A stretch of DNA of 64,000 nucleotides, taken from Nitrospirales bacterium. GTDB lineage: Bacteria > Nitrospirota > Nitrospiria > Nitrospirales > UBA8639. The stretch is taken from NCBI GenBank assembly GCA_965223185.1, contig OZ244988.1:2500613-2564612 (forward strand), read 5' to 3'. The notes beneath the pieces are model-generated. The model saw only the letters and a list, made by a program, of their open reading frames with translations, was not told the DNA's origin and made no database searches. This document shows positions 1 through 64,000 of this stretch, piece after piece (positions within the stretch are counted from its first letter, which is position 1; the number at the start of each line of letters is the position of its first letter). A program made the translations under genes and the position numbers.

Positions 1-669
1 CGAAAGAAATTGCAATCGATCCTGTAGCCCAAATGATTGAACGTATTCTTCAAAAATCTGGCCGGTGGGCGGGAGATCGAATCCTCCGCCTCGGATGTGA
101 GGATGGGCTAGAGCCACTTGAACCGCCAGTCCCCCTTGAGCCGATCCGATATCGTAAAAGGTTTGGTACTGTGCCCAGGGAAATTGTTGGGCAATGGCTT
201 TGCTGGCTCCCATGCTCAATCCAGTCATGGATTGGAGAAAAATTTTGAGTTTGGCCGGGTCAGCATACAATGTGCCGAAAAAATCTCCGCCTTCCTTGGA
301 CTCGTTTTGTGGAAGACCTGTTTTGAGGCCTTCGGTCAGGGACCCCCAAAATCCATATAATCGGGCGTTCGCCATTTCTAAAAAGCCACCAATATAAGAG
401 GACTTGGCTTTGTCGAGAAATAAATCGGTTTCCGGGGTGTTGGAATAGAGGCCGTTTTGGCGGTCCAACATTCCTAGGGCGACCAAGGCATCGAAAAAAT
501 CACGCGCACTTCGCGGATGTAATCCGAGACGGGTCTGTAAGGCGGCCGCGTCAAGTGGCTGGCAGGTCAGGACGCTAAAGACTCCTAGCTCTACGGCACT
601 GAGAAGGGTTTTGGAACCCCAAAAGGCCATACCTAGTTTCATAATCTGTTCAGGGGATTGATCGCCCAT
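1..669 (-). CDS. O-methyltransferase (class I SAM-dependent, family-2-like); 5' part only, C-terminus lies beyond the window start
   Basis: Not in the ORF track because it runs off the edge. Manual minus-strand translation from ATG at 669 (AGGAGA 7 nt upstream) gives an open 223-codon frame: [34 protein letters not shown]...[31 protein letters not shown]. This matches the dimerisation/winged-helix N-terminus plus SAM-binding loop typical of bacterial O-methyltransferases. Confidence 0.75.
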
Positions 670-709
670 GGTGGTCTCCTGCATCGAAAGGATGGAAAGG
701 GCTTGCCGG

Positions 710-1141
710 CTAATCACCGCCTTGAAAGGCGTCTTCTTCGTGTTCTTCAATCACGTCATCGGTTTCGATGCCTAAGCCCCCCTGAAAAGATTCTCGAATG
801 GCGAGAATATGTTGCTGGGTGGGTGTTCCTTCGATTTTTTGGCCGAACTGTTCGAGAAACCGATTGCAGGCATCCAAGCCGTGTTGGAAATATCGAGCCA
901 ACGGACCTTCCGTGACTTGTTGCCAGGTGATATAAATCAGATATTCTTGGAAGCGTTGAGATTGAGGAAGTTTCTGGCCAAACCCTTGAAGCACCTCAAA
1001 AGCTGCAGTGGCTTTGGGGCCTTGTACCGTAGAGAAGATCTCCTCGGCTTCAAGGATGGCGGTTTCAAAATCTCCCAATTCTCCCTGTTGTTCCGCTTGT
1101 TGAAGCGCGTGGTGTGCCGCGATGGCTGGATCAAAGTTCAT
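710..1141 (-). CDS. Hypothetical acidic protein (143 aa)
   Basis: ATG-initiated ORF, co-directional and tightly spaced between the Cys-cluster gene and the methyltransferase gene. No recognisable motif. Confidence 0.5.
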
Positions 1142-1201
1142 GGCATCCTTTCCAGGTATTCTCTTGGGTTGACTGTGGTGAAATGTCCGACGGTAGGAGA
1201 A

Positions 1202-2002
1202 TCATTTCTCGGTATTCCTGTTAGCAAGGGCTGCTCGTGTGTGTTGGAGAAATGTCCCGAGTCCATCCATTGATTTGTGAAAAAGATCGGATCCTTTCCA
1301 GGTGCGGGTATTGAGATCCTGGTGCTGTTCGGCCCACTCAAACGCAATGGGAAGGGGCATGAGTCGAACGGGTCCTTCGGTGAGATCGCTCCACAAAATG
1401 CTTAGGACTGTGCCCGCCCGAAGAGGAACGTGCAGTTCTTCAATAGGGTTGTTCGCCATATCCTGACATAATTCTGGTGGAGAGGTGACCAAGTGACTTC
1501 TGCACCCCGCTGGTCGATGGGCATAGATCGAACAAACTTCATTTTCGAGAAAGATGCATGGTAAGCGTAAGGCATAATAGGCTCGGTTGAACGATTCCAG
1601 TTCGTCATCTGAATGTTGATGGGGGGAATCAGCCAAGCCTTGCAGAGGGCGTAGAAGTCCGGCGTTCCGCAGTTGGGCTTTTGTGTCATCCAGTTTCTGT
1701 CGGATGCGTCCTTGTCGGTCGGGTGGCAGGCTGTGCAGGCCGTCAATGAGAACAAAGGCTTCTGGGGGTGAGACGGGTATCATCTGCCGGCAGCAGGCTC
1801 CACACCCCTTCTGGCACGAAATGGTTTTTCCGGATTTGAGGGTGTTTGACACTTCCAGGGCCTGCGCTTGCTCCCCTAAGGAGCGGAGCACGGGAACGAT
1901 ATCACTTATAGGGATGAATCCAGTTGGAACATCTACTTGGGCATGCAACTCTCCTGAAGTGGTCTCAATAGAGAGGTTGAGGCGTTCGGAAGACGATGGC
2001 AT
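1202..2002 (-). CDS. YkgJ/UPF0153-type cysteine-cluster (putative Zn/Fe-chelating) protein
   Basis: 266-aa ORF with CQKGCGACCRQ (CxxCxxCC) and later Cys residues (CIFLENEVCSIYAHRPAGCR), typical of the CxxCxxCC family. Confidence 0.65.
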   Translation of the reverse strand: MPSSSERLNLSIETTSGELHAQVDVPTGFIPISDIVPVLRSLGEQAQALEVSNTLKSGKTISCQKGCGACCRQMIPVSPPEAFVLIDGLHSLPPDRQGRIRQKLDDTKAQLRNAGLLRPLQGLADSPHQHSDDELESFNRAYYALRLPCIFLENEVCSIYAHRPAGCRSHLVTSPPELCQDMANNPIEELHVPLRAGTVLSILWSDLTEGPVRLMPLPIAFEWAEQHQDLNTRTWKGSDLFHKSMDGLGTFLQHTRAALANRNTEK

Positions 2003-2076
2003 AGTTATCAGTTCAGCGGCAGATTACGTATCCACTCGGAGAGAATATTTTAACGGTCAGGAGAAAGAATAAGCGA

Positions 2077-3039
2077 ATGTCTACTCAACAATCTAGCCAC
2101 GTTCCTTGCGACTGGAATGGCTTTTGTGATCGACGGAACAAGGACCTGATTGCACTGGCAGAAAAGGTTGAAGAAAGCTTTCTTCGCCGTGACACCGAAC
2201 ACCCCGCGTTCTGTGGGTGTATTGATTGGCATTCCAGTGTGCACGGGGCGTATGCCTTATTAACGGCAGCAAGACTGAGCGGACAATTTCAGTGGGCTGA
2301 GACTGTCGATGCCGCTCTTTCCCATGAGCGCCTCGATGCAGAATTGGCGTCATTTAAAAAGGGGGAACTCCAGCTTGAACTGCCGTATGGCTTTTCGTGG
2401 TTTTTGAAGCTGGCGATAGAACGGGAGCAGGGGTGGGCAAAACAAGACTTGCTGCCCTTGGCCGCAGAAATCGCATTTCAATTAGAAGATTGGATCTTTT
2501 CACTTCGTGCCGGAGAGGTGATTGCCCATTTAAAAAAGAGGGATTATGGCAATGTGTCCTGGGCTCTGTTGAACCTGTGGCAATGGAGCCAATGGCAGGG
2601 TGACCAGGAATTAATGGAAAAACTTCGCGGGTTTACACGGAACTGGGTCGTCCTGCTTGATGAAAGATTACCTCCGACCTATGATCAGGCGACGGATGAA
2701 TTTTTCGCGGCCTCTCTGCAACGAACCCGAGCCATTCTGACCATCCTTCCCAAAGAAGAATCTTTGTCCTGGTATGAATCATATTATCCGGACGGCCTAT
2801 TCATGGAACCTCTGTGCGCCGCGCCCACGCCCCATTCGGCAGGACTCAATTTTAGCCGTGCCTGGTCTTTCTGGACCTTCTTTCAATTTACCCAGGATCT
2901 GAGATTTCGTGACCTCTATGTCAATCATATCGTGACTCATATCAACCTTCCCGATTGTTGGCGCGATGACTATCGCAAACATGCTCACTGGGTGCCGCAG
3001 TTTGGGATTTATGCGATTGCGTTGAGTATGGAGGGATAA
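2077..3039 (+). CDS. Conserved hypothetical protein, DUF2891-like
   Basis: 320-aa ORF with AGGAGA upstream of the ATG. The motif HPAFCGCIDWHSSVHGAYALL resembles the DUF2891 signature as I remember it. The family assignment is from memory only. Confidence 0.6.
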   Translation: MSTQQSSHVPCDWNGFCDRRNKDLIALAEKVEESFLRRDTEHPAFCGCIDWHSSVHGAYALLTAARLSGQFQWAETVDAALSHERLDAELASFKKGELQLELPYGFSWFLKLAIEREQGWAKQDLLPLAAEIAFQLEDWIFSLRAGEVIAHLKKRDYGNVSWALLNLWQWSQWQGDQELMEKLRGFTRNWVVLLDERLPPTYDQATDEFFAASLQRTRAILTILPKEESLSWYESYYPDGLFMEPLCAAPTPHSAGLNFSRAWSFWTFFQFTQDLRFRDLYVNHIVTHINLPDCWRDDYRKHAHWVPQFGIYAIALSMEG

Positions 3040-3058
3040 TGCCTAATAGTCACATTTA

Positions 3059-3236
3059 GGTCATTCCTGCTGTTCCCTGGCAGGAATCTCTCCGATCTCC
3101 GTCATTCCTGTTTTCGCAGCCAGCCTCTGCAAGTGTTTGGCAGGGGGCAGGAATCTATCCCATCTGGGTCATTCCTGTTAGCCTTTGACAGGAATCCTTC
3201 TGTGCGGTCATCCCCGACATCCGCAATCGGGGATCC
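3059..3236 (+). repeat. Array of four REP-like palindromic units (GTCATTCC-YG..loop..CR-GGAATC), forming the left arm of an inverted composite repeat
   Basis: Units read directly: ggtcattcctgctgttccctggcaggaatc; gtcattcctgttttcgc...ggcagggggcaggaatc; gtcattcctgttagcctttgacaggaatc; gtcatccccgacatccgcaatcggggatc. Each can fold as a hairpin. Confidence 0.75.
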
Positions 3237-3600
3237 ATTTTTTCTTTTGGGGTTTCGCCCCCGAACGCCGAGTTATTGCTTGCTGCGTCCTGTAAGGCGC
3301 GACCTTTGTAGTGGAGGCAAAAAGAACCCAAAACCAGTACCGTCCAGTCCGGCCAACTCGGAGGGGATGAACACAAAGAGAAGGGCAGGTCATTTTTTAT
3401 TATCAAATACCTCTTTCATTCTCACCTCAAACGTTTATTTCTTCGTAAAACGCACTCCTGAAAGGGCGAGGGGGTTCTGGAGTGTCTTAGTTGAAAGATA
3501 AAACGCTATAGTCACATATTGAGCCTGCAGGAATTGCCAGAGGTTACAAGGTAGGCTAAACTGATAATTATCAGTAAATCTTCTGTTGAAAGGAGTGTTC

Positions 3601-3894
3601 ATGTTTACCATAGATTCCATTCGGCCTGTTTCAGATTTTAGCAGAAAACCTGCCGAGCATATTAAGCGGCTGAAAAAGACTGGGCGCCCTGAAGTGTTAA
3701 CCGTGAATGGCAAAGCAGAACTGGTCATTCAGGATGCCAGATCGTATGAAGACATGATGAGCCTCTTGCACTCACTCAAACAAATTGCCCAATCCAAAAA
3801 AGAGCATGATACGGGCAAAGGGGTTTCGGCCAAGAAAGCATTTTCCCGCCTCAGCAAAAAACTGGCAAAGTCCTATCCCGATGCAGGTTTTTAA
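3601..3894 (+). CDS. phd: Phd/YefM-family type II antitoxin
   Basis: MFTIDSIRPVSDFSRKPAEHIKRLKKTGRPEVLTVNGKAELVIQDARSYEDMMSLL is a typical Phd/YefM N-terminus. I prefer the ATG at 3601, preceded by AAAGGAG, over the ORF-track start at 3586. It overlaps the downstream toxin gene by 14 nt. Confidence 0.8.
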   Translation: MFTIDSIRPVSDFSRKPAEHIKRLKKTGRPEVLTVNGKAELVIQDARSYEDMMSLLHSLKQIAQSKKEHDTGKGVSAKKAFSRLSKKLAKSYPDAGF

Positions 3895-4183
3895 AATTCA
3901 TATTCCCCCAACTGTTGAAGATGAGATTGAGCATTACGTTCATGAAATCGCGAAGAATTCCGTCACTCATGCCCTGAAATGGTATGGGAGCATTATGGGC
4001 AAAATTTCAACACTAAGTAAATCTCCTGCCCGCTGTCCCTATGCCGATGAAATGGCCTTTCATGATTATGAGATCAGAAATTTAAATTTCGGCAATTATC
4101 GCGTTCTCTTTCACATCAAGGGCCAAACTGTTCAGGTATTGCATGTGAAACATGGCAAGATGAAACGCCGCCCGCTTGAATGA
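3881..4183 (+). CDS. parE: ParE/RelE-family type II toxin
   Basis: The internal ATG at 3881 of ORF 3785..4183 gives a 100-aa protein: MQVFKIHIPPTVEDEIEHYVHEIAKNS...YRVLFHIKGQTVQVLHVKHGKM. It has the ParE/RelE size and C-terminal signature (YR.l..i......v..v.H) and is paired with the upstream antitoxin. Confidence 0.8.
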   Translation: MQVFKIHIPPTVEDEIEHYVHEIAKNSVTHALKWYGSIMGKISTLSKSPARCPYADEMAFHDYEIRNLNFGNYRVLFHIKGQTVQVLHVKHGKMKRRPLE

Positions 4184-4684
4184 TCGCTCCAAGCTCCATT
4201 GCCTAATGAGAGGATCTCTAGGAGGTCTGACAGAAGGTGTCGCTTGGAGTATCTAAGAGCATCCGACCCTTGAATCAACTGGAAGGCGTCAGAAATTAGG
4301 AACTGAACGAAGGTGTTAACCCTAATGGCCGCGCCGCTTGGATATGCCGAAAGGAAGGGCCAAATGGAGAGTTGTCTTTATGCCTAAAAAATGGGCAAAT
4401 TAATTCCAAAGGCCAATTCATGTAACAGATCGCTGTAGTCGGTTACATTTTCGGCTTTGTTCTTGTTGCCCGGTTTCAATGTTCGCTTTGGCAAAAAGCG
4501 ACAATTGAATCAGATATTCGAGGAGTGCGACCGTCGCAAGTCGACCCACAGCGGACGTTTGAACAATTCAATACTGGGGTAAATTGGTCTATCATGTGAT
4601 TCAGCACAATAAATTTTGGTTTGATTGCTAGTAAAAGAAGATGCACCGTCAGCAATAACATCAAGTTCAATTGCATCTTAGGCT

Positions 4685-5671
4685 ATGTCTAATAATATTC
4701 CATTAGATCCCCCGCACGATCCGCTTCTGCATCTCAATGGGATTGATCCCTTACTATCTCTTGGAATCGAAAACATTCCATTAAATACAACGAATCACGA
4801 TCAACTCTTCATGCTATTTCATCGGGGGCTGCGGTCATGCGTCTATATTGGGACGCACCTTTTGGCACATATTCCAAGGAATGCAAATGGTGGGATAGAA
4901 CATGTTCCGGTCCTGATGTTATACCGCCACATCCTAAATTTAGGTGATTCCATCGCCACGCTATTTAGATTTGGTTCCGTATCGGAAATTTCAATTTTGA
5001 TAAGGTCTCTTTTTGAAAGTTGGTTGGCCCTTGAATTTGTTCTGGAAGGAAATTCATTGCAAACGGATCGAGGCTTAGCCTACTGGGCGTATTTCAATAT
5101 TATTAGGTTGAAAACGTTTACACAATATGATCGTAAAACCCCAGAAGGAAGGGAGTTCCATAGAATCTTAGACTCCTGCCCTGAACTAAGTGAGGCTAAT
5201 TTTGGAGGGGAAGACCATTCAACGGTTCGGGGGGAACTTGAAGCACTTTTAAACCAAGATAAGTTCAAACCTTTTTATGATAAGTACAAACCTCCTAAGA
5301 ATAAGAGAAAGCCTAAAAACTGGTACTCACTTTGCTCTGAAATTCAAGATTTAAGGTCATTGGCAAAAAAACTTGGGTATGAAGCAGAGTATGTCATTCT
5401 TTATTCCCGTCTCTCTGAAGTAGCACATGCCTCTGATGTAATTTCCAATAATTTTGAAGTGTCGGACGAGGGGCAAACTTTCATCGCGCCATTAAGGGGT
5501 ATCGCCGATCCGAATCTAAAGCAGTTTGCTGCCACAACAAGTAGGTACCTCTGTAAATGCCATTGTTTAATTATTGAATCCTATTTTCCTCCCAATTACG
5601 CAATGCGAAAAAGGTACGATAATTGGAATATGAATTATGAAAAATTTGATATGTGGCTTCGTGGAGATTGA
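4685..5671 (+). CDS. Hypothetical protein in an AT-rich island (possibly DUF5677-like)
   Basis: 328-aa ATG ORF with visibly AT-rich codon usage compared with flanking genes. The motifs IRSLFESWLALEFVL and YSRLSEVAHAS resemble DUF5677 from memory. This is a weak assignment. Confidence 0.55.
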   Translation: MSNNIPLDPPHDPLLHLNGIDPLLSLGIENIPLNTTNHDQLFMLFHRGLRSCVYIGTHLLAHIPRNANGGIEHVPVLMLYRHILNLGDSIATLFRFGSVSEISILIRSLFESWLALEFVLEGNSLQTDRGLAYWAYFNIIRLKTFTQYDRKTPEGREFHRILDSCPELSEANFGGEDHSTVRGELEALLNQDKFKPFYDKYKPPKNKRKPKNWYSLCSEIQDLRSLAKKLGYEAEYVILYSRLSEVAHASDVISNNFEVSDEGQTFIAPLRGIADPNLKQFAATTSRYLCKCHCLIIESYFPPNYAMRKRYDNWNMNYEKFDMWLRGD

Positions 5672-6269
5672 AGAGAGAGTTAAAACTGCCGAAGAAAATT
5701 CAAAACTTGCTTAACATATCAACGATCTACCTGGCTTCACCAAAGGCCTCCTTAGCTCTGCCGTTTCGTTCAGCGGAAAAAACAGCTTTACCCATTTTCA
5801 TGTCCGCTTTTGGCCGAGTGGGGAAGTCAGGTAAACATAGAAGGAGCGCGTTCTCGCTTCCAGTTTGAATTTTCGCTTTTCCTGAGATAGGCAAGAAAGC
5901 AAAAATTAATCGGATGGTCTGGAACATGGGGAAAACCGTCGGGCCATTCACTCAGAAATTCTCACCCATGCAACCGAATGGCCTATTCTGTTATCTTTTC
6001 AAGGAATCTCAGGTTGTTTCCCGAAAGTAAATTCTTATCAAATCAAGGCCTTGCAAAACCCTGCGTACATTGATGATGGAGGAAAATGAAACAGTTTCCC
6101 TCAGCGAAGTGTTACATGTTCATCATTGTTTGTCTCCTCTTTTGTCCCTTCGTTTTGACCTACAACTAAATTGCCATTCTTGAGCACTTCAACTCTTTCC
6201 TCTTTTCGACGCCTGCTGTCCGGCTCTTGGGCTGAACGCTCTTATTCTTCGGCGGGCCTTGTCTGAGCC

Positions 6270-6540
6270 CTTCGAGAAGCCTCAGGACAAGCTCCGCGAG
6301 TTGGTCCGCCCTCCATCTGGCGTTCGTCCCTTTCAACCTGGCCGGACTGGGCGTCAATGGTTTTGTCCACTTTTGTCGAAACAAAAGTGGCTCGTCGTTC
6401 GGGGGCGAGACCCCGAGGAAGTCAAAATAGATTCCTGCCTACGGCTAGCAGGAATGACGGAGATCGGAAAATTTCCTGTCCCCCTGCCAAATACTTGCAG
6501 GGGCTGGCTCCGTTAGCAGGAATGACAGGGTGGGAATTGT
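6270..6540 (-). repeat. Right arm of the inverted composite repeat (REP-like units plus a conserved element of about 150 nt), an inverted copy of 3059-3390
   Basis: The reverse complement of 6430-6537 aligns by eye with 3070-3160 (caggaatgacggagatcgg..cctgccaaaYacttgcagRggctggct..caggaatgac). The reverse complement of 6280-6425 shares ggggtYtcgcccccgaacgMcgag and ccagtccggcca blocks with 3250-3370. Confidence 0.65.
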
Positions 6541-6554
6541 GATCCTTGAAATTC

Positions 6555-7436
6555 TTATTCCACCCCAATTTTTTGTAGGGCCTCTGTTGCAGAAATTAAA
6601 TTTCGATTCAACCCTACACTTTTAGAATCCATCCCCATGGCGAGGCCGAGGAGTTGGGGGAGGTGAAATATCGGCAAGTCAATTAAGGTGTTGTGCTGAC
6701 TAGCCGCTTGGGACTGCATGCCGTCTAGATTTAAATGACAGAGTGGGCAGGGGGTGACCATGATATCAGCCCCATGAGATTTGGCGTCTTGGGTATGGGT
6801 CGCTACCATGGATAAGGAATTGATTTTGTTGATGGTGAGAATGGGAAAGCCACAGCAGCGGGTTTTGCCGGGAAAGTCCACGACTTGGGCTCCGAGAATT
6901 TCTATGATGCGTTCCAGCGATTTTCCTCTGTCCGGATGTTCTTCGAATCCTAACGCTTCTGTTGGTCGTTGGATATAACAGCCATAAAACGGAGCAGCCC
7001 GAAGGCCGGTCAGTGGCCTCATGATCTTCTGTCGAAGTTTTTCCTCACCCACATCTTCCAATAAGATCCACAGGAAATGTTTTATCGTCGTGGTTCCGTC
7101 ATAGTTGAGCCCTTCCTCATTTAGGATTCTGTTTACTTCTTCGAGGTATTTCGGTGTATTTGTGAGTCGGTGATTGGCTTGGCTCATCACCCCCTGGCAG
7201 GTACTGCAGATGGTCATAATCGGCAAGCCCTGTTGTTCGGCCAATGCGAATGTCCGGGCATTGAGCACATCGCCTAATTTCTCATCCTTCTCTTGCAGAA
7301 CACCGGCGCCGGTGCAGGAGGCGGTCGTCATTTCTTCAAGGTCAATGCCCAGCTTGGGATAGACCTGCATGACGGATTGATAGAGTTCGGGGCAAGCTCC
7401 CTTGGAGACGCATCCGGGGAAGAACGCATATTTCAT
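6555..7436 (-). CDS. Succinate dehydrogenase/fumarate reductase subunit E-type (HdrB-like, two CCG cysteine-rich domains)
   Basis: MKYAFFPGCVSKG... N-terminus, CSTCQG, KTRCCGFP and PCPLCHLNLD motifs, as in HdrB/GlpC/SdhE proteins. Its ATG overlaps the sdhB stop in an ATGA. Confidence 0.8.
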   Translation of the reverse strand: MKYAFFPGCVSKGACPELYQSVMQVYPKLGIDLEEMTTASCTGAGVLQEKDEKLGDVLNARTFALAEQQGLPIMTICSTCQGVMSQANHRLTNTPKYLEEVNRILNEEGLNYDGTTTIKHFLWILLEDVGEEKLRQKIMRPLTGLRAAPFYGCYIQRPTEALGFEEHPDRGKSLERIIEILGAQVVDFPGKTRCCGFPILTINKINSLSMVATHTQDAKSHGADIMVTPCPLCHLNLDGMQSQAASQHNTLIDLPIFHLPQLLGLAMGMDSKSVGLNRNLISATEALQKIGVE

Positions 7437-8392
7437 GTTTTGGATCTCACTCGTTTAAAGAGTCGTTGAATCTGTTGGATACCGGGAATCGGACGATGCA
7501 GCGGACCAGATAATGGGACCTTGCCTCTGAAGACCGATTGCATGACCATTGGAATCATCTCGAGCAAACGTCCCAAATGTTTCAGCCCAAAAGTTCTGAC
7601 TGCCAACATGGGTTCGTCCAGGATGCCTTTATGTTTGATGATGTCGGTAAAGGCTTCTGCATGGCGAGAGCCACACGTAGATGGTACCTTTTGCTCGAGA
7701 CCACGGGAGCGTAAGGCCATGATTCGATCCATAGGCCCCACACCTTTCGGGCAGACTTGTATGCATTCCATACAACGCGTGCAATCCCACATGCCGCTTG
7801 GCTGATTCAGCTTGTTTAATCGAGGACTTGTAGCCGTGTCACGGGGATCGGCGACAAATCGATAGGCTTTTGCCAGCGCGGCCGGGCCTAGAAAAGTTTT
7901 GTCAATTTCCAATACAGTGCAGTCGGAAACGCAGACGCCGCACATGATACAGCTCATGACTCCTGCCAAATGGTTCATTGATTCTGGAGGAGCGAGGTAT
8001 TCGGCAGTCGGTGAGGGTTCAGCCGTTTGGAGCCAGGGTTGTACCTGCCGGATCTTGTTCCAGAATGGGGCCATATCGGTCACTAAATCCTTGATGATTG
8101 GCATATTGTTCATGGGTTCGACTTGAATCGTGCCACCCGGGGGCGAGACGGACACCACTTTGGTCTTACAGGCGAGAGTGGCATGGCCATTTATGCGCAT
8201 GCCGCAGGATCCGCAGATCGCTCCCCGACAAGAGCACCGGAGGGCCAGTGAGTCATCAAGTGTTTCTCGAACTTTGATCAGTCCATCTAAAACCGAATCG
8301 GCCGGATCCAGTTCAAGTTGGTAATCTTCGAAGAAGGAGGAGGGATGTGAGTGTTCAGGATTATAGCGGCGAACGCGCAAGGTCGTAAGCAT
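7433..8392 (-). CDS. sdhB: Succinate dehydrogenase/fumarate reductase iron-sulfur subunit
   Basis: 2Fe-2S motif CSCRGAICGSCGMRINGHATLAC plus ferredoxin-type CIMCGVCVSDC and CTRCMECIQVCPKG. Located between sdhA and the CCG subunit gene. Confidence 0.9.
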   Translation of the reverse strand: MLTTLRVRRYNPEHSHPSSFFEDYQLELDPADSVLDGLIKVRETLDDSLALRCSCRGAICGSCGMRINGHATLACKTKVVSVSPPGGTIQVEPMNNMPIIKDLVTDMAPFWNKIRQVQPWLQTAEPSPTAEYLAPPESMNHLAGVMSCIMCGVCVSDCTVLEIDKTFLGPAALAKAYRFVADPRDTATSPRLNKLNQPSGMWDCTRCMECIQVCPKGVGPMDRIMALRSRGLEQKVPSTCGSRHAEAFTDIIKHKGILDEPMLAVRTFGLKHLGRLLEMIPMVMQSVFRGKVPLSGPLHRPIPGIQQIQRLFKRVRSKT

Positions 8393-8478
8393 AAAAATGG
8401 GAGCTTGGTGCCCTGTATGAAAAAAGGCTTATATACGATTGTAACAAATAGGGACGGCGGGAAATCGACCGGCCTTTG

Positions 8479-10194
8479 CTAATATACGCGAATTTGAGGT
8501 TGCCATTTCGTAATTGTGACGGGAAGAAAGGCTGGGCTTGGTCGTTCGTCTTGCCGATGGTAAAGCAAAATATGTTTCAACCAATCCTCGTCATCACGGT
8601 CTAAATAGTCGGTGCGGAAATGTGCCCCTCGACTTTCTTCCCGAAGGGAAGCTCCCTCGATGATCGCTTCTGCGCAGTCTAACATAAAGCTGAGTTCTAG
8701 AACCGCGATAAGACCGGTATTATACACCTGTCCTTTATCTTGAATCGTGATGCCCGGCCAACGGGATTTGAGTTCTTGGAGACGGAGCTTGGCTTTCTCC
8801 AACCCTTCATGTTCTCGAAACACCGATGCGTAGCGATTCATGAGCGTCCCCAATTCCAGGCGAAGCGTGGCGGCACGCTCTCCGGAATCAGGACGAGTTA
8901 ATAGCTCTCTCATGAGACGTTGATCCGATTCTATAGCAGTCTGAGAGATGGTCGGGGACGGAATGGTGCGAGCATATTCAGCCGCACATTGACCTGCCCG
9001 ACGTCCAAATACAATAGTATCCAGCAAGGAATTGGCTCCAAGTCGATTGCCTCCGTGAAGACTGACGCAGGCTGTTTCACCCGCCGCAAAAAGACCTGGG
9101 AGCCCCTTCCATTGTTGATGAATATCCCAACACCGTCCTTCGGTATCGGTTTTTATCCCACCCATTTGATAATGCATGCCTGGACGAATGGGCAATGGAT
9201 CTTCGGCAAGATCAATATTCGCGAAGGTTTTGGCTTCGGCGTATATTTGCCCAAGACGCTCTTGGAGCATGGTTCGTCCTAAATGGCGGCAATCCAGTAA
9301 TACGCAGCCATTAACACCCCGCCCTTCGTTTATCTCGATTTGTTCTGCACGAGAGACGACGTCCCGCGATGCCAGTTCCAGCATGGTTGGAGCGTAGTGT
9401 TCCATAAACCGATCACCGTGTTTATTCAGAAGGTAGGCCCCCTCTCCTCTTGCTGCTTCGGTGATGAGAAGTCCTTTGCCCTTGAGGGTCGTGGGGTGGT
9501 ATTGCACCATTTCCATATCCATGAGGGGGGCGCCAGCGCGGTAGGCGAGAGCCATGCCGTCCCCCGTACAAATCAAGGCATTGGTGCTGGGTTCGTATAC
9601 GCGCCCTAAGCCCCCGGAAGCCATAATCACCGTTTTGGCCGTAAAGAGCGAAACGTGGCTGGTGCGAATTTCGAAAGCTATCAGCCCGGCACAATGGCCG
9701 TGTTCATTTTTCACTAAGGAGGTGACGAACCATTCCTCATAGACGGGAATCTTGGCCTGCAACATTTGTTCATACAGTACGTGCAGCATGGCTTGGCCTG
9801 TGAAGTCTGACACAAAAAATGTGCGGGCTTTTTTTTGACCTCCAAACCGGCGTGTCCCCAGGCGACCTTCCTCATTTCGATTGAAAATGACCCCCATATG
9901 TTCCAAAGCAATGATGTCTTGTCCAGCTTCTTGGGCAAGGATTTCTATGGCGTCTTGATCACCCAGATAATCGCTGCCCTTCGCGGTTTCATAGGCGTGA
10001 TCTTCCCATTTGTCCCCTCGGTCGGTAAGGGCCGCATTAATTCCACCTTGGGCGGCGTTGGAATGGCTGCGCACCGGATGAACTTTCGTCAGAATGGCAA
10101 CAGAGGCCCCTTGCTGGTGAGCGGAAAGGGCGGCACGCATGCCGGCCAGACCGGCCCCGACAACCAGTACATCATATAGAGGGGGAGACATCAT
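8479..10194 (-). CDS. sdhA: Succinate dehydrogenase/fumarate reductase flavoprotein subunit
   Basis: 571 aa. FAD dinucleotide fold YDVLVVGAGLAGMRAA, covalent-FAD histidine context RSHSNAAQGGINA, HPT and RGEGA motifs, and C-terminal ESRGAHFR. Confidence 0.93.
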   Translation of the reverse strand: MMSPPLYDVLVVGAGLAGMRAALSAHQQGASVAILTKVHPVRSHSNAAQGGINAALTDRGDKWEDHAYETAKGSDYLGDQDAIEILAQEAGQDIIALEHMGVIFNRNEEGRLGTRRFGGQKKARTFFVSDFTGQAMLHVLYEQMLQAKIPVYEEWFVTSLVKNEHGHCAGLIAFEIRTSHVSLFTAKTVIMASGGLGRVYEPSTNALICTGDGMALAYRAGAPLMDMEMVQYHPTTLKGKGLLITEAARGEGAYLLNKHGDRFMEHYAPTMLELASRDVVSRAEQIEINEGRGVNGCVLLDCRHLGRTMLQERLGQIYAEAKTFANIDLAEDPLPIRPGMHYQMGGIKTDTEGRCWDIHQQWKGLPGLFAAGETACVSLHGGNRLGANSLLDTIVFGRRAGQCAAEYARTIPSPTISQTAIESDQRLMRELLTRPDSGERAATLRLELGTLMNRYASVFREHEGLEKAKLRLQELKSRWPGITIQDKGQVYNTGLIAVLELSFMLDCAEAIIEGASLREESRGAHFRTDYLDRDDEDWLKHILLYHRQDERPSPAFLPVTITKWQPQIRVY

Positions 10195-10290
10195 GAAATA
10201 GGATCGACGGCAGGGATTGGATCAATAACTAGCATAACGTAAGGGGTGAAGGGTAAGGGGTAAGCAAAAGCATATCGTCTTCCTCTTACC

Positions 10291-11442
10291 TCACGCCTCA
10301 CGCTTTACGTTAGTTCGCTGGTTGACTGGGTGATAGGGGCGGTTGTGAGGGCCCTCGTAAATTTGGTCTGGGCGAAAAAGATGATTTTCTTGATACTGCT
10401 CAAAGCAATGAGCCAGCCATCCAGCCACACGAGCCATCGCAAATATTGGCGTGAAAAGATCGGTCTCGATGCCTAGCCGATGGTAAATTATCCCTGAATA
10501 AAAATCTACATTGGGTCGAATGCCTTTTGAGCCCACTCGGAGTTCCATGTGTTCCTCCACGGCTCTGGCAAGTGTAAAAAGAGATTGGCTGTCAGCTCCG
10601 ACATCCAATTGTTGAGCCAGATTTTGCATGACGATGGCCCGAGGATCTTTGACTTTATAGATTCGATGGCCAAATCCCATGATCTTTTCTTTTTTCGATA
10701 ATTTGTCGTCGAGATAGGGGGCGATACCGTCTTTTGATGAGATTTCTTCCAACATGTGGATGACTGCTTCATTGGCGCCGCCATGAAGTGGGCCTTCTAA
10801 TGTTCCAATGGCTGACGCAATCACCGTGAAGGGGTCAGCCAGAGTGGAAGCGGTGACCATCCCGCTGAACGTTGACGCATTCATAGTGTGCTCGGCATGC
10901 AGAATCAAGCAGATATCGAAGATGCGGACCAACGTTGGGTCGGGAACCTGTTCGGTTAACATGTAGAGGAAGTTTTCGGTGTAGGAAAGATCGTCGCGGG
11001 GTTGAATAGACGCATCTCCTCGCCGGAGTCGAGCAAAGGCGGCAACAATGGTGGGAAGTTTGGCTATCAATCGGACAGCGGTGAGATACCGAGTCTTCTC
11101 TTCAAGCACATCATGAACGGGATAAAACATCCCCAAAGCCGCAATGGCTGCTTGTAAGGCGTCCATGGGATGGCCCTGCTCCGGAAGCGCCTTCAAGAGA
11201 TCAATGATCCGATATTTAATTCGACGATGCTGGGAGATATCTTGGGTAAATTGATCGAGTTCAAGTTGGCTTGGAAGTCGGTTGAACAATAAAAGAAAGG
11301 CCGTTTCCAAAAACGAACTGTGTTCGGCCAGCTCTTCAACCCGGATTCCCCGGTACTCTAGAATGCCCTTCGCTCCATCTACGAAGCTGATGGAGGATTT
11401 TGCGGCAGGAATTCCTGCTAATCCAGGGAAGAAATCACGCAT
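10291..11442 (-). CDS. gltA: Citrate synthase (small type I / 2-methylcitrate synthase-like, 383 aa)
   Basis: Motifs LILHAEHTMNASTF, GPLHGGANE, GFGHRIYK..DPR and NVDFYSG are diagnostic of citrate synthases. Confidence 0.9.
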   Translation of the reverse strand: MRDFFPGLAGIPAAKSSISFVDGAKGILEYRGIRVEELAEHSSFLETAFLLLFNRLPSQLELDQFTQDISQHRRIKYRIIDLLKALPEQGHPMDALQAAIAALGMFYPVHDVLEEKTRYLTAVRLIAKLPTIVAAFARLRRGDASIQPRDDLSYTENFLYMLTEQVPDPTLVRIFDICLILHAEHTMNASTFSGMVTASTLADPFTVIASAIGTLEGPLHGGANEAVIHMLEEISSKDGIAPYLDDKLSKKEKIMGFGHRIYKVKDPRAIVMQNLAQQLDVGADSQSLFTLARAVEEHMELRVGSKGIRPNVDFYSGIIYHRLGIETDLFTPIFAMARVAGWLAHCFEQYQENHLFRPDQIYEGPHNRPYHPVNQRTNVKREA

Positions 11443-11828
11443 ATTTTTAAAATCTTTACTGGAGGGCTTTATTGAAGACCACAGTATCTAGATTCCCTCC
11501 CTTCATCATAACGGAATTTGCTGGGGTAGTGGGAGACTTTGCACAAAGTTTCCTTGAAAGAATCCTTTGAACTATTTAGGGGATACTTCTCATGTCTCTG
11601 CACTAATCTTCCTACAGCGGTTGTTTGGATATTGTAGGTAAGGCCCTGCATGTTATTCAGGCATTGGCTTCCTCAAAATATCGAGATACTTTCGCAACCC
11701 ATTGGAATTATTTTGGAATTATTTGGTGATGATTGAACGGAACAGCCTTTGCAGAACTAGCTTCAGCATTAATCGAGAATGACCGGATATCCAGTCTTGA
11801 TGGGCATCACATGCAGAGGAGGTTGGCC

Positions 11829-12179
11829 ATGAAACAGATAAGCTCTTTTTGTGTATGGGCGATAATTCTGGGATGCTTCGGAGTCATGCCAAGCTTTGCC
11901 GGAGATACGGATTTGAACAGTGCTCTTCTTCTCAGTAAAAAAGGGATGCAAACGCAATCAGCAGTGTCGGAAGAGGTGCCATCGAAATTTCAAAATGTTC
12001 AAGGAACGCTCAAGGAAATTCAGGGGAATGTCTACGTCGTGGAGGGAGACTCGAGTCAGGAATCAATTCGGGTCGAGATCGGGAGAGACACCGCTTTCCC
12101 TAATGGACATAAGGAACCCGGACAAATGTTGCAAGCCCTCATATCAACCAGCGATGGACATGCATTGATTGTTCGGTAA
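11829..12179 (+). CDS. Small secreted hypothetical protein
   Basis: I prefer the internal ATG at 11829, preceded by GAGGAGG. MKQISSFCVWAIILGCFGVMPSFAGD looks like a Sec signal peptide. The product has no recognisable family. Confidence 0.55.
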   Translation: MKQISSFCVWAIILGCFGVMPSFAGDTDLNSALLLSKKGMQTQSAVSEEVPSKFQNVQGTLKEIQGNVYVVEGDSSQESIRVEIGRDTAFPNGHKEPGQMLQALISTSDGHALIVR

Positions 12180-12550
12180 AAGGTGAAACGAAAGCAGGCA
12201 AGACCGTTATTCACATGCGGGAGGGTCGGACATTTCAGGGAGTTCACTTTGTCACTTGGGGGAGATACAGTGGGAAACCTGAAGTGTTCGGGCCTCCGCT
12301 ATTTTCAGAATGTATCATGTCTGTGACCGAAGGTCTATACAAATAATGAAGTGCGAAACTTGTTTCCATGAATGTACGACTTTTGATTTTGTCACGCTTC
12401 GAAATCTGTGTGAGCATTTGTACTTGGACTCGATTGCTAAAAAACACAACCCATTTCTATCTTGTGACCCCGTAAAGGTTCCCCGCAAAAATGAAGACCA
12501 TGAGTGGTGTTCAAAGTAATCCTCTTCCTTTCCGGCCTTAAGCTCAAAAG

Positions 12551-13465
12551 TCACCCTGCCTCGGACGAAAACTGTTTTTGGGCATGATAAGAACTCCGGA
12601 CCATGGGGCCGGATTCAACATGGTGAAAGCCAAGGGCTAAGCCTTCCTGTCTGAACTCTTCAAATTCCTCAGGCGTGTAATATCGTGCAACTGGTACGTG
12701 CCTAATAGTTGGTTGAAGATACTGACCGAGAGTGAGCATCCGGCATCCGACTGATCGAAGGTCTTTCATGACCATTCGAATTTCTTCCTTTGTTTCTCCC
12801 AATCCTGCCATGAGTCCTGATTTCGTGTGCCCCCCCATTTCTTGAGCCCATTGAAGCACCTGAAGGGACCGGGAGTACTTGCCTTGGGGTCGAATTGTGG
12901 GAAAGAGGCGTGGGACTGTTTCAATATTGTGATTCAGGATGTCCGGTTTTTCGCCCACAATGGTTGTAATATTTTCACGATGGCCTTGAAAGTCTGGAAT
13001 AAGAACTTCCACCGTACATTGAGGATTGGTGTGCCGAATTCTCCTGATGGTTTCTGAAAAAAGCTCTACTCCTCCATCTGGAAGATCATCGCGATTGACT
13101 GATGTAATGACTGCGTGCCGAAGATTTAAGAGCTTGACGGCATTGGCTATCCGTTGTGGCTCTTCGGTGTCCAGGGCCAATGGTCGGCCTGTGGTGACGG
13201 AGCAGTAGTGACAGCGCCTGGTGCAAATTTCTCCAAGAATAAGAAATGTAGCGGTTCGAGCATTCCAACATTCCCATAGATTTGGGCAACGAGCTTCTTC
13301 GCAAATGGTATGGAGGCGATGGGTCTCAGTGAGCTGCCGAAGTTCTTTATAATGGGGGCCTGGTCGTAGTTGAACCTTAAACCAATGGGGGAGGGATGAC
13401 CTTTGAGGAGGAGATTTTGTTGTATGCAGGCTAGACGCAATTGACGTGGTTGGGATAAAAGTCAT
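12551..13465 (-). CDS. lipA: Lipoyl synthase
   Basis: CEEARCPNLWECW plus the radical-SAM motif CTRRCHYCSV, then SGLMAGLGET and the C-terminal VRSSYHA. The ORF-track start at 13528 is a TTG, so I annotate the first ATG at 13465. Confidence 0.9.
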   Translation of the reverse strand: MTFIPTTSIASSLHTTKSPPQRSSLPHWFKVQLRPGPHYKELRQLTETHRLHTICEEARCPNLWECWNARTATFLILGEICTRRCHYCSVTTGRPLALDTEEPQRIANAVKLLNLRHAVITSVNRDDLPDGGVELFSETIRRIRHTNPQCTVEVLIPDFQGHRENITTIVGEKPDILNHNIETVPRLFPTIRPQGKYSRSLQVLQWAQEMGGHTKSGLMAGLGETKEEIRMVMKDLRSVGCRMLTLGQYLQPTIRHVPVARYYTPEEFEEFRQEGLALGFHHVESGPMVRSSYHAQKQFSSEAG

Positions 13466-13646
13466 CGTGTAGGTCGAATTTCCAAAAACTTCAAGAAAAT
13501 CTGTTGGCCAATAGATACTGGTTACCAATTAAGAAGGTCTCATCATAACATGTTGGGTATGGCATGCCTACTTCTACCAAGGTCGTACGCGTGAAAAAAT
13601 ATCTATGAAGGACTTATGAGGTCAGTTTACTCTGGAAAGAGATGCT

Positions 13647-14870
13647 TTAAGAAATCATTGGCGAGAAGTGATTGGCCCATTCAATGGCTTCCAAATAAAA
13701 ATCTCGAATAATAGAGGGGTCTAATTGCAGATGTTTGAGTTTCATCCATTCACCTTCTTCGTAGGCTTTGGCACTAGAAAGAACCAACCCCATCTCTCCC
13801 TTTTCTTCAATCAACGCGTCAAGGATATCCTCAGGTAAAGGAAGTTTTTCAAGAATTTCTTGCATGGGTAATTCGTATAAGGATTCTAAAACGGACAATA
13901 ATCCCATCGTGAAATATTTTTCAGGAGTAGGGCTTCCGAGTCTTTGTCCCAGCCGTTCGCACATTTTGGCGCGAACTAGGGCAATGACCAAAATTTCTGC
14001 CGCTTGATTTTGTCCGCTGGCCATAATAATGAGCGTGGCCCATGTTCGAATGCGGTCAATCCCTACTAGGCATGCGGCGTGCTCGATGGAGTCCACTCGT
14101 TTGGGAAGCCCGACGTAGGCGGAATTGACGTAGCGCAAGACCTTATAGCTCAGCGATAAATCATTGCGGATATGTTCCACGAGGCCTTTAAAGGGAATCT
14201 GTGGGTCTTGAATTTTTCCCATTAATTCCAATAAGGCAATGCGGTTGGCTGGGATCTCTCGGCCTTTAATGATATCGGGGCGAAAAAAGAAAAAGCCTTG
14301 GAAGTAAAAAAACCCGAGCTTGCGACATATTTCATACATTTCTCGAGATTCCACTTTTTCGGCCAGGAGGCGTGTTCGCGAATCCTGTAGCTGGGACACT
14401 TCTTGCTGCAATTGCTGTTCGTTTTTCCCTAAGACATCGATTTTGACAATGTCGGCGACGTTCAGAAATAAGCGGGAGGATTCATTATAGACAAAATCAT
14501 CGAGCGCGATGGTATAGCCTTGTTGTGAAAGTGAGAAAAGCGCTTGGAGGACCTGAGGGGTCGGTTCGACATTTTCAAGAATTTCTAAGACCACTCGATT
14601 TTTGGGGAGTGCTTCACAATAGCGTCCTAATAAAAATTGCTTTGGAATATTCAGAAAAGCCAAATGAGAACCCACGACATGCTCTAGGCCGATATCTAGA
14701 TAAGTATTGAGGAGAACCGTGGCAGTCGCAACCTCTTCGTCACTAAACATGGCCTGTCCAATCTCACAATTTCGATACAAGACTTCATATCCAATTGTTT
14801 TCATGGTTGGGCTGAGAATGGGTTGTCGCCCGACAAACACATCTCCGTACTGGGCGGTGGCAGATTTCAT
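13647..14870 (-). CDS. EAL-like plus HDOD two-domain signalling protein (YuxH/COG3434-type)
   Basis: The N-terminal half has EAL-fold motifs in variant form (GYEVLYRN, ALDDFVYN, IVKIDV, AEKVES). The C-terminal half has an HDOD-like sequence (LSYKVLRYVNSAYVG...). Confidence 0.8.
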   Translation of the reverse strand: MKSATAQYGDVFVGRQPILSPTMKTIGYEVLYRNCEIGQAMFSDEEVATATVLLNTYLDIGLEHVVGSHLAFLNIPKQFLLGRYCEALPKNRVVLEILENVEPTPQVLQALFSLSQQGYTIALDDFVYNESSRLFLNVADIVKIDVLGKNEQQLQQEVSQLQDSRTRLLAEKVESREMYEICRKLGFFYFQGFFFFRPDIIKGREIPANRIALLELMGKIQDPQIPFKGLVEHIRNDLSLSYKVLRYVNSAYVGLPKRVDSIEHAACLVGIDRIRTWATLIIMASGQNQAAEILVIALVRAKMCERLGQRLGSPTPEKYFTMGLLSVLESLYELPMQEILEKLPLPEDILDALIEEKGEMGLVLSSAKAYEEGEWMKLKHLQLDPSIIRDFYLEAIEWANHFSPMIS

Positions 14871-15027
14871 CGTGGTTCTCTATATGATCTGGCTAATGGC
14901 TTGATGCCCATGCATGGTATGACTGGATGAAACATTGAAAAATATAGGAATCATGGTTTCTGCTGGACGAAACCCTCTAGGTGGAATACTGCCCATATTT
15001 TCGGCAGAATCTCCTAGGCAATTAAGA

Positions 15028-15045
15028 TTTCCCAGATCTGGGAAA
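15028..15045. promoter_or_regulatory. Perfect 18-bp palindrome TTTCCCAGATCTGGGAAA, a candidate operator upstream of the EAL-HDOD gene
   Basis: Read directly from the sequence. It lies about 160 bp upstream of the ATG at 14870 (minus strand), in a 450-bp intergenic region. Confidence 0.3.
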
Positions 15046-15077
15046 GGTCATCCTGCAAACCCTGAGAGAATTGTTAG

Positions 15078-15123
15078 TAGAAAACCTGGCCGTTCCCTTT
15101 TGTGGATGTTATGAAGGGAACGG
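15078..15123 (-). terminator. Candidate rho-independent terminator after the REC-GGDEF-EAL gene
   Basis: 10-bp stem ccgttccctt / aagggaacgg (15090-15099 and 15114-15123), followed on the minus strand by ccaggTTTTc. It lies about 200 nt downstream of the stop at 15320. Confidence 0.4.
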
Positions 15124-15319
15124 AGTAAGTAGTGAATGAGGAGAGCGGTTGCTATCGATTACGTTACGTTTTGAGAAGTTAGGTGAAAAGAAGACTTAAA
15201 ATGACTCTGGTCAGGTCAAGCTTGTTGGAATCGAATCAAATGCCAAAAAGGAACTAGAATTGGTAGATGTCGGAAATAACGAATTGACGGTGTCAATGTA
15301 AGAAAGGGGAAAAGCATGC

Positions 15320-17179
15320 TCAGGCCTTCTCGTCCGGTAGGCCAACCTGTTGATTTGTTAGCATCGGAACAAGGTCTGCTGCGCTAACAGGGCGACTAAA
15401 GAAATATCCCTGATATTCTTCGCATTCCAAGTGCAGTAACATTTCAAGCTGCTCTCGTGTTTCGACCCCTTCGGCAACGACCTTGAGCCCGAATTCGTGG
15501 GCAAGAAAAATCATGGCCGCCACTAAGGCTTTGTCTTCTGAATTTTCCGTACTACCCTTCAAAAATGATCGATCGATTTTTAGTTCATGGAGGGGAAATT
15601 GTTTAAGGTAGCTTAACGATGAGTATCCCGTTCCGAAGTCATCCATAGCGATTTTCACTCCTAGACCCATGAGCTGTTTGAGTATTTTAATGGCATGTTC
15701 GGCATTGCCCATCAAAAGAGTTTCGGTCATTTCGAGTGTTAAATATTCTTCCTTCACTCCATGCCTTTTGAGCATTTCCTCCACCAAATACATCAATGTT
15801 TCGTCATGAAATTGTTTGGCGGAGATATTCACGGAAAGGTGAATCCATAGGCCCTGTGCTTGCCAACGGGCTAATTGCGCACAGGCTTCATTGAGTACCC
15901 AATCGCCAATGGGTTTGATCAGGCCGGTATCTTCAGCTAAAGGAATGAAGTAGTCAGGAAATTTGAGTGTGCCATCGGCTTGCTGCCATCGGATCAGGGC
16001 TTCAACTCCCGTTATTTGACCGTGTTTCACATCGACCTTAGGTTGATAGTGCAACAGGAGTTGTTCTCCATTTTTAATAGCATTCCGCAACTCGGCTTCA
16101 AGGGTTAACCGTCCATAGCTTTTCGCATTGAGATCTCGCGAATAAAATTCAAAACTTCCTTTGTCTGTAATTCCAACCTGGTCGCTGGCACCTACAGCAC
16201 ATTGGATCAAATTAGTAACATCACTGGCATCCGTCGGATAGGTGGCAATCCCGATATTGGGGAAGATATGGACAGGAGTGTTATTGGTCTCAAATGAAGG
16301 TTCCATGATTTCAATAATCCGAGAGGCAACCTTTGTAGCATTTTCCGGATTAGACAATTGTGGACACACAATCGTGAATTCTTCTGCACTTACACGAAAG
16401 AGACATGTCATGTCGTACTCATGCATGGATCTCTGACTCATCAGATCTGATTCTCGAATGCAACCTTGAATGCGTTCGGCGATCTGTTTGATGATCTGAT
16501 CGGCCACCTGCGGTCCTAACACCGAGTAGACTCGTTTAAATTGCTGGAGCGTGATATGTAAAATGGCCAGGTTTTGATGGTGGCGTTCGGCCTGTTGAAG
16601 GAACCACCCCAAGCGGTCGAGAAATAACGTACGGTTCGGTAGTTGTGTCAAGGTATCATAGTAGACTAATTGGTTTTGATAGGCTTTTGCTGCTAGCGTA
16701 TTCCGTACACGTAAGGTTAATTCACTGGGATCGACTGGTTTGGCCAGAAAATCGGTGGCCCCATAGTCCAAGGCCTTAAGTTTGGTCTGAGCATCGGAGG
16801 AAGATGTCAGAATAATAATGGGAAGATGAGAGTGCTGGGGATGTGCTCTCACCTGTTCCAAGATTTCGAAGCCATTCACCTCGGGCATCATGAGGTCCAG
16901 CAAGACAATATCGGGCTGAAACTCCTCAATCCGTGCGATGGTCTCTGAGGAATGCTCAATGAGGACGAAACGCTGATAACCGGCCTCTTCCAGAAAGGTT
17001 TGCATTACATCCAGCGTAGTTCCCTCATCGTCTACCATCATAATGGTAGCCTGCGTCAGGGATTCGGTGTTGTTTTTTAATTCATTTGGTAAACAATTAC
17101 CAATAACCATGCTTCTCTCATGAGATGAGGCAGGAGGAAATTGTATAGTATTTTCTGGTGTCAGACTGTTTGGACTCAT
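15320..17179 (-). CDS. Response regulator with REC, degenerate GGDEF (SAEEF) and intact EAL domains; a likely phosphorylation-controlled c-di-GMP phosphodiesterase
   Basis: REC: MMVDDEG...IVLLDLMMPEVNG...KP. GGDEF position reads RVSAEEF. EAL motifs: GVEALIRW, DDFGTGYSSLSYL, ELKIDRSF, AEGVETREQ. Confidence 0.88.
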   Translation of the reverse strand: MSPNSLTPENTIQFPPASSHERSMVIGNCLPNELKNNTESLTQATIMMVDDEGTTLDVMQTFLEEAGYQRFVLIEHSSETIARIEEFQPDIVLLDLMMPEVNGFEILEQVRAHPQHSHLPIIILTSSSDAQTKLKALDYGATDFLAKPVDPSELTLRVRNTLAAKAYQNQLVYYDTLTQLPNRTLFLDRLGWFLQQAERHHQNLAILHITLQQFKRVYSVLGPQVADQIIKQIAERIQGCIRESDLMSQRSMHEYDMTCLFRVSAEEFTIVCPQLSNPENATKVASRIIEIMEPSFETNNTPVHIFPNIGIATYPTDASDVTNLIQCAVGASDQVGITDKGSFEFYSRDLNAKSYGRLTLEAELRNAIKNGEQLLLHYQPKVDVKHGQITGVEALIRWQQADGTLKFPDYFIPLAEDTGLIKPIGDWVLNEACAQLARWQAQGLWIHLSVNISAKQFHDETLMYLVEEMLKRHGVKEEYLTLEMTETLLMGNAEHAIKILKQLMGLGVKIAMDDFGTGYSSLSYLKQFPLHELKIDRSFLKGSTENSEDKALVAAMIFLAHEFGLKVVAEGVETREQLEMLLHLECEEYQGYFFSRPVSAADLVPMLTNQQVGLPDEKA

Positions 17180-17355
17180 CAGATTTTTGGGCTAAATCTA
17201 TGTGTTTCACTAGGTTCCAACTGGTTGTGCCATATGGGAACCTACAGATCCTGGAAAACAATGCACATTCCTCTCCCTTTTTGTCGGTCAGACACAGTTG
17301 AATCCTAAATGAGGGTGGTGAGGGGAAATTACTTTTCCCATAAAATATTTCACAA

Positions 17356-19869
17356 TCACTCTTTGTCTTGGGTTGTGGTGGCGAGTTGAGCGGGAGCAGA
17401 AATTCGTGCTGCAAGGTCGTGAATCATACCCATATGTCGTTCGACATCGGAAAAATCACCCGATTTGGCCGCTAATTCCAATTCATTGGCTGGTTCGACA
17501 AAGACATCGAACCCGACCGTTCCTCCTGCGCCTTTGAGCCAATGGGCCAATTGGGCCAATTCTTTAAAGTCTTTCGCTCGGCAGGCTTCATTCATGGCCG
17601 GTAACTGGTTTTCCAATCGTCCTAAAAAACGGGCAATCACCTTGGCAAACTTGGGATTGTCATGGCCAAGCCTGGAATAAATGGGGCCTGGTTCTGTTTG
17701 TGTAGTGGATGTCGAAGGCAGAGTATTTGATGTGGTTGAATCGGAAACGGGTTCTATGATTGGTTCGGCCCGAAGCCATGAAGCTAATTTTGAGAAAAAC
17801 AAGTCCAGATGAATGGGTTTGGGGATAAAATCGGTGTATCCGGCTATCTCAAGTTCTTCGCCGAATCCTTTCATGGCGTTCGCTGTTAAGGCAATAATCG
17901 GTGTCTGCACACCACGGTCACGTATATTTTTTGTGGCGCTCAAGCCGTCCATTTTTGGCATTTGCACATCCATAAGAATCAGATCGTAATCCGTGGTGGT
18001 GGCCATCTCAATCGCCATCAAACCGTTGTCTGCTTCGTCAATGGTGAGCCCGTATCCTTCCAAGACCGCCCGTACGAATTCTCGATTTTCTGGGCCGTCA
18101 TCGACCACCAAAATGTGAGATTTTGGAAAGATCCAGGTGGAAGATTCTTGAATTTCAGTTTTTTCAGGGGTAGTCATTGCCAGCTCTGGAGTGATCCAGG
18201 CCACACCGTCTGCGCTACCGCCATCGAGCGTGACCATGAATCGGCTACCTTTCCCCCGCTGACTGTCCACGGTGATATCGCCACCCATCGCACGAGCAAA
18301 TTTTCGACTGATTGACAACCCCAGACCGGTTCCTCCGAATTTTCGAGTCGTTGAGGCATCGGCCTGCACGAAATCTTCGAAAATGCGACCAAGAGCATCT
18401 TCATTCATTCCCACTCCGGTGTCTGTAATATCGACATGAAATTGGATGGCTTTCTGTTGGGTTTGTTCGGCATATGCACTCACCGTGACGCCTCCCAATT
18501 CAGTGAATTTGATGGCATTGCCGATAAGGTTCGTGACAATCTGACGGAGTTTTCCCGGATCATTGGTGATGATTTCAGGGACGGTGTCTTGGATCTGAAG
18601 ATCAAGGGTAATGCCTTTCTTTCCTGCCTGAAATCCCAGGACTTTGACGACTTCCAAAATCACTAAATAAGGATTGAAGGGGATTCGTTCGATATCAAGA
18701 CGTCCGGATTCCACTTTGGAAAGGTCTAAGATATCGTTAATCAGTTCTAGAAGGTGGGTTCCGCTGGAATGGATAATTTCTAAATGATTGAGGGTTTGTT
18801 GTGGATCACGGCCGAAATCGCGCTTCAGTAATTCCGTGAACCCTAAGATGGCGTTCATCGGGGTACGGATTTCATGGCTCATGTTGGCCAGAAAGACACT
18901 CTTAGCCTGATTGGCCGATTCAGCGGCTTCCTTGGCGCTCAATAATTCAATTTCGGCTTCCTCCAATTGAGTGATATCATCAAAACTCACGAGGACTCCA
19001 ACATATTGAGCTCCACTTCCCAGAATTGGGGAACAATTGATCATGAATGTCAGTCGAGTATCGGTAGAAATAGTCAGACGAATTCGCTGATTTTTTTGAG
19101 CTTCGCCTGTGATCAAAGCCACATGCCAAGGAAAAGAGTTTGGTTCTAACGATTGTCCTTCCGACATAGACCACTGAAAATCGTTCACTCGTCGACCTAA
19201 CAAAGCTTCCGGTGACGTGTTTAAGTCCTCGGCAAAGGCTCGGTTAGCGAGCAAAATCTGTTCTTTGTTGTCCAACACCAAAAGTCCTTCTGCCATGGTA
19301 TCTAAGGCTGATCGCACTCGTTCAGGAACGGCTTGTGAGGGGTCAAGTTGTTTCAGCATTTTCCCCAAGTACAGATAAAAGCCAAGAAAGCAAAGGAGAC
19401 CGACGAACATAAGCAATTGCGTATGTTGCCCGGTAAGCATCGCTATCCAGTTTTCATCCACCAAAGGACTGAATCGTAATTCAACACGCCCCCATTTACT
19501 CTGCCCTTCCCATATAGAGACCGACAGTTGCGTATTGCCTGAGAGATCAGATTCGTCATCGACCCAATGGGCCTCATGATCGCCAATGGTCACGAGTCGT
19601 TGCCCGGATTCGATGCGAATGGCTGCGGACAGGAGATCCTTATTCCGATTTACAACCAATCCCAGGACACCTTCAAGGCGTTCAAGATCTTTTTGAGTGA
19701 TAAAGATGGAACTATTGGCAGCGATGGCTTCTGCCAAGGCAGCACGACCCTCTCGGGCAGGTGTGATGGGATCAGGCAAAAGGCCGAATAGGCTGGCGGT
19801 CAAAAGAACGCTGGTCAAAAGGCTTACTAATCCAATAGTCAGCCGGGATTTTGTGGAAAGAAAAGTCAT
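17356..19869 (-). CDS. Hybrid sensor histidine kinase: TM, periplasmic domain, TM, PAS, HisKA, HATPase, REC and Hpt
   Basis: H-box MSHEIRTPMNAILGF, N/G boxes NLIGNAIKFT and DTGVGM..GGTGLGLSI, REC LILMDVQMPKMDG, Hpt HWLKGAGGTVG. The ATG overlaps the stop of the upstream giant gene (ATGA at 19866-19869). Confidence 0.9.
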   Translation of the reverse strand: MTFLSTKSRLTIGLVSLLTSVLLTASLFGLLPDPITPAREGRAALAEAIAANSSIFITQKDLERLEGVLGLVVNRNKDLLSAAIRIESGQRLVTIGDHEAHWVDDESDLSGNTQLSVSIWEGQSKWGRVELRFSPLVDENWIAMLTGQHTQLLMFVGLLCFLGFYLYLGKMLKQLDPSQAVPERVRSALDTMAEGLLVLDNKEQILLANRAFAEDLNTSPEALLGRRVNDFQWSMSEGQSLEPNSFPWHVALITGEAQKNQRIRLTISTDTRLTFMINCSPILGSGAQYVGVLVSFDDITQLEEAEIELLSAKEAAESANQAKSVFLANMSHEIRTPMNAILGFTELLKRDFGRDPQQTLNHLEIIHSSGTHLLELINDILDLSKVESGRLDIERIPFNPYLVILEVVKVLGFQAGKKGITLDLQIQDTVPEIITNDPGKLRQIVTNLIGNAIKFTELGGVTVSAYAEQTQQKAIQFHVDITDTGVGMNEDALGRIFEDFVQADASTTRKFGGTGLGLSISRKFARAMGGDITVDSQRGKGSRFMVTLDGGSADGVAWITPELAMTTPEKTEIQESSTWIFPKSHILVVDDGPENREFVRAVLEGYGLTIDEADNGLMAIEMATTTDYDLILMDVQMPKMDGLSATKNIRDRGVQTPIIALTANAMKGFGEELEIAGYTDFIPKPIHLDLFFSKLASWLRAEPIIEPVSDSTTSNTLPSTSTTQTEPGPIYSRLGHDNPKFAKVIARFLGRLENQLPAMNEACRAKDFKELAQLAHWLKGAGGTVGFDVFVEPANELELAAKSGDFSDVERHMGMIHDLAARISAPAQLATTTQDKE

Positions 19870-22800
19870 GGGGAAGGTCGCCGAAACCAGGGGAATAACC
19901 GTGTCCTGAATCTGGCCGAGGTTAATTTTCCGGAGAGCTCGGTTGAATGGCGTTGCTCTTCGAACATAGACTCCAGGGAATCATCTTCTAAGTCTGTGCG
20001 TTCACTCTTGCGAATCTTTTTTGATGGTGATCCCAATACCAGAAGAGGATTCACCAATTGCCAAGCCGGGACTGACGATAAGAGGGCCGTGAGAAGGACA
20101 CCACTTCGCAACAGCCAGATCACATAGCCAATGGACAATCCAGTCGTTGCAGCTATACTGGATGCCAAATAAGTTTTTTCGGTGGCCACGACATTATTGA
20201 GTGAGTCTCTGGCTTGATCGAGTTCTCTGAGAAATCCCGAAGCGTTCCCCAGGAGCGCTTGAACCTCGCTTTTCACATTCGAAAGACTTAATGGCTTTAT
20301 CAATAGGTCAAACACGCCGCTCATGCTGGTCCCATTGCCTTTATGGCTTTTCTGTGATTCAAGCAAAGACAAATTTTGTTCGATTGGTTTCCGAAGAGCA
20401 TCCTCTTTTTCGGGCCCATCGGTCGTCGTGGTCGAAGTGGATTTCGAAGAAAATCCTTGAGATGTAGAGATGAAATTCATGCCAATTACAGGCTGTTCTT
20501 CATCAGGAATCCCCTCGTCTGGAGGCGGCGAAGGGGAGGGAGATGGACTTGGTGAAGGAGGAAGAACAATGACCGGAGCATTGGTCACCGTGACGGCAAG
20601 GGCTTGGGTGTCGATCAATGTGCCATCCGAGGCTTGTACGATCACGTCATAGACATTGTCGGCGCCGACATCGTTTGGCGCGCCAAGGTTTGGCGCGCTG
20701 ATGAAAGACAGAGCCCCTGTATTCGGGTCGATAGAGAACAAGGCTGCATCGGCTCCGCCGGTTATGCTGTAGGTAAGGGTTGCACCTTCTGCATCAAAGG
20801 CATTGACCGTGGTGACAGCGGTATTACCTTCGATGACCGTAGCGGTACCAGTGGTCCCACCTCCATTGGACGTAATGATGGGGGCATCGTTTTGTGGCGT
20901 AATCGTGAGGCTCACGGTCACGGTATTTGAAGTAGCTCCGGCCAGGTCCCTGATCGTATAGGTAAAGCTGTCGGAAAGAGTTTCAGATCCATTGTGGGTG
21001 TATTCCACAGTCCCATTGGTATTGATGTTTGTGATAGCGCCATTGGTGGGCCCTGAGACAATGGTGATACTGGTCAAATCCAATCCGTCGTCAGCATCAG
21101 TATCATTAATTGCCAGATCAAGGGTATTCACAGACCCCTCATTTACGGTCAAAGCATCAGCAACTGCGGTTGGCGGATCATTAACTGGATTGACATTGAT
21201 AGTTGTTCTGGCTGGAGCACTGGGGGCCGTACCGTCGTTGACGGTAACGTCAATCAATCGGTTCCCTCCGGTAGGCGTGGCGGCATCTGTATGTTGGTAT
21301 TGAATTGCCCTGATCAGCGTTTCTGTTTCAATTTCAGTAAAGGTTCCCCCGCCCTGTTTGGTGATAGTCATGGTGGCTGTGCCGGCTCCAGTGGTCAGCA
21401 CCACGCGATAATTCCCTCCACTGGTATTTTGTCCTGCCACCGCTGTGGCCAAGGCGAACACGTCTCCATCCAACAGGAGTGTTTCACTGTTACCATCCAA
21501 TAATCCGGTGATAGCCAGAGTGACGGTGGTAAAGGTGGGACTATCCAAATCGTTCAGGTCAGCATCTGAATCGGCAATGGCGGTGGGTGCGTCCCCTTCG
21601 GTGAACGTGAATTGATAATCATTGCCTGTGGCTCCTGAGCTATCGTTTAAGTCCAAATCGATAGTCGGGATGATCGATGAACTGGCTTCGTATGCTCCGA
21701 TATCCACATTGGCATCACGTGTAGCACCACGTTGATCTACGGTGGGAGCCCCCAAATTGGCACCGGCGTTGATGGCAGGACTTCCGCCCAAAAGGCTATG
21801 TGTCTGAGTTGGTCCGCCGTTGTCGGCCAAGGCCCCTAAAAGCGGGTCCATTCCGTCTAATGGATCTCCCAAACCGGCCGTCCCGTCGCTATCGATGTTA
21901 TTTCCCAGGGAGTTGAGTGTACTGCTGGCATTGCCGCCAGTATTAGAAGCCAAAATAGTGTTTCTGAGGATAGCCGATCCACCGCCGGCTTGATTAATCC
22001 CACCACCATTGCTGGCTGAGTTAAATGCGACTGTGGAGTTGGTCAACGTGACCGTCGATCGTGTGAAAATCCCGCCGCCATTGCTCGAAGCGGAATTTCC
22101 ACTTATGGTGGAATTCGTAACCTGGGTTACCCCTCCGGAACTCAGATTGAGTCCAGCACCCACGTTCGCGCTATTCCCCGAGACCGTGACCCGGTTAAGC
22201 TCTAATGGGCTAGACGTATCAAGGCCGCCACCTTGGGAACCTGCCGTGTTTCCGGTAATGGCCACGTCTCGAAGTGTTACTGTCCCTCCGCCTGATCGGA
22301 TTTGGATTCCTGCCCCTTGGGTGGCACTACCATTTTGAATGGTCAGATCCGAAATAGTGACTGTTTGACCATGAATATCAAGGACCCGATCGGATCCAAG
22401 TCCATCGATGATAGTGGTTTGGGCACCAGCTCCGGTGATGATGACCCCCTGACGAATGTCCAGATCTCCAGTTGCGCCCAAATCTTCTGAGGTTCCTGTC
22501 AACGACAGCGTATAAGTCCCAGCCGGGAGCATGATGGTATCCCCACCTGAGCCTGCGTTTACTTGAATGATGGCTTCGCGGAGCGAGGTCACTCCATCGC
22601 CACCATTAATCACGTCGGCGAAGGTATCGACAGTGATGACCGCCAGTTTCCCCACCCACTTTTCTTGTGTCTCAGCATTGACTGTGACTTGTGTCTCAAT
22701 CGTTCCTGTTCGATATTCCAGGTCCCAATTCCCGTGATATTGAGGGTTGCCGGTGTCATCGATACTGGCGGCGACATCAGTGCCGGTTAATTCAGCTAAG

Positions 22801-23585
22801 AGTGTGGCCGCCGCTTGGCCAATTTCGCCCTTGCCGAAATTGCAGCCGTAGATGAGGAAATCCGCATCATCTGTTAAGGCTTGGTTGATGATGGCGAGAT
22901 CATTGGCGTATTTCTCTTCCATGGATTTTTGAGTGAGAAGCCCTGTGCCTAACCGCAATTCACCTTGATTGCCATGCGAAATTATATGGATGGCGTCAAC
23001 GTCGGTGCGTTCGCTCAAAACTTCTGCAATTTGGTCGACGCCATCTCGCGTGGAATCCAGCAAAACGGCCTCAGCTCCGGAGTCTATTCCGAGTAGTAAG
23101 GTGTGGTAATCCTCGACATTGGTATCGATAAACACGATTTCTTTCCGATCGGAGAGAGGCGGCGTCACTGTCGACAATGCAGCGTAAAGGTCAATGTCGC
23201 CTATCAAAGGGTCTGAAGGGATTTGATCCTCAGCTCCGATTGCTGAAAAGTCTTGATCGAGCGTAGTCATATCTTGTGGGTCTTGTTGCTGGAGAACTTC
23301 GGCCCCGGTGACCAAGGCCGCACCGTCAAACATGATTCTCGGTTCAAGAGCCAGAAGTGTGCCGAGACCACTGGGCCGGGGAAGGGGATATGTTGCTTCG
23401 CCGCGATCGCGCTTGGAGATATGTGGACGGGTGGCCGCTCTTTGTCTTGTTCGATTATTCAAAAGGCGAGTTGATTGGTTGGGGAGAGTGTCTGTGGCTG
23501 ACCCATAAATAGGCCAAGTCGCACTCATCCCCAACAGGGCGATTACGACAGTATTCCCGCCTAGATACACGTATTCCCAGAGCAT
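19866..23585 (-). CDS. Large repetitive surface protein 1 (1239 aa): LEPRIMFDGA motif, DUF4347-like domain, SLREAI right-handed beta-helix, cadherin-like modules, Pro/Ser linker, C-terminal double-TM anchor
   Basis: The ATG at 23585 is preceded by GGAGGAA. Motifs: LLALEPRIMFDGAALVTGAEV; SDRKEIVFIDTNVEDYHTL...IHIISHGNQGELRLG (DUF4347-like); TSLREAIIQVNAG...DIGAYE (beta-helix / choice-of-anchor-Q-like); NDPPTAV and NDAPIITS cadherin-like modules; PPSPSPSPSPSPPP; TGLSIGYVIWLLRSGVLLTALLSSVPAWQLVNPLLVL. Confidence 0.9.
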   Translation of the reverse strand: MLWEYVYLGGNTVVIALLGMSATWPIYGSATDTLPNQSTRLLNNRTRQRAATRPHISKRDRGEATYPLPRPSGLGTLLALEPRIMFDGAALVTGAEVLQQQDPQDMTTLDQDFSAIGAEDQIPSDPLIGDIDLYAALSTVTPPLSDRKEIVFIDTNVEDYHTLLLGIDSGAEAVLLDSTRDGVDQIAEVLSERTDVDAIHIISHGNQGELRLGTGLLTQKSMEEKYANDLAIINQALTDDADFLIYGCNFGKGEIGQAAATLLAELTGTDVAASIDDTGNPQYHGNWDLEYRTGTIETQVTVNAETQEKWVGKLAVITVDTFADVINGGDGVTSLREAIIQVNAGSGGDTIMLPAGTYTLSLTGTSEDLGATGDLDIRQGVIITGAGAQTTIIDGLGSDRVLDIHGQTVTISDLTIQNGSATQGAGIQIRSGGGTVTLRDVAITGNTAGSQGGGLDTSSPLELNRVTVSGNSANVGAGLNLSSGGVTQVTNSTISGNSASSNGGGIFTRSTVTLTNSTVAFNSASNGGGINQAGGGSAILRNTILASNTGGNASSTLNSLGNNIDSDGTAGLGDPLDGMDPLLGALADNGGPTQTHSLLGGSPAINAGANLGAPTVDQRGATRDANVDIGAYEASSSIIPTIDLDLNDSSGATGNDYQFTFTEGDAPTAIADSDADLNDLDSPTFTTVTLAITGLLDGNSETLLLDGDVFALATAVAGQNTSGGNYRVVLTTGAGTATMTITKQGGGTFTEIETETLIRAIQYQHTDAATPTGGNRLIDVTVNDGTAPSAPARTTINVNPVNDPPTAVADALTVNEGSVNTLDLAINDTDADDGLDLTSITIVSGPTNGAITNINTNGTVEYTHNGSETLSDSFTYTIRDLAGATSNTVTVSLTITPQNDAPIITSNGGGTTGTATVIEGNTAVTTVNAFDAEGATLTYSITGGADAALFSIDPNTGALSFISAPNLGAPNDVGADNVYDVIVQASDGTLIDTQALAVTVTNAPVIVLPPSPSPSPSPSPPPDEGIPDEEQPVIGMNFISTSQGFSSKSTSTTTTDGPEKEDALRKPIEQNLSLLESQKSHKGNGTSMSGVFDLLIKPLSLSNVKSEVQALLGNASGFLRELDQARDSLNNVVATEKTYLASSIAATTGLSIGYVIWLLRSGVLLTALLSSVPAWQLVNPLLVLGSPSKKIRKSERTDLEDDSLESMFEEQRHSTELSGKLTSARFRTRLFPWFRRPSP

Positions 23586-24037
23586 CCTATTCCTCCATCT
23601 CCCTTTTCGGATTCTTCAATGACGATCTGGAAACCGTTCATGAAAAAAGGTGATTTCTCGTGATCATTAGTGGCGGTTAGGCGAAGTTGATACCCGATAT
23701 AAAAATACGTGATTGGAAAAGAAATTACTAAAAGGATCAAGGAGTTAATTCCACATCGAAAAAAACCGAAAGACTGGACTGGAGTCCTACCAACCGTGAG
23801 GAAACGAGCGACGTGAGGAGGAGAGGAAGGGTATCTGTGAATGAGGGACCTTTATGCATTGAGGAAATGAAAGATAGAAATGAGTTGAGCAGGGGTCGAT
23901 GAGCCAAGCGCGGTGGGATTCAGGGCTTGGAAAATGTCGGGCTGTGAACGAGGTCGACCACTGGGATGGTGGGTTGTCTGCATGCAATGACAGAATGTGG
24001 ATAGACTCGATCACGTTTGGGTGTATCCAGTACACAT

Positions 24038-25636
24038 ATGGATAAGGCGAAGTTGGAGATTTCAAGAAAAAGACAACGCATCATACAGGCGTTGGGGAGA
24101 GGATTCTTGTGCCTGTTATCAGGGTGTGCGGTGATCCCGGTTCCACTTTCTCCTGAAGACCTTGAAAAGCGGGTAGACCATGATCTGAGTCAACTCACCC
24201 AGTACCAGGAACCGGTAACTCGTCCGATTACCTTATATGAAGCCATGGCCCGGGCGGTTCGGTTTAATCTTGAAGCGCGGGTACAAGGATTGAAAGAAAT
24301 GGTCGCGCATCGTCAATTGGATCTGGCTCATTATGATTTGTTGCCTCAAGTCGTCGCAGATGCGGGCTATGCCGGACGAAACAATTTTAGTGGGGCAAGC
24401 AGTCGTTCCTTAACCACCGGCCGGGAATCTTTGGAAGCTTCCACTTCAGCCGAAAAAAATATTTTTAATGCCAATTTGACCTTGAGCTGGGATGTGCTGG
24501 ATTTTGGATTATCCTATGTGCGGGCTCAACAGGCCTCCAATGATGTGCTGATTGCCGAAGAAGATAAACGTCGTATTGCCAACCGAGTCGTTCAGGAGGT
24601 GCGGTCGGCCTTTTGGAAAGCATTAGGTGCTGAGCGGGTATTGGGGCGCCTGTCGTTTCTCGATGATTGGGTCAATCATGCCCTGACAGAAACACAGCTT
24701 ATTCGTTCCAAGGCGTTAGAGACCCCTCTCACCTCATTACAGTATGAACGAGAATTGTTGCAGGCCCAACAAGAAATTCAGCAACTCCATCAGGAAATGT
24801 CCGTGTCCAGAATTGAATTAGGGGAACTCATGAATTTAGCACCAGGAGAGCCGTATGAACTGGTGCGACCGGAACGGACTCTTCCGGTTTACAAAATTAA
24901 CGCGAAATTAGAGGAATTAGAACGTCGAGCATTGTTAAACCGTCCGGAACTTCGAACGGTGGACTATCAAAAACGGATCAATGCCAAGGAAACCAAGGTG
25001 GCCCTCTTAGAATTGTTGCCGAGTCTCAGTGGGTATTTTGGAGGAAACTGGGATAGCAATAGTTTCCTGTTTAACCAAAATTGGCTGAGTTATGGGGCAA
25101 AAATTAGTTGGAATTTGATGAATGCCTTCCGGTACCCCGTTCGATTGCAAGTGATTGATGCCCAAAAAGAAGTATTGGATATGCAAAGTTTGGCCCTCAC
25201 GATGACGATTATGACCCAAGTTCATGTTGCTGTCGTGCAATATGAAGCGGCGTTGGCCGATGTCAAATTAACTCAACGGTATTTCCAAACCCAGTTGAAA
25301 ATAGCCGACCATGTTCAGCAGTCCTGGGCGTTGGATCGCCTCAGCGAGCATTTGGTGATTCGAGAAAAGGTTCAAGGCCTCCTGGCAGAGCTCCGCTATG
25401 AAATGGCACTCGCGAAACTGGAAATGGCCTATGCCAATGTGTTGGCCGCGATTGGGGAAGATCCGTTCCCGGTTAATATCACGGATGATGAGGTGGAACA
25501 TTTGGCCCAGGAACTTCAGCAGCGTTGGGAATGGCTGGCTCAACAGGCTTCCGTTTCATCATTGTCGCCTGAATTGGGTCAGAGAAAGAAATCTGTGCAG
25601 AGTTCAGCACAAGAAGGAGGGAATGTCCAACCATGA
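24038..25636 (+). CDS. TolC/NodT-like outer-membrane factor lipoprotein
   Basis: The ORF-track start at 24017 is a TTG; the first ATG is at 24038. Lipobox LCLLSGC. Two long coiled-coil/beta repeats typical of OMF proteins (LTLYEAMARAVRFNLEARV..., LNRPELR...). Its stop overlaps the next ATG (ATGA at 25633-25636). Confidence 0.8.
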   Translation: MDKAKLEISRKRQRIIQALGRGFLCLLSGCAVIPVPLSPEDLEKRVDHDLSQLTQYQEPVTRPITLYEAMARAVRFNLEARVQGLKEMVAHRQLDLAHYDLLPQVVADAGYAGRNNFSGASSRSLTTGRESLEASTSAEKNIFNANLTLSWDVLDFGLSYVRAQQASNDVLIAEEDKRRIANRVVQEVRSAFWKALGAERVLGRLSFLDDWVNHALTETQLIRSKALETPLTSLQYERELLQAQQEIQQLHQEMSVSRIELGELMNLAPGEPYELVRPERTLPVYKINAKLEELERRALLNRPELRTVDYQKRINAKETKVALLELLPSLSGYFGGNWDSNSFLFNQNWLSYGAKISWNLMNAFRYPVRLQVIDAQKEVLDMQSLALTMTIMTQVHVAVVQYEAALADVKLTQRYFQTQLKIADHVQQSWALDRLSEHLVIREKVQGLLAELRYEMALAKLEMAYANVLAAIGEDPFPVNITDDEVEHLAQELQQRWEWLAQQASVSSLSPELGQRKKSVQSSAQEGGNVQP

Positions 25637-26490
25637 GATACCGATTTTGGGGGTCTTTAGGTTTTTTAGTCATCAGTTTGGTGCTGATGACAGGAGAGAA
25701 GGGTATCGGAAAAAGTAAGGGTATCCAGTCTTCCGATCTTAATGCCGTTCGTGGGGTTGTGAAACCAACTGAAGAAGCTGTGATCTCGAGCGAATTACAA
25801 GCTCGCGTCAAACGAATGCCTTTTCGTGATGGACAATGGTTCAAAAAGGGAGATCTGTTGGTTGAATTCGATTGTTCGAAATATTGGGCCGAACTGGCCG
25901 CCGCGAAAGCAGAGCTTGAGGCTCGAGAGAAAACCGCAGAAAACAATCAGGCACTCGCCAAACTCAATGGCATTGGGCAATTGGAGGTGGATGTATCCGA
26001 AGCCGAAGTCAAGCAAGCCAAGGCTGCCGTGAGAAGTGCAAGTTTGGCGGTACGGCACTGTAAAATTACGGCACCATTTTCAGGCCGGGTGGTGAAAGGA
26101 CTTGTCAATCCTCATGAAAGTGTGAATCCGTACGATGAGGTCATGAGTGTGTTGAATGATAAGACCTTCGAAATCGAATTGATTCTCCCTTCCTCGTCAT
26201 TGCGATGGGTGACCAAAAAAAGTGTCTTCAAGTTTTATATCGATGAAACCCAGGAGTTGTATCTCGCCGAAGTGGTGGAGATTGGGGCTCGGGTGGATCC
26301 GGTGAGTCAGACGATCCGGGTGTTTGGACAATTCAAGGAGCAACCCAAGCAGGTCCTGGCCGGTATGAGTGGGAGCGCAAGATTTTTGGATCGAACGGTG
26401 AAGGAAGAAACTTCAAAGCCGAAATTTAAACCGAGCACGTCTCCGCAACCGTCAACAGCGGCATCAACGATTCACAGTTCTCTAAAATAG
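25633..26490 (+). CDS. HlyD/membrane-fusion-protein-like periplasmic adaptor (short, 285 aa)
   Basis: N-terminal TM/signal, a barrel-sandwich (biotinyl-lipoyl-like) sequence (VKPTEEAVISSELQARVKRMPFRDGQWFKKGDLLVEFD ... ITAPFSGRVV) and a short coiled-coil insert. Confidence 0.75.
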   Translation: MRYRFWGSLGFLVISLVLMTGEKGIGKSKGIQSSDLNAVRGVVKPTEEAVISSELQARVKRMPFRDGQWFKKGDLLVEFDCSKYWAELAAAKAELEAREKTAENNQALAKLNGIGQLEVDVSEAEVKQAKAAVRSASLAVRHCKITAPFSGRVVKGLVNPHESVNPYDEVMSVLNDKTFEIELILPSSSLRWVTKKSVFKFYIDETQELYLAEVVEIGARVDPVSQTIRVFGQFKEQPKQVLAGMSGSARFLDRTVKEETSKPKFKPSTSPQPSTAASTIHSSLK

Positions 26491-26542
26491 TAGCATCTTG
26501 GAAAGATCTTCATCTCAGAAAGAGAAGTAGACAAACGGCGAT

Positions 26543-28006
26543 ATGAGTCATCCAATGTCGAACGGTCGTCAAGCTTCTGGAGGATCACCGGTCATGGAGC
26601 CTCCCGATGCAAAGACCTCTACCGCTTCTCAAACATCGAGAGAGCCAGCCAGCCAATCCGAAAAAGGAGGGGACATCGATCCCCATCTTTTGGTCGCTCT
26701 CCTTCAATTAGAAAGCCAAGCGCGAACGGCGCAAACGGTCAAGGAGCTATGTTTTCTGCTAGCCAATGAAACCCGGCGTCTCGTCAGTTTTCGCCAGGCC
26801 TGCGTGTTCTCAATGGGTACACAATTGCGAAAGACCTGCCAGGTAGAAGTCGTGTCGAGTGTGGCCGTGGTGGATCGCAAGTCCCCGATGGTGCAATGGA
26901 TTGAAGAGGTCGTATCAAGTCTCTGGGACAATCAGTCCTTACAAGCCCCGTGTCATTTGAATGTTCAACAATGTCCGAAGCATCTTCAAGCCGATTGGAG
27001 GCGATTCGCCTTTCCGCATGTCTTATGGTGTCCGATTATTTGGGGCAATCAACAGGTGTTGGGCGGAATGTGGTTGGCGAGGGAACGCCCCTGGCTGGAA
27101 GGGGAAATCCAACTCATTCGGCGTTTTGCCGAAACGGTGGCGCATGCCTGGAATGCGTTAGGGAAAACGAAAACGTCAGTCAAACATCTGACCATATCCA
27201 AGCGCTGGGTGTGGATGGGTGTGGCGTTGTTGTTTGCCGTCATGTGTTTTCCGGTTCATGTATCAACGTTAGCGCCCGTCGAAGTCGTGGCGCGAGATCC
27301 CATTGTGGTCACCGCACCGCTTGATGGGGTCATTGCGGAAATTTTGGTGCAACCGAATACGGTCGTTCAAGAAGGAAGCACCTTGTTTCGGTATGAGGAC
27401 ACGAAGTTTCGCAATGACTATGAAGTGGCGGAAAAGAATTTAGCCGTGGGATTGATGGAATACCGGAAAGTCACACAAGGGGCCTTTTTTGATGACGAAA
27501 CAGGCGCGGGAATGCCGGTACAGGCTTCCGAAGTCCGCCTAAAAGAGGCCGAGCGTGATTATGCGTGGGAAGTGCTGCAACAGGTGGAAGTCAAATCGAC
27601 TCGACAAGGTATTGTCTTGTTTGGGGATAAATCGGATTGGGTCGGAAAACCCGTGGTGATCGGTGAACGGATTATGGAAGTCGCCGATCCCAAGGAATAT
27701 GAGTTGAAAATTGATCTACCAGTCGAAGATGCAATCGTGCTTCATGAAGGAGCGGACGTTGATGTGTTTCTTGACGCGAATCCTCTGAAGGCCATTCCTG
27801 CGACCCTCACCCATGCCAGTTATCACGCTGAAGTATTGCCGACGAATGAATTCGCCTACCGTGTGAAAGCCGAAATCACCGAGCAACCGGAATCCATCCG
27901 CATTGGCTGGCAGGGGACAGCGAAAATCTATGGAGAACGGGTGTCGTTGTTCTTCTATGTGTTTCGTCGCCCCCTGTCGGTCCTGCGCCAAACGATAGGT
28001 TGGTAA
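26543..28006 (+). CDS. Membrane protein with a cytoplasmic GAF-like N-domain, one TM and an HlyD-like periplasmic adaptor domain
   Basis: TM WVWMGVALLFAVMCFPVHV followed by VVTAPLDGVIAEILVQPNTVVQEGSTLFRYED, the adaptor lipoyl-like motif. The GAF-like call for residues ~60-200 is based on general appearance only. Confidence 0.7.
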   Translation: MSHPMSNGRQASGGSPVMEPPDAKTSTASQTSREPASQSEKGGDIDPHLLVALLQLESQARTAQTVKELCFLLANETRRLVSFRQACVFSMGTQLRKTCQVEVVSSVAVVDRKSPMVQWIEEVVSSLWDNQSLQAPCHLNVQQCPKHLQADWRRFAFPHVLWCPIIWGNQQVLGGMWLARERPWLEGEIQLIRRFAETVAHAWNALGKTKTSVKHLTISKRWVWMGVALLFAVMCFPVHVSTLAPVEVVARDPIVVTAPLDGVIAEILVQPNTVVQEGSTLFRYEDTKFRNDYEVAEKNLAVGLMEYRKVTQGAFFDDETGAGMPVQASEVRLKEAERDYAWEVLQQVEVKSTRQGIVLFGDKSDWVGKPVVIGERIMEVADPKEYELKIDLPVEDAIVLHEGADVDVFLDANPLKAIPATLTHASYHAEVLPTNEFAYRVKAEITEQPESIRIGWQGTAKIYGERVSLFFYVFRRPLSVLRQTIGW

Positions 28007-30138
28007 TGGCACTCAGTCCTCCTCAAGAAGATTTGCCGCTGCCCCCCCTTCGAGATGACTTGCAAATCCTGGCAGGCACACCCACGGCGGAAGGCGTTCC
28101 CACCTGGAATATCTTAGACCCGGTTCGGCATCAATATTTTCAAATAGGCTGGGCCGCGTTTCAATTACTGTCTCAATGGCATCTGGGGTCGGCTGCTCGC
28201 TTGATTGAAGTGGTCTCGAGTTCGACGACCGCCAAGGTCACGCAACGAGATGTCATGGAACTCGTGCAGTTTCTCTACCGTCATAATTTGACTCGCGATG
28301 CGCAAATGGGAGGAAGCAAAGGGCTCTTTGCGCAAGCCGAACAGACCAAACAACATTGGTTGCTGAAACTGCTCCATACCTATCTCTTTTTTAAAATTCC
28401 ATTGTTCAATCCCGATCGTTTTCTGCAACGAACTCTGCCGGTTGTGACTCCATTGTTTACGAAGACGGCCTTGATAGGGGTGGTGACGTTGGGGATCATC
28501 GGATGTATCGGGGTGTTGCGGCAATGGGAATCCTTCGCCAATACATTTTTATATTTTTTCTCCCCACAAGGGCTGATGGCGTATATGGTGGGATTGGCTG
28601 GGATCAAGATATTGCATGAGTTAGGACATGCCTATACGGCGGCGCGATATGGATGTCGGGTCCAAACCATGGGAATCGGGTTCCTCATTATGGTGCCCGT
28701 TTTGTATACGGATACCACGGATTCCTGGAAACTCACATCGCGGAAACAGCGGGCCGCTATCGCGGCGGCAGGAACGGTCGTGGAATTGGGCATGGCCATG
28801 ATCGCCACCTTTTTCTGGCATTTGTCTCCGGATGGCGTCGTCAAGAGTGTGTTGTTTGTCCTGGCCTCTACAAGCTGGATCATGGGCTTGTTGATCAATT
28901 TAAATCCTCTTCTGCGTTTTGATGGGTATTATGTGTTGTCCGATTGGTTGGGGGTTCCCAACCTGCAATCCCGCGCCTTTGCCTTTGGACAATGGAAGAT
29001 GCGTGAATGGCTGTTCGCCTGGGGTGACGATCCACCGGAAGCCCTCCCTCGAACTCGGCAACGCATCCTCACAGGCTATGCTTGGGCGATCTGGGTATAC
29101 CGGGCGTTCATGTTTTTAGGGATTGCGGTCATGGTCTACTATTTCTTCTTCAAAGTGTTGGGACTTCTCTTGTTTGTCGTTGAAATCGGATGGTTCCTGG
29201 CCTGGCCGGTCTATCAAGAAGTGGAGGTATGGTGGAAACGGCGAGAGGAAATCGTGCAATCCTGGCGAGGGCGGGTTGTCGGAGCCATAGTGGTGGTCCT
29301 GCTCCTTTTGGGCCTGATTCCTTTAGATCGAACGGTGGGCCTTCCGGCTGTGTTAGAGGCCCGCGATCGCGCGACCATATTCTCTCCGGTGCCGGCCAAA
29401 ATTACCGAAGTCCGTGTGCATGAAGGGCAACAGGTGGCACAAGGCGATATTTTGATGCTGTTGGAATCTCCAAGCCTGGAGCAGAATATTCATATGGTGG
29501 AAAAACGGTTGGCGGCGTTGGAAACCCGTATGCAGCGTGAAGCCGTCTATCAAGATGATCGCGACGATCACCAAGTATTATGGGAAAGCATCCGGGGGGA
29601 ACGAAAAGAATTGGAAGGGTTGCAGAGAATTCGTGAACAGTTAACCCTGCGCGCGCCGTTTGCGGGAAGGGTGACGGATACGGCGTCCTCGTTACATGAG
29701 GGGCGATGGATTAATTCCGATCTTCCTCTCGTCCATCTCGTCAATCTGGAGCGCATGGTGGTCCAAGCCTATGCCACGGAGGATCAGCAGAATCGTCTTA
29801 TGTCCGGCAATGAAGGTTGGTTCTATGCCGATGATCCGGTCCTTACGGCTCGGCGCAGTCGCGTGCAAGATCTTCGTCAGGTGGATGAATCGCAGTTTAC
29901 GCTGACGTATTTGGCTTCGCTGTATGCCGGCCCTGTGCCCGTTCGACAAGATGAGCACGGGAAAATAAGGCCTGAATCGTCGATCTATCGTGTGACCCTA
30001 GCTGTCGAGGCTGATGAAGAAGAGACCTGGACGCAAGCGGTCCGAGGCATCGTGCATGTCAGAGGAGAATCCCGAAGTATCGTGAAACAACTCTGGGAGC
30101 ACGTCGCTGCCGTGGTCATCCGGGAAAGCGGGATGTGA
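28006..30138 (+). CDS. Polytopic M50 (site-2-protease-like) metalloprotease domain fused to a C-terminal HlyD-like adaptor domain
   Basis: HELGH at 28615-28629 and NPLLRFDG at 28903-28926, the two S2P active-site motifs, sit within hydrophobic helices. Further TM segments follow, then IFSPVPAKITEVRVHEGQQVAQGDILMLLESP, a coiled coil and LRAPFAGRVTD (adaptor-like). The ORF-track start at 28000 is a TTG. The ATG at 28006 overlaps the upstream TAA by 1 nt. Confidence 0.8.
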   Translation: MALSPPQEDLPLPPLRDDLQILAGTPTAEGVPTWNILDPVRHQYFQIGWAAFQLLSQWHLGSAARLIEVVSSSTTAKVTQRDVMELVQFLYRHNLTRDAQMGGSKGLFAQAEQTKQHWLLKLLHTYLFFKIPLFNPDRFLQRTLPVVTPLFTKTALIGVVTLGIIGCIGVLRQWESFANTFLYFFSPQGLMAYMVGLAGIKILHELGHAYTAARYGCRVQTMGIGFLIMVPVLYTDTTDSWKLTSRKQRAAIAAAGTVVELGMAMIATFFWHLSPDGVVKSVLFVLASTSWIMGLLINLNPLLRFDGYYVLSDWLGVPNLQSRAFAFGQWKMREWLFAWGDDPPEALPRTRQRILTGYAWAIWVYRAFMFLGIAVMVYYFFFKVLGLLLFVVEIGWFLAWPVYQEVEVWWKRREEIVQSWRGRVVGAIVVVLLLLGLIPLDRTVGLPAVLEARDRATIFSPVPAKITEVRVHEGQQVAQGDILMLLESPSLEQNIHMVEKRLAALETRMQREAVYQDDRDDHQVLWESIRGERKELEGLQRIREQLTLRAPFAGRVTDTASSLHEGRWINSDLPLVHLVNLERMVVQAYATEDQQNRLMSGNEGWFYADDPVLTARRSRVQDLRQVDESQFTLTYLASLYAGPVPVRQDEHGKIRPESSIYRVTLAVEADEEETWTQAVRGIVHVRGESRSIVKQLWEHVAAVVIRESGM

Positions 30139-30324
30139 TCAAGTTGAAAGGAAGAAGGAAAAAGTGAGAAGTGATGTCATACAGGTTCCAGTGACTTCTC
30201 ATTCTGGTCGACTATCACGTGGAGACCAAGCGATGAATCCGCTCCTTTTGCAGGCCTTTTTGTTGACCTGTTGCGACTTTCCTCCTCTCAGCGGTATGCT
30301 CCTGAATAAGAAAAGGAGAACGCA

Positions 30325-30513
30325 ATGACTACCACAAAACATGACATTCAGTCGCTGTTGGCGAAGCTCCCTGATGATTGTACTCTTGAGGATATTCAGT
30401 ATCATCTCTATGTTGTAGGAAAGATCCAACGAGGGATTGAGCGAGCTCAAACTGAAGGGGGGGTGCCACAGGGGGAGGTCGAACAACGGCTGAGTCAATG
30501 GACCACCGAATAA
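30325..30513 (+). CDS. Small putative antitoxin (62 aa) paired with a ParE/RelE-like gene
   Basis: 62-aa acidic ORF preceded by AAAGGAGAA. It overlaps by 16 nt the start of a ParE/RelE-like reading frame. No family motif recognised. Confidence 0.6.
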   Translation: MTTTKHDIQSLLAKLPDDCTLEDIQYHLYVVGKIQRGIERAQTEGGVPQGEVEQRLSQWTTE

Positions 30514-30806
30514 CGTGGTCGCCTGAAGCGGTTGAAGATCTCGAATCAATCGCAACGTACATCGCGCGCGATTCTACCTATTATGCGAGATCTGTTGTTT
30601 CTAAAATCTTGGAAGTCTAGCGAGAAATTCCCAAATTTCCCTTCATAGGTAGAGTTGTGCCGGAAGTTGGGAATGAGAATATTCGTGAACGGTTCATTTA
30701 TAGCTACAGACTTGTTTATCAGTTAACCCCGCACAACATTATGATTGTAGCCATTATTCACGGTAAGCGTCTTCTTGAACAAGTTGAAGAGCGATTTGAT
30801 CCGTAA
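30498..30806 (+). pseudogene. parE: ParE/RelE-family toxin gene interrupted by an in-frame TAG at codon 41 (30618-30620)
   Basis: Manual translation gives MDHRITWSPEAVEDLESIATYIARDSTYYARSVVSKILEV*REIPKFPFIGRVVPEVGNENIRERFIYSYRLVYQLTPHNIMIVAIIHGKRLLEQVEERFDP. The ParE/RelE signature (fP..GR.vPE...iRE...YRlvY...i.Iv.i.HG.R) continues in the same frame on both sides of the stop. Both halves are under 60 aa, so neither appears in the ORF track. Confidence 0.75.
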
Positions 30807-30858
30807 GTAACCTTTACAAACAGCCCCCTGATCAGTGAGAAGCAAGCTTATTCATTTC

Positions 30859-31149
30859 TCATAAAGGGATGGCTTCTTCAAGCACGCGATTCCGGAGGCG
30901 CGCTTTGAGGCCTCGCTCAGTCACAATATCAACGGAACATCCTAATAATTCCTGTAGGTCCATCAAGAGCCCTCCAAGGTCAAGTAAGCTTTTCCCTGGC
31001 GCCATATCAACGATAAAATCCACATCACTCGCACTGTCTTCCTCTCCTCGTGCAACAGAACCAAATCCCCGAAGGTTTCTGGCACCATGTAATGCGGCAA
31101 GGCGAAGAATGTCTTCGCGTTGGGCCTTAAGACGATCTAATGTAGGCAT
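30859..31149 (-). CDS. Minimal nucleotidyltransferase (MNT/MntA-like antitoxin-type)
   Basis: GSVARGEEDSASDVDFIVD is the GS...DxD nucleotidyltransferase signature. The 96-aa size is typical of MntA. Confidence 0.8.
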   Translation of the reverse strand: MPTLDRLKAQREDILRLAALHGARNLRGFGSVARGEEDSASDVDFIVDMAPGKSLLDLGGLLMDLQELLGCSVDIVTERGLKARLRNRVLEEAIPL

Positions 31150-31314
31150 CAGAAACCATATCCTGTAGATTTGGATTACACATATGCGCTCCTAAAGGGA
31201 ACAACAATTTAGTAGAGGCCGTTTCAAATTGCCAGGCTTGGAAGAAGTAAGGAAGGAAGAGGGAAGTGTGAGGAAAAGATGAGAGACGTAGGAATATTTT
31301 TTCAGTCCCCAGGC

Positions 31315-31716
31315 CTATGACTTCAATAGGGTGAATTCTGAAGATTTGCTGGCTTGACGATCAAAGGTCATGGTGGTGGTGCAATCCCGGCTGCTATTGA
31401 TCCTGCTCAAGAGATGATCGGCAAAATCGGCCTGGTGGTTCCGAAAATCCTCTAGCGCCTGCCAAACCAACTGTGGTTCGTCGACGCGCAGTTGAGCCAC
31501 GCGTAAAATCTGTTCCATGGTGGCTATCAATATTTTCTTTGGCTGGTGGTAGCACCCTTCCAAAACCCACAGGGTCTCGCATAGTACCAGATGGTTGAGA
31601 AATCCTGGGTTCTCCTTCGTGCAGGTACCTTCAATAAATTGGGTAGCTAACTTTGCTTGAGGAGGGTCGTCTTGGACCAAATATCGAACCAGAACATTGG
31701 TGTCGATTCCAATCAC
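31315..31716 (-). CDS. vapC: PIN-domain toxin VapC
   Basis: VIGIDTNVLVRYLVQDD... N-terminus with conserved acidic residues. A GTG start at 31716 overlaps the antitoxin TGA (GTGA). The ORF-track start at 31827 would overlap the antitoxin by more than 100 nt and is rejected. Confidence 0.8.
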   Translation of the reverse strand: MIGIDTNVLVRYLVQDDPPQAKLATQFIEGTCTKENPGFLNHLVLCETLWVLEGCYHQPKKILIATMEQILRVAQLRVDEPQLVWQALEDFRNHQADFADHLLSRINSSRDCTTTMTFDRQASKSSEFTLLKS

Positions 31717-31952
31717 CGGCGCGCACCTCGTTGACGAATAGTAGCTTTCATGGCAGCTAATGTGACCGACCGTCGAGGTTTGGAAATGAGGCCTTTGAGG
31801 GTTGTGACATCTGAGGTCGCCGGGCAAATGGTTATTTGTCCATTCGCTCCCACAAGAAATTCAATGCGATCCCCCGTTTGAACCTGTAATTGGTCTCGTA
31901 TTTCTTTGGGGATAGTAATTTGTCCCTTGCTGGTCAGGGTGGCAACAGGCAT
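31713..31952 (-). CDS. AbrB/MazE/SpoVT-family antitoxin (VapB-like)
   Basis: The internal ATG at 31952 gives MPVATLTSKGQITIPKEIRDQLQVQTGDRIEF, the classic SpoVT-AbrB swapped-hairpin motif. It sits directly upstream of and overlaps vapC. Confidence 0.8.
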   Translation of the reverse strand: MPVATLTSKGQITIPKEIRDQLQVQTGDRIEFLVGANGQITICPATSDVTTLKGLISKPRRSVTLAAMKATIRQRGARR

Positions 31953-32128
31953 AAAAAATTCCTTTCTTTTAAACAGTATCCTTACTATAAAGTAAGGATT
32001 TTTGTCAATGTTTTCCGAGCTCGCATGTGATTTGGTCAATGGGAAATCTCTCCCATCATGGTGGACAACTGTTATTGAGAATCGCATCACGCTGGTCATT
32101 ACCGACATGGGTTATCGTGAAACCATCC

Positions 32129-32290
32129 GGTTATTCCCACAGGCTTCTGGTGGGAATCCTCCCCACGCTGGTCATTCCCGAAGTTGGTTGTCGGGAATCT
32201 CTCCACGCGGGTCATTCCCGAGGTTGGTTGTCGAGAATCTCTCTTGGTTGCCTTGCGAAGAGATCCCTGCCACAAACTTGCAGGGATGAC
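32129..32290 (+). repeat. REP-like palindromic array B (four units), the left copy of a direct repeat
   Basis: ggttattcccacaggcttctggtgggaatc; ggtcattcccgaagttggttgtcgggaatc; ggtcattcccgaggttggttgtcgagaatc; tccctgccacaaacttgcagggatgac. It is repeated in the same order and orientation at 33314-33475. Confidence 0.75.
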
Positions 32291-32390
32291 GGGTAGGGTG
32301 AGACAGATATTGAGGGTAGGGCAACCGGGAAGAAGGTTTGTATCCCTTTTTATCAAAAACAAAAAGTGGGATAAATGGGGAAACGTTCAG

Positions 32391-32810
32391 TTAGGAAGGA
32401 AAGACTGAGGTAACGCCGGCGCGATGTGCCATACTCGCCAAGTGTTGATCAAGTGTAGCAAGACTAGCACCTTTTCGTAAGGCTAACTCCAGATAAACCG
32501 CATCGTAACTAGAAAGGGTAAATTGAGAGGCCACCCGACAAATAGATTCCACGAAATCGAATCCAGAATGAGAGTCGGTGTGAATGGGAAGAGAATCGTA
32601 GGCTCGGAGTAGACGGACATATTGCTCCTCGGTAATTCGTTTTCTCTTCTTTCCCATCGTTAATCCATTGGCAAATTCAATCCACCACAAAGCGGGAACC
32701 CACACTTCTTGCTGAAAGAAACTTCCGGTAAAAAACTTATCGGCGGTGGGGGACTGCTCATCAGGTAATCCCCAAGCCAGGGCCAGACTGCAATCGATGA
32801 CCCATGACAT
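32391..32810 (-). CDS. vapC: PIN-domain toxin VapC (second copy, unrelated in sequence to the first)
   Basis: MSWVIDCSLALAWGLPDE... has PIN-like N-terminal Asp context. 139 aa. It overlaps the upstream antitoxin stop by 1 nt. Confidence 0.75.
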   Translation of the reverse strand: MSWVIDCSLALAWGLPDEQSPTADKFFTGSFFQQEVWVPALWWIEFANGLTMGKKRKRITEEQYVRLLRAYDSLPIHTDSHSGFDFVESICRVASQFTLSSYDAVYLELALRKGASLATLDQHLASMAHRAGVTSVFPS

Positions 32811-33067
32811 TATTTTCGACGACCTTCTTCAATGAGTTTCCGGACATTGACTGAGCCAGGTATCTCTTTCCGAATGGATTGCAGAGTTTGGTGAATCTCC
32901 CCCAGATTCAGATCTTTATTGGCCCCGGGAGGGGGGCCCAGCCAGGCCACGGGTTTTCCCCGTCGATGTATTACGAATGACTGTCCCTTTTCAGTCTTAC
33001 GCAATAAAGCGGACAAATGGGTTTTGGCATTAAAGGCACTCACTTCTTTAGCTGCTGTTGGTTTCAT
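32810..33067 (-). CDS. Phd/YefM-like antitoxin
   Basis: VSAFNAKTHLSALLRKTEKGQSFVIHRRGKPVAWLGP resembles prevent-host-death antitoxins. 85 aa, upstream of a PIN toxin gene. Confidence 0.75.
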   Translation of the reverse strand: MKPTAAKEVSAFNAKTHLSALLRKTEKGQSFVIHRRGKPVAWLGPPPGANKDLNLGEIHQTLQSIRKEIPGSVNVRKLIEEGRRK

Positions 33068-33131
33068 CGGGCCCCTCTCGGGTGTTGTGTTCTGCCTAAC
33101 GAATTGTTAGGAACGAGAACTCTCGATTTAT

Positions 33132-33156
33132 TAAACTAGTTTAACAGACTAGTTTA
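33132..33156. promoter_or_regulatory. Candidate operator: two direct copies of ACTAGTTTAA spaced 13 bp apart, upstream of the phd-vapC operon
   Basis: The sequence reads aaACTAGTTTAAcagACTAGTTTAAttaa and lies 65-90 bp upstream of the antitoxin ATG at 33067 (minus strand). Type II TA operons are commonly autoregulated at such repeats. Confidence 0.35.
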
Positions 33157-33313
33157 ATTAATCCAATCTTGTTTAACGGCCTAGGGGAATCTTTTTGGGG
33201 GTGGGAGGAAAAACTGAGTTCTTGATCCTCGCGAGCATTAAATCGAAAGCAAAAGAATAAGAAGTTCCTTCTTCTGCTGATTTTCCCCTGCGGTTTCCGG
33301 GGAAATTGTATCC

Positions 33314-33475
33314 CGTCATTCTCACAGGATACTGGTGGGTCGTTTTCCCACTCTGGTCATTCCCGAGGTTGGTTGTCCGGACTCTCACCACTCAGGTCAT
33401 TCCCGAAGTTTGTTGTCGGGAATCTCTCTTGGTTTCCTTGCGGAGAGCTCCCTGCCACCAACCTGCAGGGATGAC
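33314..33475 (+). repeat. REP-like palindromic array B', the right copy of the direct repeat
   Basis: cgtcattctcacaggatactggtgggtcg; ggtcattcccgaggttggttgtccggactc; ggtcattcccgaagtttgttgtcgggaatc; tccctgccaccaacctgcagggatgac. It is colinear with 32129-32290. Confidence 0.75.
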
Positions 33476-33766
33476 TGAAGGGGGGATGCCTGCTACCGGC
33501 ACGCGGGGATAATGGAGGGGGGAGGGGGCTTTGCGCTATTTTTATCCTCACCAACATCAAAACAGCAATCACAAGACGACAAAACCTTTATCAACTGTCA
33601 CCATTCACAAAATAACGCGGAAGAAGCTTCCATATTTAGCGTCAAGAGATTGGTGAATTGGACGACAAAAGAATAGGGGATTTTCCCCCATAGAGGGAGT
33701 GGTGTTTGCCGTGATATTCGCATCGACCCCTATCGGACTAGAGAAGATGCATCAAGGAATCGTGTG

Positions 33767-36700
33767 ATGAATAAGATGATGTGCAAGCCTGCCACGCTGG
33801 ATGCCGTGAAAGAGAAGAAAGCCGATACGGCGAAGACTAAATCCGGCACCCCAAAAAAGAATAAAGCCAAAGCCCAACAAGAAGAAGCCGAACCCGTGAG
33901 CGGCATCGGGCTTCTGGTCGCACTCGAGCCGCGCATCATGTTCGATGGCGCGGCGTTGGCCACCGGAGCCGAAGTCATCCAAGACACCACGACCCAAGAC
34001 CAAACGGAAATCCCCGGCATCGACGGGGAGACCGCCACCGATACCACTTCGACTGACTCCTCTGACAGCGAGGCCCTCTGGTCATCTGGCCTCTCGCTGT
34101 CTGCCCCATCCGATCGCAAAGAAATTGTGTTCATTGACACTGCAGTTGATGATTATCAGACACTCATGGAAGGCATCGACCCCAATGCCGAAGTCATCCT
34201 TTTAGATCCTACTCGGGACGGCATCGAACAAATTGCAGAGATTCTTGGAGACCGCTCGGATATTGATGCCGTCCATATTATTTCACATGGAGATCCCGGG
34301 GAACTGCAACTTGGAACGGGCACGCTTAGCTTCGCGTCGATGCAAGAGGAGTATGCCGACGAACTGGCCACTATCAGCCAAGCCCTTTCCCAAGAGGCTG
34401 ACCTGCTGGTCTATGGCTGTAATTTCGGAGAAGGCGGCTCTGGTACGGAAGCGGCTAATTTATTGGCGGCACTCACAGGGGCAGATGTTGCGGCGAGTAG
34501 TGATCTGACCGGAGCAGAGGCGCTGGGCGGCGACTGGGACCTCGAAATGCAAACCGGCACGATTGAGACAGACGTGATCGTGGATGAGCAAGCCCAAGAA
34601 GTTTTTACCGGCGTGTTAGATATCACGACGGGCTTAGTAGCGGACTGGACATTTGATGCGGATGCTACTGACTCAAGCGGCAATAGTTATGACGGGACCT
34701 TAACGGGTGATGCGTCAATTGATACCGCAGATGCCACAGACATCGTCGGGGAGGGAAAACTTTCATTGGATGGCACTGGAGATTATGTCGATCTGGATGC
34801 GCATATCTCTGCGTTTAGTGGACTAACCGAAGGCACCATTGCAGGATGGGTCAAAGTCACCGATTCGGGAGAAAATATTCTCTTCGGCATTTCAGATTCC
34901 GGCGACTCCCTTAGTCTTGCAAAGTTTGGCATTGAGGCCGGGGGACAAGTGAAATGGCTGATTGGTGAAGGTGGAGGAATTGATGTCCTGGCGTATAGTA
35001 ACCAAACGGTCAATGATGGGGCCTGGCATCATATCGCCATTACCGTCAATTCCAGTGGTACGACCATGTATATTGATGGACAAGTGGCCAGCGTGACGTA
35101 CTCGGGTGGAAGTGCGTCTTCGACGAATTTCTTTTCCACAATTAATGACATTGATGCTGCGGACATTGGACGCTCTTTGCGTGGAGGGGTGTCTGAGGCT
35201 GAATTCAATGGCTTGGCTGATAACGTGAAGATCTATGATCGTGCTCTGAGTTTAGGAGATATTCAAGAACTCGTGGCTCAGGCCCCAACATCATACGGTG
35301 AAATTGGGCATTGGACCTTTGATGCAGATGCCACGGATTCGAGCGGGAACAACTACGATGGCACACTCACCAACGGAGCTATTATTGATACGACCGATAC
35401 GACGGATCAAGTTGGTGGCGCCAAACTGTCGTTGGATGGGACGAATGATTACGTGGATCTCTCGAGCCACGTGTCCAATTTTAGCAGTCTCAATGAAGGG
35501 ACGATTTCGGGATGGATCAACACCACCGGGACCTATGAAACAATCTTTTCAATCTCAAGTACGGCTGATGCGAATAGCTATGCCACCTTATTCGTAGGGG
35601 CTTCGGGATACCTCACGTTTGAAGTGTATGAAAATGGCTCTCCAATTTTGGCCGTCTACAATGGCAATGGGGACACGATTAATGATGGTACGTGGCACCA
35701 CGTGTCGATCTCAATGAGTGCGACAGGAAATAGTCTCTACATAGATGGACAACTGATTGCACCAGGCGATCTCATCTACGATACAGGGTCAGCATCCACC
35801 AGTGCGTTCTTTAATGATGTCTCTGGATTGGACGCTATGGCGGTCGGTCGCAATGAAAACTCGAGTGGAGGACGCTGGTATACCAGCGGATTGATTGATG
35901 ATGTTCGCGTACATAATCGAGCATTAAGTACGGCAGTTATCGCTCAGTTAGCGCAAGAAGCGCCTGTTGCCAATGACGATACGGCCACCACCACGGCGGG
36001 CACGCCGGTGACGATAGACGTGAAGTCGAATGACACCGACCTGGACAGTGAAACCATCACCGTCCTGGATGTCGGTAATCCTACCAACGGTATCGTGGTC
36101 AACAACGAAGACGGCACGGTCACCTACACTGCGAATGGAAACTACACCGGGTCCGATAGTTTTAGCTACCTCACAGCCGATCTGGACGATACCATCAGCT
36201 ATTGGCGGCTGGATGGGGATGCCACTGATGCGGTGGGCAGTAATGACGGAACCATCACCGGAACGACCACCGTCGAAGGCGCGTATGGAGACGCCTTGAG
36301 CTTCGATGAAGTCGATGATAAGGTGGTCATCTCCGACTTCTCCTACGGGAATGAATTCAGCCTGTCGTTTAAAATCAAGATCGATGACAACAGTGGGTCC
36401 TCATTCCAGTACATCTACAGTCATGGGGATATCAACTCTGCCAATAGTTTGAATGTTTTTCTCGGGGAAACTTCATCGGGTGCATCAAATCTCCTCCGCA
36501 CCGTTATTCGAGACACCAACGATACCCTAGAAAATTCTGCCTTGGACTTCGATGTCAGCAGCATCATCGGGGATGGTCAATGGCATACCTACACGCTAAC
36601 AGTCGCGAATGGGGTAGGATCGAAAGTGTATTTGGATGGGGTCCTGAAGAATACCGATACGCGTGGCGGGGAGGCCTTTGATCCTGGAACGGATCTCTAT

Positions 36701-39700
36701 CTAGGTGCGCGGCAAGATTTAGACGCCAATCGGTATTTTGGCGGTTCTCTCGACAGCGTCCAACTCTTCAACCGGGCCCTCAGTGAGTCGGAAGTCGAAG
36801 ATACACACACCGGCGGCAATTCCTTAGGGACGGTCAATGTCACCGTCACCACGGATAGCGCGCCGGTGAATTCCGTACCAGGCAGCCAAACCACCAACGA
36901 AGACACGACGCTCACGTTTAATACTGCGAACAGCAATCTCATCTCTATCACCGATGATGCCGGCGATACCTTAGTGGTCACCTTGTCGGTCAATAACGGG
37001 ACTGCCACACTCTCCGGCACGAGCGGGTTGACGTTTACTACCGGAGACGGGACCGCAGATGCCACCATGACCTTCTCGGGTACGGTGGAAGATATCAATA
37101 CCGCGTTGGACGGTCTTCAATACGATCCCACTACGGACTACTCAGGCAGCGATACGCTCACTCTCACAAGTTACGATCAAATTCTCTACTCCTTAGACTT
37201 TGATGCCAATCTGCAAGGGTACTATCAATTTGACAGCGGCGATCCCGGCAACGACAGCAGTCCCGGCGGGACCTTGGACGGCACGCTTAATGGAGATGCG
37301 GCTGTCATTACAGATGGAACGCGAGGAGATGTGCTGTCTCTCGATGGGACCGGTGACTATGTGGAGATTGCAGGAACTTTATCAAATCCCACCAACGTCA
37401 CGTTGTCAGCCTGGGTGAAATACTCCTCCGCGCCCGCCAACGGGGGTGAAGTGATCTCCATCGGCAACGATATCGCGTTACGAGTCGATGATTGGACTCA
37501 GGGGGTGACAGGATTTTTCTATGATGGAACTACTCATCAATTTATCGGCAGTAGTGTCAGTTTGGCCGATAATAATTGGCATCACATCGCCTTCACCTTT
37601 GATGATGGGGCGAATACTCAAAGTCTCTACATTGATGGGACTTTAGTTGCTTCAGGCAACTTTACCTCTTCCATCACCTATACCGGCTGGTTTCCCCAGA
37701 CGACGATCGGAACCCACGCGGATTTGGGCGACTCGAGTTTTGACTTCAGTGGGTTGATCGATGATGCCCGAATTTACGATCGGGCCTTGTCGGCCAGCGA
37801 AATCCAGGGGATGGCGTCGGCCCCGGTGACGGCTAGCGACACCGATACGGTGGCTCTGACTGTGACTTCGGTGAATGATGATCCGGTCATCTCCAGCGAT
37901 GGCGGAGGAGCCACGGCGAATATCAATGTGGCTGAAAACACGACGGCAGTTACTACCGTTACTTCCACGGATGTGGATGGCGGCACGGCGATCTATTCCA
38001 TTAGCGGTGGGCTTGATGCGGCGAAATTCAGCATTAATAGTTCAACCGGGGAACTGGTCTTCCAGGCCGCGCCGGACTATGAAACCCCGACCGATTCCAA
38101 TGGCGACAATGTCTATGAAGTTATCGTTCTGGTCTCGGATGGCAACGGCGGGACGGATACGCAGACCATCAATGTGACGGTTACGGATGTAGCCAATACG
38201 CTGACGGTCACGACGACAGCCGATAACAACGACAGCGGCATCGTCGCTGGCGATGGCAACTATGACATCGAATGGTTGAATGCCAATTTGGGGGCAGACT
38301 CCTCCATCTCCTTGCGTGAAGCGATTATCGCGGCCAATAACACCACCGGCACCGATACGATTTCCTTCAACATCTCCGATCCATTGGTGAGCGGGGCGCA
38401 CACCATCGACGTCCTTTCGGCCTTGCCCGATATTACCGACTCGATCATCATCGACGGGACGACAGAACCGGATTTTGCCGGCACACCCATCATTGAATTA
38501 GATGGATCGAGTGCCGGGGCCGGGGTTGATGGGCTGCGTCTGATTTCCGGCAGTGACGGCAGTACCATTCGTGGCTTAGTCATCAATCAATTTAGTTCGC
38601 AGGGGATTGAAATTAATAATTCCGATGGGAATACCATTGCCGGCAATTATATTGGAACGGATGTGACGGGAACGGTGGATTTGGGAAATGGCAGTGCGGG
38701 GATTTATCTTTTCAGCGCGCAGAACAATACCATTGGTGGCACAACCGCCGCCGATCGAAACCTGATTTCCGGCAATCAAGGGAGTGGAATTTTGCGGCAA
38801 GGCTCCAATGGGGGCAACCTTATTCAAGGCAATTACATCGGAACAGATGTCACGGGAACGCTCGATCTTGGCAATACGCAAAATGGGATTGCCTTCGCGG
38901 GATCTGGAGCGGATACCATTGGAGGGTCGGTGGCAGGAGCTGGCAATGTGATTTCGGGCAACAATATGTCTGGTATCTCCATCGGCGTAGGGGCGGATGG
39001 TGTCACGATTCAAGGCAATATTATTGGGTTAAATGCCGCTGGGACTGGGATAATTGCCAATACAGGAGATGGGATCGCGCTAAGCAGTGACAATAATCAA
39101 GTTGGGGGCACGACGGCTGCGGCCCGCAATATTATTTCCGGTAATACCAGCGATGGGATTGCCTTAGACGGAGATAATAATATTGTTCAAGGCAATTATA
39201 TTGGAACAGACATCACGGGCACGGTGGATCTCGGAAATACGGATGATGGAATTGATATTTCCGGTGCCACGAATACGATTGGTGGAACGACTGCTGGGGC
39301 GCGAAACATTATTTCTGGGAATGACCAGGATGGGATTGAAATCGGTAATGCGACGGCAACCGGCAATATTGTGCAAGGGAACTATATTGGAACCGATGTC
39401 ACAGGGACCCTGGATTTGGGCAATAGTGATGATGGCATCCAAATTTTTAACGGCGCCACGTTTAATACCATTGGTGGTACGACGGCGAGTGCCAGAAATG
39501 TCATTTCTGGAAATGATGGTCGTGGCATAGATATTTTTGACGCTGCTACGACGAATAACTCGATCCTCGGCAATTATATTGGGTTAAATGCTGCAGGGAC
39601 GGCAGATTTAGGGAATACTTTAGAAGGGATCCAAATTGATACCAATGCGGCGGGAAATACCATTGGGGGAGCCGTGGCAGGAGCCGGGAATGTGATTTCT

Positions 39701-42700
39701 GGCAATGATGCCGGTGGGATCATCATTGGAACTGGTGCTGATAATACCACGATCCAAGGTAATACGATTGGCCTGAATGCGGCGGGAACCGGTATCGTCG
39801 CCAATACAGGTCATGGCATCACGATTAATGCGAACAATACGCAAATTGGAGGCACCACGGCGCTCGCGCGAAATGTCATTTCAGGTAACTCCCAAGATGG
39901 TATTTATGTGTCGAGTGCCTCTGGGACGACGATTGAAGGCAATTATATTGGGACAGATGTGACCGGAACCGTCGATTTGGGAAACAGTCGGTATGGGATC
40001 TATTTGTTGAGTGCCACGAACACGATCATTGGGGGCTCAGTCGTTGGGGCGCGGAATGTGATTGCGGGAAATACCAATTCTGGAATTCGTGATCAAAGCT
40101 CTTCAGGCACCACGATACAAGGGAATTACATAGGCGTGGACTCAACTGGGACGACGGCGATGGGTAATTCCCAGGGCATTCAAGTCTGGAGTTCCACCAA
40201 TGGCACGATTGGGGGTTCAGGAGCCAATGAAGGTAATGTCATTGGTGGAAATACCAATCAAGGAATTCTGTTTTACGGATCTTCAGGGTATACGGCGCAG
40301 GGGAACTATATTGGGACGGATGCGACAGGAACCGTAGATTTGGGGAATGGTGGTCATGGAATCGTGTTCTCTAGTACGGCCTCAAATTTTGTGATTGGTG
40401 GAACAAGTGCCGGAGAAGGTAATGTTATTGCCTTTAATGCTCTTGATGGGATTAGTGCCCCGAGTACAGCAAGCGATATTTCAATACTGGGCAATCAAAT
40501 CTATTCTAATACCGGCCTCGGGATTGACTTGGTTGGGGGCACAGAAGATGGAGCAGGTGTCACTGCTAATGATGCTGGGGATGCTGATACGGGTGCGAAT
40601 GGGCTTCAGAACTATCCGGTCCTAACTGCAGTTAATACGACAGGAAGTTCAGTCAGTATTACCGGGTCGTTGAATAGCACGGCTAGCACGACCTTCCGTA
40701 TCGAGTTTTATGCGAGTGCTGCAGCCGATGGGTCGGGATACGGGGAAGCCGAACGGTATTTAGGCTATGCCACGGTGACAACGGATGGGAGCGGCAATTG
40801 CACGATGAATCTCACGGAATCCTGGGCGGTGGCCTCCGGGGAATATGTCACGGCGACTGCCACCGTGATAACCGATGCTGGACAAGTCGGTGTCGATGAT
40901 GCGCTGGCCTATGGTAATACCTCCGAGTTCTCGCAAAATGTGGTGGCCAATACCGGACCGGTGAATACCGTGCCGGGGGCTCAAGTGGTCAATGAAGATA
41001 CAGTGTTGGCCATCAGTGGCATTTCTGTCGCCGATTCCAATAGCAATCTTTCAACAGTCCAATTATCGGTCACCAATGGCGCGTTGACGGTCACATTGAG
41101 TGGTGGAGCCACCATCAGTGCTGGGACCAATGGAACAAGTACCCTCACCATTTCAGGAACACAAGCAGATATTAATGCCACCTTAGCCAGTCTGACCTAC
41201 CAAGGGGATCTCAATTTCAATGGCAGTGACACGCTCACGATTCTGAGTACGGATGCAGGTGCTTTAACGGATACGGACACCGTTGACATCACCGTGAACG
41301 CAGTGAATGATGCGCCGGTGAACACGGTGCCGGGGGCGCAAGTGGTTCTCGAGGATACGGCATTGAACATCACCGGTATTTCCGTGAATGACGTGGATGG
41401 CAACCTGTCCACGGTCCAACTCTCTGTCACGAACGGGACGCTGAATGTAACGTTGAGTGGTGCGGCCACGATTAGTGCAGGGGCTAACGGGACGAACACC
41501 TTGACCTTGAGTGGCTCCCAAGCCGACATCAACGCGACCTTGGCGAGCCTGACTTACCAGGGTACCCTCAATTATGTGGGAAGCGATACCCTGACCGTGC
41601 TTTCGACTGACACGAATTCCGCGACCGATTCTGACACCGTTTCCATTACAGTCAATCAAGACAATGATGCGCCAGTTGTTACGGCTAGTGGTGGTGCCAC
41701 CAGTTATACGGAACAAGCGACCGCCACGGTAATTGATAACGCTCTCACGCTCGTTGACCCCGATGGCTTTGATGGGACAGACCCCTCCGATCAGTATGTG
41801 GGTGTGGTTCAAATCACAGGAAATTATGAGGCAGCAGATATCCTAGGTTTTACCAACACCTCAAAGATTCAGGGAAATCTATCCGGTGATACCTTGACTC
41901 TCACGGTTATTGGAGGGCAGACGGCGACGGTCGCGGAGTTTGAGGCGGCTTTGCGCACAGTGACCTTCTATAGTGGTAGTGATACACCCAGCGAGTTGGA
42001 TCGAACCATCACTTTTAGTTTTGATGACGGCGTGGATAGCTCCAACTCCTCTACGAAGACGGTGCAAGTGACGGCTGTCAATGATCAGGCCATCGCGGAT
42101 CTTAATGGGGCGGATGGGGGAGGCAATAATTTTTCCACGACCTTTATGGAAGGATCCGGTGCCCTCAATGTTACTGATACGGATGCCACCCTGAGCGATG
42201 TCGATCACTCCACGTACGATTCCCTCGGGATCAATTTGTCCGGCTTTGTTGATGGGACCAATGAAAAGATCACCATCGCTGGCTATACCTTCACCTTTGG
42301 CACTGCAGAAACTGTTGTCCGAACGGTCGGGGCCACGGATTTTGAGATCGACTTTGATGGGAGTGGCTTTTCTATACAAAAAAATATCAGTGGCGAAATG
42401 CCGGAGGCAGACCTGCAAACGCTTCTTCGTGGCATCACGTACGAAAATATTTCAGAAAACCCGACTATTGGGAACCGTACCATCGATTTTATTCCCCAAG
42501 ATGGTGATGCCTTGGTCGGACAGACCTCTACCAGCACCATCACGGTAGCCGCTACCAATGATGCTCCTGTCATTACAAATCTAGGTGGCGATGCACTCGC
42601 CTACACGGAAGGGGACGGCGCGCAAGTCGAGCAAAGTGCGGATGCCGCCGTCAGTGATGTCGATTCCACGAATTTTGACACGGGGACCCTAACAGTATCC

Positions 42701-45700
42701 TTCCAAGCGGGAAGTGATTCCGCCGAAGATATCTTGAGTCTTCGTAACCAGGGCACGGGCACTGGCCAGATTGGGGTTTCCGGTTCGACCGTCACGTATC
42801 AAGGCGTCACGATTGGGACCTTTACTGGTGGCACAGGCGGCACCGATTTGGTCATTACGTTCAATGCTAGTGCTGATGCGACAGCCGTTAGCGCCCTAAT
42901 CCAAAATATCACCTATGAGAATACCGACACGGACAACCCAACGACAGGCGCCCGAATGGTGCGCTATGTATTGACCGATGGTGATGGCGGCACCAGTGCC
43001 AACTACGACACCACCATCACGGTGAGCAACGTGAACGACGCGCCGGTGAACACGGTGCCGGGGGCGCAAGCCGCGACCGAGGATACGCCCTTGGCCATCA
43101 GCGGCGTGAGTGTCAGTGACGTCGATGACAACCTGAGCACGGTGCAACTGGCGGTGACCAACGGGACGGTGAATGTGACCTTGAGTGGCGGGGCCACCAT
43201 CAGTGCGGGGGCCAACGGCAGCAATACCCTGACGCTCTCCGGCAGCCAAGCCGACATCAACGCCACGTTAGCCAGCTTGAGCTACCAAGGGACCTTGAAC
43301 TATACGGGCAGCGACACGCTGACCATCACGAGCACGGATGCCAATAGTGCCACGGATGTGGATACGGTGGCCATCACGGTGAGCAACGTGAACGACGCGC
43401 CGGTGAACACGGTGCCGGGGGCGCAAGCCGCGACCGAGGATACGCCCTTGGCCATCAGCGGCGTGAGTGTCAGTGACGTCGATGACAACCTGAGCACGGT
43501 GCAACTGGCGGTGACCAACGGGACGGTGAATGTGACCTTGAGTGGCGGGGCCACCATCAGTGCGGGGGCCAACGGCAGCAATACCCTGACGCTCTCCGGC
43601 AGCCAAGCCGACATCAACGCCACGTTAGCCAGCTTGAGCTACCAAGGGACCTTGAACTATACGGGCAGCGACACGCTGACCATCACGAGCACGGATGCCA
43701 ATAGTGCCACGGATGTGGATACGGTGGCCATCACGGTGAGCAACGTGAACGACGCGCCGGTGAACACGGTGCCGGGGGCGCAAGCCGCGACCGAGGATAC
43801 GCCCTTGGCCATCAGCGGCGTGAGTGTCAGTGACGTCGATGACAACCTGAGCACGGTGCAACTGGCGGTGACCAACGGGACGGTGAATGTGACCTTGAGT
43901 GGCGGGGCCACCATCAGTGCGGGGGCCAACGGCAGCAATACCCTGACGCTCTCCGGCAGCCAAGCCGACATCAACGCCACGTTAGCCAGCTTGAGCTACC
44001 AAGGGACCTTGAACTATACGGGCAGCGACACGCTGACCATCACGAGCACGGATGCCAATAGTGCCACGGATGTGGATACGGTGGCCATCACGGTGAGCAA
44101 CGTGAACGACGCGCCGGTGAACACGGTGCCGGGGGCGCAAGCCGCGACCGAGGATACGCCCTTGGCCATCAGCGGCGTGAGTGTCAGTGACGTCGATGAC
44201 AACCTGAGCACGGTGCAACTGGCGGTGACCAACGGGACGGTGAATGTGACCTTGAGTGGCGGGGCCACCATCAGTGCGGGGGCCAACGGCAGCAATACCC
44301 TGACGCTCTCCGGCAGCCAAGCCGACATCAACGCCACGTTAGCCAGCTTGAGCTACCAAGGGACCTTGAACTATACGGGCAGCGACACGCTGACCATCAC
44401 GAGCACGGATGCCAATAGTGCCACGGATGTGGATACGGTGGCCATCACGGTGAGCAACGTGAACGACGCGCCGGTGAACACGGTGCCGGGGGCGCAAGCC
44501 GCGACCGAGGATACGCCCTTGGCCATCAGCGGCGTGAGTGTCAGTGACGTCGATGACAACCTGAGCACGGTGCAACTGGCGGTGACCAACGGGACGGTGA
44601 ATGTGACCTTGAGTGGCGGGGCCACCATCAGTGCGGGGGCCAACGGCAGCAATACCCTGACGCTCTCCGGCAGCCAAGCCGACATCAACGCCACGTTAGC
44701 CAGCTTGAGCTACCAAGGGACCTTGAACTATACGGGCAGCGACACGCTGACCATCACGAGCACGGATGCCAATAGTGCCACGGATGTGGATACGGTGGCC
44801 ATCACGGTGAGCAACGTGAACGACGCGCCGGTGAACACGGTGCCGGGGGCGCAAGCCGCGACCGAGGATACGCCCTTGGCCATCAGCGGCGTGAGTGTCA
44901 GTGACGTCGATGACAACCTGAGCACGGTGCAACTGGCGGTGACCAACGGGACGGTGAATGTGACCTTGAGTGGCGGGGCCACCATCAGTGCGGGGGCCAA
45001 CGGCAGCAATACCCTGACGCTCTCCGGCAGCCAAGCCGACATCAACGCCACGTTAGCCAGCTTGAGCTACCAAGGGACCTTGAACTATACGGGCAGCGAC
45101 ACGCTGACCATCACGAGCACGGATGCCAATAGTGCCACGGATGTGGATACGGTGGCCATCACGGTGAGCAACGTGAACGACGCGCCGGTGAACACGGTGC
45201 CGGGGGCGCAAGCCGCGACCGAGGATACGCCCTTGGCCATCAGCGGCGTGAGTGTCAGTGACGTCGATGACAACCTGAGCACGGTGCAACTGGCGGTGAC
45301 CAACGGGACGGTGAATGTGACCTTGAGTGGCGGGGCCACCATCAGTGCGGGGGCCAACGGCAGCAATACCCTGACGCTCTCCGGCAGCCAAGCCGACATC
45401 AACGCCACGTTAGCCAGCTTGAGCTACCAAGGGACCTTGAACTATACGGGCAGCGACACGCTGACCATCACGAGCACGGATGCCAATAGTGCCACGGATG
45501 TGGATACGGTGGCCATCACGGTGAGCAACGTGAACGACGCGCCGGTGAACACGGTGCCGGGGGCGCAAGCCGCGACCGAGGATACGCCCTTGGCCATCAG
45601 CGGCGTGAGTGTCAGTGACGTCGATGACAACCTGAGCACGGTGCAACTGGCGGTGACCAACGGGACGGTGAATGTGACCTTGAGTGGCGGGGCCACCATC

Positions 45701-48664
45701 AGTGCGGGGGCCAACGGCAGCAATACCCTGACGCTCTCCGGCAGCCAAGCCGACATCAACGCCACGTTAGCCAGCTTGAGCTACCAAGGGACCTTGAACT
45801 ATACGGGCAGCGACACGCTGACCATCACGAGCACGGATGCCAATAGTGCCACGGATGTGGATACGGTGGCCATCACGGTGAGCAACGTGAACGACGCGCC
45901 GGTGAACACGGTGCCGGGGGCGCAAGCCGCGACCGAGGATACGCCCTTGGCCATCAGCGGCGTGAGTGTCAGTGACGTCGATGACAACCTGAGCACGGTG
46001 CAACTGGCGGTGACCAACGGGACGGTGAATGTGACCTTGAGTGGCGGGGCCACCATCAGTGCGGGGGCCAACGGCAGCAATACCCTGACGCTCTCCGGCA
46101 GCCAAGCCGACATCAACGCCACGTTAGCCAGCTTGAGCTACCAAGGGACCTTGAACTATACGGGCAGCGACACGCTGACCATCACGAGCACGGATGCCAA
46201 TAGTGCCACGGATGTGGATACGGTGGCCATCACGGTGAGCAACGTGAACGACGCGCCGGTGAACACGGTGCCGGGGGCGCAAGCCGCGACCGAGGATACG
46301 CCCTTGGCCATCAGCGGCGTGAGTGTCAGTGACGTCGATGACAACCTGAGCACGGTGCAACTGGCGGTGACCAACGGGACGGTGAATGTGACCTTGAGTG
46401 GCGGGGCCACCATCAGTGCGGGGGCCAACGGCAGCAATACCCTGACGCTCTCCGGCAGCCAAGCCGACATCAACGCCACGTTAGCCAGCTTGAGCTACCA
46501 AGGGACCTTGAACTATACGGGCAGCGACACGCTGACCATCACGAGCACGGATGCCAATAGTGCCACGGATGTGGATACGGTGGCCATCACGGTGAGCAAC
46601 GTGAACGACGCGCCGGTGAACACGGTGCCGGGGGCGCAAGCCGCGACCGAGGATACGCCCTTGGCCATCAGCGGCGTGAGTGTCAGTGACGTCGATGACA
46701 ACCTGAGCACGGTGCAACTGGCGGTGACCAACGGGACGGTGAATGTGACCTTGAGTGGCGGGGCCACCATCAGTGCGGGGGCCAACGGCAGCAATACCCT
46801 GACGCTCTCCGGCAGCCAAGCCGACATCAACGCCACGTTAGCCAGCTTGAGCTACCAAGGGACCTTGAACTATACGGGCAGCGACACGCTGACCATCACG
46901 AGCACGGATGCCAATAGTGCCACGGATGTGGATACGGTGGCCATCACGGTGAGCAACGTGAACGACGCGCCGGTGAACACGGTGCCGGGGGCGCAAGCCG
47001 CGACCGAGGATACGCCCTTGGCCATCAGCGGCGTGAGTGTCAGTGACGTCGATGACAACCTGAGCACGGTGCAACTGGCGGTGACCAACGGGACGGTGAA
47101 TGTGACCTTGAGTGGCGGGGCCACCATCAGTGCGGGGGCCAACGGCAGCAATACCCTGACGCTCTCCGGCAGCCAAGCCGACATCAACGCCACGTTAGCC
47201 AGCTTGAGCTACCAAGGGACCTTGAACTATACGGGCAGCGACACGCTGACCATCACGAGCACGGATGCCAATAGTGCCACGGATGTGGATACGGTGGCCA
47301 TCACGGTGAGCAACGTGAACGACGCGCCGGTGGCTGCCAACGATTCATATACGACTTCAGAAGATATTCCGATTACTACCACGCTTGGTACAGGCGTATT
47401 GGCTAATGATTTCGATTTGGATGGAGATACCCTAACCGTTACTACTACGCCGATTGTGGGCGTGTCGAACGGGACGTTAGTTTTGAATGCGGATGGCACC
47501 TTCACTTACACCCCCAATAGCGGGTGGAGTGGGGTGGATACCTTCACCTATCAGGTGACGGATGGGAATGGAGGTAATGCGCAAGCGACAGTGACACTTA
47601 CGGTCGTTAGTGTGAATGACGCGCCGGTGATCACGAGTCATGGGGGCGGTGGGAATGCGGCCCTTTCGATGGCGGAAAATTTGATGGGGGTGACCACCAT
47701 GGCTGCGACGGATGCTGATGGTGATCCGTTGACCTATAGCATTGTTGGTGGGGTCGATGCCGCACGATTTATGATTGATGCGAACAGTGGGGTTCTGAGT
47801 TTCGTCGGGGCACCTGACTTTGAAAATCCTACAGACCTGGGTGGCGATAATGTGTATGACGTACAGATCCAAGTGAGTGATGGACAAGGGGGAACCGACA
47901 TTCAAGCCCTGTCAATCACAGTGACCGACGTGTTGGAAGGGGGAGGTGCGCCACTTCCTACGCCTGATCCTACTCCTGAACCAGAACCTGAGCCAACGCC
48001 TGAGCCTACCCCCGAACCTGAGCCCGATCCTGTCTTGTCGGGTGCCCCCTCTCCCGTTTCGAATCCTATGGAGACCGGTATGGGGTTATTAGATGAAAGT
48101 GACATGGGCAGCCGTGGTATTGAGGATGAGCCTCATCAAATAGGGCACCAGGAGCCGGTCAATGTTTTAGATTTACCCCCATTGCTGCGCCCAGCTTCCT
48201 GGGCGACGACATCTGATCAAATTCGTGCGTATTATCCTGATCCTTTGGATATGAACAACACGGGGCTCTCTCCGGAAGTTCTTCAGCAGTTAACCCAATT
48301 TTCCGATGAATTAGGGCAGACTATGGAGGAACAGGTCGATGATCGTTCCTGGTTCATCAATACGGTCAAGGGCGCTGGACTTTCTTTATCAGCCGGCTTT
48401 GTGGCCTGGATGGTGCGAGGAGGGGCTTTAGTAGCTGGGTTGATGGCCTCGCTTCCCGCATGGAGACATTTTGACCCGGTGCCTATTTTGAGTATGGATA
48501 AAAAAGGTAAAGAAGACTGGACGCGGCGGGTGACAGAAGCCACCAAGTTGGAAGCGCATGAACATCAAGGCTTAGAAAAGATTTTAGGAGGATCTCAATC
48601 GAAGGGTCCGGAGTCTCTCTCTCAAAATCCTGTTGACCCACCCGCATCCCCCCCTCTCCCATGA
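33767..48664 (+). CDS. Giant repetitive surface protein 2 (about 4965 aa): Lys-rich N-terminus, LEPRIMFDGA motif, DUF4347-like domain, four LamG/ConA-like modules, cadherin-like modules, a long right-handed beta-helix, at least 15 NDAPVN-type 119-aa repeats (12 identical), Pro/Thr/Glu linker, C-terminal double-TM anchor
   Basis: A single uninterrupted 14.9-kb frame. I prefer the ATG at 33767 (AAGGAA 8 nt upstream) over the adjacent GTG at 33764. Motifs: LVALEPRIMFDGAALATGAEV; SDRKEIVFIDTAVDDYQTL...IHIISHGDPGELQLG; four W.FD.DATDSSGN.YDGTL ... DD/N.(K/R)IY.RALS modules (LamG_3-like); SLREAIIAANN followed by many N.I.GNYIGTDVTGT.DLGN coils; NDAPVNTVPGAQ repeats; PTPDPTPEPEPEPTPEPTPEPEPDP; GLSLSAGFVAWMVRGGALVAGLMASLPAWRHFDPVPIL. 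No GGxGxD RTX repeats were seen. Confidence 0.93.
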   Translation: MNKMMCKPATLDAVKEKKADTAKTKSGTPKKNKAKAQQEEAEPVSGIGLLVALEPRIMFDGAALATGAEVIQDTTTQDQTEIPGIDGETATDTTSTDSSDSEALWSSGLSLSAPSDRKEIVFIDTAVDDYQTLMEGIDPNAEVILLDPTRDGIEQIAEILGDRSDIDAVHIISHGDPGELQLGTGTLSFASMQEEYADELATISQALSQEADLLVYGCNFGEGGSGTEAANLLAALTGADVAASSDLTGAEALGGDWDLEMQTGTIETDVIVDEQAQEVFTGVLDITTGLVADWTFDADATDSSGNSYDGTLTGDASIDTADATDIVGEGKLSLDGTGDYVDLDAHISAFSGLTEGTIAGWVKVTDSGENILFGISDSGDSLSLAKFGIEAGGQVKWLIGEGGGIDVLAYSNQTVNDGAWHHIAITVNSSGTTMYIDGQVASVTYSGGSASSTNFFSTINDIDAADIGRSLRGGVSEAEFNGLADNVKIYDRALSLGDIQELVAQAPTSYGEIGHWTFDADATDSSGNNYDGTLTNGAIIDTTDTTDQVGGAKLSLDGTNDYVDLSSHVSNFSSLNEGTISGWINTTGTYETIFSISSTADANSYATLFVGASGYLTFEVYENGSPILAVYNGNGDTINDGTWHHVSISMSATGNSLYIDGQLIAPGDLIYDTGSASTSAFFNDVSGLDAMAVGRNENSSGGRWYTSGLIDDVRVHNRALSTAVIAQLAQEAPVANDDTATTTAGTPVTIDVKSNDTDLDSETITVLDVGNPTNGIVVNNEDGTVTYTANGNYTGSDSFSYLTADLDDTISYWRLDGDATDAVGSNDGTITGTTTVEGAYGDALSFDEVDDKVVISDFSYGNEFSLSFKIKIDDNSGSSFQYIYSHGDINSANSLNVFLGETSSGASNLLRTVIRDTNDTLENSALDFDVSSIIGDGQWHTYTLTVANGVGSKVYLDGVLKNTDTRGGEAFDPGTDLYLGARQDLDANRYFGGSLDSVQLFNRALSESEVEDTHTGGNSLGTVNVTVTTDSAPVNSVPGSQTTNEDTTLTFNTANSNLISITDDAGDTLVVTLSVNNGTATLSGTSGLTFTTGDGTADATMTFSGTVEDINTALDGLQYDPTTDYSGSDTLTLTSYDQILYSLDFDANLQGYYQFDSGDPGNDSSPGGTLDGTLNGDAAVITDGTRGDVLSLDGTGDYVEIAGTLSNPTNVTLSAWVKYSSAPANGGEVISIGNDIALRVDDWTQGVTGFFYDGTTHQFIGSSVSLADNNWHHIAFTFDDGANTQSLYIDGTLVASGNFTSSITYTGWFPQTTIGTHADLGDSSFDFSGLIDDARIYDRALSASEIQGMASAPVTASDTDTVALTVTSVNDDPVISSDGGGATANINVAENTTAVTTVTSTDVDGGTAIYSISGGLDAAKFSINSSTGELVFQAAPDYETPTDSNGDNVYEVIVLVSDGNGGTDTQTINVTVTDVANTLTVTTTADNNDSGIVAGDGNYDIEWLNANLGADSSISLREAIIAANNTTGTDTISFNISDPLVSGAHTIDVLSALPDITDSIIIDGTTEPDFAGTPIIELDGSSAGAGVDGLRLISGSDGSTIRGLVINQFSSQGIEINNSDGNTIAGNYIGTDVTGTVDLGNGSAGIYLFSAQNNTIGGTTAADRNLISGNQGSGILRQGSNGGNLIQGNYIGTDVTGTLDLGNTQNGIAFAGSGADTIGGSVAGAGNVISGNNMSGISIGVGADGVTIQGNIIGLNAAGTGIIANTGDGIALSSDNNQVGGTTAAARNIISGNTSDGIALDGDNNIVQGNYIGTDITGTVDLGNTDDGIDISGATNTIGGTTAGARNIISGNDQDGIEIGNATATGNIVQGNYIGTDVTGTLDLGNSDDGIQIFNGATFNTIGGTTASARNVISGNDGRGIDIFDAATTNNSILGNYIGLNAAGTADLGNTLEGIQIDTNAAGNTIGGAVAGAGNVISGNDAGGIIIGTGADNTTIQGNTIGLNAAGTGIVANTGHGITINANNTQIGGTTALARNVISGNSQDGIYVSSASGTTIEGNYIGTDVTGTVDLGNSRYGIYLLSATNTIIGGSVVGARNVIAGNTNSGIRDQSSSGTTIQGNYIGVDSTGTTAMGNSQGIQVWSSTNGTIGGSGANEGNVIGGNTNQGILFYGSSGYTAQGNYIGTDATGTVDLGNGGHGIVFSSTASNFVIGGTSAGEGNVIAFNALDGISAPSTASDISILGNQIYSNTGLGIDLVGGTEDGAGVTANDAGDADTGANGLQNYPVLTAVNTTGSSVSITGSLNSTASTTFRIEFYASAAADGSGYGEAERYLGYATVTTDGSGNCTMNLTESWAVASGEYVTATATVITDAGQVGVDDALAYGNTSEFSQNVVANTGPVNTVPGAQVVNEDTVLAISGISVADSNSNLSTVQLSVTNGALTVTLSGGATISAGTNGTSTLTISGTQADINATLASLTYQGDLNFNGSDTLTILSTDAGALTDTDTVDITVNAVNDAPVNTVPGAQVVLEDTALNITGISVNDVDGNLSTVQLSVTNGTLNVTLSGAATISAGANGTNTLTLSGSQADINATLASLTYQGTLNYVGSDTLTVLSTDTNSATDSDTVSITVNQDNDAPVVTASGGATSYTEQATATVIDNALTLVDPDGFDGTDPSDQYVGVVQITGNYEAADILGFTNTSKIQGNLSGDTLTLTVIGGQTATVAEFEAALRTVTFYSGSDTPSELDRTITFSFDDGVDSSNSSTKTVQVTAVNDQAIADLNGADGGGNNFSTTFMEGSGALNVTDTDATLSDVDHSTYDSLGINLSGFVDGTNEKITIAGYTFTFGTAETVVRTVGATDFEIDFDGSGFSIQKNISGEMPEADLQTLLRGITYENISENPTIGNRTIDFIPQDGDALVGQTSTSTITVAATNDAPVITNLGGDALAYTEGDGAQVEQSADAAVSDVDSTNFDTGTLTVSFQAGSDSAEDILSLRNQGTGTGQIGVSGSTVTYQGVTIGTFTGGTGGTDLVITFNASADATAVSALIQNITYENTDTDNPTTGARMVRYVLTDGDGGTSANYDTTITVSNVNDAPVNTVPGAQAATEDTPLAISGVSVSDVDDNLSTVQLAVTNGTVNVTLSGGATISAGANGSNTLTLSGSQADINATLASLSYQGTLNYTGSDTLTITSTDANSATDVDTVAITVSNVNDAPVNTVPGAQAATEDTPLAISGVSVSDVDDNLSTVQLAVTNGTVNVTLSGGATISAGANGSNTLTLSGSQADINATLASLSYQGTLNYTGSDTLTITSTDANSATDVDTVAITVSNVNDAPVNTVPGAQAATEDTPLAISGVSVSDVDDNLSTVQLAVTNGTVNVTLSGGATISAGANGSNTLTLSGSQADINATLASLSYQGTLNYTGSDTLTITSTDANSATDVDTVAITVSNVNDAPVNTVPGAQAATEDTPLAISGVSVSDVDDNLSTVQLAVTNGTVNVTLSGGATISAGANGSNTLTLSGSQADINATLASLSYQGTLNYTGSDTLTITSTDANSATDVDTVAITVSNVNDAPVNTVPGAQAATEDTPLAISGVSVSDVDDNLSTVQLAVTNGTVNVTLSGGATISAGANGSNTLTLSGSQADINATLASLSYQGTLNYTGSDTLTITSTDANSATDVDTVAITVSNVNDAPVNTVPGAQAATEDTPLAISGVSVSDVDDNLSTVQLAVTNGTVNVTLSGGATISAGANGSNTLTLSGSQADINATLASLSYQGTLNYTGSDTLTITSTDANSATDVDTVAITVSNVNDAPVNTVPGAQAATEDTPLAISGVSVSDVDDNLSTVQLAVTNGTVNVTLSGGATISAGANGSNTLTLSGSQADINATLASLSYQGTLNYTGSDTLTITSTDANSATDVDTVAITVSNVNDAPVNTVPGAQAATEDTPLAISGVSVSDVDDNLSTVQLAVTNGTVNVTLSGGATISAGANGSNTLTLSGSQADINATLASLSYQGTLNYTGSDTLTITSTDANSATDVDTVAITVSNVNDAPVNTVPGAQAATEDTPLAISGVSVSDVDDNLSTVQLAVTNGTVNVTLSGGATISAGANGSNTLTLSGSQADINATLASLSYQGTLNYTGSDTLTITSTDANSATDVDTVAITVSNVNDAPVNTVPGAQAATEDTPLAISGVSVSDVDDNLSTVQLAVTNGTVNVTLSGGATISAGANGSNTLTLSGSQADINATLASLSYQGTLNYTGSDTLTITSTDANSATDVDTVAITVSNVNDAPVNTVPGAQAATEDTPLAISGVSVSDVDDNLSTVQLAVTNGTVNVTLSGGATISAGANGSNTLTLSGSQADINATLASLSYQGTLNYTGSDTLTITSTDANSATDVDTVAITVSNVNDAPVNTVPGAQAATEDTPLAISGVSVSDVDDNLSTVQLAVTNGTVNVTLSGGATISAGANGSNTLTLSGSQADINATLASLSYQGTLNYTGSDTLTITSTDANSATDVDTVAITVSNVNDAPVAANDSYTTSEDIPITTTLGTGVLANDFDLDGDTLTVTTTPIVGVSNGTLVLNADGTFTYTPNSGWSGVDTFTYQVTDGNGGNAQATVTLTVVSVNDAPVITSHGGGGNAALSMAENLMGVTTMAATDADGDPLTYSIVGGVDAARFMIDANSGVLSFVGAPDFENPTDLGGDNVYDVQIQVSDGQGGTDIQALSITVTDVLEGGGAPLPTPDPTPEPEPEPTPEPTPEPEPDPVLSGAPSPVSNPMETGMGLLDESDMGSRGIEDEPHQIGHQEPVNVLDLPPLLRPASWATTSDQIRAYYPDPLDMNNTGLSPEVLQQLTQFSDELGQTMEEQVDDRSWFINTVKGAGLSLSAGFVAWMVRGGALVAGLMASLPAWRHFDPVPILSMDKKGKEDWTRRVTEATKLEAHEHQGLEKILGGSQSKGPESLSQNPVDPPASPPLP
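38590..40500 (+). repeat. Degenerate in-frame coil repeats of the parallel beta-helix region (about 22-aa coils in roughly 65-aa super-repeats)
   Basis: The protein shows recurring I.GNYIGTDVTGT.DLGN...GI.......N.IGG......RN.ISGN...GI blocks. The DNA copies are clearly diverged. Confidence 0.7.
40960..41670 (+). repeat. Two diverged copies of the NDAPVN-type 119-aa repeat, older paralogues of the amplified unit
   Basis: GPVNTVPGAQVVNEDTVLAISGISVADSNSNLSTVQLSVTNGALTVTLSGG... and NDAPVNTVPGAQVVLEDTALNITGISVNDVDGNLSTVQLSVTNGTLNVTLSGA... align along their whole length with the amplified unit but differ at many nucleotide positions. Confidence 0.85.
43021..47304 (+). repeat. 12 head-to-tail, apparently identical copies of a 357-bp (119-codon) in-frame tandem repeat
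   Basis: Unit starts fall every 357 nt: 43021, 43378, 43735, 44092, 44449, 44806, 45163, 45520, 45877, 46234, 46591 and 46948. The sense translation and two antisense ORF series (112 aa and 107 aa) are letter-identical in every copy. Partial identity extends to about 43012 and 47331. Confidence 0.97.
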
Positions 48665-50181
48665 ACCGTTCCACTCCCTTGCTTTGGATCAGCTTTGGAC
48701 TGGTCTCTCTCACTCTGAGTATTTTGCTCATGAGTGATCTGGCCGTGGATTTAGTCCCTAATCAAGCTAAAGAAATTTTTGAATACCGGCAAAAATACAG
48801 TGAAGCGTTGGCTGTTCAATATTCCCTACTGGCGGAAAATGGGGATAGCCGAGCTATTCAGGAGGCCTTTGACCTTTTAATTGAACGGAATGATGACATC
48901 CTATCTGCTTCTGTGATTTTAGCCAATGGTGAGACCTTGGCTGTTTCTGGTCGACACCATCAACTCTGGAAGCAACCTTCAGGAGACTCGTCCACCCCCG
49001 ATCATATTCAGGTCCCAATTTATAATAGCCGCGAGCGGTGGGGAACGGTTCAATTACGATTTCGATCTCTTGAGAATAAAGGGTGGCTCGATTGGTTGAG
49101 GGATCCATGGATTCAGTTTTTGGGTCTGGTCGTGGGGTCTGGGTTTATGGGTTATTTTTTGTATATGAAACGCACATTACATCAACTGGATCCCAGCTCA
49201 GTAGTTCCTTTACGTGTGAAAGCGGCATTTGATGTGCTGACAGAAAGTGTGGTGCTGCTCGATAATGGTGAACGGATTGTTCTTGCTAATCGAGCTTTTG
49301 GAGGTGTGGTCGGAAAGAATCCTAATGAGCTCGTTGGTACACGACTTGATGAATATCACTGGAATTCGGTTTCTCCCGCTCCACTCATGACCATCTTTCC
49401 GTGGAAGACGGCGCGCAAGGAAAAATGCGTGGAATTGGATTGTCCTATGAGCCTCACCGACGTTTCGGGAAAAGTGTTAAAGTTTCGGGTGAATTGTACG
49501 CCAATTCTTAATGATCGCGAACTTGTCCAAGGTGTGTTGGTTTCCTTTGATGATGTGACCAGGTTGGAAGAAACGATTTTGGAACTTGAATCATCCAAAA
49601 TGGAAATGGAAAGTCTCGCAATGCGGGATCCGCTTACGGGCATTTTCAATCGACGTGCTTTATTTGAGGCGTTTGAGGATCTTCATCAAGTGAGTATTGC
49701 AGAGTTGGGGGATTATGGCTGCATCATGTGTGATATTGATCATTTTAAATCGTTTAACGATCGTTTTGGTCATGCGGTTGGGGATCAGGTGATTCAAGTC
49801 GTTGGCAAAATTCTTTCCACCACGATTCGGCCAACCGATATCATTGGTCGATACGGAGGTGAAGAGTTTTGCATTTTATTACCTGGTCAAGGTCCGGAGG
49901 AGACGGCCATTGCCGCTGAACGTCTACGTCTTGCTATTTCGGCTCGTGCCAGCCAAGCCATACGCACGACAGGAGATAACCGTATTACCATGAGCTTTGG
50001 AACGTCCTGTTTATCTTTGGGCGCCTCTGACCCTTTGGAATTGGTCGATCAGGCGGATAAGGCTTTGTATGTTGCAAAACAAGCTGGCCGGAACCAGGTG
50101 GGACAATGGACTTCCGAAGGTCCCCAAGCCGGTCTTCCTATTACATTAGAAGTAGAGAGTTTTGCAGGGTCAGTCGACTAG
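48661..50181 (+). CDS. Membrane sensor diguanylate cyclase: TM, periplasmic domain, TM, PAS and GGDEF
   Basis: Active-site RYGGEEF with an RPTD (RxxD I-site) five residues upstream, plus DIDHFKSFND. The first ~310 aa are paralogous to the N-terminus of the hybrid kinase at 17356-19869. The ATG overlaps the giant gene stop (ATGA at 48661-48664). Confidence 0.9.
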   Translation: MNRSTPLLWISFGLVSLTLSILLMSDLAVDLVPNQAKEIFEYRQKYSEALAVQYSLLAENGDSRAIQEAFDLLIERNDDILSASVILANGETLAVSGRHHQLWKQPSGDSSTPDHIQVPIYNSRERWGTVQLRFRSLENKGWLDWLRDPWIQFLGLVVGSGFMGYFLYMKRTLHQLDPSSVVPLRVKAAFDVLTESVVLLDNGERIVLANRAFGGVVGKNPNELVGTRLDEYHWNSVSPAPLMTIFPWKTARKEKCVELDCPMSLTDVSGKVLKFRVNCTPILNDRELVQGVLVSFDDVTRLEETILELESSKMEMESLAMRDPLTGIFNRRALFEAFEDLHQVSIAELGDYGCIMCDIDHFKSFNDRFGHAVGDQVIQVVGKILSTTIRPTDIIGRYGGEEFCILLPGQGPEETAIAAERLRLAISARASQAIRTTGDNRITMSFGTSCLSLGASDPLELVDQADKALYVAKQAGRNQVGQWTSEGPQAGLPITLEVESFAGSVD

Positions 50182-50231
50182 ACCTAATGGAAGGAGTACC
50201 GAATCCACTCATTAAGGGCTCAAGGGCAACG

Positions 50232-50981
50232 TTAGTTCTTGGATTTCATGGCCTGATGGAGCGTATCGGTGATCCACAGTTTAAAAAATCGTTGAGCAGA
50301 TTTGTGGTAAGTCTTGAGTCTTTCCGGCACCTCTTTCATGGAGAATTGGCCATCCACGAAGAAGTCGTGATCGATGAGGTAGCCCATTTCTTGAACTGGT
50401 TGAGCTACAGGTAGCAAACCATGGCGTACGCAGACCATGTCTTGCCCACCATTTAATCCCATCAACACTTCACTATGTGTAGCTTTCAAATCTCCGGCCG
50501 TTCCTGCCCAAGCCAGGTCGCTGGTCCATTGGTGGTGGAGGAGTTGGTTCCATTCTTTATCGGTGACACCTAAAGCTGATTTGCGAACGATGTTGCGAAA
50601 TCGTAATCCGATGCGCAATAGAAATTGTGGAGGGTATTCTTGTTCTAAGGCCGTCATCGCGCTTTGTATATGTTTGGAAAAGTTCTTCCATTCATCATAC
50701 TGTCTGGCTACCAGAGTCAGAGATCCTTTGCCCAAGACGGCTTGCCATCGTTGATCTGTGCTGAGGAAATTATAAGCTGTTTTATCCTGTGTCAACGAAA
50801 AAAGAGGAAATAGATTTTTAATTTTATCTTGAAATCCAACTGGTGGAGCTGCGGAAATTTTTAAGTTCTGTGGAAACGTTAATTGGCAGGTAACATCCAG
50901 TAAAGGTGTATTGGCATAGCTAGCTGTCGGGGTATCGGTCTGTGTCATGCTTGGGTTTCCTTGTTTCCGTTTTTCCATCAT
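50232..50981 (-). CDS. Conserved hypothetical protein, TIGR04255-like
   Basis: 249-aa ORF. The N-terminal YANTPLLDVTCQLTFPQ resembles the start of the TIGR04255 family as I remember it. Coordinates are taken from the ORF track. Confidence 0.5.
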   Translation of the reverse strand: MMEKRKQGNPSMTQTDTPTASYANTPLLDVTCQLTFPQNLKISAAPPVGFQDKIKNLFPLFSLTQDKTAYNFLSTDQRWQAVLGKGSLTLVARQYDEWKNFSKHIQSAMTALEQEYPPQFLLRIGLRFRNIVRKSALGVTDKEWNQLLHHQWTSDLAWAGTAGDLKATHSEVLMGLNGGQDMVCVRHGLLPVAQPVQEMGYLIDHDFFVDGQFSMKEVPERLKTYHKSAQRFFKLWITDTLHQAMKSKN

Positions 50982-51077
50982 TCGATTTCTTTTCTGGAAT
51001 TTTTTTTGTTGACGAGATTTTTGTCTTTTTTCTTTTCAGAATCGAGAGTGGGCATCTTTCTGTTGGGCTTCATGCCT

Positions 51078-51944
51078 TTATGCTACACGAGATTGGGCTT
51101 CTTCCATGAGATCCAGCATGGAGGAAAGTTGTTTGCCTGCTTCGACCATACATATTTTAATGCTGTCTTCATCAAGGCTGGTGAGGGTCCATGATTCTGG
51201 AGCAACTAAAATTTCCCAATTGCCTTGTCCATTTGGTGATTGGAAACCTTCTGTGAGTGCGCCGGCGATGTTGAGTAATGCGGCTTCGAATTGATAGTCC
51301 GGTGTGCTACTTGGATGATGTTGATTTCGGATGGCTTCGCCCAAATTTTTTGGTAGTTGCCAGGCGTCCACAAGTGCTTTTCCCACTTGGGTATAATTGA
51401 ATCCTATGAGTTTTTCTTCAGTGATATAAATGGCTTCCCCTGAAGAGGCGGAAATTTTCATGGCCTCTTCGGCTTGTTCCGGAAGGTGTTGGTAGAGTAA
51501 GAGGTGTCCAAGATCTCGAAGCAATCCCTCCACGAACATTCGCTCGCTATCTACCAAAAAACATTTTCTGGCTAATTCTCGTGCCGCTAATCCGCTAAAG
51601 AAACTGTTGGCCCAAAAAATACTCATATTCATGACTTGTTGCGAGAGACCGGAAAAAGCTTTTGTGACGGAGACGGCTAACACCAAGTCATGGAGGGGCT
51701 GCATGCCTAAAATTCCAACGGCTCGCGATATAGTTTCTACTTTTCGTGGCATACCATAAAAGGCACTGTTGACGAGTTTTAACACTATTGCGGTCATGCC
51801 GGGGTCGATACTGATGGCGGCCGATAGATCGGCCATCGTGGATTCAGGATTATCGATGACCTTTTTGACTTGGAGATACACCTCGGGCAGTGTGACAAGA
51901 GAGGAGCACTGTTCAACGAGTTCTTCTGCGCTATTCATAATCAC
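51078..51944 (-). CDS. HDOD-domain signalling protein
   Basis: LPEVYLQVKKVIDNPESTMADLSAAISIDPGMTAIVLKLVNSAFYG and the downstream HD-like region (LLRDLGHLLLYQ) are typical of HDOD proteins. Confidence 0.8.
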   Translation of the reverse strand: MIMNSAEELVEQCSSLVTLPEVYLQVKKVIDNPESTMADLSAAISIDPGMTAIVLKLVNSAFYGMPRKVETISRAVGILGMQPLHDLVLAVSVTKAFSGLSQQVMNMSIFWANSFFSGLAARELARKCFLVDSERMFVEGLLRDLGHLLLYQHLPEQAEEAMKISASSGEAIYITEEKLIGFNYTQVGKALVDAWQLPKNLGEAIRNQHHPSSTPDYQFEAALLNIAGALTEGFQSPNGQGNWEILVAPESWTLTSLDEDSIKICMVEAGKQLSSMLDLMEEAQSRVA

Positions 51945-52103
51945 CCTTTATGCTGCTAATACTGAGCATGAGGCACACATTTTGTGCTTTATTTCTTTTC
52001 GGTTATTGTATTTGCGACCTTTAAGACCAAGTCTTTTTTAGTGGAATATGTATAATATTACCTAATGTTAGTTTTCTGGGCACAGTGGTTTTAAGGGAAG
52101 AGC

Positions 52104-53501
52104 TTACGGTGTGTGTGGTGGATCGGACTCGGAATGAGACTTGTGGCTGGGAAAGTTCTTGTGAATGCGTTCTTTTCCCCATTTAATGAGGCCAAATGAT
52201 AGAGCCAATGCAATGGGCACAAATAAACCAGAAGCCAGCGTATAACTCGGAAGCCAACCTAGGTCATGAATGGCCTTAAACAGATAATTAGCTAACCCGC
52301 TGAGATAGTAGGCAATGACAATCACGGAAAGCCCTTCGACCGTTTGTTGGAGAATGGCCTGGCTTTTGGTGGTTTGATCGACACTGGCTAAAAGTTTCAT
52401 ATTTTGATCTTGTTGAGCTAGGTTTTGTTCTTGTAGAACGAGTTCTACTTTCGTTCGCAGGACGGCAATAGTTCCTTCGAAATCTTGTTCTAACGCATGA
52501 ATTCGGTTAATCAATTGTTGGTACCCATCAGCCACTCCTGTAATTTTCCAATAAATATAATCCGTTAGGGTGCGATACGAGGGGAGGGCATGTTCCTGGA
52601 GTGCTCGGGCATTGCTGTGGACGATTCGGTCATACGGAACCGAGGCCGATAAGCGAAATCTCATAGAATCTGCCAGACGTCCCACTTCTAAGAAATCTTG
52701 TGTCAGTCCCCCAAGCCATTGTTGTAGACGTTCAGGCGTGGCTTCTTTGAGTTCCTTTGTGATCACGCTTCGTTGGTAAAGATGGCGTTGTTCATAGATT
52801 TGAACGTGATCCACTGATCGGGAAAAAGCTTTGTATGGCAAAAGAATGAGATGGGTATAGTTTTCCAATGTAATAAGGATATCAATTAAACGTGAAAGTT
52901 TGGGGAGCAGACGTGAGCCATCTGGTGCCCAAATCAGATAACGTTCCCGCCCATGCTCATCGGGCGTGAAGCTGGTGGCGACGGAGATATTCTCTTCGAG
53001 CACTTGGCTGGCATAAATCTGCGGACCCGGTAAGAGGGTCCCCAAAGCTTCTTGGTCGTAAGATTGTGATGGCGTGATGACGATATCGAGGGCATTGACT
53101 TCTAACCCCAATGGGGAAAAAGGAAAAACATAGTCGGGGAAAGTTAGAGGCCCAAATCCCAATGGGCCATTGTTTGGGCTTGGGATGTGCCAAATTTGAT
53201 AGCTGTAATATTCTGTATGGGCTTCCCATTTGGCAAGTAAGCGATCTCCATTTTTGGCTGTTTTCACCCCAAAACCCACTTTGTCATCAAGAACCGTTTG
53301 AGAGGAATCAATGGCGAGGCAGATAAGAAGTTGCTGAAACTCTTTTCGGCTTTGCGGACGTTCTAGGGCTGGATTGGCCATGCGTCGTGCCGTGTGGTGA
53401 ATGTGTGCTGGGGCCGTCAACCATCCTTCCAAATATTGCTCTTGCGCTTTGTGCAGGTGTTGAAGAATTCCTTTTTCTGGAGAAGTCGGTTTGAGACTCA
53501 T
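52104..53501 (-). CDS. DUF3422-like membrane-anchored protein
   Basis: 465 aa. KWEAHTEYYSYQIW resembles the W.(E/R)HTEF motif of DUF3422. A coiled-coil segment and two C-terminal TM helices follow. The family call is from memory. Confidence 0.55.
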   Translation of the reverse strand: MSLKPTSPEKGILQHLHKAQEQYLEGWLTAPAHIHHTARRMANPALERPQSRKEFQQLLICLAIDSSQTVLDDKVGFGVKTAKNGDRLLAKWEAHTEYYSYQIWHIPSPNNGPLGFGPLTFPDYVFPFSPLGLEVNALDIVITPSQSYDQEALGTLLPGPQIYASQVLEENISVATSFTPDEHGRERYLIWAPDGSRLLPKLSRLIDILITLENYTHLILLPYKAFSRSVDHVQIYEQRHLYQRSVITKELKEATPERLQQWLGGLTQDFLEVGRLADSMRFRLSASVPYDRIVHSNARALQEHALPSYRTLTDYIYWKITGVADGYQQLINRIHALEQDFEGTIAVLRTKVELVLQEQNLAQQDQNMKLLASVDQTTKSQAILQQTVEGLSVIVIAYYLSGLANYLFKAIHDLGWLPSYTLASGLFVPIALALSFGLIKWGKERIHKNFPSHKSHSESDPPHTP

Positions 53502-53636
53502 GAGATCTTGATGTTTGGTAGATAGACGAAATGAATATTATTCACAATTCTATTTGAAGCTGGTTCTACCGCAGTTACCCCTGGGGCCGCAAGTTCAAGG
53601 CTCAGAGTATTAGAAATCGAACCGTTTCTTTTATTT

Positions 53637-54635
53637 TTACGCATCAGATGCGCGGGCCCTCTGAATTTGAATCCATTCGACGATACGGTTTTCTGCCCAA
53701 AATGGATCTTCTTCTTTCCGGCGTGCTTGGAAAAATCCACAATGCCCCCCAAACTTAGTCGAAATCAACTGGATAGCGGAGTTGTTTCTTAATGAAGGTT
53801 GATTGAAAATGGTTGTTGGAATAAAGGGGTCGTCTTGTGCCGTCACGATGAGAGTAGGGATAGCGATGGTATGAAGGAAATTGTTCGCGGCACTCTGTGT
53901 ATAATAGTCTTCCGCATTGGAGAATCCCCCATCTGGAGCGGTGTACAGATTATCGAATTCCCACATGGTATGTATGTGTGGAAGGTGTGAAAGATCCCAT
54001 TTGCCGGGGTAGAGTTGGTTTTTTCGACGTAATTTGGCTTTTAGGCTTCGTAAAAAGTATTGATGATAAATCCAATTTGAGGGGTGTTGAAGGGCCCGCA
54101 CACATAAGGCTGGTTGAATGTTAGGACAGACAGCCGCAACTCCTTGAAGTGAGGGAAGTGTATTTCTAATTTCTCCGGCTAGTTTCAGGGCCAGATTGCC
54201 ACCCATTGAATAGCCGATAAGCCAAATATCTCCGCAGTGATCGTGTTCAGTGAGGTCCAGAATAATTTGTCGATAGTCATGGCTTAAGCCATTATGATAC
54301 AGGGTCGGGGTGAGATGCTCTGAATTGCCACAATTTCGTTGGTTAATGCGGATACAATTCCACCCCTTTGCCCAAATTTTGTGAGCGAGGCCGATCATAT
54401 AATGGGATTCTGTACATCCTTCAAGCCCATGAAGGAGCAAAACGGTTGGTTTGTCCTTGGGTGAAGGTTGCCAATGACATTTAGCGAGGAGCTTGGTTTC
54501 CGGTGTGACTTGAAAGGTTCGAGGGAGGGTACCCATGGTGGGTGAATCCTTTCCCCGTGGCCACCAACGTGGGAGAAGAGTCATCCGATGTGGATTGCGT
54601 AAAAGGCGATGAGGGTAAAAGGGAAGAAAATCCAC
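53637..54635 (-). CDS. Alpha/beta hydrolase, YheT/ABHD1-3-like
   Basis: LLLHGLEGCTESHY (oxyanion region), nucleophile elbow GYSMGGN, and later Asp/His positions (AQDDPF, GGHCGF). Confidence 0.8.
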   Translation of the reverse strand: MDFLPFYPHRLLRNPHRMTLLPRWWPRGKDSPTMGTLPRTFQVTPETKLLAKCHWQPSPKDKPTVLLLHGLEGCTESHYMIGLAHKIWAKGWNCIRINQRNCGNSEHLTPTLYHNGLSHDYRQIILDLTEHDHCGDIWLIGYSMGGNLALKLAGEIRNTLPSLQGVAAVCPNIQPALCVRALQHPSNWIYHQYFLRSLKAKLRRKNQLYPGKWDLSHLPHIHTMWEFDNLYTAPDGGFSNAEDYYTQSAANNFLHTIAIPTLIVTAQDDPFIPTTIFNQPSLRNNSAIQLISTKFGGHCGFFQARRKEEDPFWAENRIVEWIQIQRARASDA

Positions 54636-54907
54636 GTTTAGGGAGCTTTTCCCCTCTTGAAATCATTGGGCGGCATGATCATGTTGGCATATGCTGAAAT
54701 AGTGAGAAGAGGCGATGCAGGGCTAGAAGAAACATTATCTTAAAAGAGAATCTGGGTACTCAAGCCTGCTACGTAAAAGTTTAACACTCGTTATTGACAG
54801 GCTATCCGAAAGTTCGGTAGAGGAGCCAGAAAGGCATTTTGTATGGTCTTGAGTTTATTTGTTCCATCGCCACTATTTGATTCTACAAAATCATCCTAAG
54901 ATGGTAT

Positions 54908-55450
54908 ATGAGTAAAACGAACAAGCCCAAACCTTCTGGTGGGAAAGAAAGTTTTTTAATTTTTATGGTGGTAGGTTGCGGTATTCTGGCTACTTTATCA
55001 TTGAATCCATTGACGAAGTCTAAGGCGCCTCAAGGCGGAGAGGGTCGTTCAACGGAGGTTATACCGTCACAACCGGAGACTTCCTCAATAAAAAACAATC
55101 AGGTATCGTTGTTGGATGTGCCATTAGCTACAGGCGATGAACCTCTTGATAAATTATTTGTGCAATCTGGGTGCGCCGTTTGTCATACCATTCCGGGAAT
55201 CGATCCGGCCATGGGTCGCCAGGGCCCCAAGTTGGTTTTAGGAACCAATGGGCCCAAACGGTTGGCCGACCCAAATTATCAGGGAACGGCTGAAAGTGTG
55301 CGGGAATATATTCAGGAGTCCATCTTAAGCCCAGGAGCCTATATTGTCCCAGGTTATTCCGATCGGGTGATGCCCCAATGGTATGGAAAGCGGCTCAATG
55401 CGAGGGCCTTAGACCGAATTTCAGGCTATCTGGAGGGCATAAAGGAGTAG
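54908..55450 (+). CDS. Membrane-anchored mono-haem c-type cytochrome
   Basis: N-terminal TM FLIFMVVGCGILATLSL, the haem-binding motif CAVCH, and a distal Met candidate (RVMPQW). Confidence 0.75.
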   Translation: MSKTNKPKPSGGKESFLIFMVVGCGILATLSLNPLTKSKAPQGGEGRSTEVIPSQPETSSIKNNQVSLLDVPLATGDEPLDKLFVQSGCAVCHTIPGIDPAMGRQGPKLVLGTNGPKRLADPNYQGTAESVREYIQESILSPGAYIVPGYSDRVMPQWYGKRLNARALDRISGYLEGIKE

Positions 55451-55491
55451 AATGAACAGCCTTTAGGGGAACTTGGCCCTTTTGGGTATTG

Positions 55492-56019
55492 TCAGGGGTG
55501 AAAGCGAAATCCAAATAAGAGGCCAATATTGAAGTTGTCACTATTTTTTCGATTATCAAAATCAAGATCTTGAAAGGTAAACAGAAGGGTGCTTGCTAAC
55601 GAAATGGTTCGGCTAATATGAAAAGCTGCCGTGGCTCCAAATGGGAAAATATAACTTGCATCATTATCGTCACTTCGTCCGCGTTCATAATCCCCGTAGA
55701 CAAATCCTAGTCCTCCAAAAGGAATCAAAGAAATCGCCCCAAGGGGAATGTGATACCTGGCAACACCTGCAAAGGTAATTTGGGTTAAATCTCCACCGGG
55801 CGTGATTAAGAGTTGCGGCCCTATGGAGAACTCCGAGTCTAGGTAGTAATCACCTTGGAAGCTCAAAGTAAAGACCGTGTCATCTGCTGTGTCAGCGAGA
55901 AACCCAACATCCGTGCCAAAGCCCCAGGGATTCTCAGCCCAGACTGGTGGGCTCACAAATGCGAGGAACATCAACAGAGCGAGAATGGCCAAAATCGTTT
56001 TAATCCATTTATCTACCAT
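55492..56019 (-). CDS. Small outer-membrane beta-barrel protein (OmpA-beta-barrel/OmpX-like)
   Basis: Signal peptide ending VWA, alternating hydrophobic beta-strand pattern, aromatic-rich C-terminal strand GLLFGFRF. Confidence 0.65.
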   Translation of the reverse strand: MVDKWIKTILAILALLMFLAFVSPPVWAENPWGFGTDVGFLADTADDTVFTLSFQGDYYLDSEFSIGPQLLITPGGDLTQITFAGVARYHIPLGAISLIPFGGLGFVYGDYERGRSDDNDASYIFPFGATAAFHISRTISLASTLLFTFQDLDFDNRKNSDNFNIGLLFGFRFHP

Positions 56020-56256
56020 ATGGGGAAATTTCCATTAATTTTCTGAAAATGTGAATGAATAGAAAGCTATGTTGGCTTGATTAAGAATATACCGTATTTC
56101 CCATTGGGATTTCACTGTCTCAATGATGAAAATTGAAAAAACTTTGTTGCTTTATTGAAATTCAAATGTATTCACCCAATTCTATCCCATAAACCTCGTA
56201 GAGATCCCCTTTTCAGTTTTGGTTTAGACGGGCATTGTGGGACCGTCACTCCTGCT

Positions 56257-56583
56257 TTAATCTTTTAACCCGACAGCTTCAGAAGCCGATTCGCCAGCAT
56301 TTGTGAGAGCTTCCCCTGTGGTTTCAGCCGCCTCTTTCATGGCTTCACCGGTATCTTCCATGCTTTCAGTTATGGCTTCGCCTGCATCTTTTGCTGCATC
56401 CGTAATAGCGTCACTGGTATTTTTCATGGCGTCACTCACAGACTCGGTTGCATTTTCAACTGCTTTGTCAATGGTCTTCCCAGCTTTTTGAGCCGGTCCT
56501 TCCGATTCACCACACCCAGCAAGGAATAAACCTGCCATACACATAGCCAACATAAGCCCTCGAAATGTTTCGAAGAATTTCAT
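56257..56583 (-). CDS. Acidic lipoprotein built from six tandem 11-residue repeats
   Basis: Lipobox LFLAGC. Repeats: AVENATESVSD AMKNTSDAITD AAKDAGEAITE SMEDTGEAMKE AAETTGEALTN AGESASEAVGL. Confidence 0.65.
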   Translation of the reverse strand: MKFFETFRGLMLAMCMAGLFLAGCGESEGPAQKAGKTIDKAVENATESVSDAMKNTSDAITDAAKDAGEAITESMEDTGEAMKEAAETTGEALTNAGESASEAVGLKD

Positions 56584-57008
56584 GGTCCAAACCTCCTGTT
56601 AAAAGATTGTTGGCCAATGGGCCTCCATCCAATTAAATATGGATGTTTTGGGGGGCTTCACACTTGGCGTGGGGGAAATCTGGAACATTGGGAGTTCAAC
56701 CTTTCCCCTATTTTTAAAAAACTATTACTATTGTAACGCAATTAGAAAAAAGAGCAATCCCTTTCGTGCTATGTTGATTCGAAGGGAAACATCTCATTTC
56801 GCGCTTGACATGACCAATCCAAATAAATTGGCGTAACGTAAAGGGAGGGAGGATGCCTCCTGGGAGACACGGGTTGAGGAATATTCCCCTTGAATGGGGT
56901 TTCCAGATTTTTTGCCTAAACTTTTTCTGTAACTCGTCGATAAGTTCCAGTACATACCTTTAATGATAACTCTTTTGAGATCCACAATTTTAAGAAGTTG
57001 AGGGTGTT

Positions 57009-57686
57009 ATGGCAAAACCGGTTGGAAAGCTAAAAAAAATTAATCTGACAGAAGTGTGGGCTAATGAAGTAGATGGCTTTGCTTCCTGGTTACAACAGGA
57101 TGAGATTTTGGAAATGTTAGGAGAAGCGCTGGAAGTATCCCTGAAGCCAGCTGGGGGCGACATTCCGTTAGATACATTGCCGGGTGCCACCTTAGCAAAA
57201 GATGCCAAGCGTGGAAATTATGTGCTTGTATTTGGTCATTTGGATGGGATCAGCCATGAATCCTTTGGAAAGCTTATCATGTATGCCGCTGGTTTGGAGG
57301 CCAAGGCCATTGTCTGTGTCGGACAAGAAATTGCTGCCGAAATTCGTCAGAGCTTGGATTGGCTCAATATGGTGTCCCGTGATGATGTGAATTTTTATGC
57401 AACCGAATTAGAATTGTGGCGAATTGATGATTCCGTCCCGGCTCCAAACTTCAATGTGGTGTGTGAGCCAAATATGTGGGCGAGACAGTTGAAAGCGGGT
57501 CAAGATGATGGCGAATCAGGGAGTGAGGTTAAGTCAAAAGATCATACTGAGCCCAAGCCAAAAAAAGATGAACCGGCAAAAGGAACTAAAGACAAAAACG
57601 TTGCTCCACAAGGCAAAGTCAACCCAAATTCTAAAGATGGGGTATCTGTTCGTCAGAACTTTGTGTATACGAAGACCTTTTCTTAA
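57009..57686 (+). CDS. Hypothetical protein resembling a degenerate PD-(D/E)xK-nuclease-like family, with a Lys-rich tail
   Basis: The N-terminus KLKKINLTEVWANEVDGFASWLQ, plus GKLIMYAAG and LDWLN, matches a widespread nuclease-like family I recall (IENQL..TDH.HLGK..TYA). The expected acidic/Gln motif is replaced here by VFGHL. Confidence 0.45.
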   Translation: MAKPVGKLKKINLTEVWANEVDGFASWLQQDEILEMLGEALEVSLKPAGGDIPLDTLPGATLAKDAKRGNYVLVFGHLDGISHESFGKLIMYAAGLEAKAIVCVGQEIAAEIRQSLDWLNMVSRDDVNFYATELELWRIDDSVPAPNFNVVCEPNMWARQLKAGQDDGESGSEVKSKDHTEPKPKKDEPAKGTKDKNVAPQGKVNPNSKDGVSVRQNFVYTKTFS

Positions 57687-57982
57687 AGATTATATGAGTC
57701 TGAAAAAAATCGGGAGTCAAATTCCCTCCCATATCGGTTTTCTTCTTTGCCTTTCTATAGTCAAATCTCAAATGTGGTCTTCCAAATGTTCGGCTAATGG
57801 GTTCTTAAGATTTGTAGTCTAAAAATTGCCAGTTATGGATTGGTGTTAGATTACGACCTTCCTTTCGGATTTTTGATCTTGTTATTCTAAAAAATGGGCA
57901 TTCGTGTCTTTCGAGGCTCTCTTAGTTCTCGGGCTTCTAGACAGGATGTATAGCATTCGGTATCCTTATCTTCCTTTCATTT

Positions 57983-59671
57983 ATGTCTTCTTCCGAACAC
58001 ATGGCGCCCGTAGATTTTATTCGATCTGTGATCATTGCTGATCTGGATTCTGGTCGATTCTCTAAACGGGTGCATACCCGATTTCCTCCGGAACCCAATG
58101 GGCATCTGCACATCGGCCATGCCAAATCTATTTGCCTTAATTTTGGTATTGCTCAGGAGTTTGGGGGTCTTTGTAATTTACGGCTAGATGATACCAATCC
58201 AACCAAAGAACATAGGGAGTATGTTGAATCCATACAAGAAGACGTTCGCTGGCTCGGATTTGATTGGGGAGATAGATTGTATTATGCCTCAGACTATTTT
58301 GAGTCTTTGTATGAGTTTGCCGTTAAGCTTATTCGTAGAGAAAAAGCCTATGTCGATAGTTTGACGGCAGATGAAATTCGAGAATGTCGTGGTACGTTAA
58401 CCGAGCCTGGAAGGGAAAGTCCGTACCGTGGCCGAAGTCGTGAAGAGAATCTTGACTTATTTGCCAGAATGCGATCAGGAGAATTTGAAGAAGGGGCTCA
58501 TGTCTTGCGTGCCAAAATCGATATGGCCTCTCCAAATATCAATTTGCGGGATCCGGCATTATATCGGATACGAAAAGCCACTCATTATCGAACTGGTGAT
58601 GCGTGGTGTATTTATCCAACGTATGATTTTGCCCATCCACTTTCGGATGCGCTGGAAAGCATTACCTATTCTTTGTGCACGTTGGAATTTGAAGACCATC
58701 GACCCTTGTACGATTGGGTTCTACGAGAATGCGAGGTTTCCTGCCCTTCCCAGCAAATTGAGTTTGCCCGGTTGAATCTGACCCAGACAGTGATGAGTAA
58801 ACGGAAACTCCTTCAACTTGTCGAGGAAAAACATGTACAAGGATGGGATGATCCTCGTATGCCGACCATAAAAGGATTGCGTCGACGTGGGTATACTCCA
58901 GCGTCGGTTAAAAATTTTTGTGAGCGTGTTGGTGTGGCGAAACGGGATAGTGTTATTGAACTGGGTCAGTTAGAACATGCGATTCGGGAAGACTTAAATC
59001 GCTCTGCACCTCGGGTGATGGTGGTGCTTCATCCGGTGAAAGTGATTATTGATAATTATCCAGAAGGGCAAACAGAAGAGTTGGAGGCGGTTAATAATCC
59101 TGAAGACGCGACACAAGGAACCCGTCGGCTTCCGTTTTCGCGTGAACTCTATATCGAATATGACGATTTCCGGGAGGATCCTCCCCACAAGTTTTTTCGA
59201 TTGTCTCCGGGGAAGGAAGTTCGTCTCCGGTATGCTTATATTATTCGTTGTGTGGGAGTAGAAAAAGATGAACAGACTGGGGTCATCACGGCCATTCGAT
59301 GTACTTTTGATCCGGATACGAAGCGTGGAGGTTTTCAGGCCGGTCGCAAGGTAAAAGGAACGATTCATTGGGTTTCTGCCAACCATGCCATGCCTGTTGA
59401 AGTGCGTTTATATGAGCCCTTATTAGAGTCCTCGCCCTCAAAAATTGCTAGTCAGTCGGATGAATCTCAAGTGTTGCTTAACCCTTGTTCTTTTCAAATC
59501 CTATCGGATTGCTGGGCTGAGCCCAGCCTAAAAGGGGCTGTAGTGGGTAGCCGTTTTCAGTTTGAGCGACAAGGGTATTTTTGTTTAGATCCCGACACAA
59601 AAGATCAGAAGCTTGTGTTTAACCGAACGGTATCCCTTAGAGATTCTTGGGCGAAAATTGAAAAGAAATAA
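57983..59671 (+). CDS. glnS: Glutamine--tRNA ligase
   Basis: Class I motifs [11 protein letters not shown] (HIGH) and VMSKRKL (KMSKS). The NFIR-like N-terminus DFIRSVI, 562-aa length and C-terminal anticodon-binding beta-barrel pattern fit GlnRS. Confidence 0.92.
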
Positions 59672-60470
59672 GACGAAATAGTTGGTGAGAAACACCGTCG
59701 TCGTCTCCTCCTCAATTCTTGGTATGCGATCTAAAACCGAAATGTTTAGCTTGAGAATTTAACGGTGGAAAATGTTTTAGCCTAGATTGAATGCCTAGCG
59801 GATTTCATACTTTCCAATTAAGAAGAATATCCTGTGGTAGGGACTCCATGTCAGTAAATTTCCTAAAATTTTGGAAACTCTCTAAGCGAGCATGTAGATT
59901 GAAATGGTTTCTATTTGAATTCTTAGGAATCCATAATGCCGCATGAATTGATTGTTTGAGGTTTGCCGATAACTAAGTAGAATTCTGGATAGGAAATATT
60001 TGCCGTTTCCGTGTACCATTTGTTTTACTCGTTCTTCATAAGTCTGAGTATTTTAATATACTGGCCAGAGTAAAGACTGGCCAGGTTCCTGCCGATATAT
60101 TCTATAGATGGCAGGAATGAAGAACCGCTTCCTTGGGGGGTCTTCTGCATGTTAGGAAAAGCGTGTTTTGTTATGGCCATGGTCTTTTTAGCCTGTTGCG
60201 TGGCCGTTCTCTCATGGTTTGGGTGGGTCCATGGAATATCATGGTCTCAGCGCAGAACCAGTTTTCCTACCCACATGTAATTCCCTTTTTCGGTTGTCCT
60301 ACCTGCCAGTTCGATTCAATTCAGGTTGTTTTCGAAAATCTTGATTTTTGTCAAGTCGTGTCTTGCGGGTAATACATGGCAAGACGGGCAATAAAAAAAT
60401 TATCTTTCCCTCTGGATAGAATAAAGACTGTTTAAAATTGCTTTCTTTGAATTAATGAAAGTGGTGGGAT

Positions 60471-61211
60471 ATGCGTGACAGTGACCGTTCCTTCCAAGGC
60501 ATGAATGGGCAATTAGCCTTCATCGGAAATGAGCCCAATTGGGTCGATGGTGAGACATACCCGCAACCAGAAAGTTTGAATGATACATTTTGGCGATGGG
60601 AGTTCCTTCGACGTAGAGCGGATTATCGACAGGATTGGGAAAAGTATTATCAATCCACCTATGAATATGACGTGGCCTGTGCGAATGATCCCAAATACCC
60701 TACGCGTTACCGGAAAAAAGTGGTGGCACCGGATCATCCTGCATTTAAAGCCCGTATGCCTAATTCTTTAGAGAAGTATCATTTGAGTGGTCTTCCCAAT
60801 CCAGCGATTGCAAAACCATGGATGCTATCGTTTGACTCAAATTATGGACGAATTTATTTTGGCCAAGGTCCGGATTGGTTAGGAGGGGGAGAGGAAATCA
60901 GTTTATGTCTTTCTGAATGGAGTGTGGCTGCGGTGTTTGATCTCAAAAAACCCTTGGCACCTCAATTGGATAAAGTGAAGGTAGACCTCTTGGAATGGCA
61001 AGATCATCAGGTTGGTCGAAATTTAGATAGGCGAAAATCCCGTGATGAATGGCCGTTGTATTTACGAATATTAGACGCAGTGGAGCTGGGTGTATCCTTT
61101 CGAGAGATTGGACGAAAGATTTTGGGACTTCAGGAAGATGATGTTGCTGAGGCTCGCATTGCTCAATTGTATAAACAAGCTTGTCAAATAAGTCAGCACT
61201 TTCCGGGATAG
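60471..61211 (+). CDS. WEFLRR-motif (DUF6499-like) protein with a C-terminal HTH-like region
   Basis: FWRWEFLRRRADYRQDWEKY matches the WEFLRRN..Y motif seen at the N-terminus of DUF2285/FseA-type regulators on mobile elements. The C-terminus LRILDAVELGVSFREIGRKIL looks like an HTH. Confidence 0.55.
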   Translation: MRDSDRSFQGMNGQLAFIGNEPNWVDGETYPQPESLNDTFWRWEFLRRRADYRQDWEKYYQSTYEYDVACANDPKYPTRYRKKVVAPDHPAFKARMPNSLEKYHLSGLPNPAIAKPWMLSFDSNYGRIYFGQGPDWLGGGEEISLCLSEWSVAAVFDLKKPLAPQLDKVKVDLLEWQDHQVGRNLDRRKSRDEWPLYLRILDAVELGVSFREIGRKILGLQEDDVAEARIAQLYKQACQISQHFPG

Positions 61212-61308
61212 AACAAATGGTTGAGGCAAGGTGTGTGAATATTGAACTCAGGTAGCTCTAAACCTTGAGGGTCGTCTAAGGGAAGAAACGTGGAGCGTTG
61301 AGGAAAAC

Positions 61309-63885
61309 ATGAGTAAATTAATTGATGCATTAAATCGGCTGCAAACTTTAAACGATAAAGCTCCTAAAGTTTTACCCAAGACTCCGGAAACAGTGACGCC
61401 AGAGGTCGCATCGGTTTCACCGTCTCTCACGGAATCTGAGCCAGCGCGACAGAAGAGAACCTCTAAGGCATCCGTTTGTGCGGAGAAGCCACTGTTCAAT
61501 ATGGTTGTCAACGATTGGCTCGGTGTCCTTGAACAAGATTATTTAAGAAATTTTGTTCGAGAAGGTGGCGGGGCAATCAAAGTTGCCGTTTTTCCTGATC
61601 AGAATTCTTTGCAAGATTGTCAGAAGGCATTAGGGTCTTTGGCCCAGGAACAAGCCTATGTTTTTGCAAAAGTAGATGCCCGATTTACCAAAATGCATAT
61701 GGTGGAGCGGTTATTTCATAAAATTGCCAAGCAGATCGATTGGGATGATTTGGCTTATCGGTTTGTACTCAGGTTGTTAGAAGAACATGGGTATCACATT
61801 CCGTCAAAACGCAATGATTTTTCGTTGAGGCAGGTGGCTGCGTTAAATGAGCGAAAAGAGCCCATGCTGCGTCGTGACGTTCAGACCTGGTTGGAAAAGT
61901 CCATTGAAGGGGACATGGGCCTCTGTCGCGAATTTCGCATGGCCATGATCCATTTATGCTTGGCACAATTTGATGCTGGTGATTCTGATCGAGTGTTAGC
62001 GACGTCAGTGAAAGAATGGCTTTGCGGAGACCTTCGTCTTGTTTCAAGAGTCAAAAAGGCTCTGATCTATCAAAAGGTTGCTCGCCACAATGCCCGTCAT
62101 ATGTTGACCTCCTTAACCAGGTGGCTGCGGTTAACTGGAAAGGGTGGGCTCATTCTGACTCTCGATATATCCCGATATTTTGGTAATCGTCAAGAATCTC
62201 TAACCGATAGCTCATTGACTTTTACCCCGTCAGCCACAATGGATTTGTTTGAATTGCTCCGTCAATTTTTAGACGCGGCGGATGAAATTGAAGGCTTGTT
62301 GATGGTGGTCTTGGCTCCAGAAGAATTTTTGACCGATTCTCGTCGAGGTGTTGATCGTTATGAGGCGTTGAAATTGCGAGTCTGGGATGATATTCGACCA
62401 AAGCATAGACAGAACCCCCTTGCTTCTTTGGTGAGACTTCAGGGATCGGAACTCAAAAATGATGGGTTGATATCATTGGCTCCTCCACAGGTTCAGGGGC
62501 ATAACATGGTGCCAGATGTAGAAGCCCGGCGTGTGGTCGAAGGTCTCCGAGCCGGGGTGCCCAATAAGTCTGTTGTCACGGCCTTAGGTTGTTTGCAGCC
62601 TGAGGTGGAAGGGCGGTTTCGACGACTGTTGGAAGCGACCCAACAAAACATAACGTCTAGTGCCTGTCCCCGAGGCATGATACTGGAGGGAGATTTTGGG
62701 AGTGGAAAATCGCATGTACTTGAGTATTTACAGCACTTAGCCTTAGATGCCAATTTTATCTGTAGTCGTATTGTTATTAGTAAGGAAACTCCACTCTACC
62801 ATCCTGTCCGACTCTTTTATTCAGCGATTGAATCGGCAGTGGTTCCGAATAAACAAGGTGAGGTATTTGCTGAAATTGCCGGAGAGTGTGATGTGTGGAC
62901 TCCTCGATATAAAGAGCTCGTCGCGTGGGTCAATGACCCGGCTAATCACGTTGATGCGCGATTTGCGGCAACCCTCTTACTCTACGAACGGATGAGTTCA
63001 GATATGGAGTTAGGTCATCGGATGGCCAGATTTTGGACCGGTGATCCCATTGGGGTTGGTGAATTAAAACGATTTCTGCAAGAGGCTGGTTTTGGTGGCC
63101 ACTATATATTCGGTCGAGTGGCCGCTTCCGACTTGGCCTTGCAACGGTTCCAATTTGCCGCTCGCCTAATGCAGGCGGCTGGTTATGCCGGATGGATTCT
63201 TTTGATAGATGAGGCCGAACTGATTGGTCGCTATTCAGTCAATCAACGTGCGAAGTCCTATGCAGAAGTGGCCAGATTGATGAATATGGTTGATGGGCAA
63301 AGACTTCCCGGGCTCGGGACGGTTATGGCGTTAACGAATGATTTCCGCGATGAAATTTTGGAGAAAAAAGGCGATAGGGTAAAATTGTTAGAGAAACTCC
63401 GAAATACCCAAGCTGAAAAAGATCGAGTCCTAGCCGACAAAGCTGAAACGGGAATGAACCTACTCCAATCGCAACGTATTCCCCTTGGCCTGCCCTCTTC
63501 AGAAACCATTCAAGAGGTCTTTCATATTGTTCGCGGGTTGCATCTCAAGGGGCATGGCTGGCATATGTGGGAACAAGGTATTGAGGAGTCAGCAAAAATT
63601 GTGACCGGAACAAGTATGAGAAAATACGTGAAAACCTGGGTTACGGAATGGGACCTTTTACGACTCTATCCAGGCGAAGAATGTGAAATTGAAGCTTCCT
63701 CATGGAAACCCTCGTTAGAGGAGCCCCAGGATCATTCGAATAGACCTGTGGTTGAGTCAAGTCAATCTGAATTAGCGAGTGATGTTCCTACAGAAATCAG
63801 AGTCACACCTGAAGAGCGAGCTGAATTAATGGCTCCTGCCATGGCGACAGAGGGCACATCTTCCGATACACCTTCTTCTTCATAA
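61309..63885 (+). CDS. Large P-loop NTPase, BrxD/DUF2791-like in its C-terminal half
   Basis: Walker A GDFGSGKSH and Walker B ILLIDEAE. The preceding VEGLRAGVPNKSVVTALGCLQPEVEGRFRRLL matches my recollection of the DUF2791 (BrxD) layout. The N-terminal ~400 aa are unassigned. Confidence 0.6.
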   Translation: MSKLIDALNRLQTLNDKAPKVLPKTPETVTPEVASVSPSLTESEPARQKRTSKASVCAEKPLFNMVVNDWLGVLEQDYLRNFVREGGGAIKVAVFPDQNSLQDCQKALGSLAQEQAYVFAKVDARFTKMHMVERLFHKIAKQIDWDDLAYRFVLRLLEEHGYHIPSKRNDFSLRQVAALNERKEPMLRRDVQTWLEKSIEGDMGLCREFRMAMIHLCLAQFDAGDSDRVLATSVKEWLCGDLRLVSRVKKALIYQKVARHNARHMLTSLTRWLRLTGKGGLILTLDISRYFGNRQESLTDSSLTFTPSATMDLFELLRQFLDAADEIEGLLMVVLAPEEFLTDSRRGVDRYEALKLRVWDDIRPKHRQNPLASLVRLQGSELKNDGLISLAPPQVQGHNMVPDVEARRVVEGLRAGVPNKSVVTALGCLQPEVEGRFRRLLEATQQNITSSACPRGMILEGDFGSGKSHVLEYLQHLALDANFICSRIVISKETPLYHPVRLFYSAIESAVVPNKQGEVFAEIAGECDVWTPRYKELVAWVNDPANHVDARFAATLLLYERMSSDMELGHRMARFWTGDPIGVGELKRFLQEAGFGGHYIFGRVAASDLALQRFQFAARLMQAAGYAGWILLIDEAELIGRYSVNQRAKSYAEVARLMNMVDGQRLPGLGTVMALTNDFRDEILEKKGDRVKLLEKLRNTQAEKDRVLADKAETGMNLLQSQRIPLGLPSSETIQEVFHIVRGLHLKGHGWHMWEQGIEESAKIVTGTSMRKYVKTWVTEWDLLRLYPGEECEIEASSWKPSLEEPQDHSNRPVVESSQSELASDVPTEIRVTPEERAELMAPAMATEGTSSDTPSSS

Positions 63886-64000
63886 CCAGATGGGTTTGGC
63901 AATAAGCGCAATTTCTGTGCTAGGCTAAATCTGTAGTCCTGTAAATTTTTCTACTACCTAAGATTTCCAGGTATCCTCAAATTCTTTTTTCTAACCTTAA

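Follow-up and report, generated by a model that had tools for sequence, protein, structure and literature searches.

The window analysed here is a 64,000-nucleotide stretch of DNA from a Nitrospirota bacterium. It carries a gene of approximately 15 kb (a 14.9-kb ORF) for a giant protein, which contains a long tandem array of identical units. The features to which we refer are as follows, by position in the window:

24017-25636, + strand: TolC-like outer membrane factor
26543-28006, + strand: GAF-HlyD adaptor
28000-30138, + strand: M50-type protease fused to HlyD
33764-48664, + strand: giant ORF of 4,966 aa, with DUF4347, LamG, cadherin-like and beta-helix domains and a C-terminal anchor
34124-34618, + strand: DUF4347 domain (PF14252), aa 121-285, Pfam E 5.7e-58
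36842-37198, + strand: oldest paralogue of the repeated module, 39% aa identity to the unit
40937-41293, + strand: diverged paralogue par1, 66% nt and 71% aa identity to the unit, GC3 0.52
41294-41650, + strand: diverged paralogue par2, 72% nt and 82% aa identity to the unit, GC3 0.69
43014-47332, + strand: perfect tandem array of 12 identical units, each of 357 nt, and a further 35 nt, aa ~3084-4523, GC3 0.84
43022-43378, + strand: first unit in domain register, VSNVNDAPV...TVAIT, 119 aa
47333-48661, + strand: non-repeated C-terminal part, with two cadherin-like domains, a Pro/Glu-rich linker and a conserved module (LDLPPLLRPASWATT...QIRAYY)
48392-48454, + strand: sole strongly hydrophobic segment, aa 4877-4897, predicted membrane anchor
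48661-50181, + strand: PAS-GGDEF diguanylate cyclase, its start overlapping the stop of the giant gene (ATGA)

The N-terminal 'head' of the giant protein comprises DUF4347, four LamG domains, one cadherin domain and a beta-helix. Ahead of the DUF4347 domain lies the motif LLVALEPRIMFDGAALATGAEV, which also occurs in a second protein of the window with that domain; our search of the literature on DUF4347 function returned four mentions, all incidental. The array sits between this head and a C-terminal region with the sole hydrophobic segment, which was located by a Kyte-Doolittle scan and holds residues invariant among orthologues, whilst the module LDLPPLLRPASWATT...QIRAYY is conserved and matches no family. 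Searched as a whole, the protein matched Cadherin_4 (PF17803, Pfam, E 7e-86, 16 stretches), Big_9 (PF17963, Pfam, E 2e-48) and tandem-95 (NF012211, NCBIfam, E 3e-112, 17 stretches). One unit alone matched only Big_9 (E 8e-6, over the C-terminal half of the unit), which indicates that the family profiles cover the module poorly. The giant protein has neither a classical signal peptide nor an RTX/T1SS signal, with no GGxGxD motif in its 4,966 aa and no RTX family among its Pfam matches. This predicted layout of ligand-type head, repeat stalk and single C-terminal hydrophobic anchor fits a surface stalk protein.

A previous sequence-only reading of this DNA had described twelve apparently identical 357-bp in-frame repeats, and our tests confirm this description. 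Tandem Repeats Finder returned 43014-47332 with a period of 357, 12.1 copies, 100% matches, 0 indels and a score of 8638, and a base-by-base test revealed one stretch of 4,319 nt (12.098 copies) that is perfectly periodic with zero mismatches, its 12 full units being one distinct sequence. Periodicity this perfect over 4.3 kb could not have arisen by chance. The array is in frame within the ORF 33764-48664. The copies had been said to start every 357 nt from 43021; the period is correct, but the 'VSNVNDAPV' register lies at 43022, codons starting at 43013 and 43022. Two antisense ORFs, also reported to recur in each copy, are indeed present (112 and 107 aa per unit), yet we rejected them as genes: they are periodic by-products of identical, GC3-rich units, with one stop per unit each.

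An AlphaFold (AF2) model of two units reached a pLDDT of 94.7 and displays the same strand pattern in both. Each unit is predicted to fold as a cadherin-like beta-sandwich that includes a single short helix (ADINATLASL), and the units are joined by the acidic linker SNVNDAP; across its 119 aa the unit has 10 Asp and 1 Glu, with 0 Lys, 0 Arg and 0 His. Since each unit is one complete predicted domain and 357 = 3 x 119, any copy number would keep both frame and fold, in agreement with the earlier proposal that unit and domain borders coincide. The best Foldseek matches were tandem cadherin-like rods, namely SraP, protocadherins and the AhLap RTX-adhesin tetra-tandem (6xi1), and a search of the PDB with three units alone gave zero sequence matches. 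The module family spans 11,407 representative proteins, a single one of which can hold as many as 36 copies. A protein search with the unit retrieved only fragments of at most 209 aa and at most 84% identity, and neither a donor nor a sister strain; a contig scan of genomes with the C-terminal part revealed only distant, domain-level relatives (27-56% identical), and a degenerate 31-nt DNA pattern derived from the unit had zero matches in metagenome contigs. Look-ups by exact sequence with the giant protein, the GGDEF protein and the 100%-identical GlnRS (P0166) likewise gave zero matches.

Upstream of the giant gene, the TolC-like, GAF-HlyD and M50-HlyD genes (24017 to 30138) form a candidate export and processing set for its product, and this TolC/HlyD/M50 association recurs at a second locus (L082). 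None of the 19 ORFs of at least 300 aa in the window encodes an ABC-transporter domain; the ABC component of a T1SS could sit outside the window. The window also carries c-di-GMP genes (GGDEF and EAL) plus HDOD, and no tRNA genes were found in it.

Taken together, these results make it likely, in our judgement, that the array is real, that it is very young or actively homogenised, and that its twelve cadherin-like extender domains would serve as the stalk of a giant cell-surface adhesin. A competing account holds that assembly or polishing produced the perfect identity, the count of 12, or both, as an artefact, ambiguous mapping having unified the copies and too few spanning reads having set their number. 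Assemblers do fail at this position in relatives, much as had been warned from the sequence of the array: at the related locus L084 the equivalent array is interrupted by a gap of 100 N, and the L085-L088 contigs begin inside a repeated domain, beside the position equivalent to 47333. Tandem repeats are known to cause assembly errors (PMC6868369), and the contig analysed here is apparently metagenome-derived. However, the 14.9-kb ORF runs without a frameshift despite several G5 runs in each of the 12 copies, which speaks for a high-accuracy consensus; assembly from short reads would have collapsed such an array, not written out 12 copies; and the codon signature described below recurs, along with the array position, in independent short-read assemblies. 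We therefore find an artefact improbable, and one would at most alter the count or mask a few variants, leaving the array itself in place. The database length of the giant gene is not to be trusted without spanning reads. Further signs of instability in relatives are the different repeated module types that they carry at the array position and, at L083, the replacement of the middle of the gene by IS elements.

The older paralogues within the same gene are strongly diverged, as previously noted, with 39%, 71% and 82% aa identity to the unit. Twelve identical copies, set against in-gene paralogues of only 72% and 66% nt identity, mean that the array was either amplified in a recent burst or homogenised, the two possibilities already put forward in the sequence-only reading. 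In other organisms, arrays that share the 357-nt period have 42, 22 and at least 15 copies with 78-84% identity; homogenisation is thus not universal, as module arrays elsewhere persist long enough to reach ~80% identity.

The giant protein fits the known Periscope Protein/adhesin-extender class. With Periscope Proteins (SasG, Rib/alpha C, Sgo_0707 and CdrA; Whelan et al. 2021, PMC8201768), in which extreme repeat identity accompanies extreme repeat numbers (PMC8201768), it shares long repeats that are identical at the DNA level, each corresponding to a folded domain; in the giant protein these lie between a putative functional region, which would be distal, and a predicted anchor, which would be proximal to the cell. 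Here, the repeats are 12 x 357 nt at 100% identity, each with a predicted beta-sandwich (pLDDT 94.7) whose closest structures are tandem rod-forming domains; the class is defined by strain-to-strain variation in repeat number, whilst the present array is known from one assembly. It differs from described members in its environmental diderm host (Nitrospirota), its cadherin-like domain with an 'IN' helix and its anchor, an uncharacterised C-terminal module in place of LPXTG. By analogy with this class, the giant protein would be exposed at the cell surface.

Comparable extenders occur in the Marinomonas primoryensis ice-binding adhesin, whose RII region has ~120 identical 104-residue repeats (PMC4083281), and in MhLap/AhLap (PDB 6XI3/6XI1; PMC7493085); like the array, these are tandem beta-sandwiches, up to 100% identical within a protein, with acidic linkers. 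AhLap 6xi1 matches the unit model structurally at 23-24% identity, with a weak summed sequence match. Ca2+ stiffens the linkers in solved extender structures, whereas for the array Ca2+ binding is suggested by the 11 acidic and 0 basic residues per unit. In contrast to RTX/LapA-type adhesins, the giant protein is without RTX nonapeptides, a T1SS C-terminal signal or an adjacent ABC transporter in the window, although TolC-like and two HlyD-type proteins are present; its N-terminus has DUF4347 where LapA-type proteins have a retention module, and its C-terminus carries the predicted hydrophobic anchor. The unit fold also matches tandem protocadherin/cadherin EC domains, from which it differs in belonging to a bacterial protein, in its 14-21% identity and in its extra short helix. 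The linker NVNDAP resembles the cadherin Ca2+-linker motif, DxNDNAP.

By analogy with these systems, unequal recombination or replication slippage between identical 357-bp units could add or remove whole domains, and cells and strains would in that case differ in stalk length, in the manner of Periscope Proteins and RTX-adhesin extenders. The contig breaks and the N-gap at this position in assemblies of relatives lend such variation indirect support. At ~4-5 nm per domain, twelve domains would span ~55 nm, with linkers probably stiffened by Ca2+ and expression probably tied to c-di-GMP and biofilm control. The array would be a textbook case of the variable-length adhesin stalk type, and would extend the Periscope/extender principle to Nitrospirota, an uncultured and environmentally important phylum, and to DUF4347 proteins.

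A sharp contrast in synonymous codons between the array and the rest of the gene had gone unremarked in the sequence-only reading. GC3 is 0.84 in the array as compared to 0.54 in the rest of the gene, a value of 0.84 being reached by 0 of 1,106 control windows; the borders of this jump are sharp and coincide with the array edges, and within the gene GC3 rises from par1 (0.52) through par2 (0.69) to the unit (0.84). This contrast argues against the array being simply a neutral, very young duplicate of adjoining sequence. We rejected amino-acid composition as the cause, as the shift holds within codon classes and GC at positions 1-2 is unchanged. The excess is also found on repeated modules of three unrelated types in several relatives, and it tracks being repeated, not domain type. 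A universal rise of GC3 in arrays was likewise rejected: across 23 arrays at unrelated loci the GC3 difference was mostly within ~0.08, whilst in five of them its magnitude was 0.09-0.18.

In the repeated modules, 98% of codons in four-fold boxes end in G/C and 72% of those in NNY boxes end in C, whereas Gln/Glu/Lys codons are unshifted: 15 of 47 are G-ending, as compared to 0.39 in non-repeated parts and to the 0.78 predicted by an NNY-sized shift (P = 3e-11, or 8e-4 with the three unrelated modules only). TTA/TTG choice is likewise unshifted. Among synonymous third-position differences between species, G<->C swaps make up 54% in units and 21% in the non-repeated part, suggesting that the G/C state is old and maintained; replacement differences lean slightly to G/C (14 vs 8 and 22 vs 16).

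The specificity for codon classes argues against both a recent import from a high-GC source and a uniform GC-biased conversion. If recombination had recently brought in the unit from the homologous gene of a high-GC organism, with amplification afterwards, the GC3 of 0.84 would represent an undecayed donor signature, and the sharp borders, the in-gene gradient and the long arrays that the module forms in 68%-GC organisms (L081, L082) would all be in keeping with such an origin. Those high-GC arrays, however, prefer CAG (87-96%), TCG and CTG/CTC and have almost no TTG or AGT, whilst the unit uses CAA (4/4), TTG/TTA (5/10) and AGT (5/15). Given also that the best database match (84%) counts as no closer than the gene's own par2 (82%), that the excess occurs on three unrelated module types and that the swap pattern indicates an old, maintained state, import appears very improbable. 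GC-biased gene conversion would act through frequent heteroduplexes between copies, with G/C-biased repair pushing weakly selected sites to G/C. Such conversion in multicopy genes is described mainly for eukaryotic multigene families. The array resembles concerted evolution of this kind in its homogenised copies and in silent sites that are G/C-richer than single-copy sequence; the dependence on repetition, the age of the G/C state and the slight lean of replacement differences are consistent with it, as is a conversion-like mosaic in L084, where ~190 nt are identical between diverged flanks. A uniform bias would not, however, spare A/G-ending two-fold codons or TTA/TTG, and no excess is seen in 90-98%-identity arrays at low-GC (L048, L038, L064, L075) or mid-GC (L052, L031) loci. 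Conversion would thus be viable only with strong selection blocking G-ending codons in exactly the Gln/Glu/Lys and TTA/TTG boxes, and we regard it as unlikely.

In this lineage, tandemly repeated modules of giant adhesin genes are kept in a special codon state, which is old, shared between species and lost once a module is no longer repeated. We posit that this codon state would most likely reflect selection at the level of decoding, stronger on many-copy sequence. A further reading, a possibility that falls short of an even chance, is that concerted evolution multiplies selection on silent changes by copy number. Decoding selection fits the NNY and Gln/Glu/Lys codons, but four-fold boxes less well, as in three TCA-cycle genes these shift to C-ending, not G-ending, codons. 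Our literature search found no relevant report of codon bias or biased conversion in bacterial adhesin or repeat arrays; the repeat-specific codon state is a new feature. If selection is indeed multiplied by copy number, intragenic arrays would be islands of strong selection on decoding or nucleic acid in a weakly biased gene, and repeat dynamics would be connected with bacterial codon usage in a way that is new. The array and the remainder of the gene offer a natural contrast within one reading frame, sharing mRNA and expression level whilst differing in silent-site composition, and this contrast separates hypotheses on the forces that shape codon usage.

Tandem Repeats Finder detected a single array at 43014-47332 with a period of 357, 12.1 copies, 100% matches and 0 indels, and checking every position against the one 357 nt further on revealed unbroken perfect periodicity over 4,319 nt. 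By direct comparison, the 12 full units are one distinct sequence, in frame within the giant gene, ORF 33764-48664 (+), which encodes a DUF4347 protein of 4,966 aa. The sequence-only reading had proposed twelve identical 357-bp in-frame tandem repeats, to be checked with Tandem Repeats Finder, and this description holds, save that its unit register, from 43021, was one base off: the first Val codon of VSNVNDAPV begins at 43022. The two antisense ORFs per unit that it reported are present, as by-products of identical units rich in GC at third codon positions (GC3). It had also called the older copies in the same gene strongly diverged, which is borne out by their identity to the unit:

41294-41650, +, paralogue, 72% nt / 82% aa identity
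40937-41293, +, paralogue, 66% nt / 71% aa identity
36842-37198, +, paralogue, 39% aa identity

Assuming ordinary bacterial mutation rates, zero differences in 4,284 nt would by our own estimate place the common ancestor of the copies within roughly 10^5-10^6 generations, unless they are homogenised.

An assembly artefact could account for the identity or number of the units, and the count of 12 remains uncertain, as do a few hidden variants. Against an artefact, however, the 14.9-kb frame, with the array's 36 G5 runs in it, is intact, which suggests an accurate consensus, and twelve copies would not be written out by a short-read assembler. The array is real, and is the identical-repeat stalk of a giant adhesin, a kind already known and correctly recognised from the outset.

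Judged by its GlnRS, the source belongs to Nitrospirota: this protein has a 100% match on a 4.01-Mb contig, the second-ranked match is at 85%, and the named relatives bear the annotation 'Nitrospirota bacterium' or 'Nitrospirales'. Database searches found no second strain of the source species. Orthologues of the C-terminal part, drawn from ENA and JGI metagenome assemblies and one NCBI genome, share 51-75% identity and are all fragments. The ORF on scaffold L084 has a 100-N gap inside an array of the unit's module, directly before the equivalent of 47333 and flanked on either side by the unit tail SDTDATTITVSSINDAPV, and four metagenome contigs (L085-L088) start inside a repeated domain beside this position, L086 with a unit tail that shares about 88% identity with that of the window. 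Here L085, L087 and L088 carry another repeated module, and the related contig L090 a third type. The syntenic 4.1-Mb relative L083 retains just a 444-aa DUF4347 fragment and the final 240 aa (7158-10723), split by IS elements with IS21/IS3-type transposase genes, and the giant gene is dispensable in this lineage. The gap, contig starts, differing modules and IS remnant therefore mark the position just upstream of the anchor as a site of repeated module turnover that defeats short-read assembly; the expectation of assembly trouble at this point is thus matched by the gap and contig starts in short-read relatives. Two adjacent L084 units share a ~190-nt perfectly identical tract with diverged flanks, possibly a conversion-like mosaic, to be read with caution in a short-read scaffold. 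Module turnover and assembly breaks in relatives support, without proving, a variable stalk length.

Profile searches place the unit among bacterial cadherin-like and Ig-like repeats: the whole giant protein matches Cadherin_4 (16 stretches), Big_9 and NCBIfam tandem-95 (17 stretches), and one unit alone matches only Big_9, weakly and in its C-terminal half. An AlphaFold model spanning two adjacent units (alignment of 37 sequences; mean pLDDT 94.7) predicts ten strands and one short helix at ADINATLASL, in a pattern alike in each unit. Its structural matches (Foldseek against the PDB) are tandem rod-forming beta-sandwiches: SraP cadherin-like modules, protocadherins and 6xi1, the tetra-tandem extender of an Aeromonas hydrophila RTX adhesin, which matches the unit in fold at 23-24% identity. 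By sequence, 6xi1 emerged only when all units were summed, and was not found with three units as query. The unit contains 10 Asp and 1 Glu, with no Lys, Arg or His. Its NVNDAP linker resembles the cadherin Ca2+ linker. From this acidity and linker, and by analogy with the extenders in PMC7493085, we infer that Ca2+ would stiffen the unit linkers. A profile built from the four in-gene copies matched 11,407 representative proteins (E <= 1e-3), with 3-36 module stretches per protein among the best 150, and the module is a common extender. Arrays of the same period occur at loci in other organisms:

L081, period 357, 42 copies, 84% identity
L082, period 357, 22 copies, 82% identity
L080, period 357, at least 15 copies, ~80% identity, with sub-blocks of identical copies

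From N to C terminus, the giant protein comprises:

a DUF4347 domain preceded by the motif LLVALEPRIMFDGAALATGAEV
four LamG-type domains, followed by a cadherin domain and a long stretch of parallel beta-helix
two diverged module copies along with additional cadherin-like domains
the 12-copy array, two further cadherin-like domains and a Pro/Glu-rich linker
a conserved C-terminal module without family assignment, holding the sole hydrophobic segment (aa 4877-4897)

A distal head, a repeat stalk beside a predicted proximal anchor, and c-di-GMP neighbours make up a biofilm adhesin layout of the Periscope/extender kind (PMC8201768; PMC4083281). Filing as an RTX/T1SS adhesin was rejected: the protein lacks that group's defining features and so is not placed there, and no RTX motif occurs in its 4,966 aa. 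The C-terminal module (~230 aa; 47900-48661), for which no Pfam or NCBIfam family was found, has LDLPPLLRPASWATT...QIRAYY as an invariant sequence, and its hydrophobic segment is a Gly/Ala-rich hairpin. A near-identical motif, LL(V)ALEPRIMFDGAAL(A/V)TGAEV, lies just ahead of DUF4347 in both DUF4347 proteins of the window (33764-34120 and 23300-23585 (-)); neither has a classical signal peptide, and the motif may act as a signal for secretion or processing.

Upstream of the giant gene lie the following:

24017-30138, TolC-like protein, GAF-HlyD adaptor and M50-type (HExxH) intramembrane protease fused to HlyD

No ABC-transporter domain was found among window ORFs of at least 300 aa. L082 (1-16688), from a 68%-GC organism, encodes, within one neighbourhood, M50, then a DUF4347 giant protein, then an outer membrane factor and finally an HlyD-like protein. 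The TolC/HlyD/M50 set may be a dedicated export/processing system, so far undescribed. A PAS-GGDEF gene (48661-50181, +) overlaps the giant gene stop via ATGA, and is translationally coupled to that gene. Genes for EAL/HDOD, response-regulator-GGDEF-EAL and hybrid histidine kinase with Hpt proteins lie nearby (13647-19869, -), and c-di-GMP and two-component genes crowd around both DUF4347 genes. A small toxin-antitoxin island (30160-33700) separates the export genes from the giant gene and contains a nucleotidyltransferase, two PIN-type toxins and AbrB/Phd-type antitoxins. One PIN pair in it is flanked by 40-nt tandem repeats, present as two pairs (32152-32243 and 33348-33426); toxin-antitoxin genes of the same types occur upstream of the L083 remnant. 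The 858-aa protein encoded at the window end (61309-63885) carries an ATPase domain of BrxC/BrxD type (BREX phage defence).

The unexpected part of the finding is a repeat-specific, codon-class-specific bias at silent sites. GC3 is 0.84 in the array; elsewhere in the same ORF it is 0.54 upstream of the array and 0.49 downstream, and other ORFs have 0.37-0.58. Of 1,106 control windows (357 nt each) none comes up to the array value; the maximum is 0.72 (array z = 4.6). The shift sets in 15 nt ahead of the periodic part and stops at the last periodic base, with no change in GC at the first two codon positions. Raised GC3 is no general effect of repeat arrays: across 23 arrays of unrelated genomes, differences mostly stay within about 0.08 (maximum +0.18). 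Within the lineage the excess is reproduced over three unrelated module types: L084 units have 0.83-0.95 against 0.42-0.60 in the remainder of the ORF, and repeated parts of L085-L088 and L090 0.8-0.97 against 0.45-0.65.

Codon endings in repeated versus non-repeated parts, pooled
Four-fold boxes, G/C-ending: 0.98 (524/537) versus 0.68, Fisher 4e-64
Two-fold C/T-ending (NNY) boxes, C-ending: 0.72 (206/285) versus 0.33, Fisher 7e-38
Gln/Glu/Lys, G-ending: 0.32 (15/47) versus 0.39, no shift
TTA/TTG, G-ending: 0.62 (10/16) versus 0.64, no shift

This pattern is at odds with uniform GC-biased conversion or mutation pressure, since Gln/Glu/Lys and TTA/TTG show no shift: one of NNY size would bring Gln/Glu/Lys to 0.78 G-ending, and the observed 0.32 deviates with P = 3e-11, or 8e-4 counting only three unrelated modules. 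Recent import of the unit from a high-GC donor would also raise GC3. High-GC organisms with the unit's module, however, use CAG (87-96%), TCG and CTG/CTC, unlike the unit, and the database search gave no protein nearer to the unit than its own paralogue. Moreover, where the units of the window and L084 differ at silent third positions, 54% of the differences are G<->C swaps, against 21% in the non-repeated C-terminal part, so that the shared G/C state is old and maintained. Codon mismatch, lack of a nearer protein and this old state thus make recent import unlikely. C over T and A over G in two-fold boxes is the pattern that selection for Watson-Crick-matched decoding would produce. Three TCA-cycle genes of the window lean alike in two-fold classes, but in four-fold boxes they tend towards codons ending in C, not in G. 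Our leading idea is that selection on silent sites would be made effective through multiplication across copies.

Cumulative GC skew climbs steadily over 1-64000, with G > C on the + strand throughout, and third-position G versus C in genes tracks gene strand.

Follow-up and report, generated by a model that had tools for sequence, protein, structure and literature searches.

The window, that is, the whole stretch of 64,000 nucleotides analysed here, carries genes for two giant repeat proteins, each followed by a signalling gene, and an operon for a TolC-family protein and three adaptors. The features are given below in the order of their coordinates.

15320..17179, minus strand: response regulator for c-di-GMP turnover (GGDEF plus EAL), encoded downstream of the hybrid kinase
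17356..19869, minus strand: hybrid histidine kinase with an N-terminal TM-periplasmic-TM-PAS sensor; its start overlaps the Giant 1 stop (ATGA)
19866..23585, minus strand: Giant 1, 1239 aa, with LEPR-XLL motif, DUF4347, beta-helix, choice-of-anchor Q, cadherin-like and Big_9 domains and C-terminal module
19869..20033, minus strand: Giant 1, charged tail KKIRKSER...DDSLESMFEE...
20034..20243, minus strand: Giant 1, pre-helix, hydrophobic core and interfacial motif, TYLASSIAATTGLSIGYVIWLL - RSG - VLLTALLSSVPAW - QLVNPLLVL (core at 20061-20174, motif QLVNPLLVL at 20034-20060)
20520..20561, minus strand: Giant 1, Pro-rich spacer PPSPSPSPSPSPPP
24017..25636, plus strand: TolC-family outer-membrane factor with lipobox LSGC
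25633..26490, plus strand: small HlyD/RND-type periplasmic adaptor
26543..28006, plus strand: adaptor with cytoplasmic GAF domain, one TM segment and HlyD periplasmic part
28000..30138, plus strand: M50 (site-2-protease family) membrane domain fused to an HlyD adaptor
33764..48664, plus strand: Giant 2, 4966 aa, with basic N-terminal region bearing a LEPR-XLL-like motif, then DUF4347, Laminin_G_3, cadherin-like and Big_9 repeats, and C-terminal module
47951..48031, plus strand: Giant 2, Pro-rich spacer PLPTPDPTPEPEPEPTPEPTPEPEPDP, its centre 142 aa before the central Arg
48269..48370, plus strand: Giant 2, acidic amphipathic pre-membrane helix SPEVLQQLTQFSDELGQTMEEQVDDRSWFINTVK
48371..48463, plus strand: Giant 2, hydrophobic core GAGLSLSAGFVAWMV - RGG - ALVAGLMASLPAW, with the family-invariant W, R, G and P-x-W
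48464..48490, plus strand: Giant 2, interfacial motif RHFDPVPIL (family consensus [RK]-x-[FLV]-D-P-[LVI]-P-[VI]-L)
48491..48661, plus strand: Giant 2, charged tail with basic cluster KKGK..RR, conserved helix ending HQGLEKIL and disordered Pro/Ser end
48661..50181, plus strand: membrane sensor with GGDEF output; a periplasmic domain of about 120 aa lies between two TM segments and is followed by PAS; the start codon overlaps the stop of Giant 2 (ATGA)

Both giants end in a homologous C-terminal block, the module, and a six-frame scan with the family profile found exactly these two copies in the window. In a BLASTP comparison of the two C-terminal ends (207 aa from Giant 2, 244 aa from Giant 1), 166 residues aligned with 25% identity (E=1e-11), a similarity far above chance, which bears out the by-eye alignment made in the preliminary description. 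The reading frames and the two peptide strings given there were also recovered, and its shared pattern GLS..G...W..R.G.L...L..S.PAW...(D/N)P...L corresponds to the invariant or near-invariant family columns S, G, W, R, G, L, P-A-W, D, P and L. The module holds the sole strongly hydrophobic stretch of each giant, in Giant 2 the core with its RGG turn. RTX repeats are absent from the 4966 aa of Giant 2, and the LEPR-XLL motif of Giant 1 scores 17.1 bits against a cutoff of 17.

The module is not confined to these two paralogues, the case that the preliminary description had named against itself, but forms a wide family: a profile search retrieved 5126 protein clusters at E<=1e-3 and 3123 at E<=1e-10, from Nitrospirota, Gammaproteobacteria (Ca. 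Thiodiazotropha, Pseudomonadales), Myxococcota and Planctomycetota. The matches always lie at the extreme C-terminus, in proteins of up to 3711 aa, and 138 of 150 representatives have a single motif, whose end lies 3-68 aa (median 47) from the C-terminus. No entry in Pfam, NCBIfam or PDB matches the module, and a literature search found no paper on it. Among 36 long representatives, 22 begin with DUF4347, 17 of them with the LEPR motif, while the other 14 resemble fragments; the same pairing on one protein occurs in metagenome loci. This N-terminus, overlooked earlier, is the more constant associate of the module, and the giants that carry LEPR-XLL and DUF4347 have no Sec-type signal. The block is best explained as a C-terminal signature domain that a very large and uncurated family of giant repeat proteins has in common, and would mark thousands of uncatalogued giant surface proteins across several bacterial phyla.

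Across the family the module measures about 125-150 aa and keeps one order: Pro-rich spacer, acidic helix, about 35 hydrophobic residues, P-x-W-x-x-x-D-P-x-P, basic cluster and conserved tail helix. The distance from the Pro-rich window to the Arg (median 160 aa, IQR 149-167) is kept although the sequence between them is poorly conserved. The preliminary description spoke of a charged tail; the basic cluster is indeed there, but the tail is not basic alone, since an acidic helix with a conserved hydrophobic end motif follows (e.g. HQGLEKIL, DDSLESMF, EFKGLKHLL). AlphaFold2 models this tail helix at H114-147, and the 10-residue blocks at model residues 111-140 have mean pLDDT 84-93. Net charge changes from -1.3 over the 15 aa before the hydrophobic segment to +1.8 over the 15 aa past the D-P..P motif, which fits the positive-inside rule with a cytoplasmic tail.

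The hydrophobic segment is interrupted by an invariant W-x-x-R-(G/S/A)-G, and the uncharged stretches that flank the Arg have median lengths of 18 and 15 residues (n=124). These two arms and the polar centre, which reads R-A-E in one locus, suggest a two-pass hairpin, the 'double-TM' anchor proposed earlier. However, AlphaFold2 draws one unbroken helix of 60 residues (H38-97) through the core, and a hairpin would leave the tail and the giant part together on one side of the membrane, in conflict with a simple N-out/C-in anchor. The double passage is an interpretation and not something observed.

The module fits no known sorting-signal model, as had been stated before, but the likeness then drawn to the layouts of PEP-CTERM, GlyGly-CTERM and LPXTG does not hold: in all three the motif precedes the hydrophobic segment, whereas the conserved motif of the module follows it. 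Moreover, signals of these types are about 25-35 aa long, compared with about 130 aa, including a structured tail of about 50 aa, for the module. Most likely the module is an inner-membrane anchor plus docking domain rather than a short cleaved sorting tag.

The module is genetically linked to a partner signalling protein and to an export operon of unusual make-up, with TolC, adaptors and protease but no pump. The operon (TolC, HlyD, GAF-HlyD, M50-HlyD) adjoins the giant in 13 of the 16 Nitrospirota loci with enough upstream sequence to be informative, and both reverse look-ups from M50-HlyD homologues (2/2) led to a neighbouring giant of the DUF4347 type; this synteny comes mostly from one phylum, and shared ancestry explains part of it. 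Loci L074 and L113 also carry the operon next to a giant, and in the Thiodiazotropha locus the sequence upstream shows just an unfused adaptor up to the contig end. In keeping with a pump-less operon, no ABC transporter gene lies within the window. The M50-HlyD fusion has HELGH at residue 204 and NLNPLLRFDG at residue 298, and HExxH and NxxPxxxxDG are invariant across 38 homologues; its C-terminal half folds like the MacA, EmrA and MexA adaptors, with an alpha-hairpin. These data make the fusion a credible partner, as proposed in the preliminary description, with the exception of a divergent marine lineage, where none of four informative loci has an M50, HlyD or TolC gene within 10 kb.

We assume that the segment of about 35 residues around W-x-x-R-(G/S/A)-G would be placed in the cytoplasmic membrane, with the basic cluster and tail helix remaining cytoplasmic. 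The stalk of about 150 residues, with the Pro-rich spacer at its fixed distance, may then span the envelope through a conduit of the TolC-like channel and the three adaptors (one GAF-fused, one M50-fused), without a pump gene, so that the adhesin-like repeats would be shown outside while the protein is still tethered to the cell. The anchor is possibly cut, for release or maturation, by the M50 domain as candidate enzyme; known site-2 proteases cut N-in/C-out helices, the opposite of an N-out/C-in anchor, which counts against such cleavage. Two further points weigh against the reading. With neither a Sec signal nor an evident source of energy, it gives no account of how 5000 residues cross the inner membrane. 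In the divergent marine lineage the giants stand among housekeeping genes, with no sensor gene within 10 kb either, yet their module is fully conserved. We put the whole reading, from signature domain and docking anchor to conduit, M50 cutting and sensor partner, at slightly below even odds (about 0.45).

As to the last part, a sensor gene lies directly 3' of the giant in 46/69, 6/6 and 18/32 loci of three locus sets. The outputs vary (GGDEF, GGDEF-EAL, histidine kinase or hybrid kinase) and the N-terminal sensor is common to all; in the two sensor proteins of the window this part aligns over 289 aa (35% identity, E=2e-51). A candidate for the partner which would read or set the adhesin's state is this co-translated protein, a TM-PAS kinase or diguanylate cyclase. 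The link of the module to this downstream gene, likewise one of the more constant ones, had also been overlooked before.

The two giant proteins of the window end in a common block of about 130 aa, hereafter called the module.

19866-23585, reverse strand: Giant 1, 1239 aa
33764-48664, forward strand: Giant 2, 4966 aa

The preliminary description had proposed this shared C-terminal block from an alignment by eye; the peptides that it quoted were found in the translations, and BLASTP aligned 166 residues of the two C-termini with 25% identity (E=1e-11), which bears the proposal out. A six-frame scan with the family profile found two copies of the module in the window, at the ends of both giants, and no others. 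According to a Kyte-Doolittle scan, the sole strongly hydrophobic stretch of either giant lies inside the shared block, and an N-terminal hydrophobic signal is absent from both proteins. The same description had called the block a double-TM anchor with a cytoplasmic tail; the block itself stands, while 'double-TM' and 'cytoplasmic' are interpretations only.

The last 152 aa of Giant 2 retrieved 27 matches in a word-indexed search, mostly gene fragments from Nitrospirota metagenomes, and a profile built from these matches plus Giant 1 was run against 1.84 billion cluster representatives. It matched 5126 proteins at E≤1e-3, of which 3123 reached E≤1e-10 and 31 reached E≤1e-30, so the wider family that had been suggested as a check extends beyond the two paralogues, and the finding is statistically solid and far broader than was known from the sequence of the window. 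The matches always lie at the extreme C-terminus, in proteins of up to 3711 aa, and exactly one copy of the core motif is present in 138 of the 150 best representatives, where it ends 3-68 residues (median 47) from the C-terminus. Judging from record titles and source names, the members come from Nitrospirota, from Ca. Thiodiazotropha and Pseudomonadales (Gammaproteobacteria), from Myxococcota and from Phycisphaeraceae, a few of the matches being from possibly contaminated bins. The genome scan used the pattern PAWR[HY]FDP, derived from a narrow alignment, and is therefore biased to Nitrospirota, which make up its great majority.

Neither Pfam nor NCBIfam has a model that matched the two modules of the window, in agreement with the earlier statement that the block fits no known sorting-signal model, and 36 diverse members had no match in these libraries even at E≤1. 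Moreover, no PDB sequence matched the family profile, Foldseek with the predicted module structure returned nothing meaningful (top match E=6.5), and tblastn with two divergent modules gave no match in 72,556 plasmids. No description of the module was found in the literature, including that on DUF4347 and LEPR-XLL. The module is a very large family-specific C-terminal domain that is absent from Pfam, NCBIfam and PDB. The uncatalogued tail marks thousands of giant predicted surface proteins in bacteria of environmental importance, among them marine lineages, sulfur-oxidising symbionts and Nitrospira of the nitrite-oxidising and comammox types, and a model of it would let annotators spot the family and rejoin fragmented giant genes in metagenomes.

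At their N-termini, both giants are members of the LEPR-XLL/DUF4347 giant proteins, in which a LEPR-XLL motif is followed by DUF4347. The Pfam domain (PF14252) was found in both, with E=5e-53 (Giant 1) and 6e-58 (Giant 2). The motif ahead of it (NCBIfam NF012209, cutoff 17 bits) scored 17.1 bits in Giant 1 and stayed below the cutoff, at 14.2 bits, in Giant 2. DUF4347 stands at the start of 22 of the 36 representatives that are 900 aa or longer, and 17 of these 22 have a recognisable LE[PQS]R motif; the remaining 14 representatives open within a repeat region and have the appearance of truncated gene calls. Wherever a metagenome locus shows the start, DUF4347 and the module occur in one ORF. 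The existing LEPR-XLL and DUF4347 models cover the N-terminus only, leaving the C-terminal module outside every model, and the literature records no function for this family. In DUF4347 (residues 121-285 of Giant 2, 34124-34618, and residues 150-312 of Giant 1), three strings, A.H....G, AD.L.YGC and LTGAD...S.D.TG, are at least 90% conserved among 53 aligned domains. The conserved His and Cys pair suggests that the domain may be cysteine-protease-like and possibly self-processing, and it may resemble clan CD/CHAT. In addition, Giant 2 contains 12.1 tandem copies of a 357-nt (119-aa) unit with 100% identity at 43014-47332; either the unit has expanded very recently or the array is an artefact of the assembly, which leaves the real length of this giant uncertain.

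From the N- to the C-terminus, the module is made up of the following parts:

a window rich in Pro, seen in 55 of the 78 members that could be tested
an amphipathic helix of acidic character, with the consensus F..LD.M...L.EA
an uncharged run, median 18 residues, with many Gly, Ser, Ala and Thr residues and S-x-G-[FY]-[VI]-x-W-x-L at its end
the invariant Arg, with S-G, G-G or A-G after it
another uncharged run, 15 residues long, with P-x-W at its end
an interfacial motif, [RK]-x-[FLV]-D-P-[LVI]-P-[VI]-L
a Lys/Arg cluster
a helix that turns acidic, with a conserved hydrophobic motif at its end (EFKGLKHLL, QFRGLDRVL, DDSVESMF, HQGLEKIL)

The distance from the Pro-rich window to the membrane segment has a median of 160 aa (IQR 149-167), and the sequence in between is poorly conserved. 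The invariant Arg is replaced by Gln in 2 of 124 scored representatives, and the centre reads R-A-E in one locus (L079). The net charge is -1.3 over the 15 aa upstream of the membrane segment and +1.8 over the 15 aa that follow the D-P..P motif. An AlphaFold2 model based on 74 sequences (mean pLDDT 73) has one continuous helix, H38-97, comprising the acidic helix and both hydrophobic runs. A short helix at P-x-W and a tail helix, H114-147, come after it, and mean pLDDT is 84-93 in the 10-residue blocks that make up residues 111-140. Together with the charge asymmetry, this model suggests a single long span with the N-terminus outside and the C-terminus inside, while the arms of 18 and 15 residues and the tolerated R-A-E suggest a tight hairpin around a polar R-G-G centre. 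An attempt to match subtypes of the tail motif to the output of the adjacent sensor protein gave a sorting that was not clean enough for a rule.

The preliminary description had likened this layout to PEP-CTERM, GlyGly-CTERM and LPXTG signals, with the M50 protease encoded nearby as the processing enzyme. The module would then be a cleaved sorting signal in the style of PEP-CTERM/exosortase, GlyGly-CTERM/rhombosortase or LPXTG/sortase, stripped from every molecule by the M50 protease during maturation. The likeness is real in the extreme C-terminal position on surface proteins and in the combination of a hydrophobic segment with a basic cluster, and the Gly, Ser and Pro residues within the hydrophobic segment also speak for cleavage, as helix-breaking residues in a membrane segment are typical of intramembrane-protease substrates. 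However, the conserved motif stands before the hydrophobic segment in the known signals and after it here. The PEP-CTERM signal consists of a P-E-P motif, a TM helix and an Arg-rich cluster within about 25-30 C-terminal residues, whereas the module takes up about 130 aa, four to five times as much, and includes a conserved helical tail of about 50 aa (median 47 aa past the motif), far beyond the needs of such signals. Neither LPXTG nor Gly-Gly precedes the hydrophobic segment, no PEP-CTERM, GlyGly-CTERM or LPXTG model of NCBIfam or Pfam matched the window copies or the 36 members, and no exosortase (EpsH-family) gene was seen among the scanned ORFs of the 64-kb window. The reversed motif order, the length and the conserved tail helix rule out a tripartite tag of the sortase or exosortase type, and the proposed likeness in layout fails on the same three points.

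Between the two giants lie four genes, here called the operon:

24017-25636: TolC-family lipoprotein
25633-26490: small HlyD adaptor
26543-28006: GAF-TM-HlyD adaptor
28000-30138: M50-HlyD fusion

The TolC-family protein has the lipobox LSGC after an N-terminal hydrophobic stretch and is thus probably a lipoprotein of the NodT/OprM type. No ABC, RND or MFS pump is encoded among the window ORFs of at least 150 aa; an ABC transporter could be elsewhere in the roughly 4-Mb genome. The motifs HExxH and NxxPxxxxDG of the M50-HlyD fusion are invariant across 38 homologues, and its AlphaFold2 model (mean pLDDT 79) consists of a soluble N-terminal domain, a helical membrane core and a C-terminal part that resembles the adaptors MacA, EmrA and MexA in Foldseek (E down to 6e-13), including the TolC-docking alpha-hairpin. 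The first 157 aa of the fusion (28000-28470) are well conserved and matched no Pfam family. The best 120 matches to the fusion come from close Nitrospirota relatives only, and no description of a system that combines an M50 or site-2 protease with HlyD was found in the literature.

Among 73 GTDB loci found with PAWR[HY]FDP, 16 include the start of the giant and at least 2.5 kb upstream, and 13 of these 16 informative loci have the operon. At one of the exceptions, L011, the giant comes second in a tandem pair, on a contig that overlaps that of L071, where the operon is present. The operon was also found at L113 and, in divergent orientation to the giant, at L074; and both reverse look-ups from M50-HlyD homologues with 47-48% identity showed an OEP gene, two adaptor genes and an M50-adaptor gene, followed by a DUF4347 giant. 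On a Thiodiazotropha contig, the gene immediately upstream of the giant encodes an unfused adaptor of 415 aa, beyond which the contig runs for only about 0.9 kb. In a divergent subfamily of metagenome loci with the core P[LM]W[KR]Q[FL]DPL, no M50, HlyD or TolC gene was found within 10 kb in any of the four loci whose upstream sequence is long enough. One marine lineage (L086, L089, L091, L099, L102 and L103) carries several module-bearing DUF4347 giants per assembly amid housekeeping genes (ALAD, OmpA-like, topoisomerase I, DprA, IlvD, DctM, patatin/cNMP protein) and with no sensor; its modules retain all the invariant residues and the acidic tail motif. Since one operon in the window already serves two giants, the machinery may be encoded elsewhere in this lineage.

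The M50-HlyD gene with its intact active site, adjoining in Nitrospirota, and the occurrence of several giants per operon, both in the window and in loci of the same assembly, are in line with a cleaved sorting signal, because known systems likewise have several paralogous substrates beside one candidate membrane protease. The enzymes there are an exosortase, a rhomboid protease or a sortase, and the candidate here is an M50 metalloprotease fused to a periplasmic adaptor. Against cleavage of every molecule stand the four divergent loci without an M50 gene and the gene directly downstream, whose start overlaps the stop codon of the giant in the window and which encodes a signalling protein rather than a processing enzyme. 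Taken with the anatomy, we regard a cleaved sorting signal as unlikely.

The adjoining TolC-family gene and three HlyD-family genes, the MacA/EmrA-like adaptor part of the fusion and the absence of a Sec signal would also suit a type 1-like secretion signal, which the inner-membrane base of the TolC/adaptor machine would read and which would leave the cell C-terminus first without anchoring. The amphipathic helix and the acidic end with its terminal hydrophobic motif loosely recall type 1 signals. Nevertheless, the conserved hydrophobic stretch of about 35 residues is foreign to such signals, no HemolysinCabind (RTX) repeat was found by Pfam in either whole giant, no NCBIfam type 1 C-terminal target model matched, and no ABC transporter was found among the window ORFs of at least 150 aa, next to the one TolC-family and three HlyD-family genes. 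The positive-inside charge asymmetry and the fixed spacer distance are a better fit to an element that stays in the membrane, and a type 1-like signal appears improbable.

In the window, the gene directly 3' of each module encodes a membrane sensor. In both pairs, the start of the sensor gene lies on the stop codon of the giant (ATGA overlap). One sensor is a PAS-GGDEF protein and the other a hybrid histidine kinase, and they have a common N-terminal TM-periplasmic-TM-PAS region (35% identity over 289 aa, E=2e-51) with a periplasmic part of about 120 aa. Such a sensor follows the module directly in 46 of 69 loci of the Nitrospirota-biased set, in 18 of 32 loci of the divergent subfamily and in all six context look-ups, including Thiodiazotropha, and its output is GGDEF, GGDEF-EAL, a histidine kinase or a hybrid kinase. 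The module is thus tied to an unusual pump-less operon of TolC, adaptor, GAF-adaptor and M50-adaptor genes and to a dedicated family of membrane sensors. The TM-periplasmic-TM part of the sensor (first approximately 180 aa, 48661-49200) is well conserved and matched no Pfam family. Genes of c-di-GMP and related signalling, the PAS-GGDEF sensor among them, cluster around the giants (13647-17179, 48661-50181 and 51078-51944), encoding EAL-HDOD, RR-GGDEF-EAL, PAS-GGDEF and HDOD proteins.

This linkage raises the thought that signalling comes first, the module being the membrane-embedded counterpart of the TM-PAS kinase or cyclase translated with it. A phosphorelay or c-di-GMP output would then respond to the production of the adhesin, its engagement or its tension, and export and anchoring would be secondary. 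The linkage recurs in Nitrospirota, Thiodiazotropha and unclassified lineages, one N-terminal sensor is common to different outputs, and pairs of the Giant 1 type and of the Giant 2 type are each kept as a unit. However, about one third of the loci, including the whole marine lineage, have no adjacent sensor, yet their invariant residues and tail motif are intact; a conserved acidic residue in the TM helices of the sensor that could pair with the invariant Arg of the module was looked for and not found; and adjacency by itself may mean just co-regulation. A primary role in signalling seems improbable.

We consider it most likely, with a probability of roughly 45%, that the module is an inner-membrane anchor and docking domain. 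The cytoplasmic membrane would take up its hydrophobic segment, the tail would lie on the inner side of that membrane, and a stalk of fixed length, about 150 residues including the Pro-rich spacer, would span the conduit formed by the adaptors and TolC. A polyproline-like spacer of 27 residues, about 80 disordered residues and a helix of 34 residues could together reach about 300 Å as an order of magnitude, and tripartite assemblies are about 300 Å long. The M50 domain, in the place usually taken by a pump, would be the candidate cutter of the membrane segment, and the co-translated sensor the candidate reader or regulator. The weak points of the anchor reading are that the topology may be one span or a hairpin, that no energy source or inner-membrane route for a protein of 5000 residues is visible, that known site-2 proteases have an orientation preference, and that the local linkage is absent in at least one lineage.

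As a wider and doubtful extension of the anchor reading, the module could be the handle of an undescribed envelope-spanning display system, in which a pump-less TolC, three adaptors and an inner-membrane base of the site-2 protease type would use the C-terminal membrane segment of LEPR-XLL/DUF4347 giants to thread and tether them. Cleavage within the membrane would release or mature the giants, and the GAF-adaptor would control the system together with the TM-PAS kinase or diguanylate cyclase that is translated with the giant. If so, it would be a functional analogue of LapA/LapG/LapD assembled from unrelated parts and would give M50 proteases a new class of substrate, and release by the protease would amount to a new display and secretion system. 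The locus also offers experimental handles on the route to the surface of giants that have neither a Sec signal nor RTX repeats, on the job of an M50 protease fused to a TolC adaptor, and on the coupling between the state of an adhesin and c-di-GMP or phosphorelay in biofilm-forming nitrifiers.

The LapA/LapG/LapD system likewise has a giant repeat adhesin without a Sec signal next to genes for TolC- and HlyD-family proteins and a c-di-GMP enzyme, and the common logic is a tether that a protease could cut. In contrast, LapA is an RTX adhesin with an ABC exporter, its tether is an N-terminal plug lodged in TolC, and LapG is a periplasmic protease governed by the c-di-GMP receptor LapD, whereas the candidate tether here is C-terminal and membrane-embedded and the candidate protease is an intramembrane M50 enzyme. 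No LapG-like protein was seen among the window ORFs of at least 150 aa by Pfam or, for the operon and neighbouring genes, also by NCBIfam, and LapD appeared only as a weak secondary match of generic GGDEF/EAL proteins, far below the cutoff. With no Lap component or RTX feature, the module system is not a member of LapA/LapG/LapD. Substrates of site-2 proteases (RseA for RseP, and SREBP) share with the module a helix-destabilised membrane segment, here adjoining a gene with intact HExxH and NxxPxxxxDG motifs, and SREBP is a two-helix hairpin, as in one of the two topologies. Known site-2 substrates are regulators that enter the cytoplasm once a first cut has been made outside the membrane, while the candidate partner here is an extracytoplasmic giant, and the protease carries a fused adaptor that docks TolC. 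Gene adjacency and intact catalytic motifs make the giants candidate substrates.

Some further features were found around these loci. In the divergent GC-rich locus L109 (its coordinates 627-4414 and 12878-19186), two genes for PDZ plus peptidase-M6-like proteins lie ahead of the module-bearing giant, and the sensor is followed by an ORF of 2103 aa that matched no Pfam family. The 3.6-kb gap between the operon and Giant 2 contains small ORFs, which could for instance encode toxin-antitoxin modules, as well as five copies of a 41-nt element (32088-32244 and 33349-33429) and a direct repeat of 177 nt with 82% identity (32125-32301 and 33310-33486). Finally, a gene for a BREX BrxC/BrxD-like ATPase lies near the locus at 61309-63885, and such a gene occurs again beside a homologous operon on an unrelated contig (L118, 1-3619).
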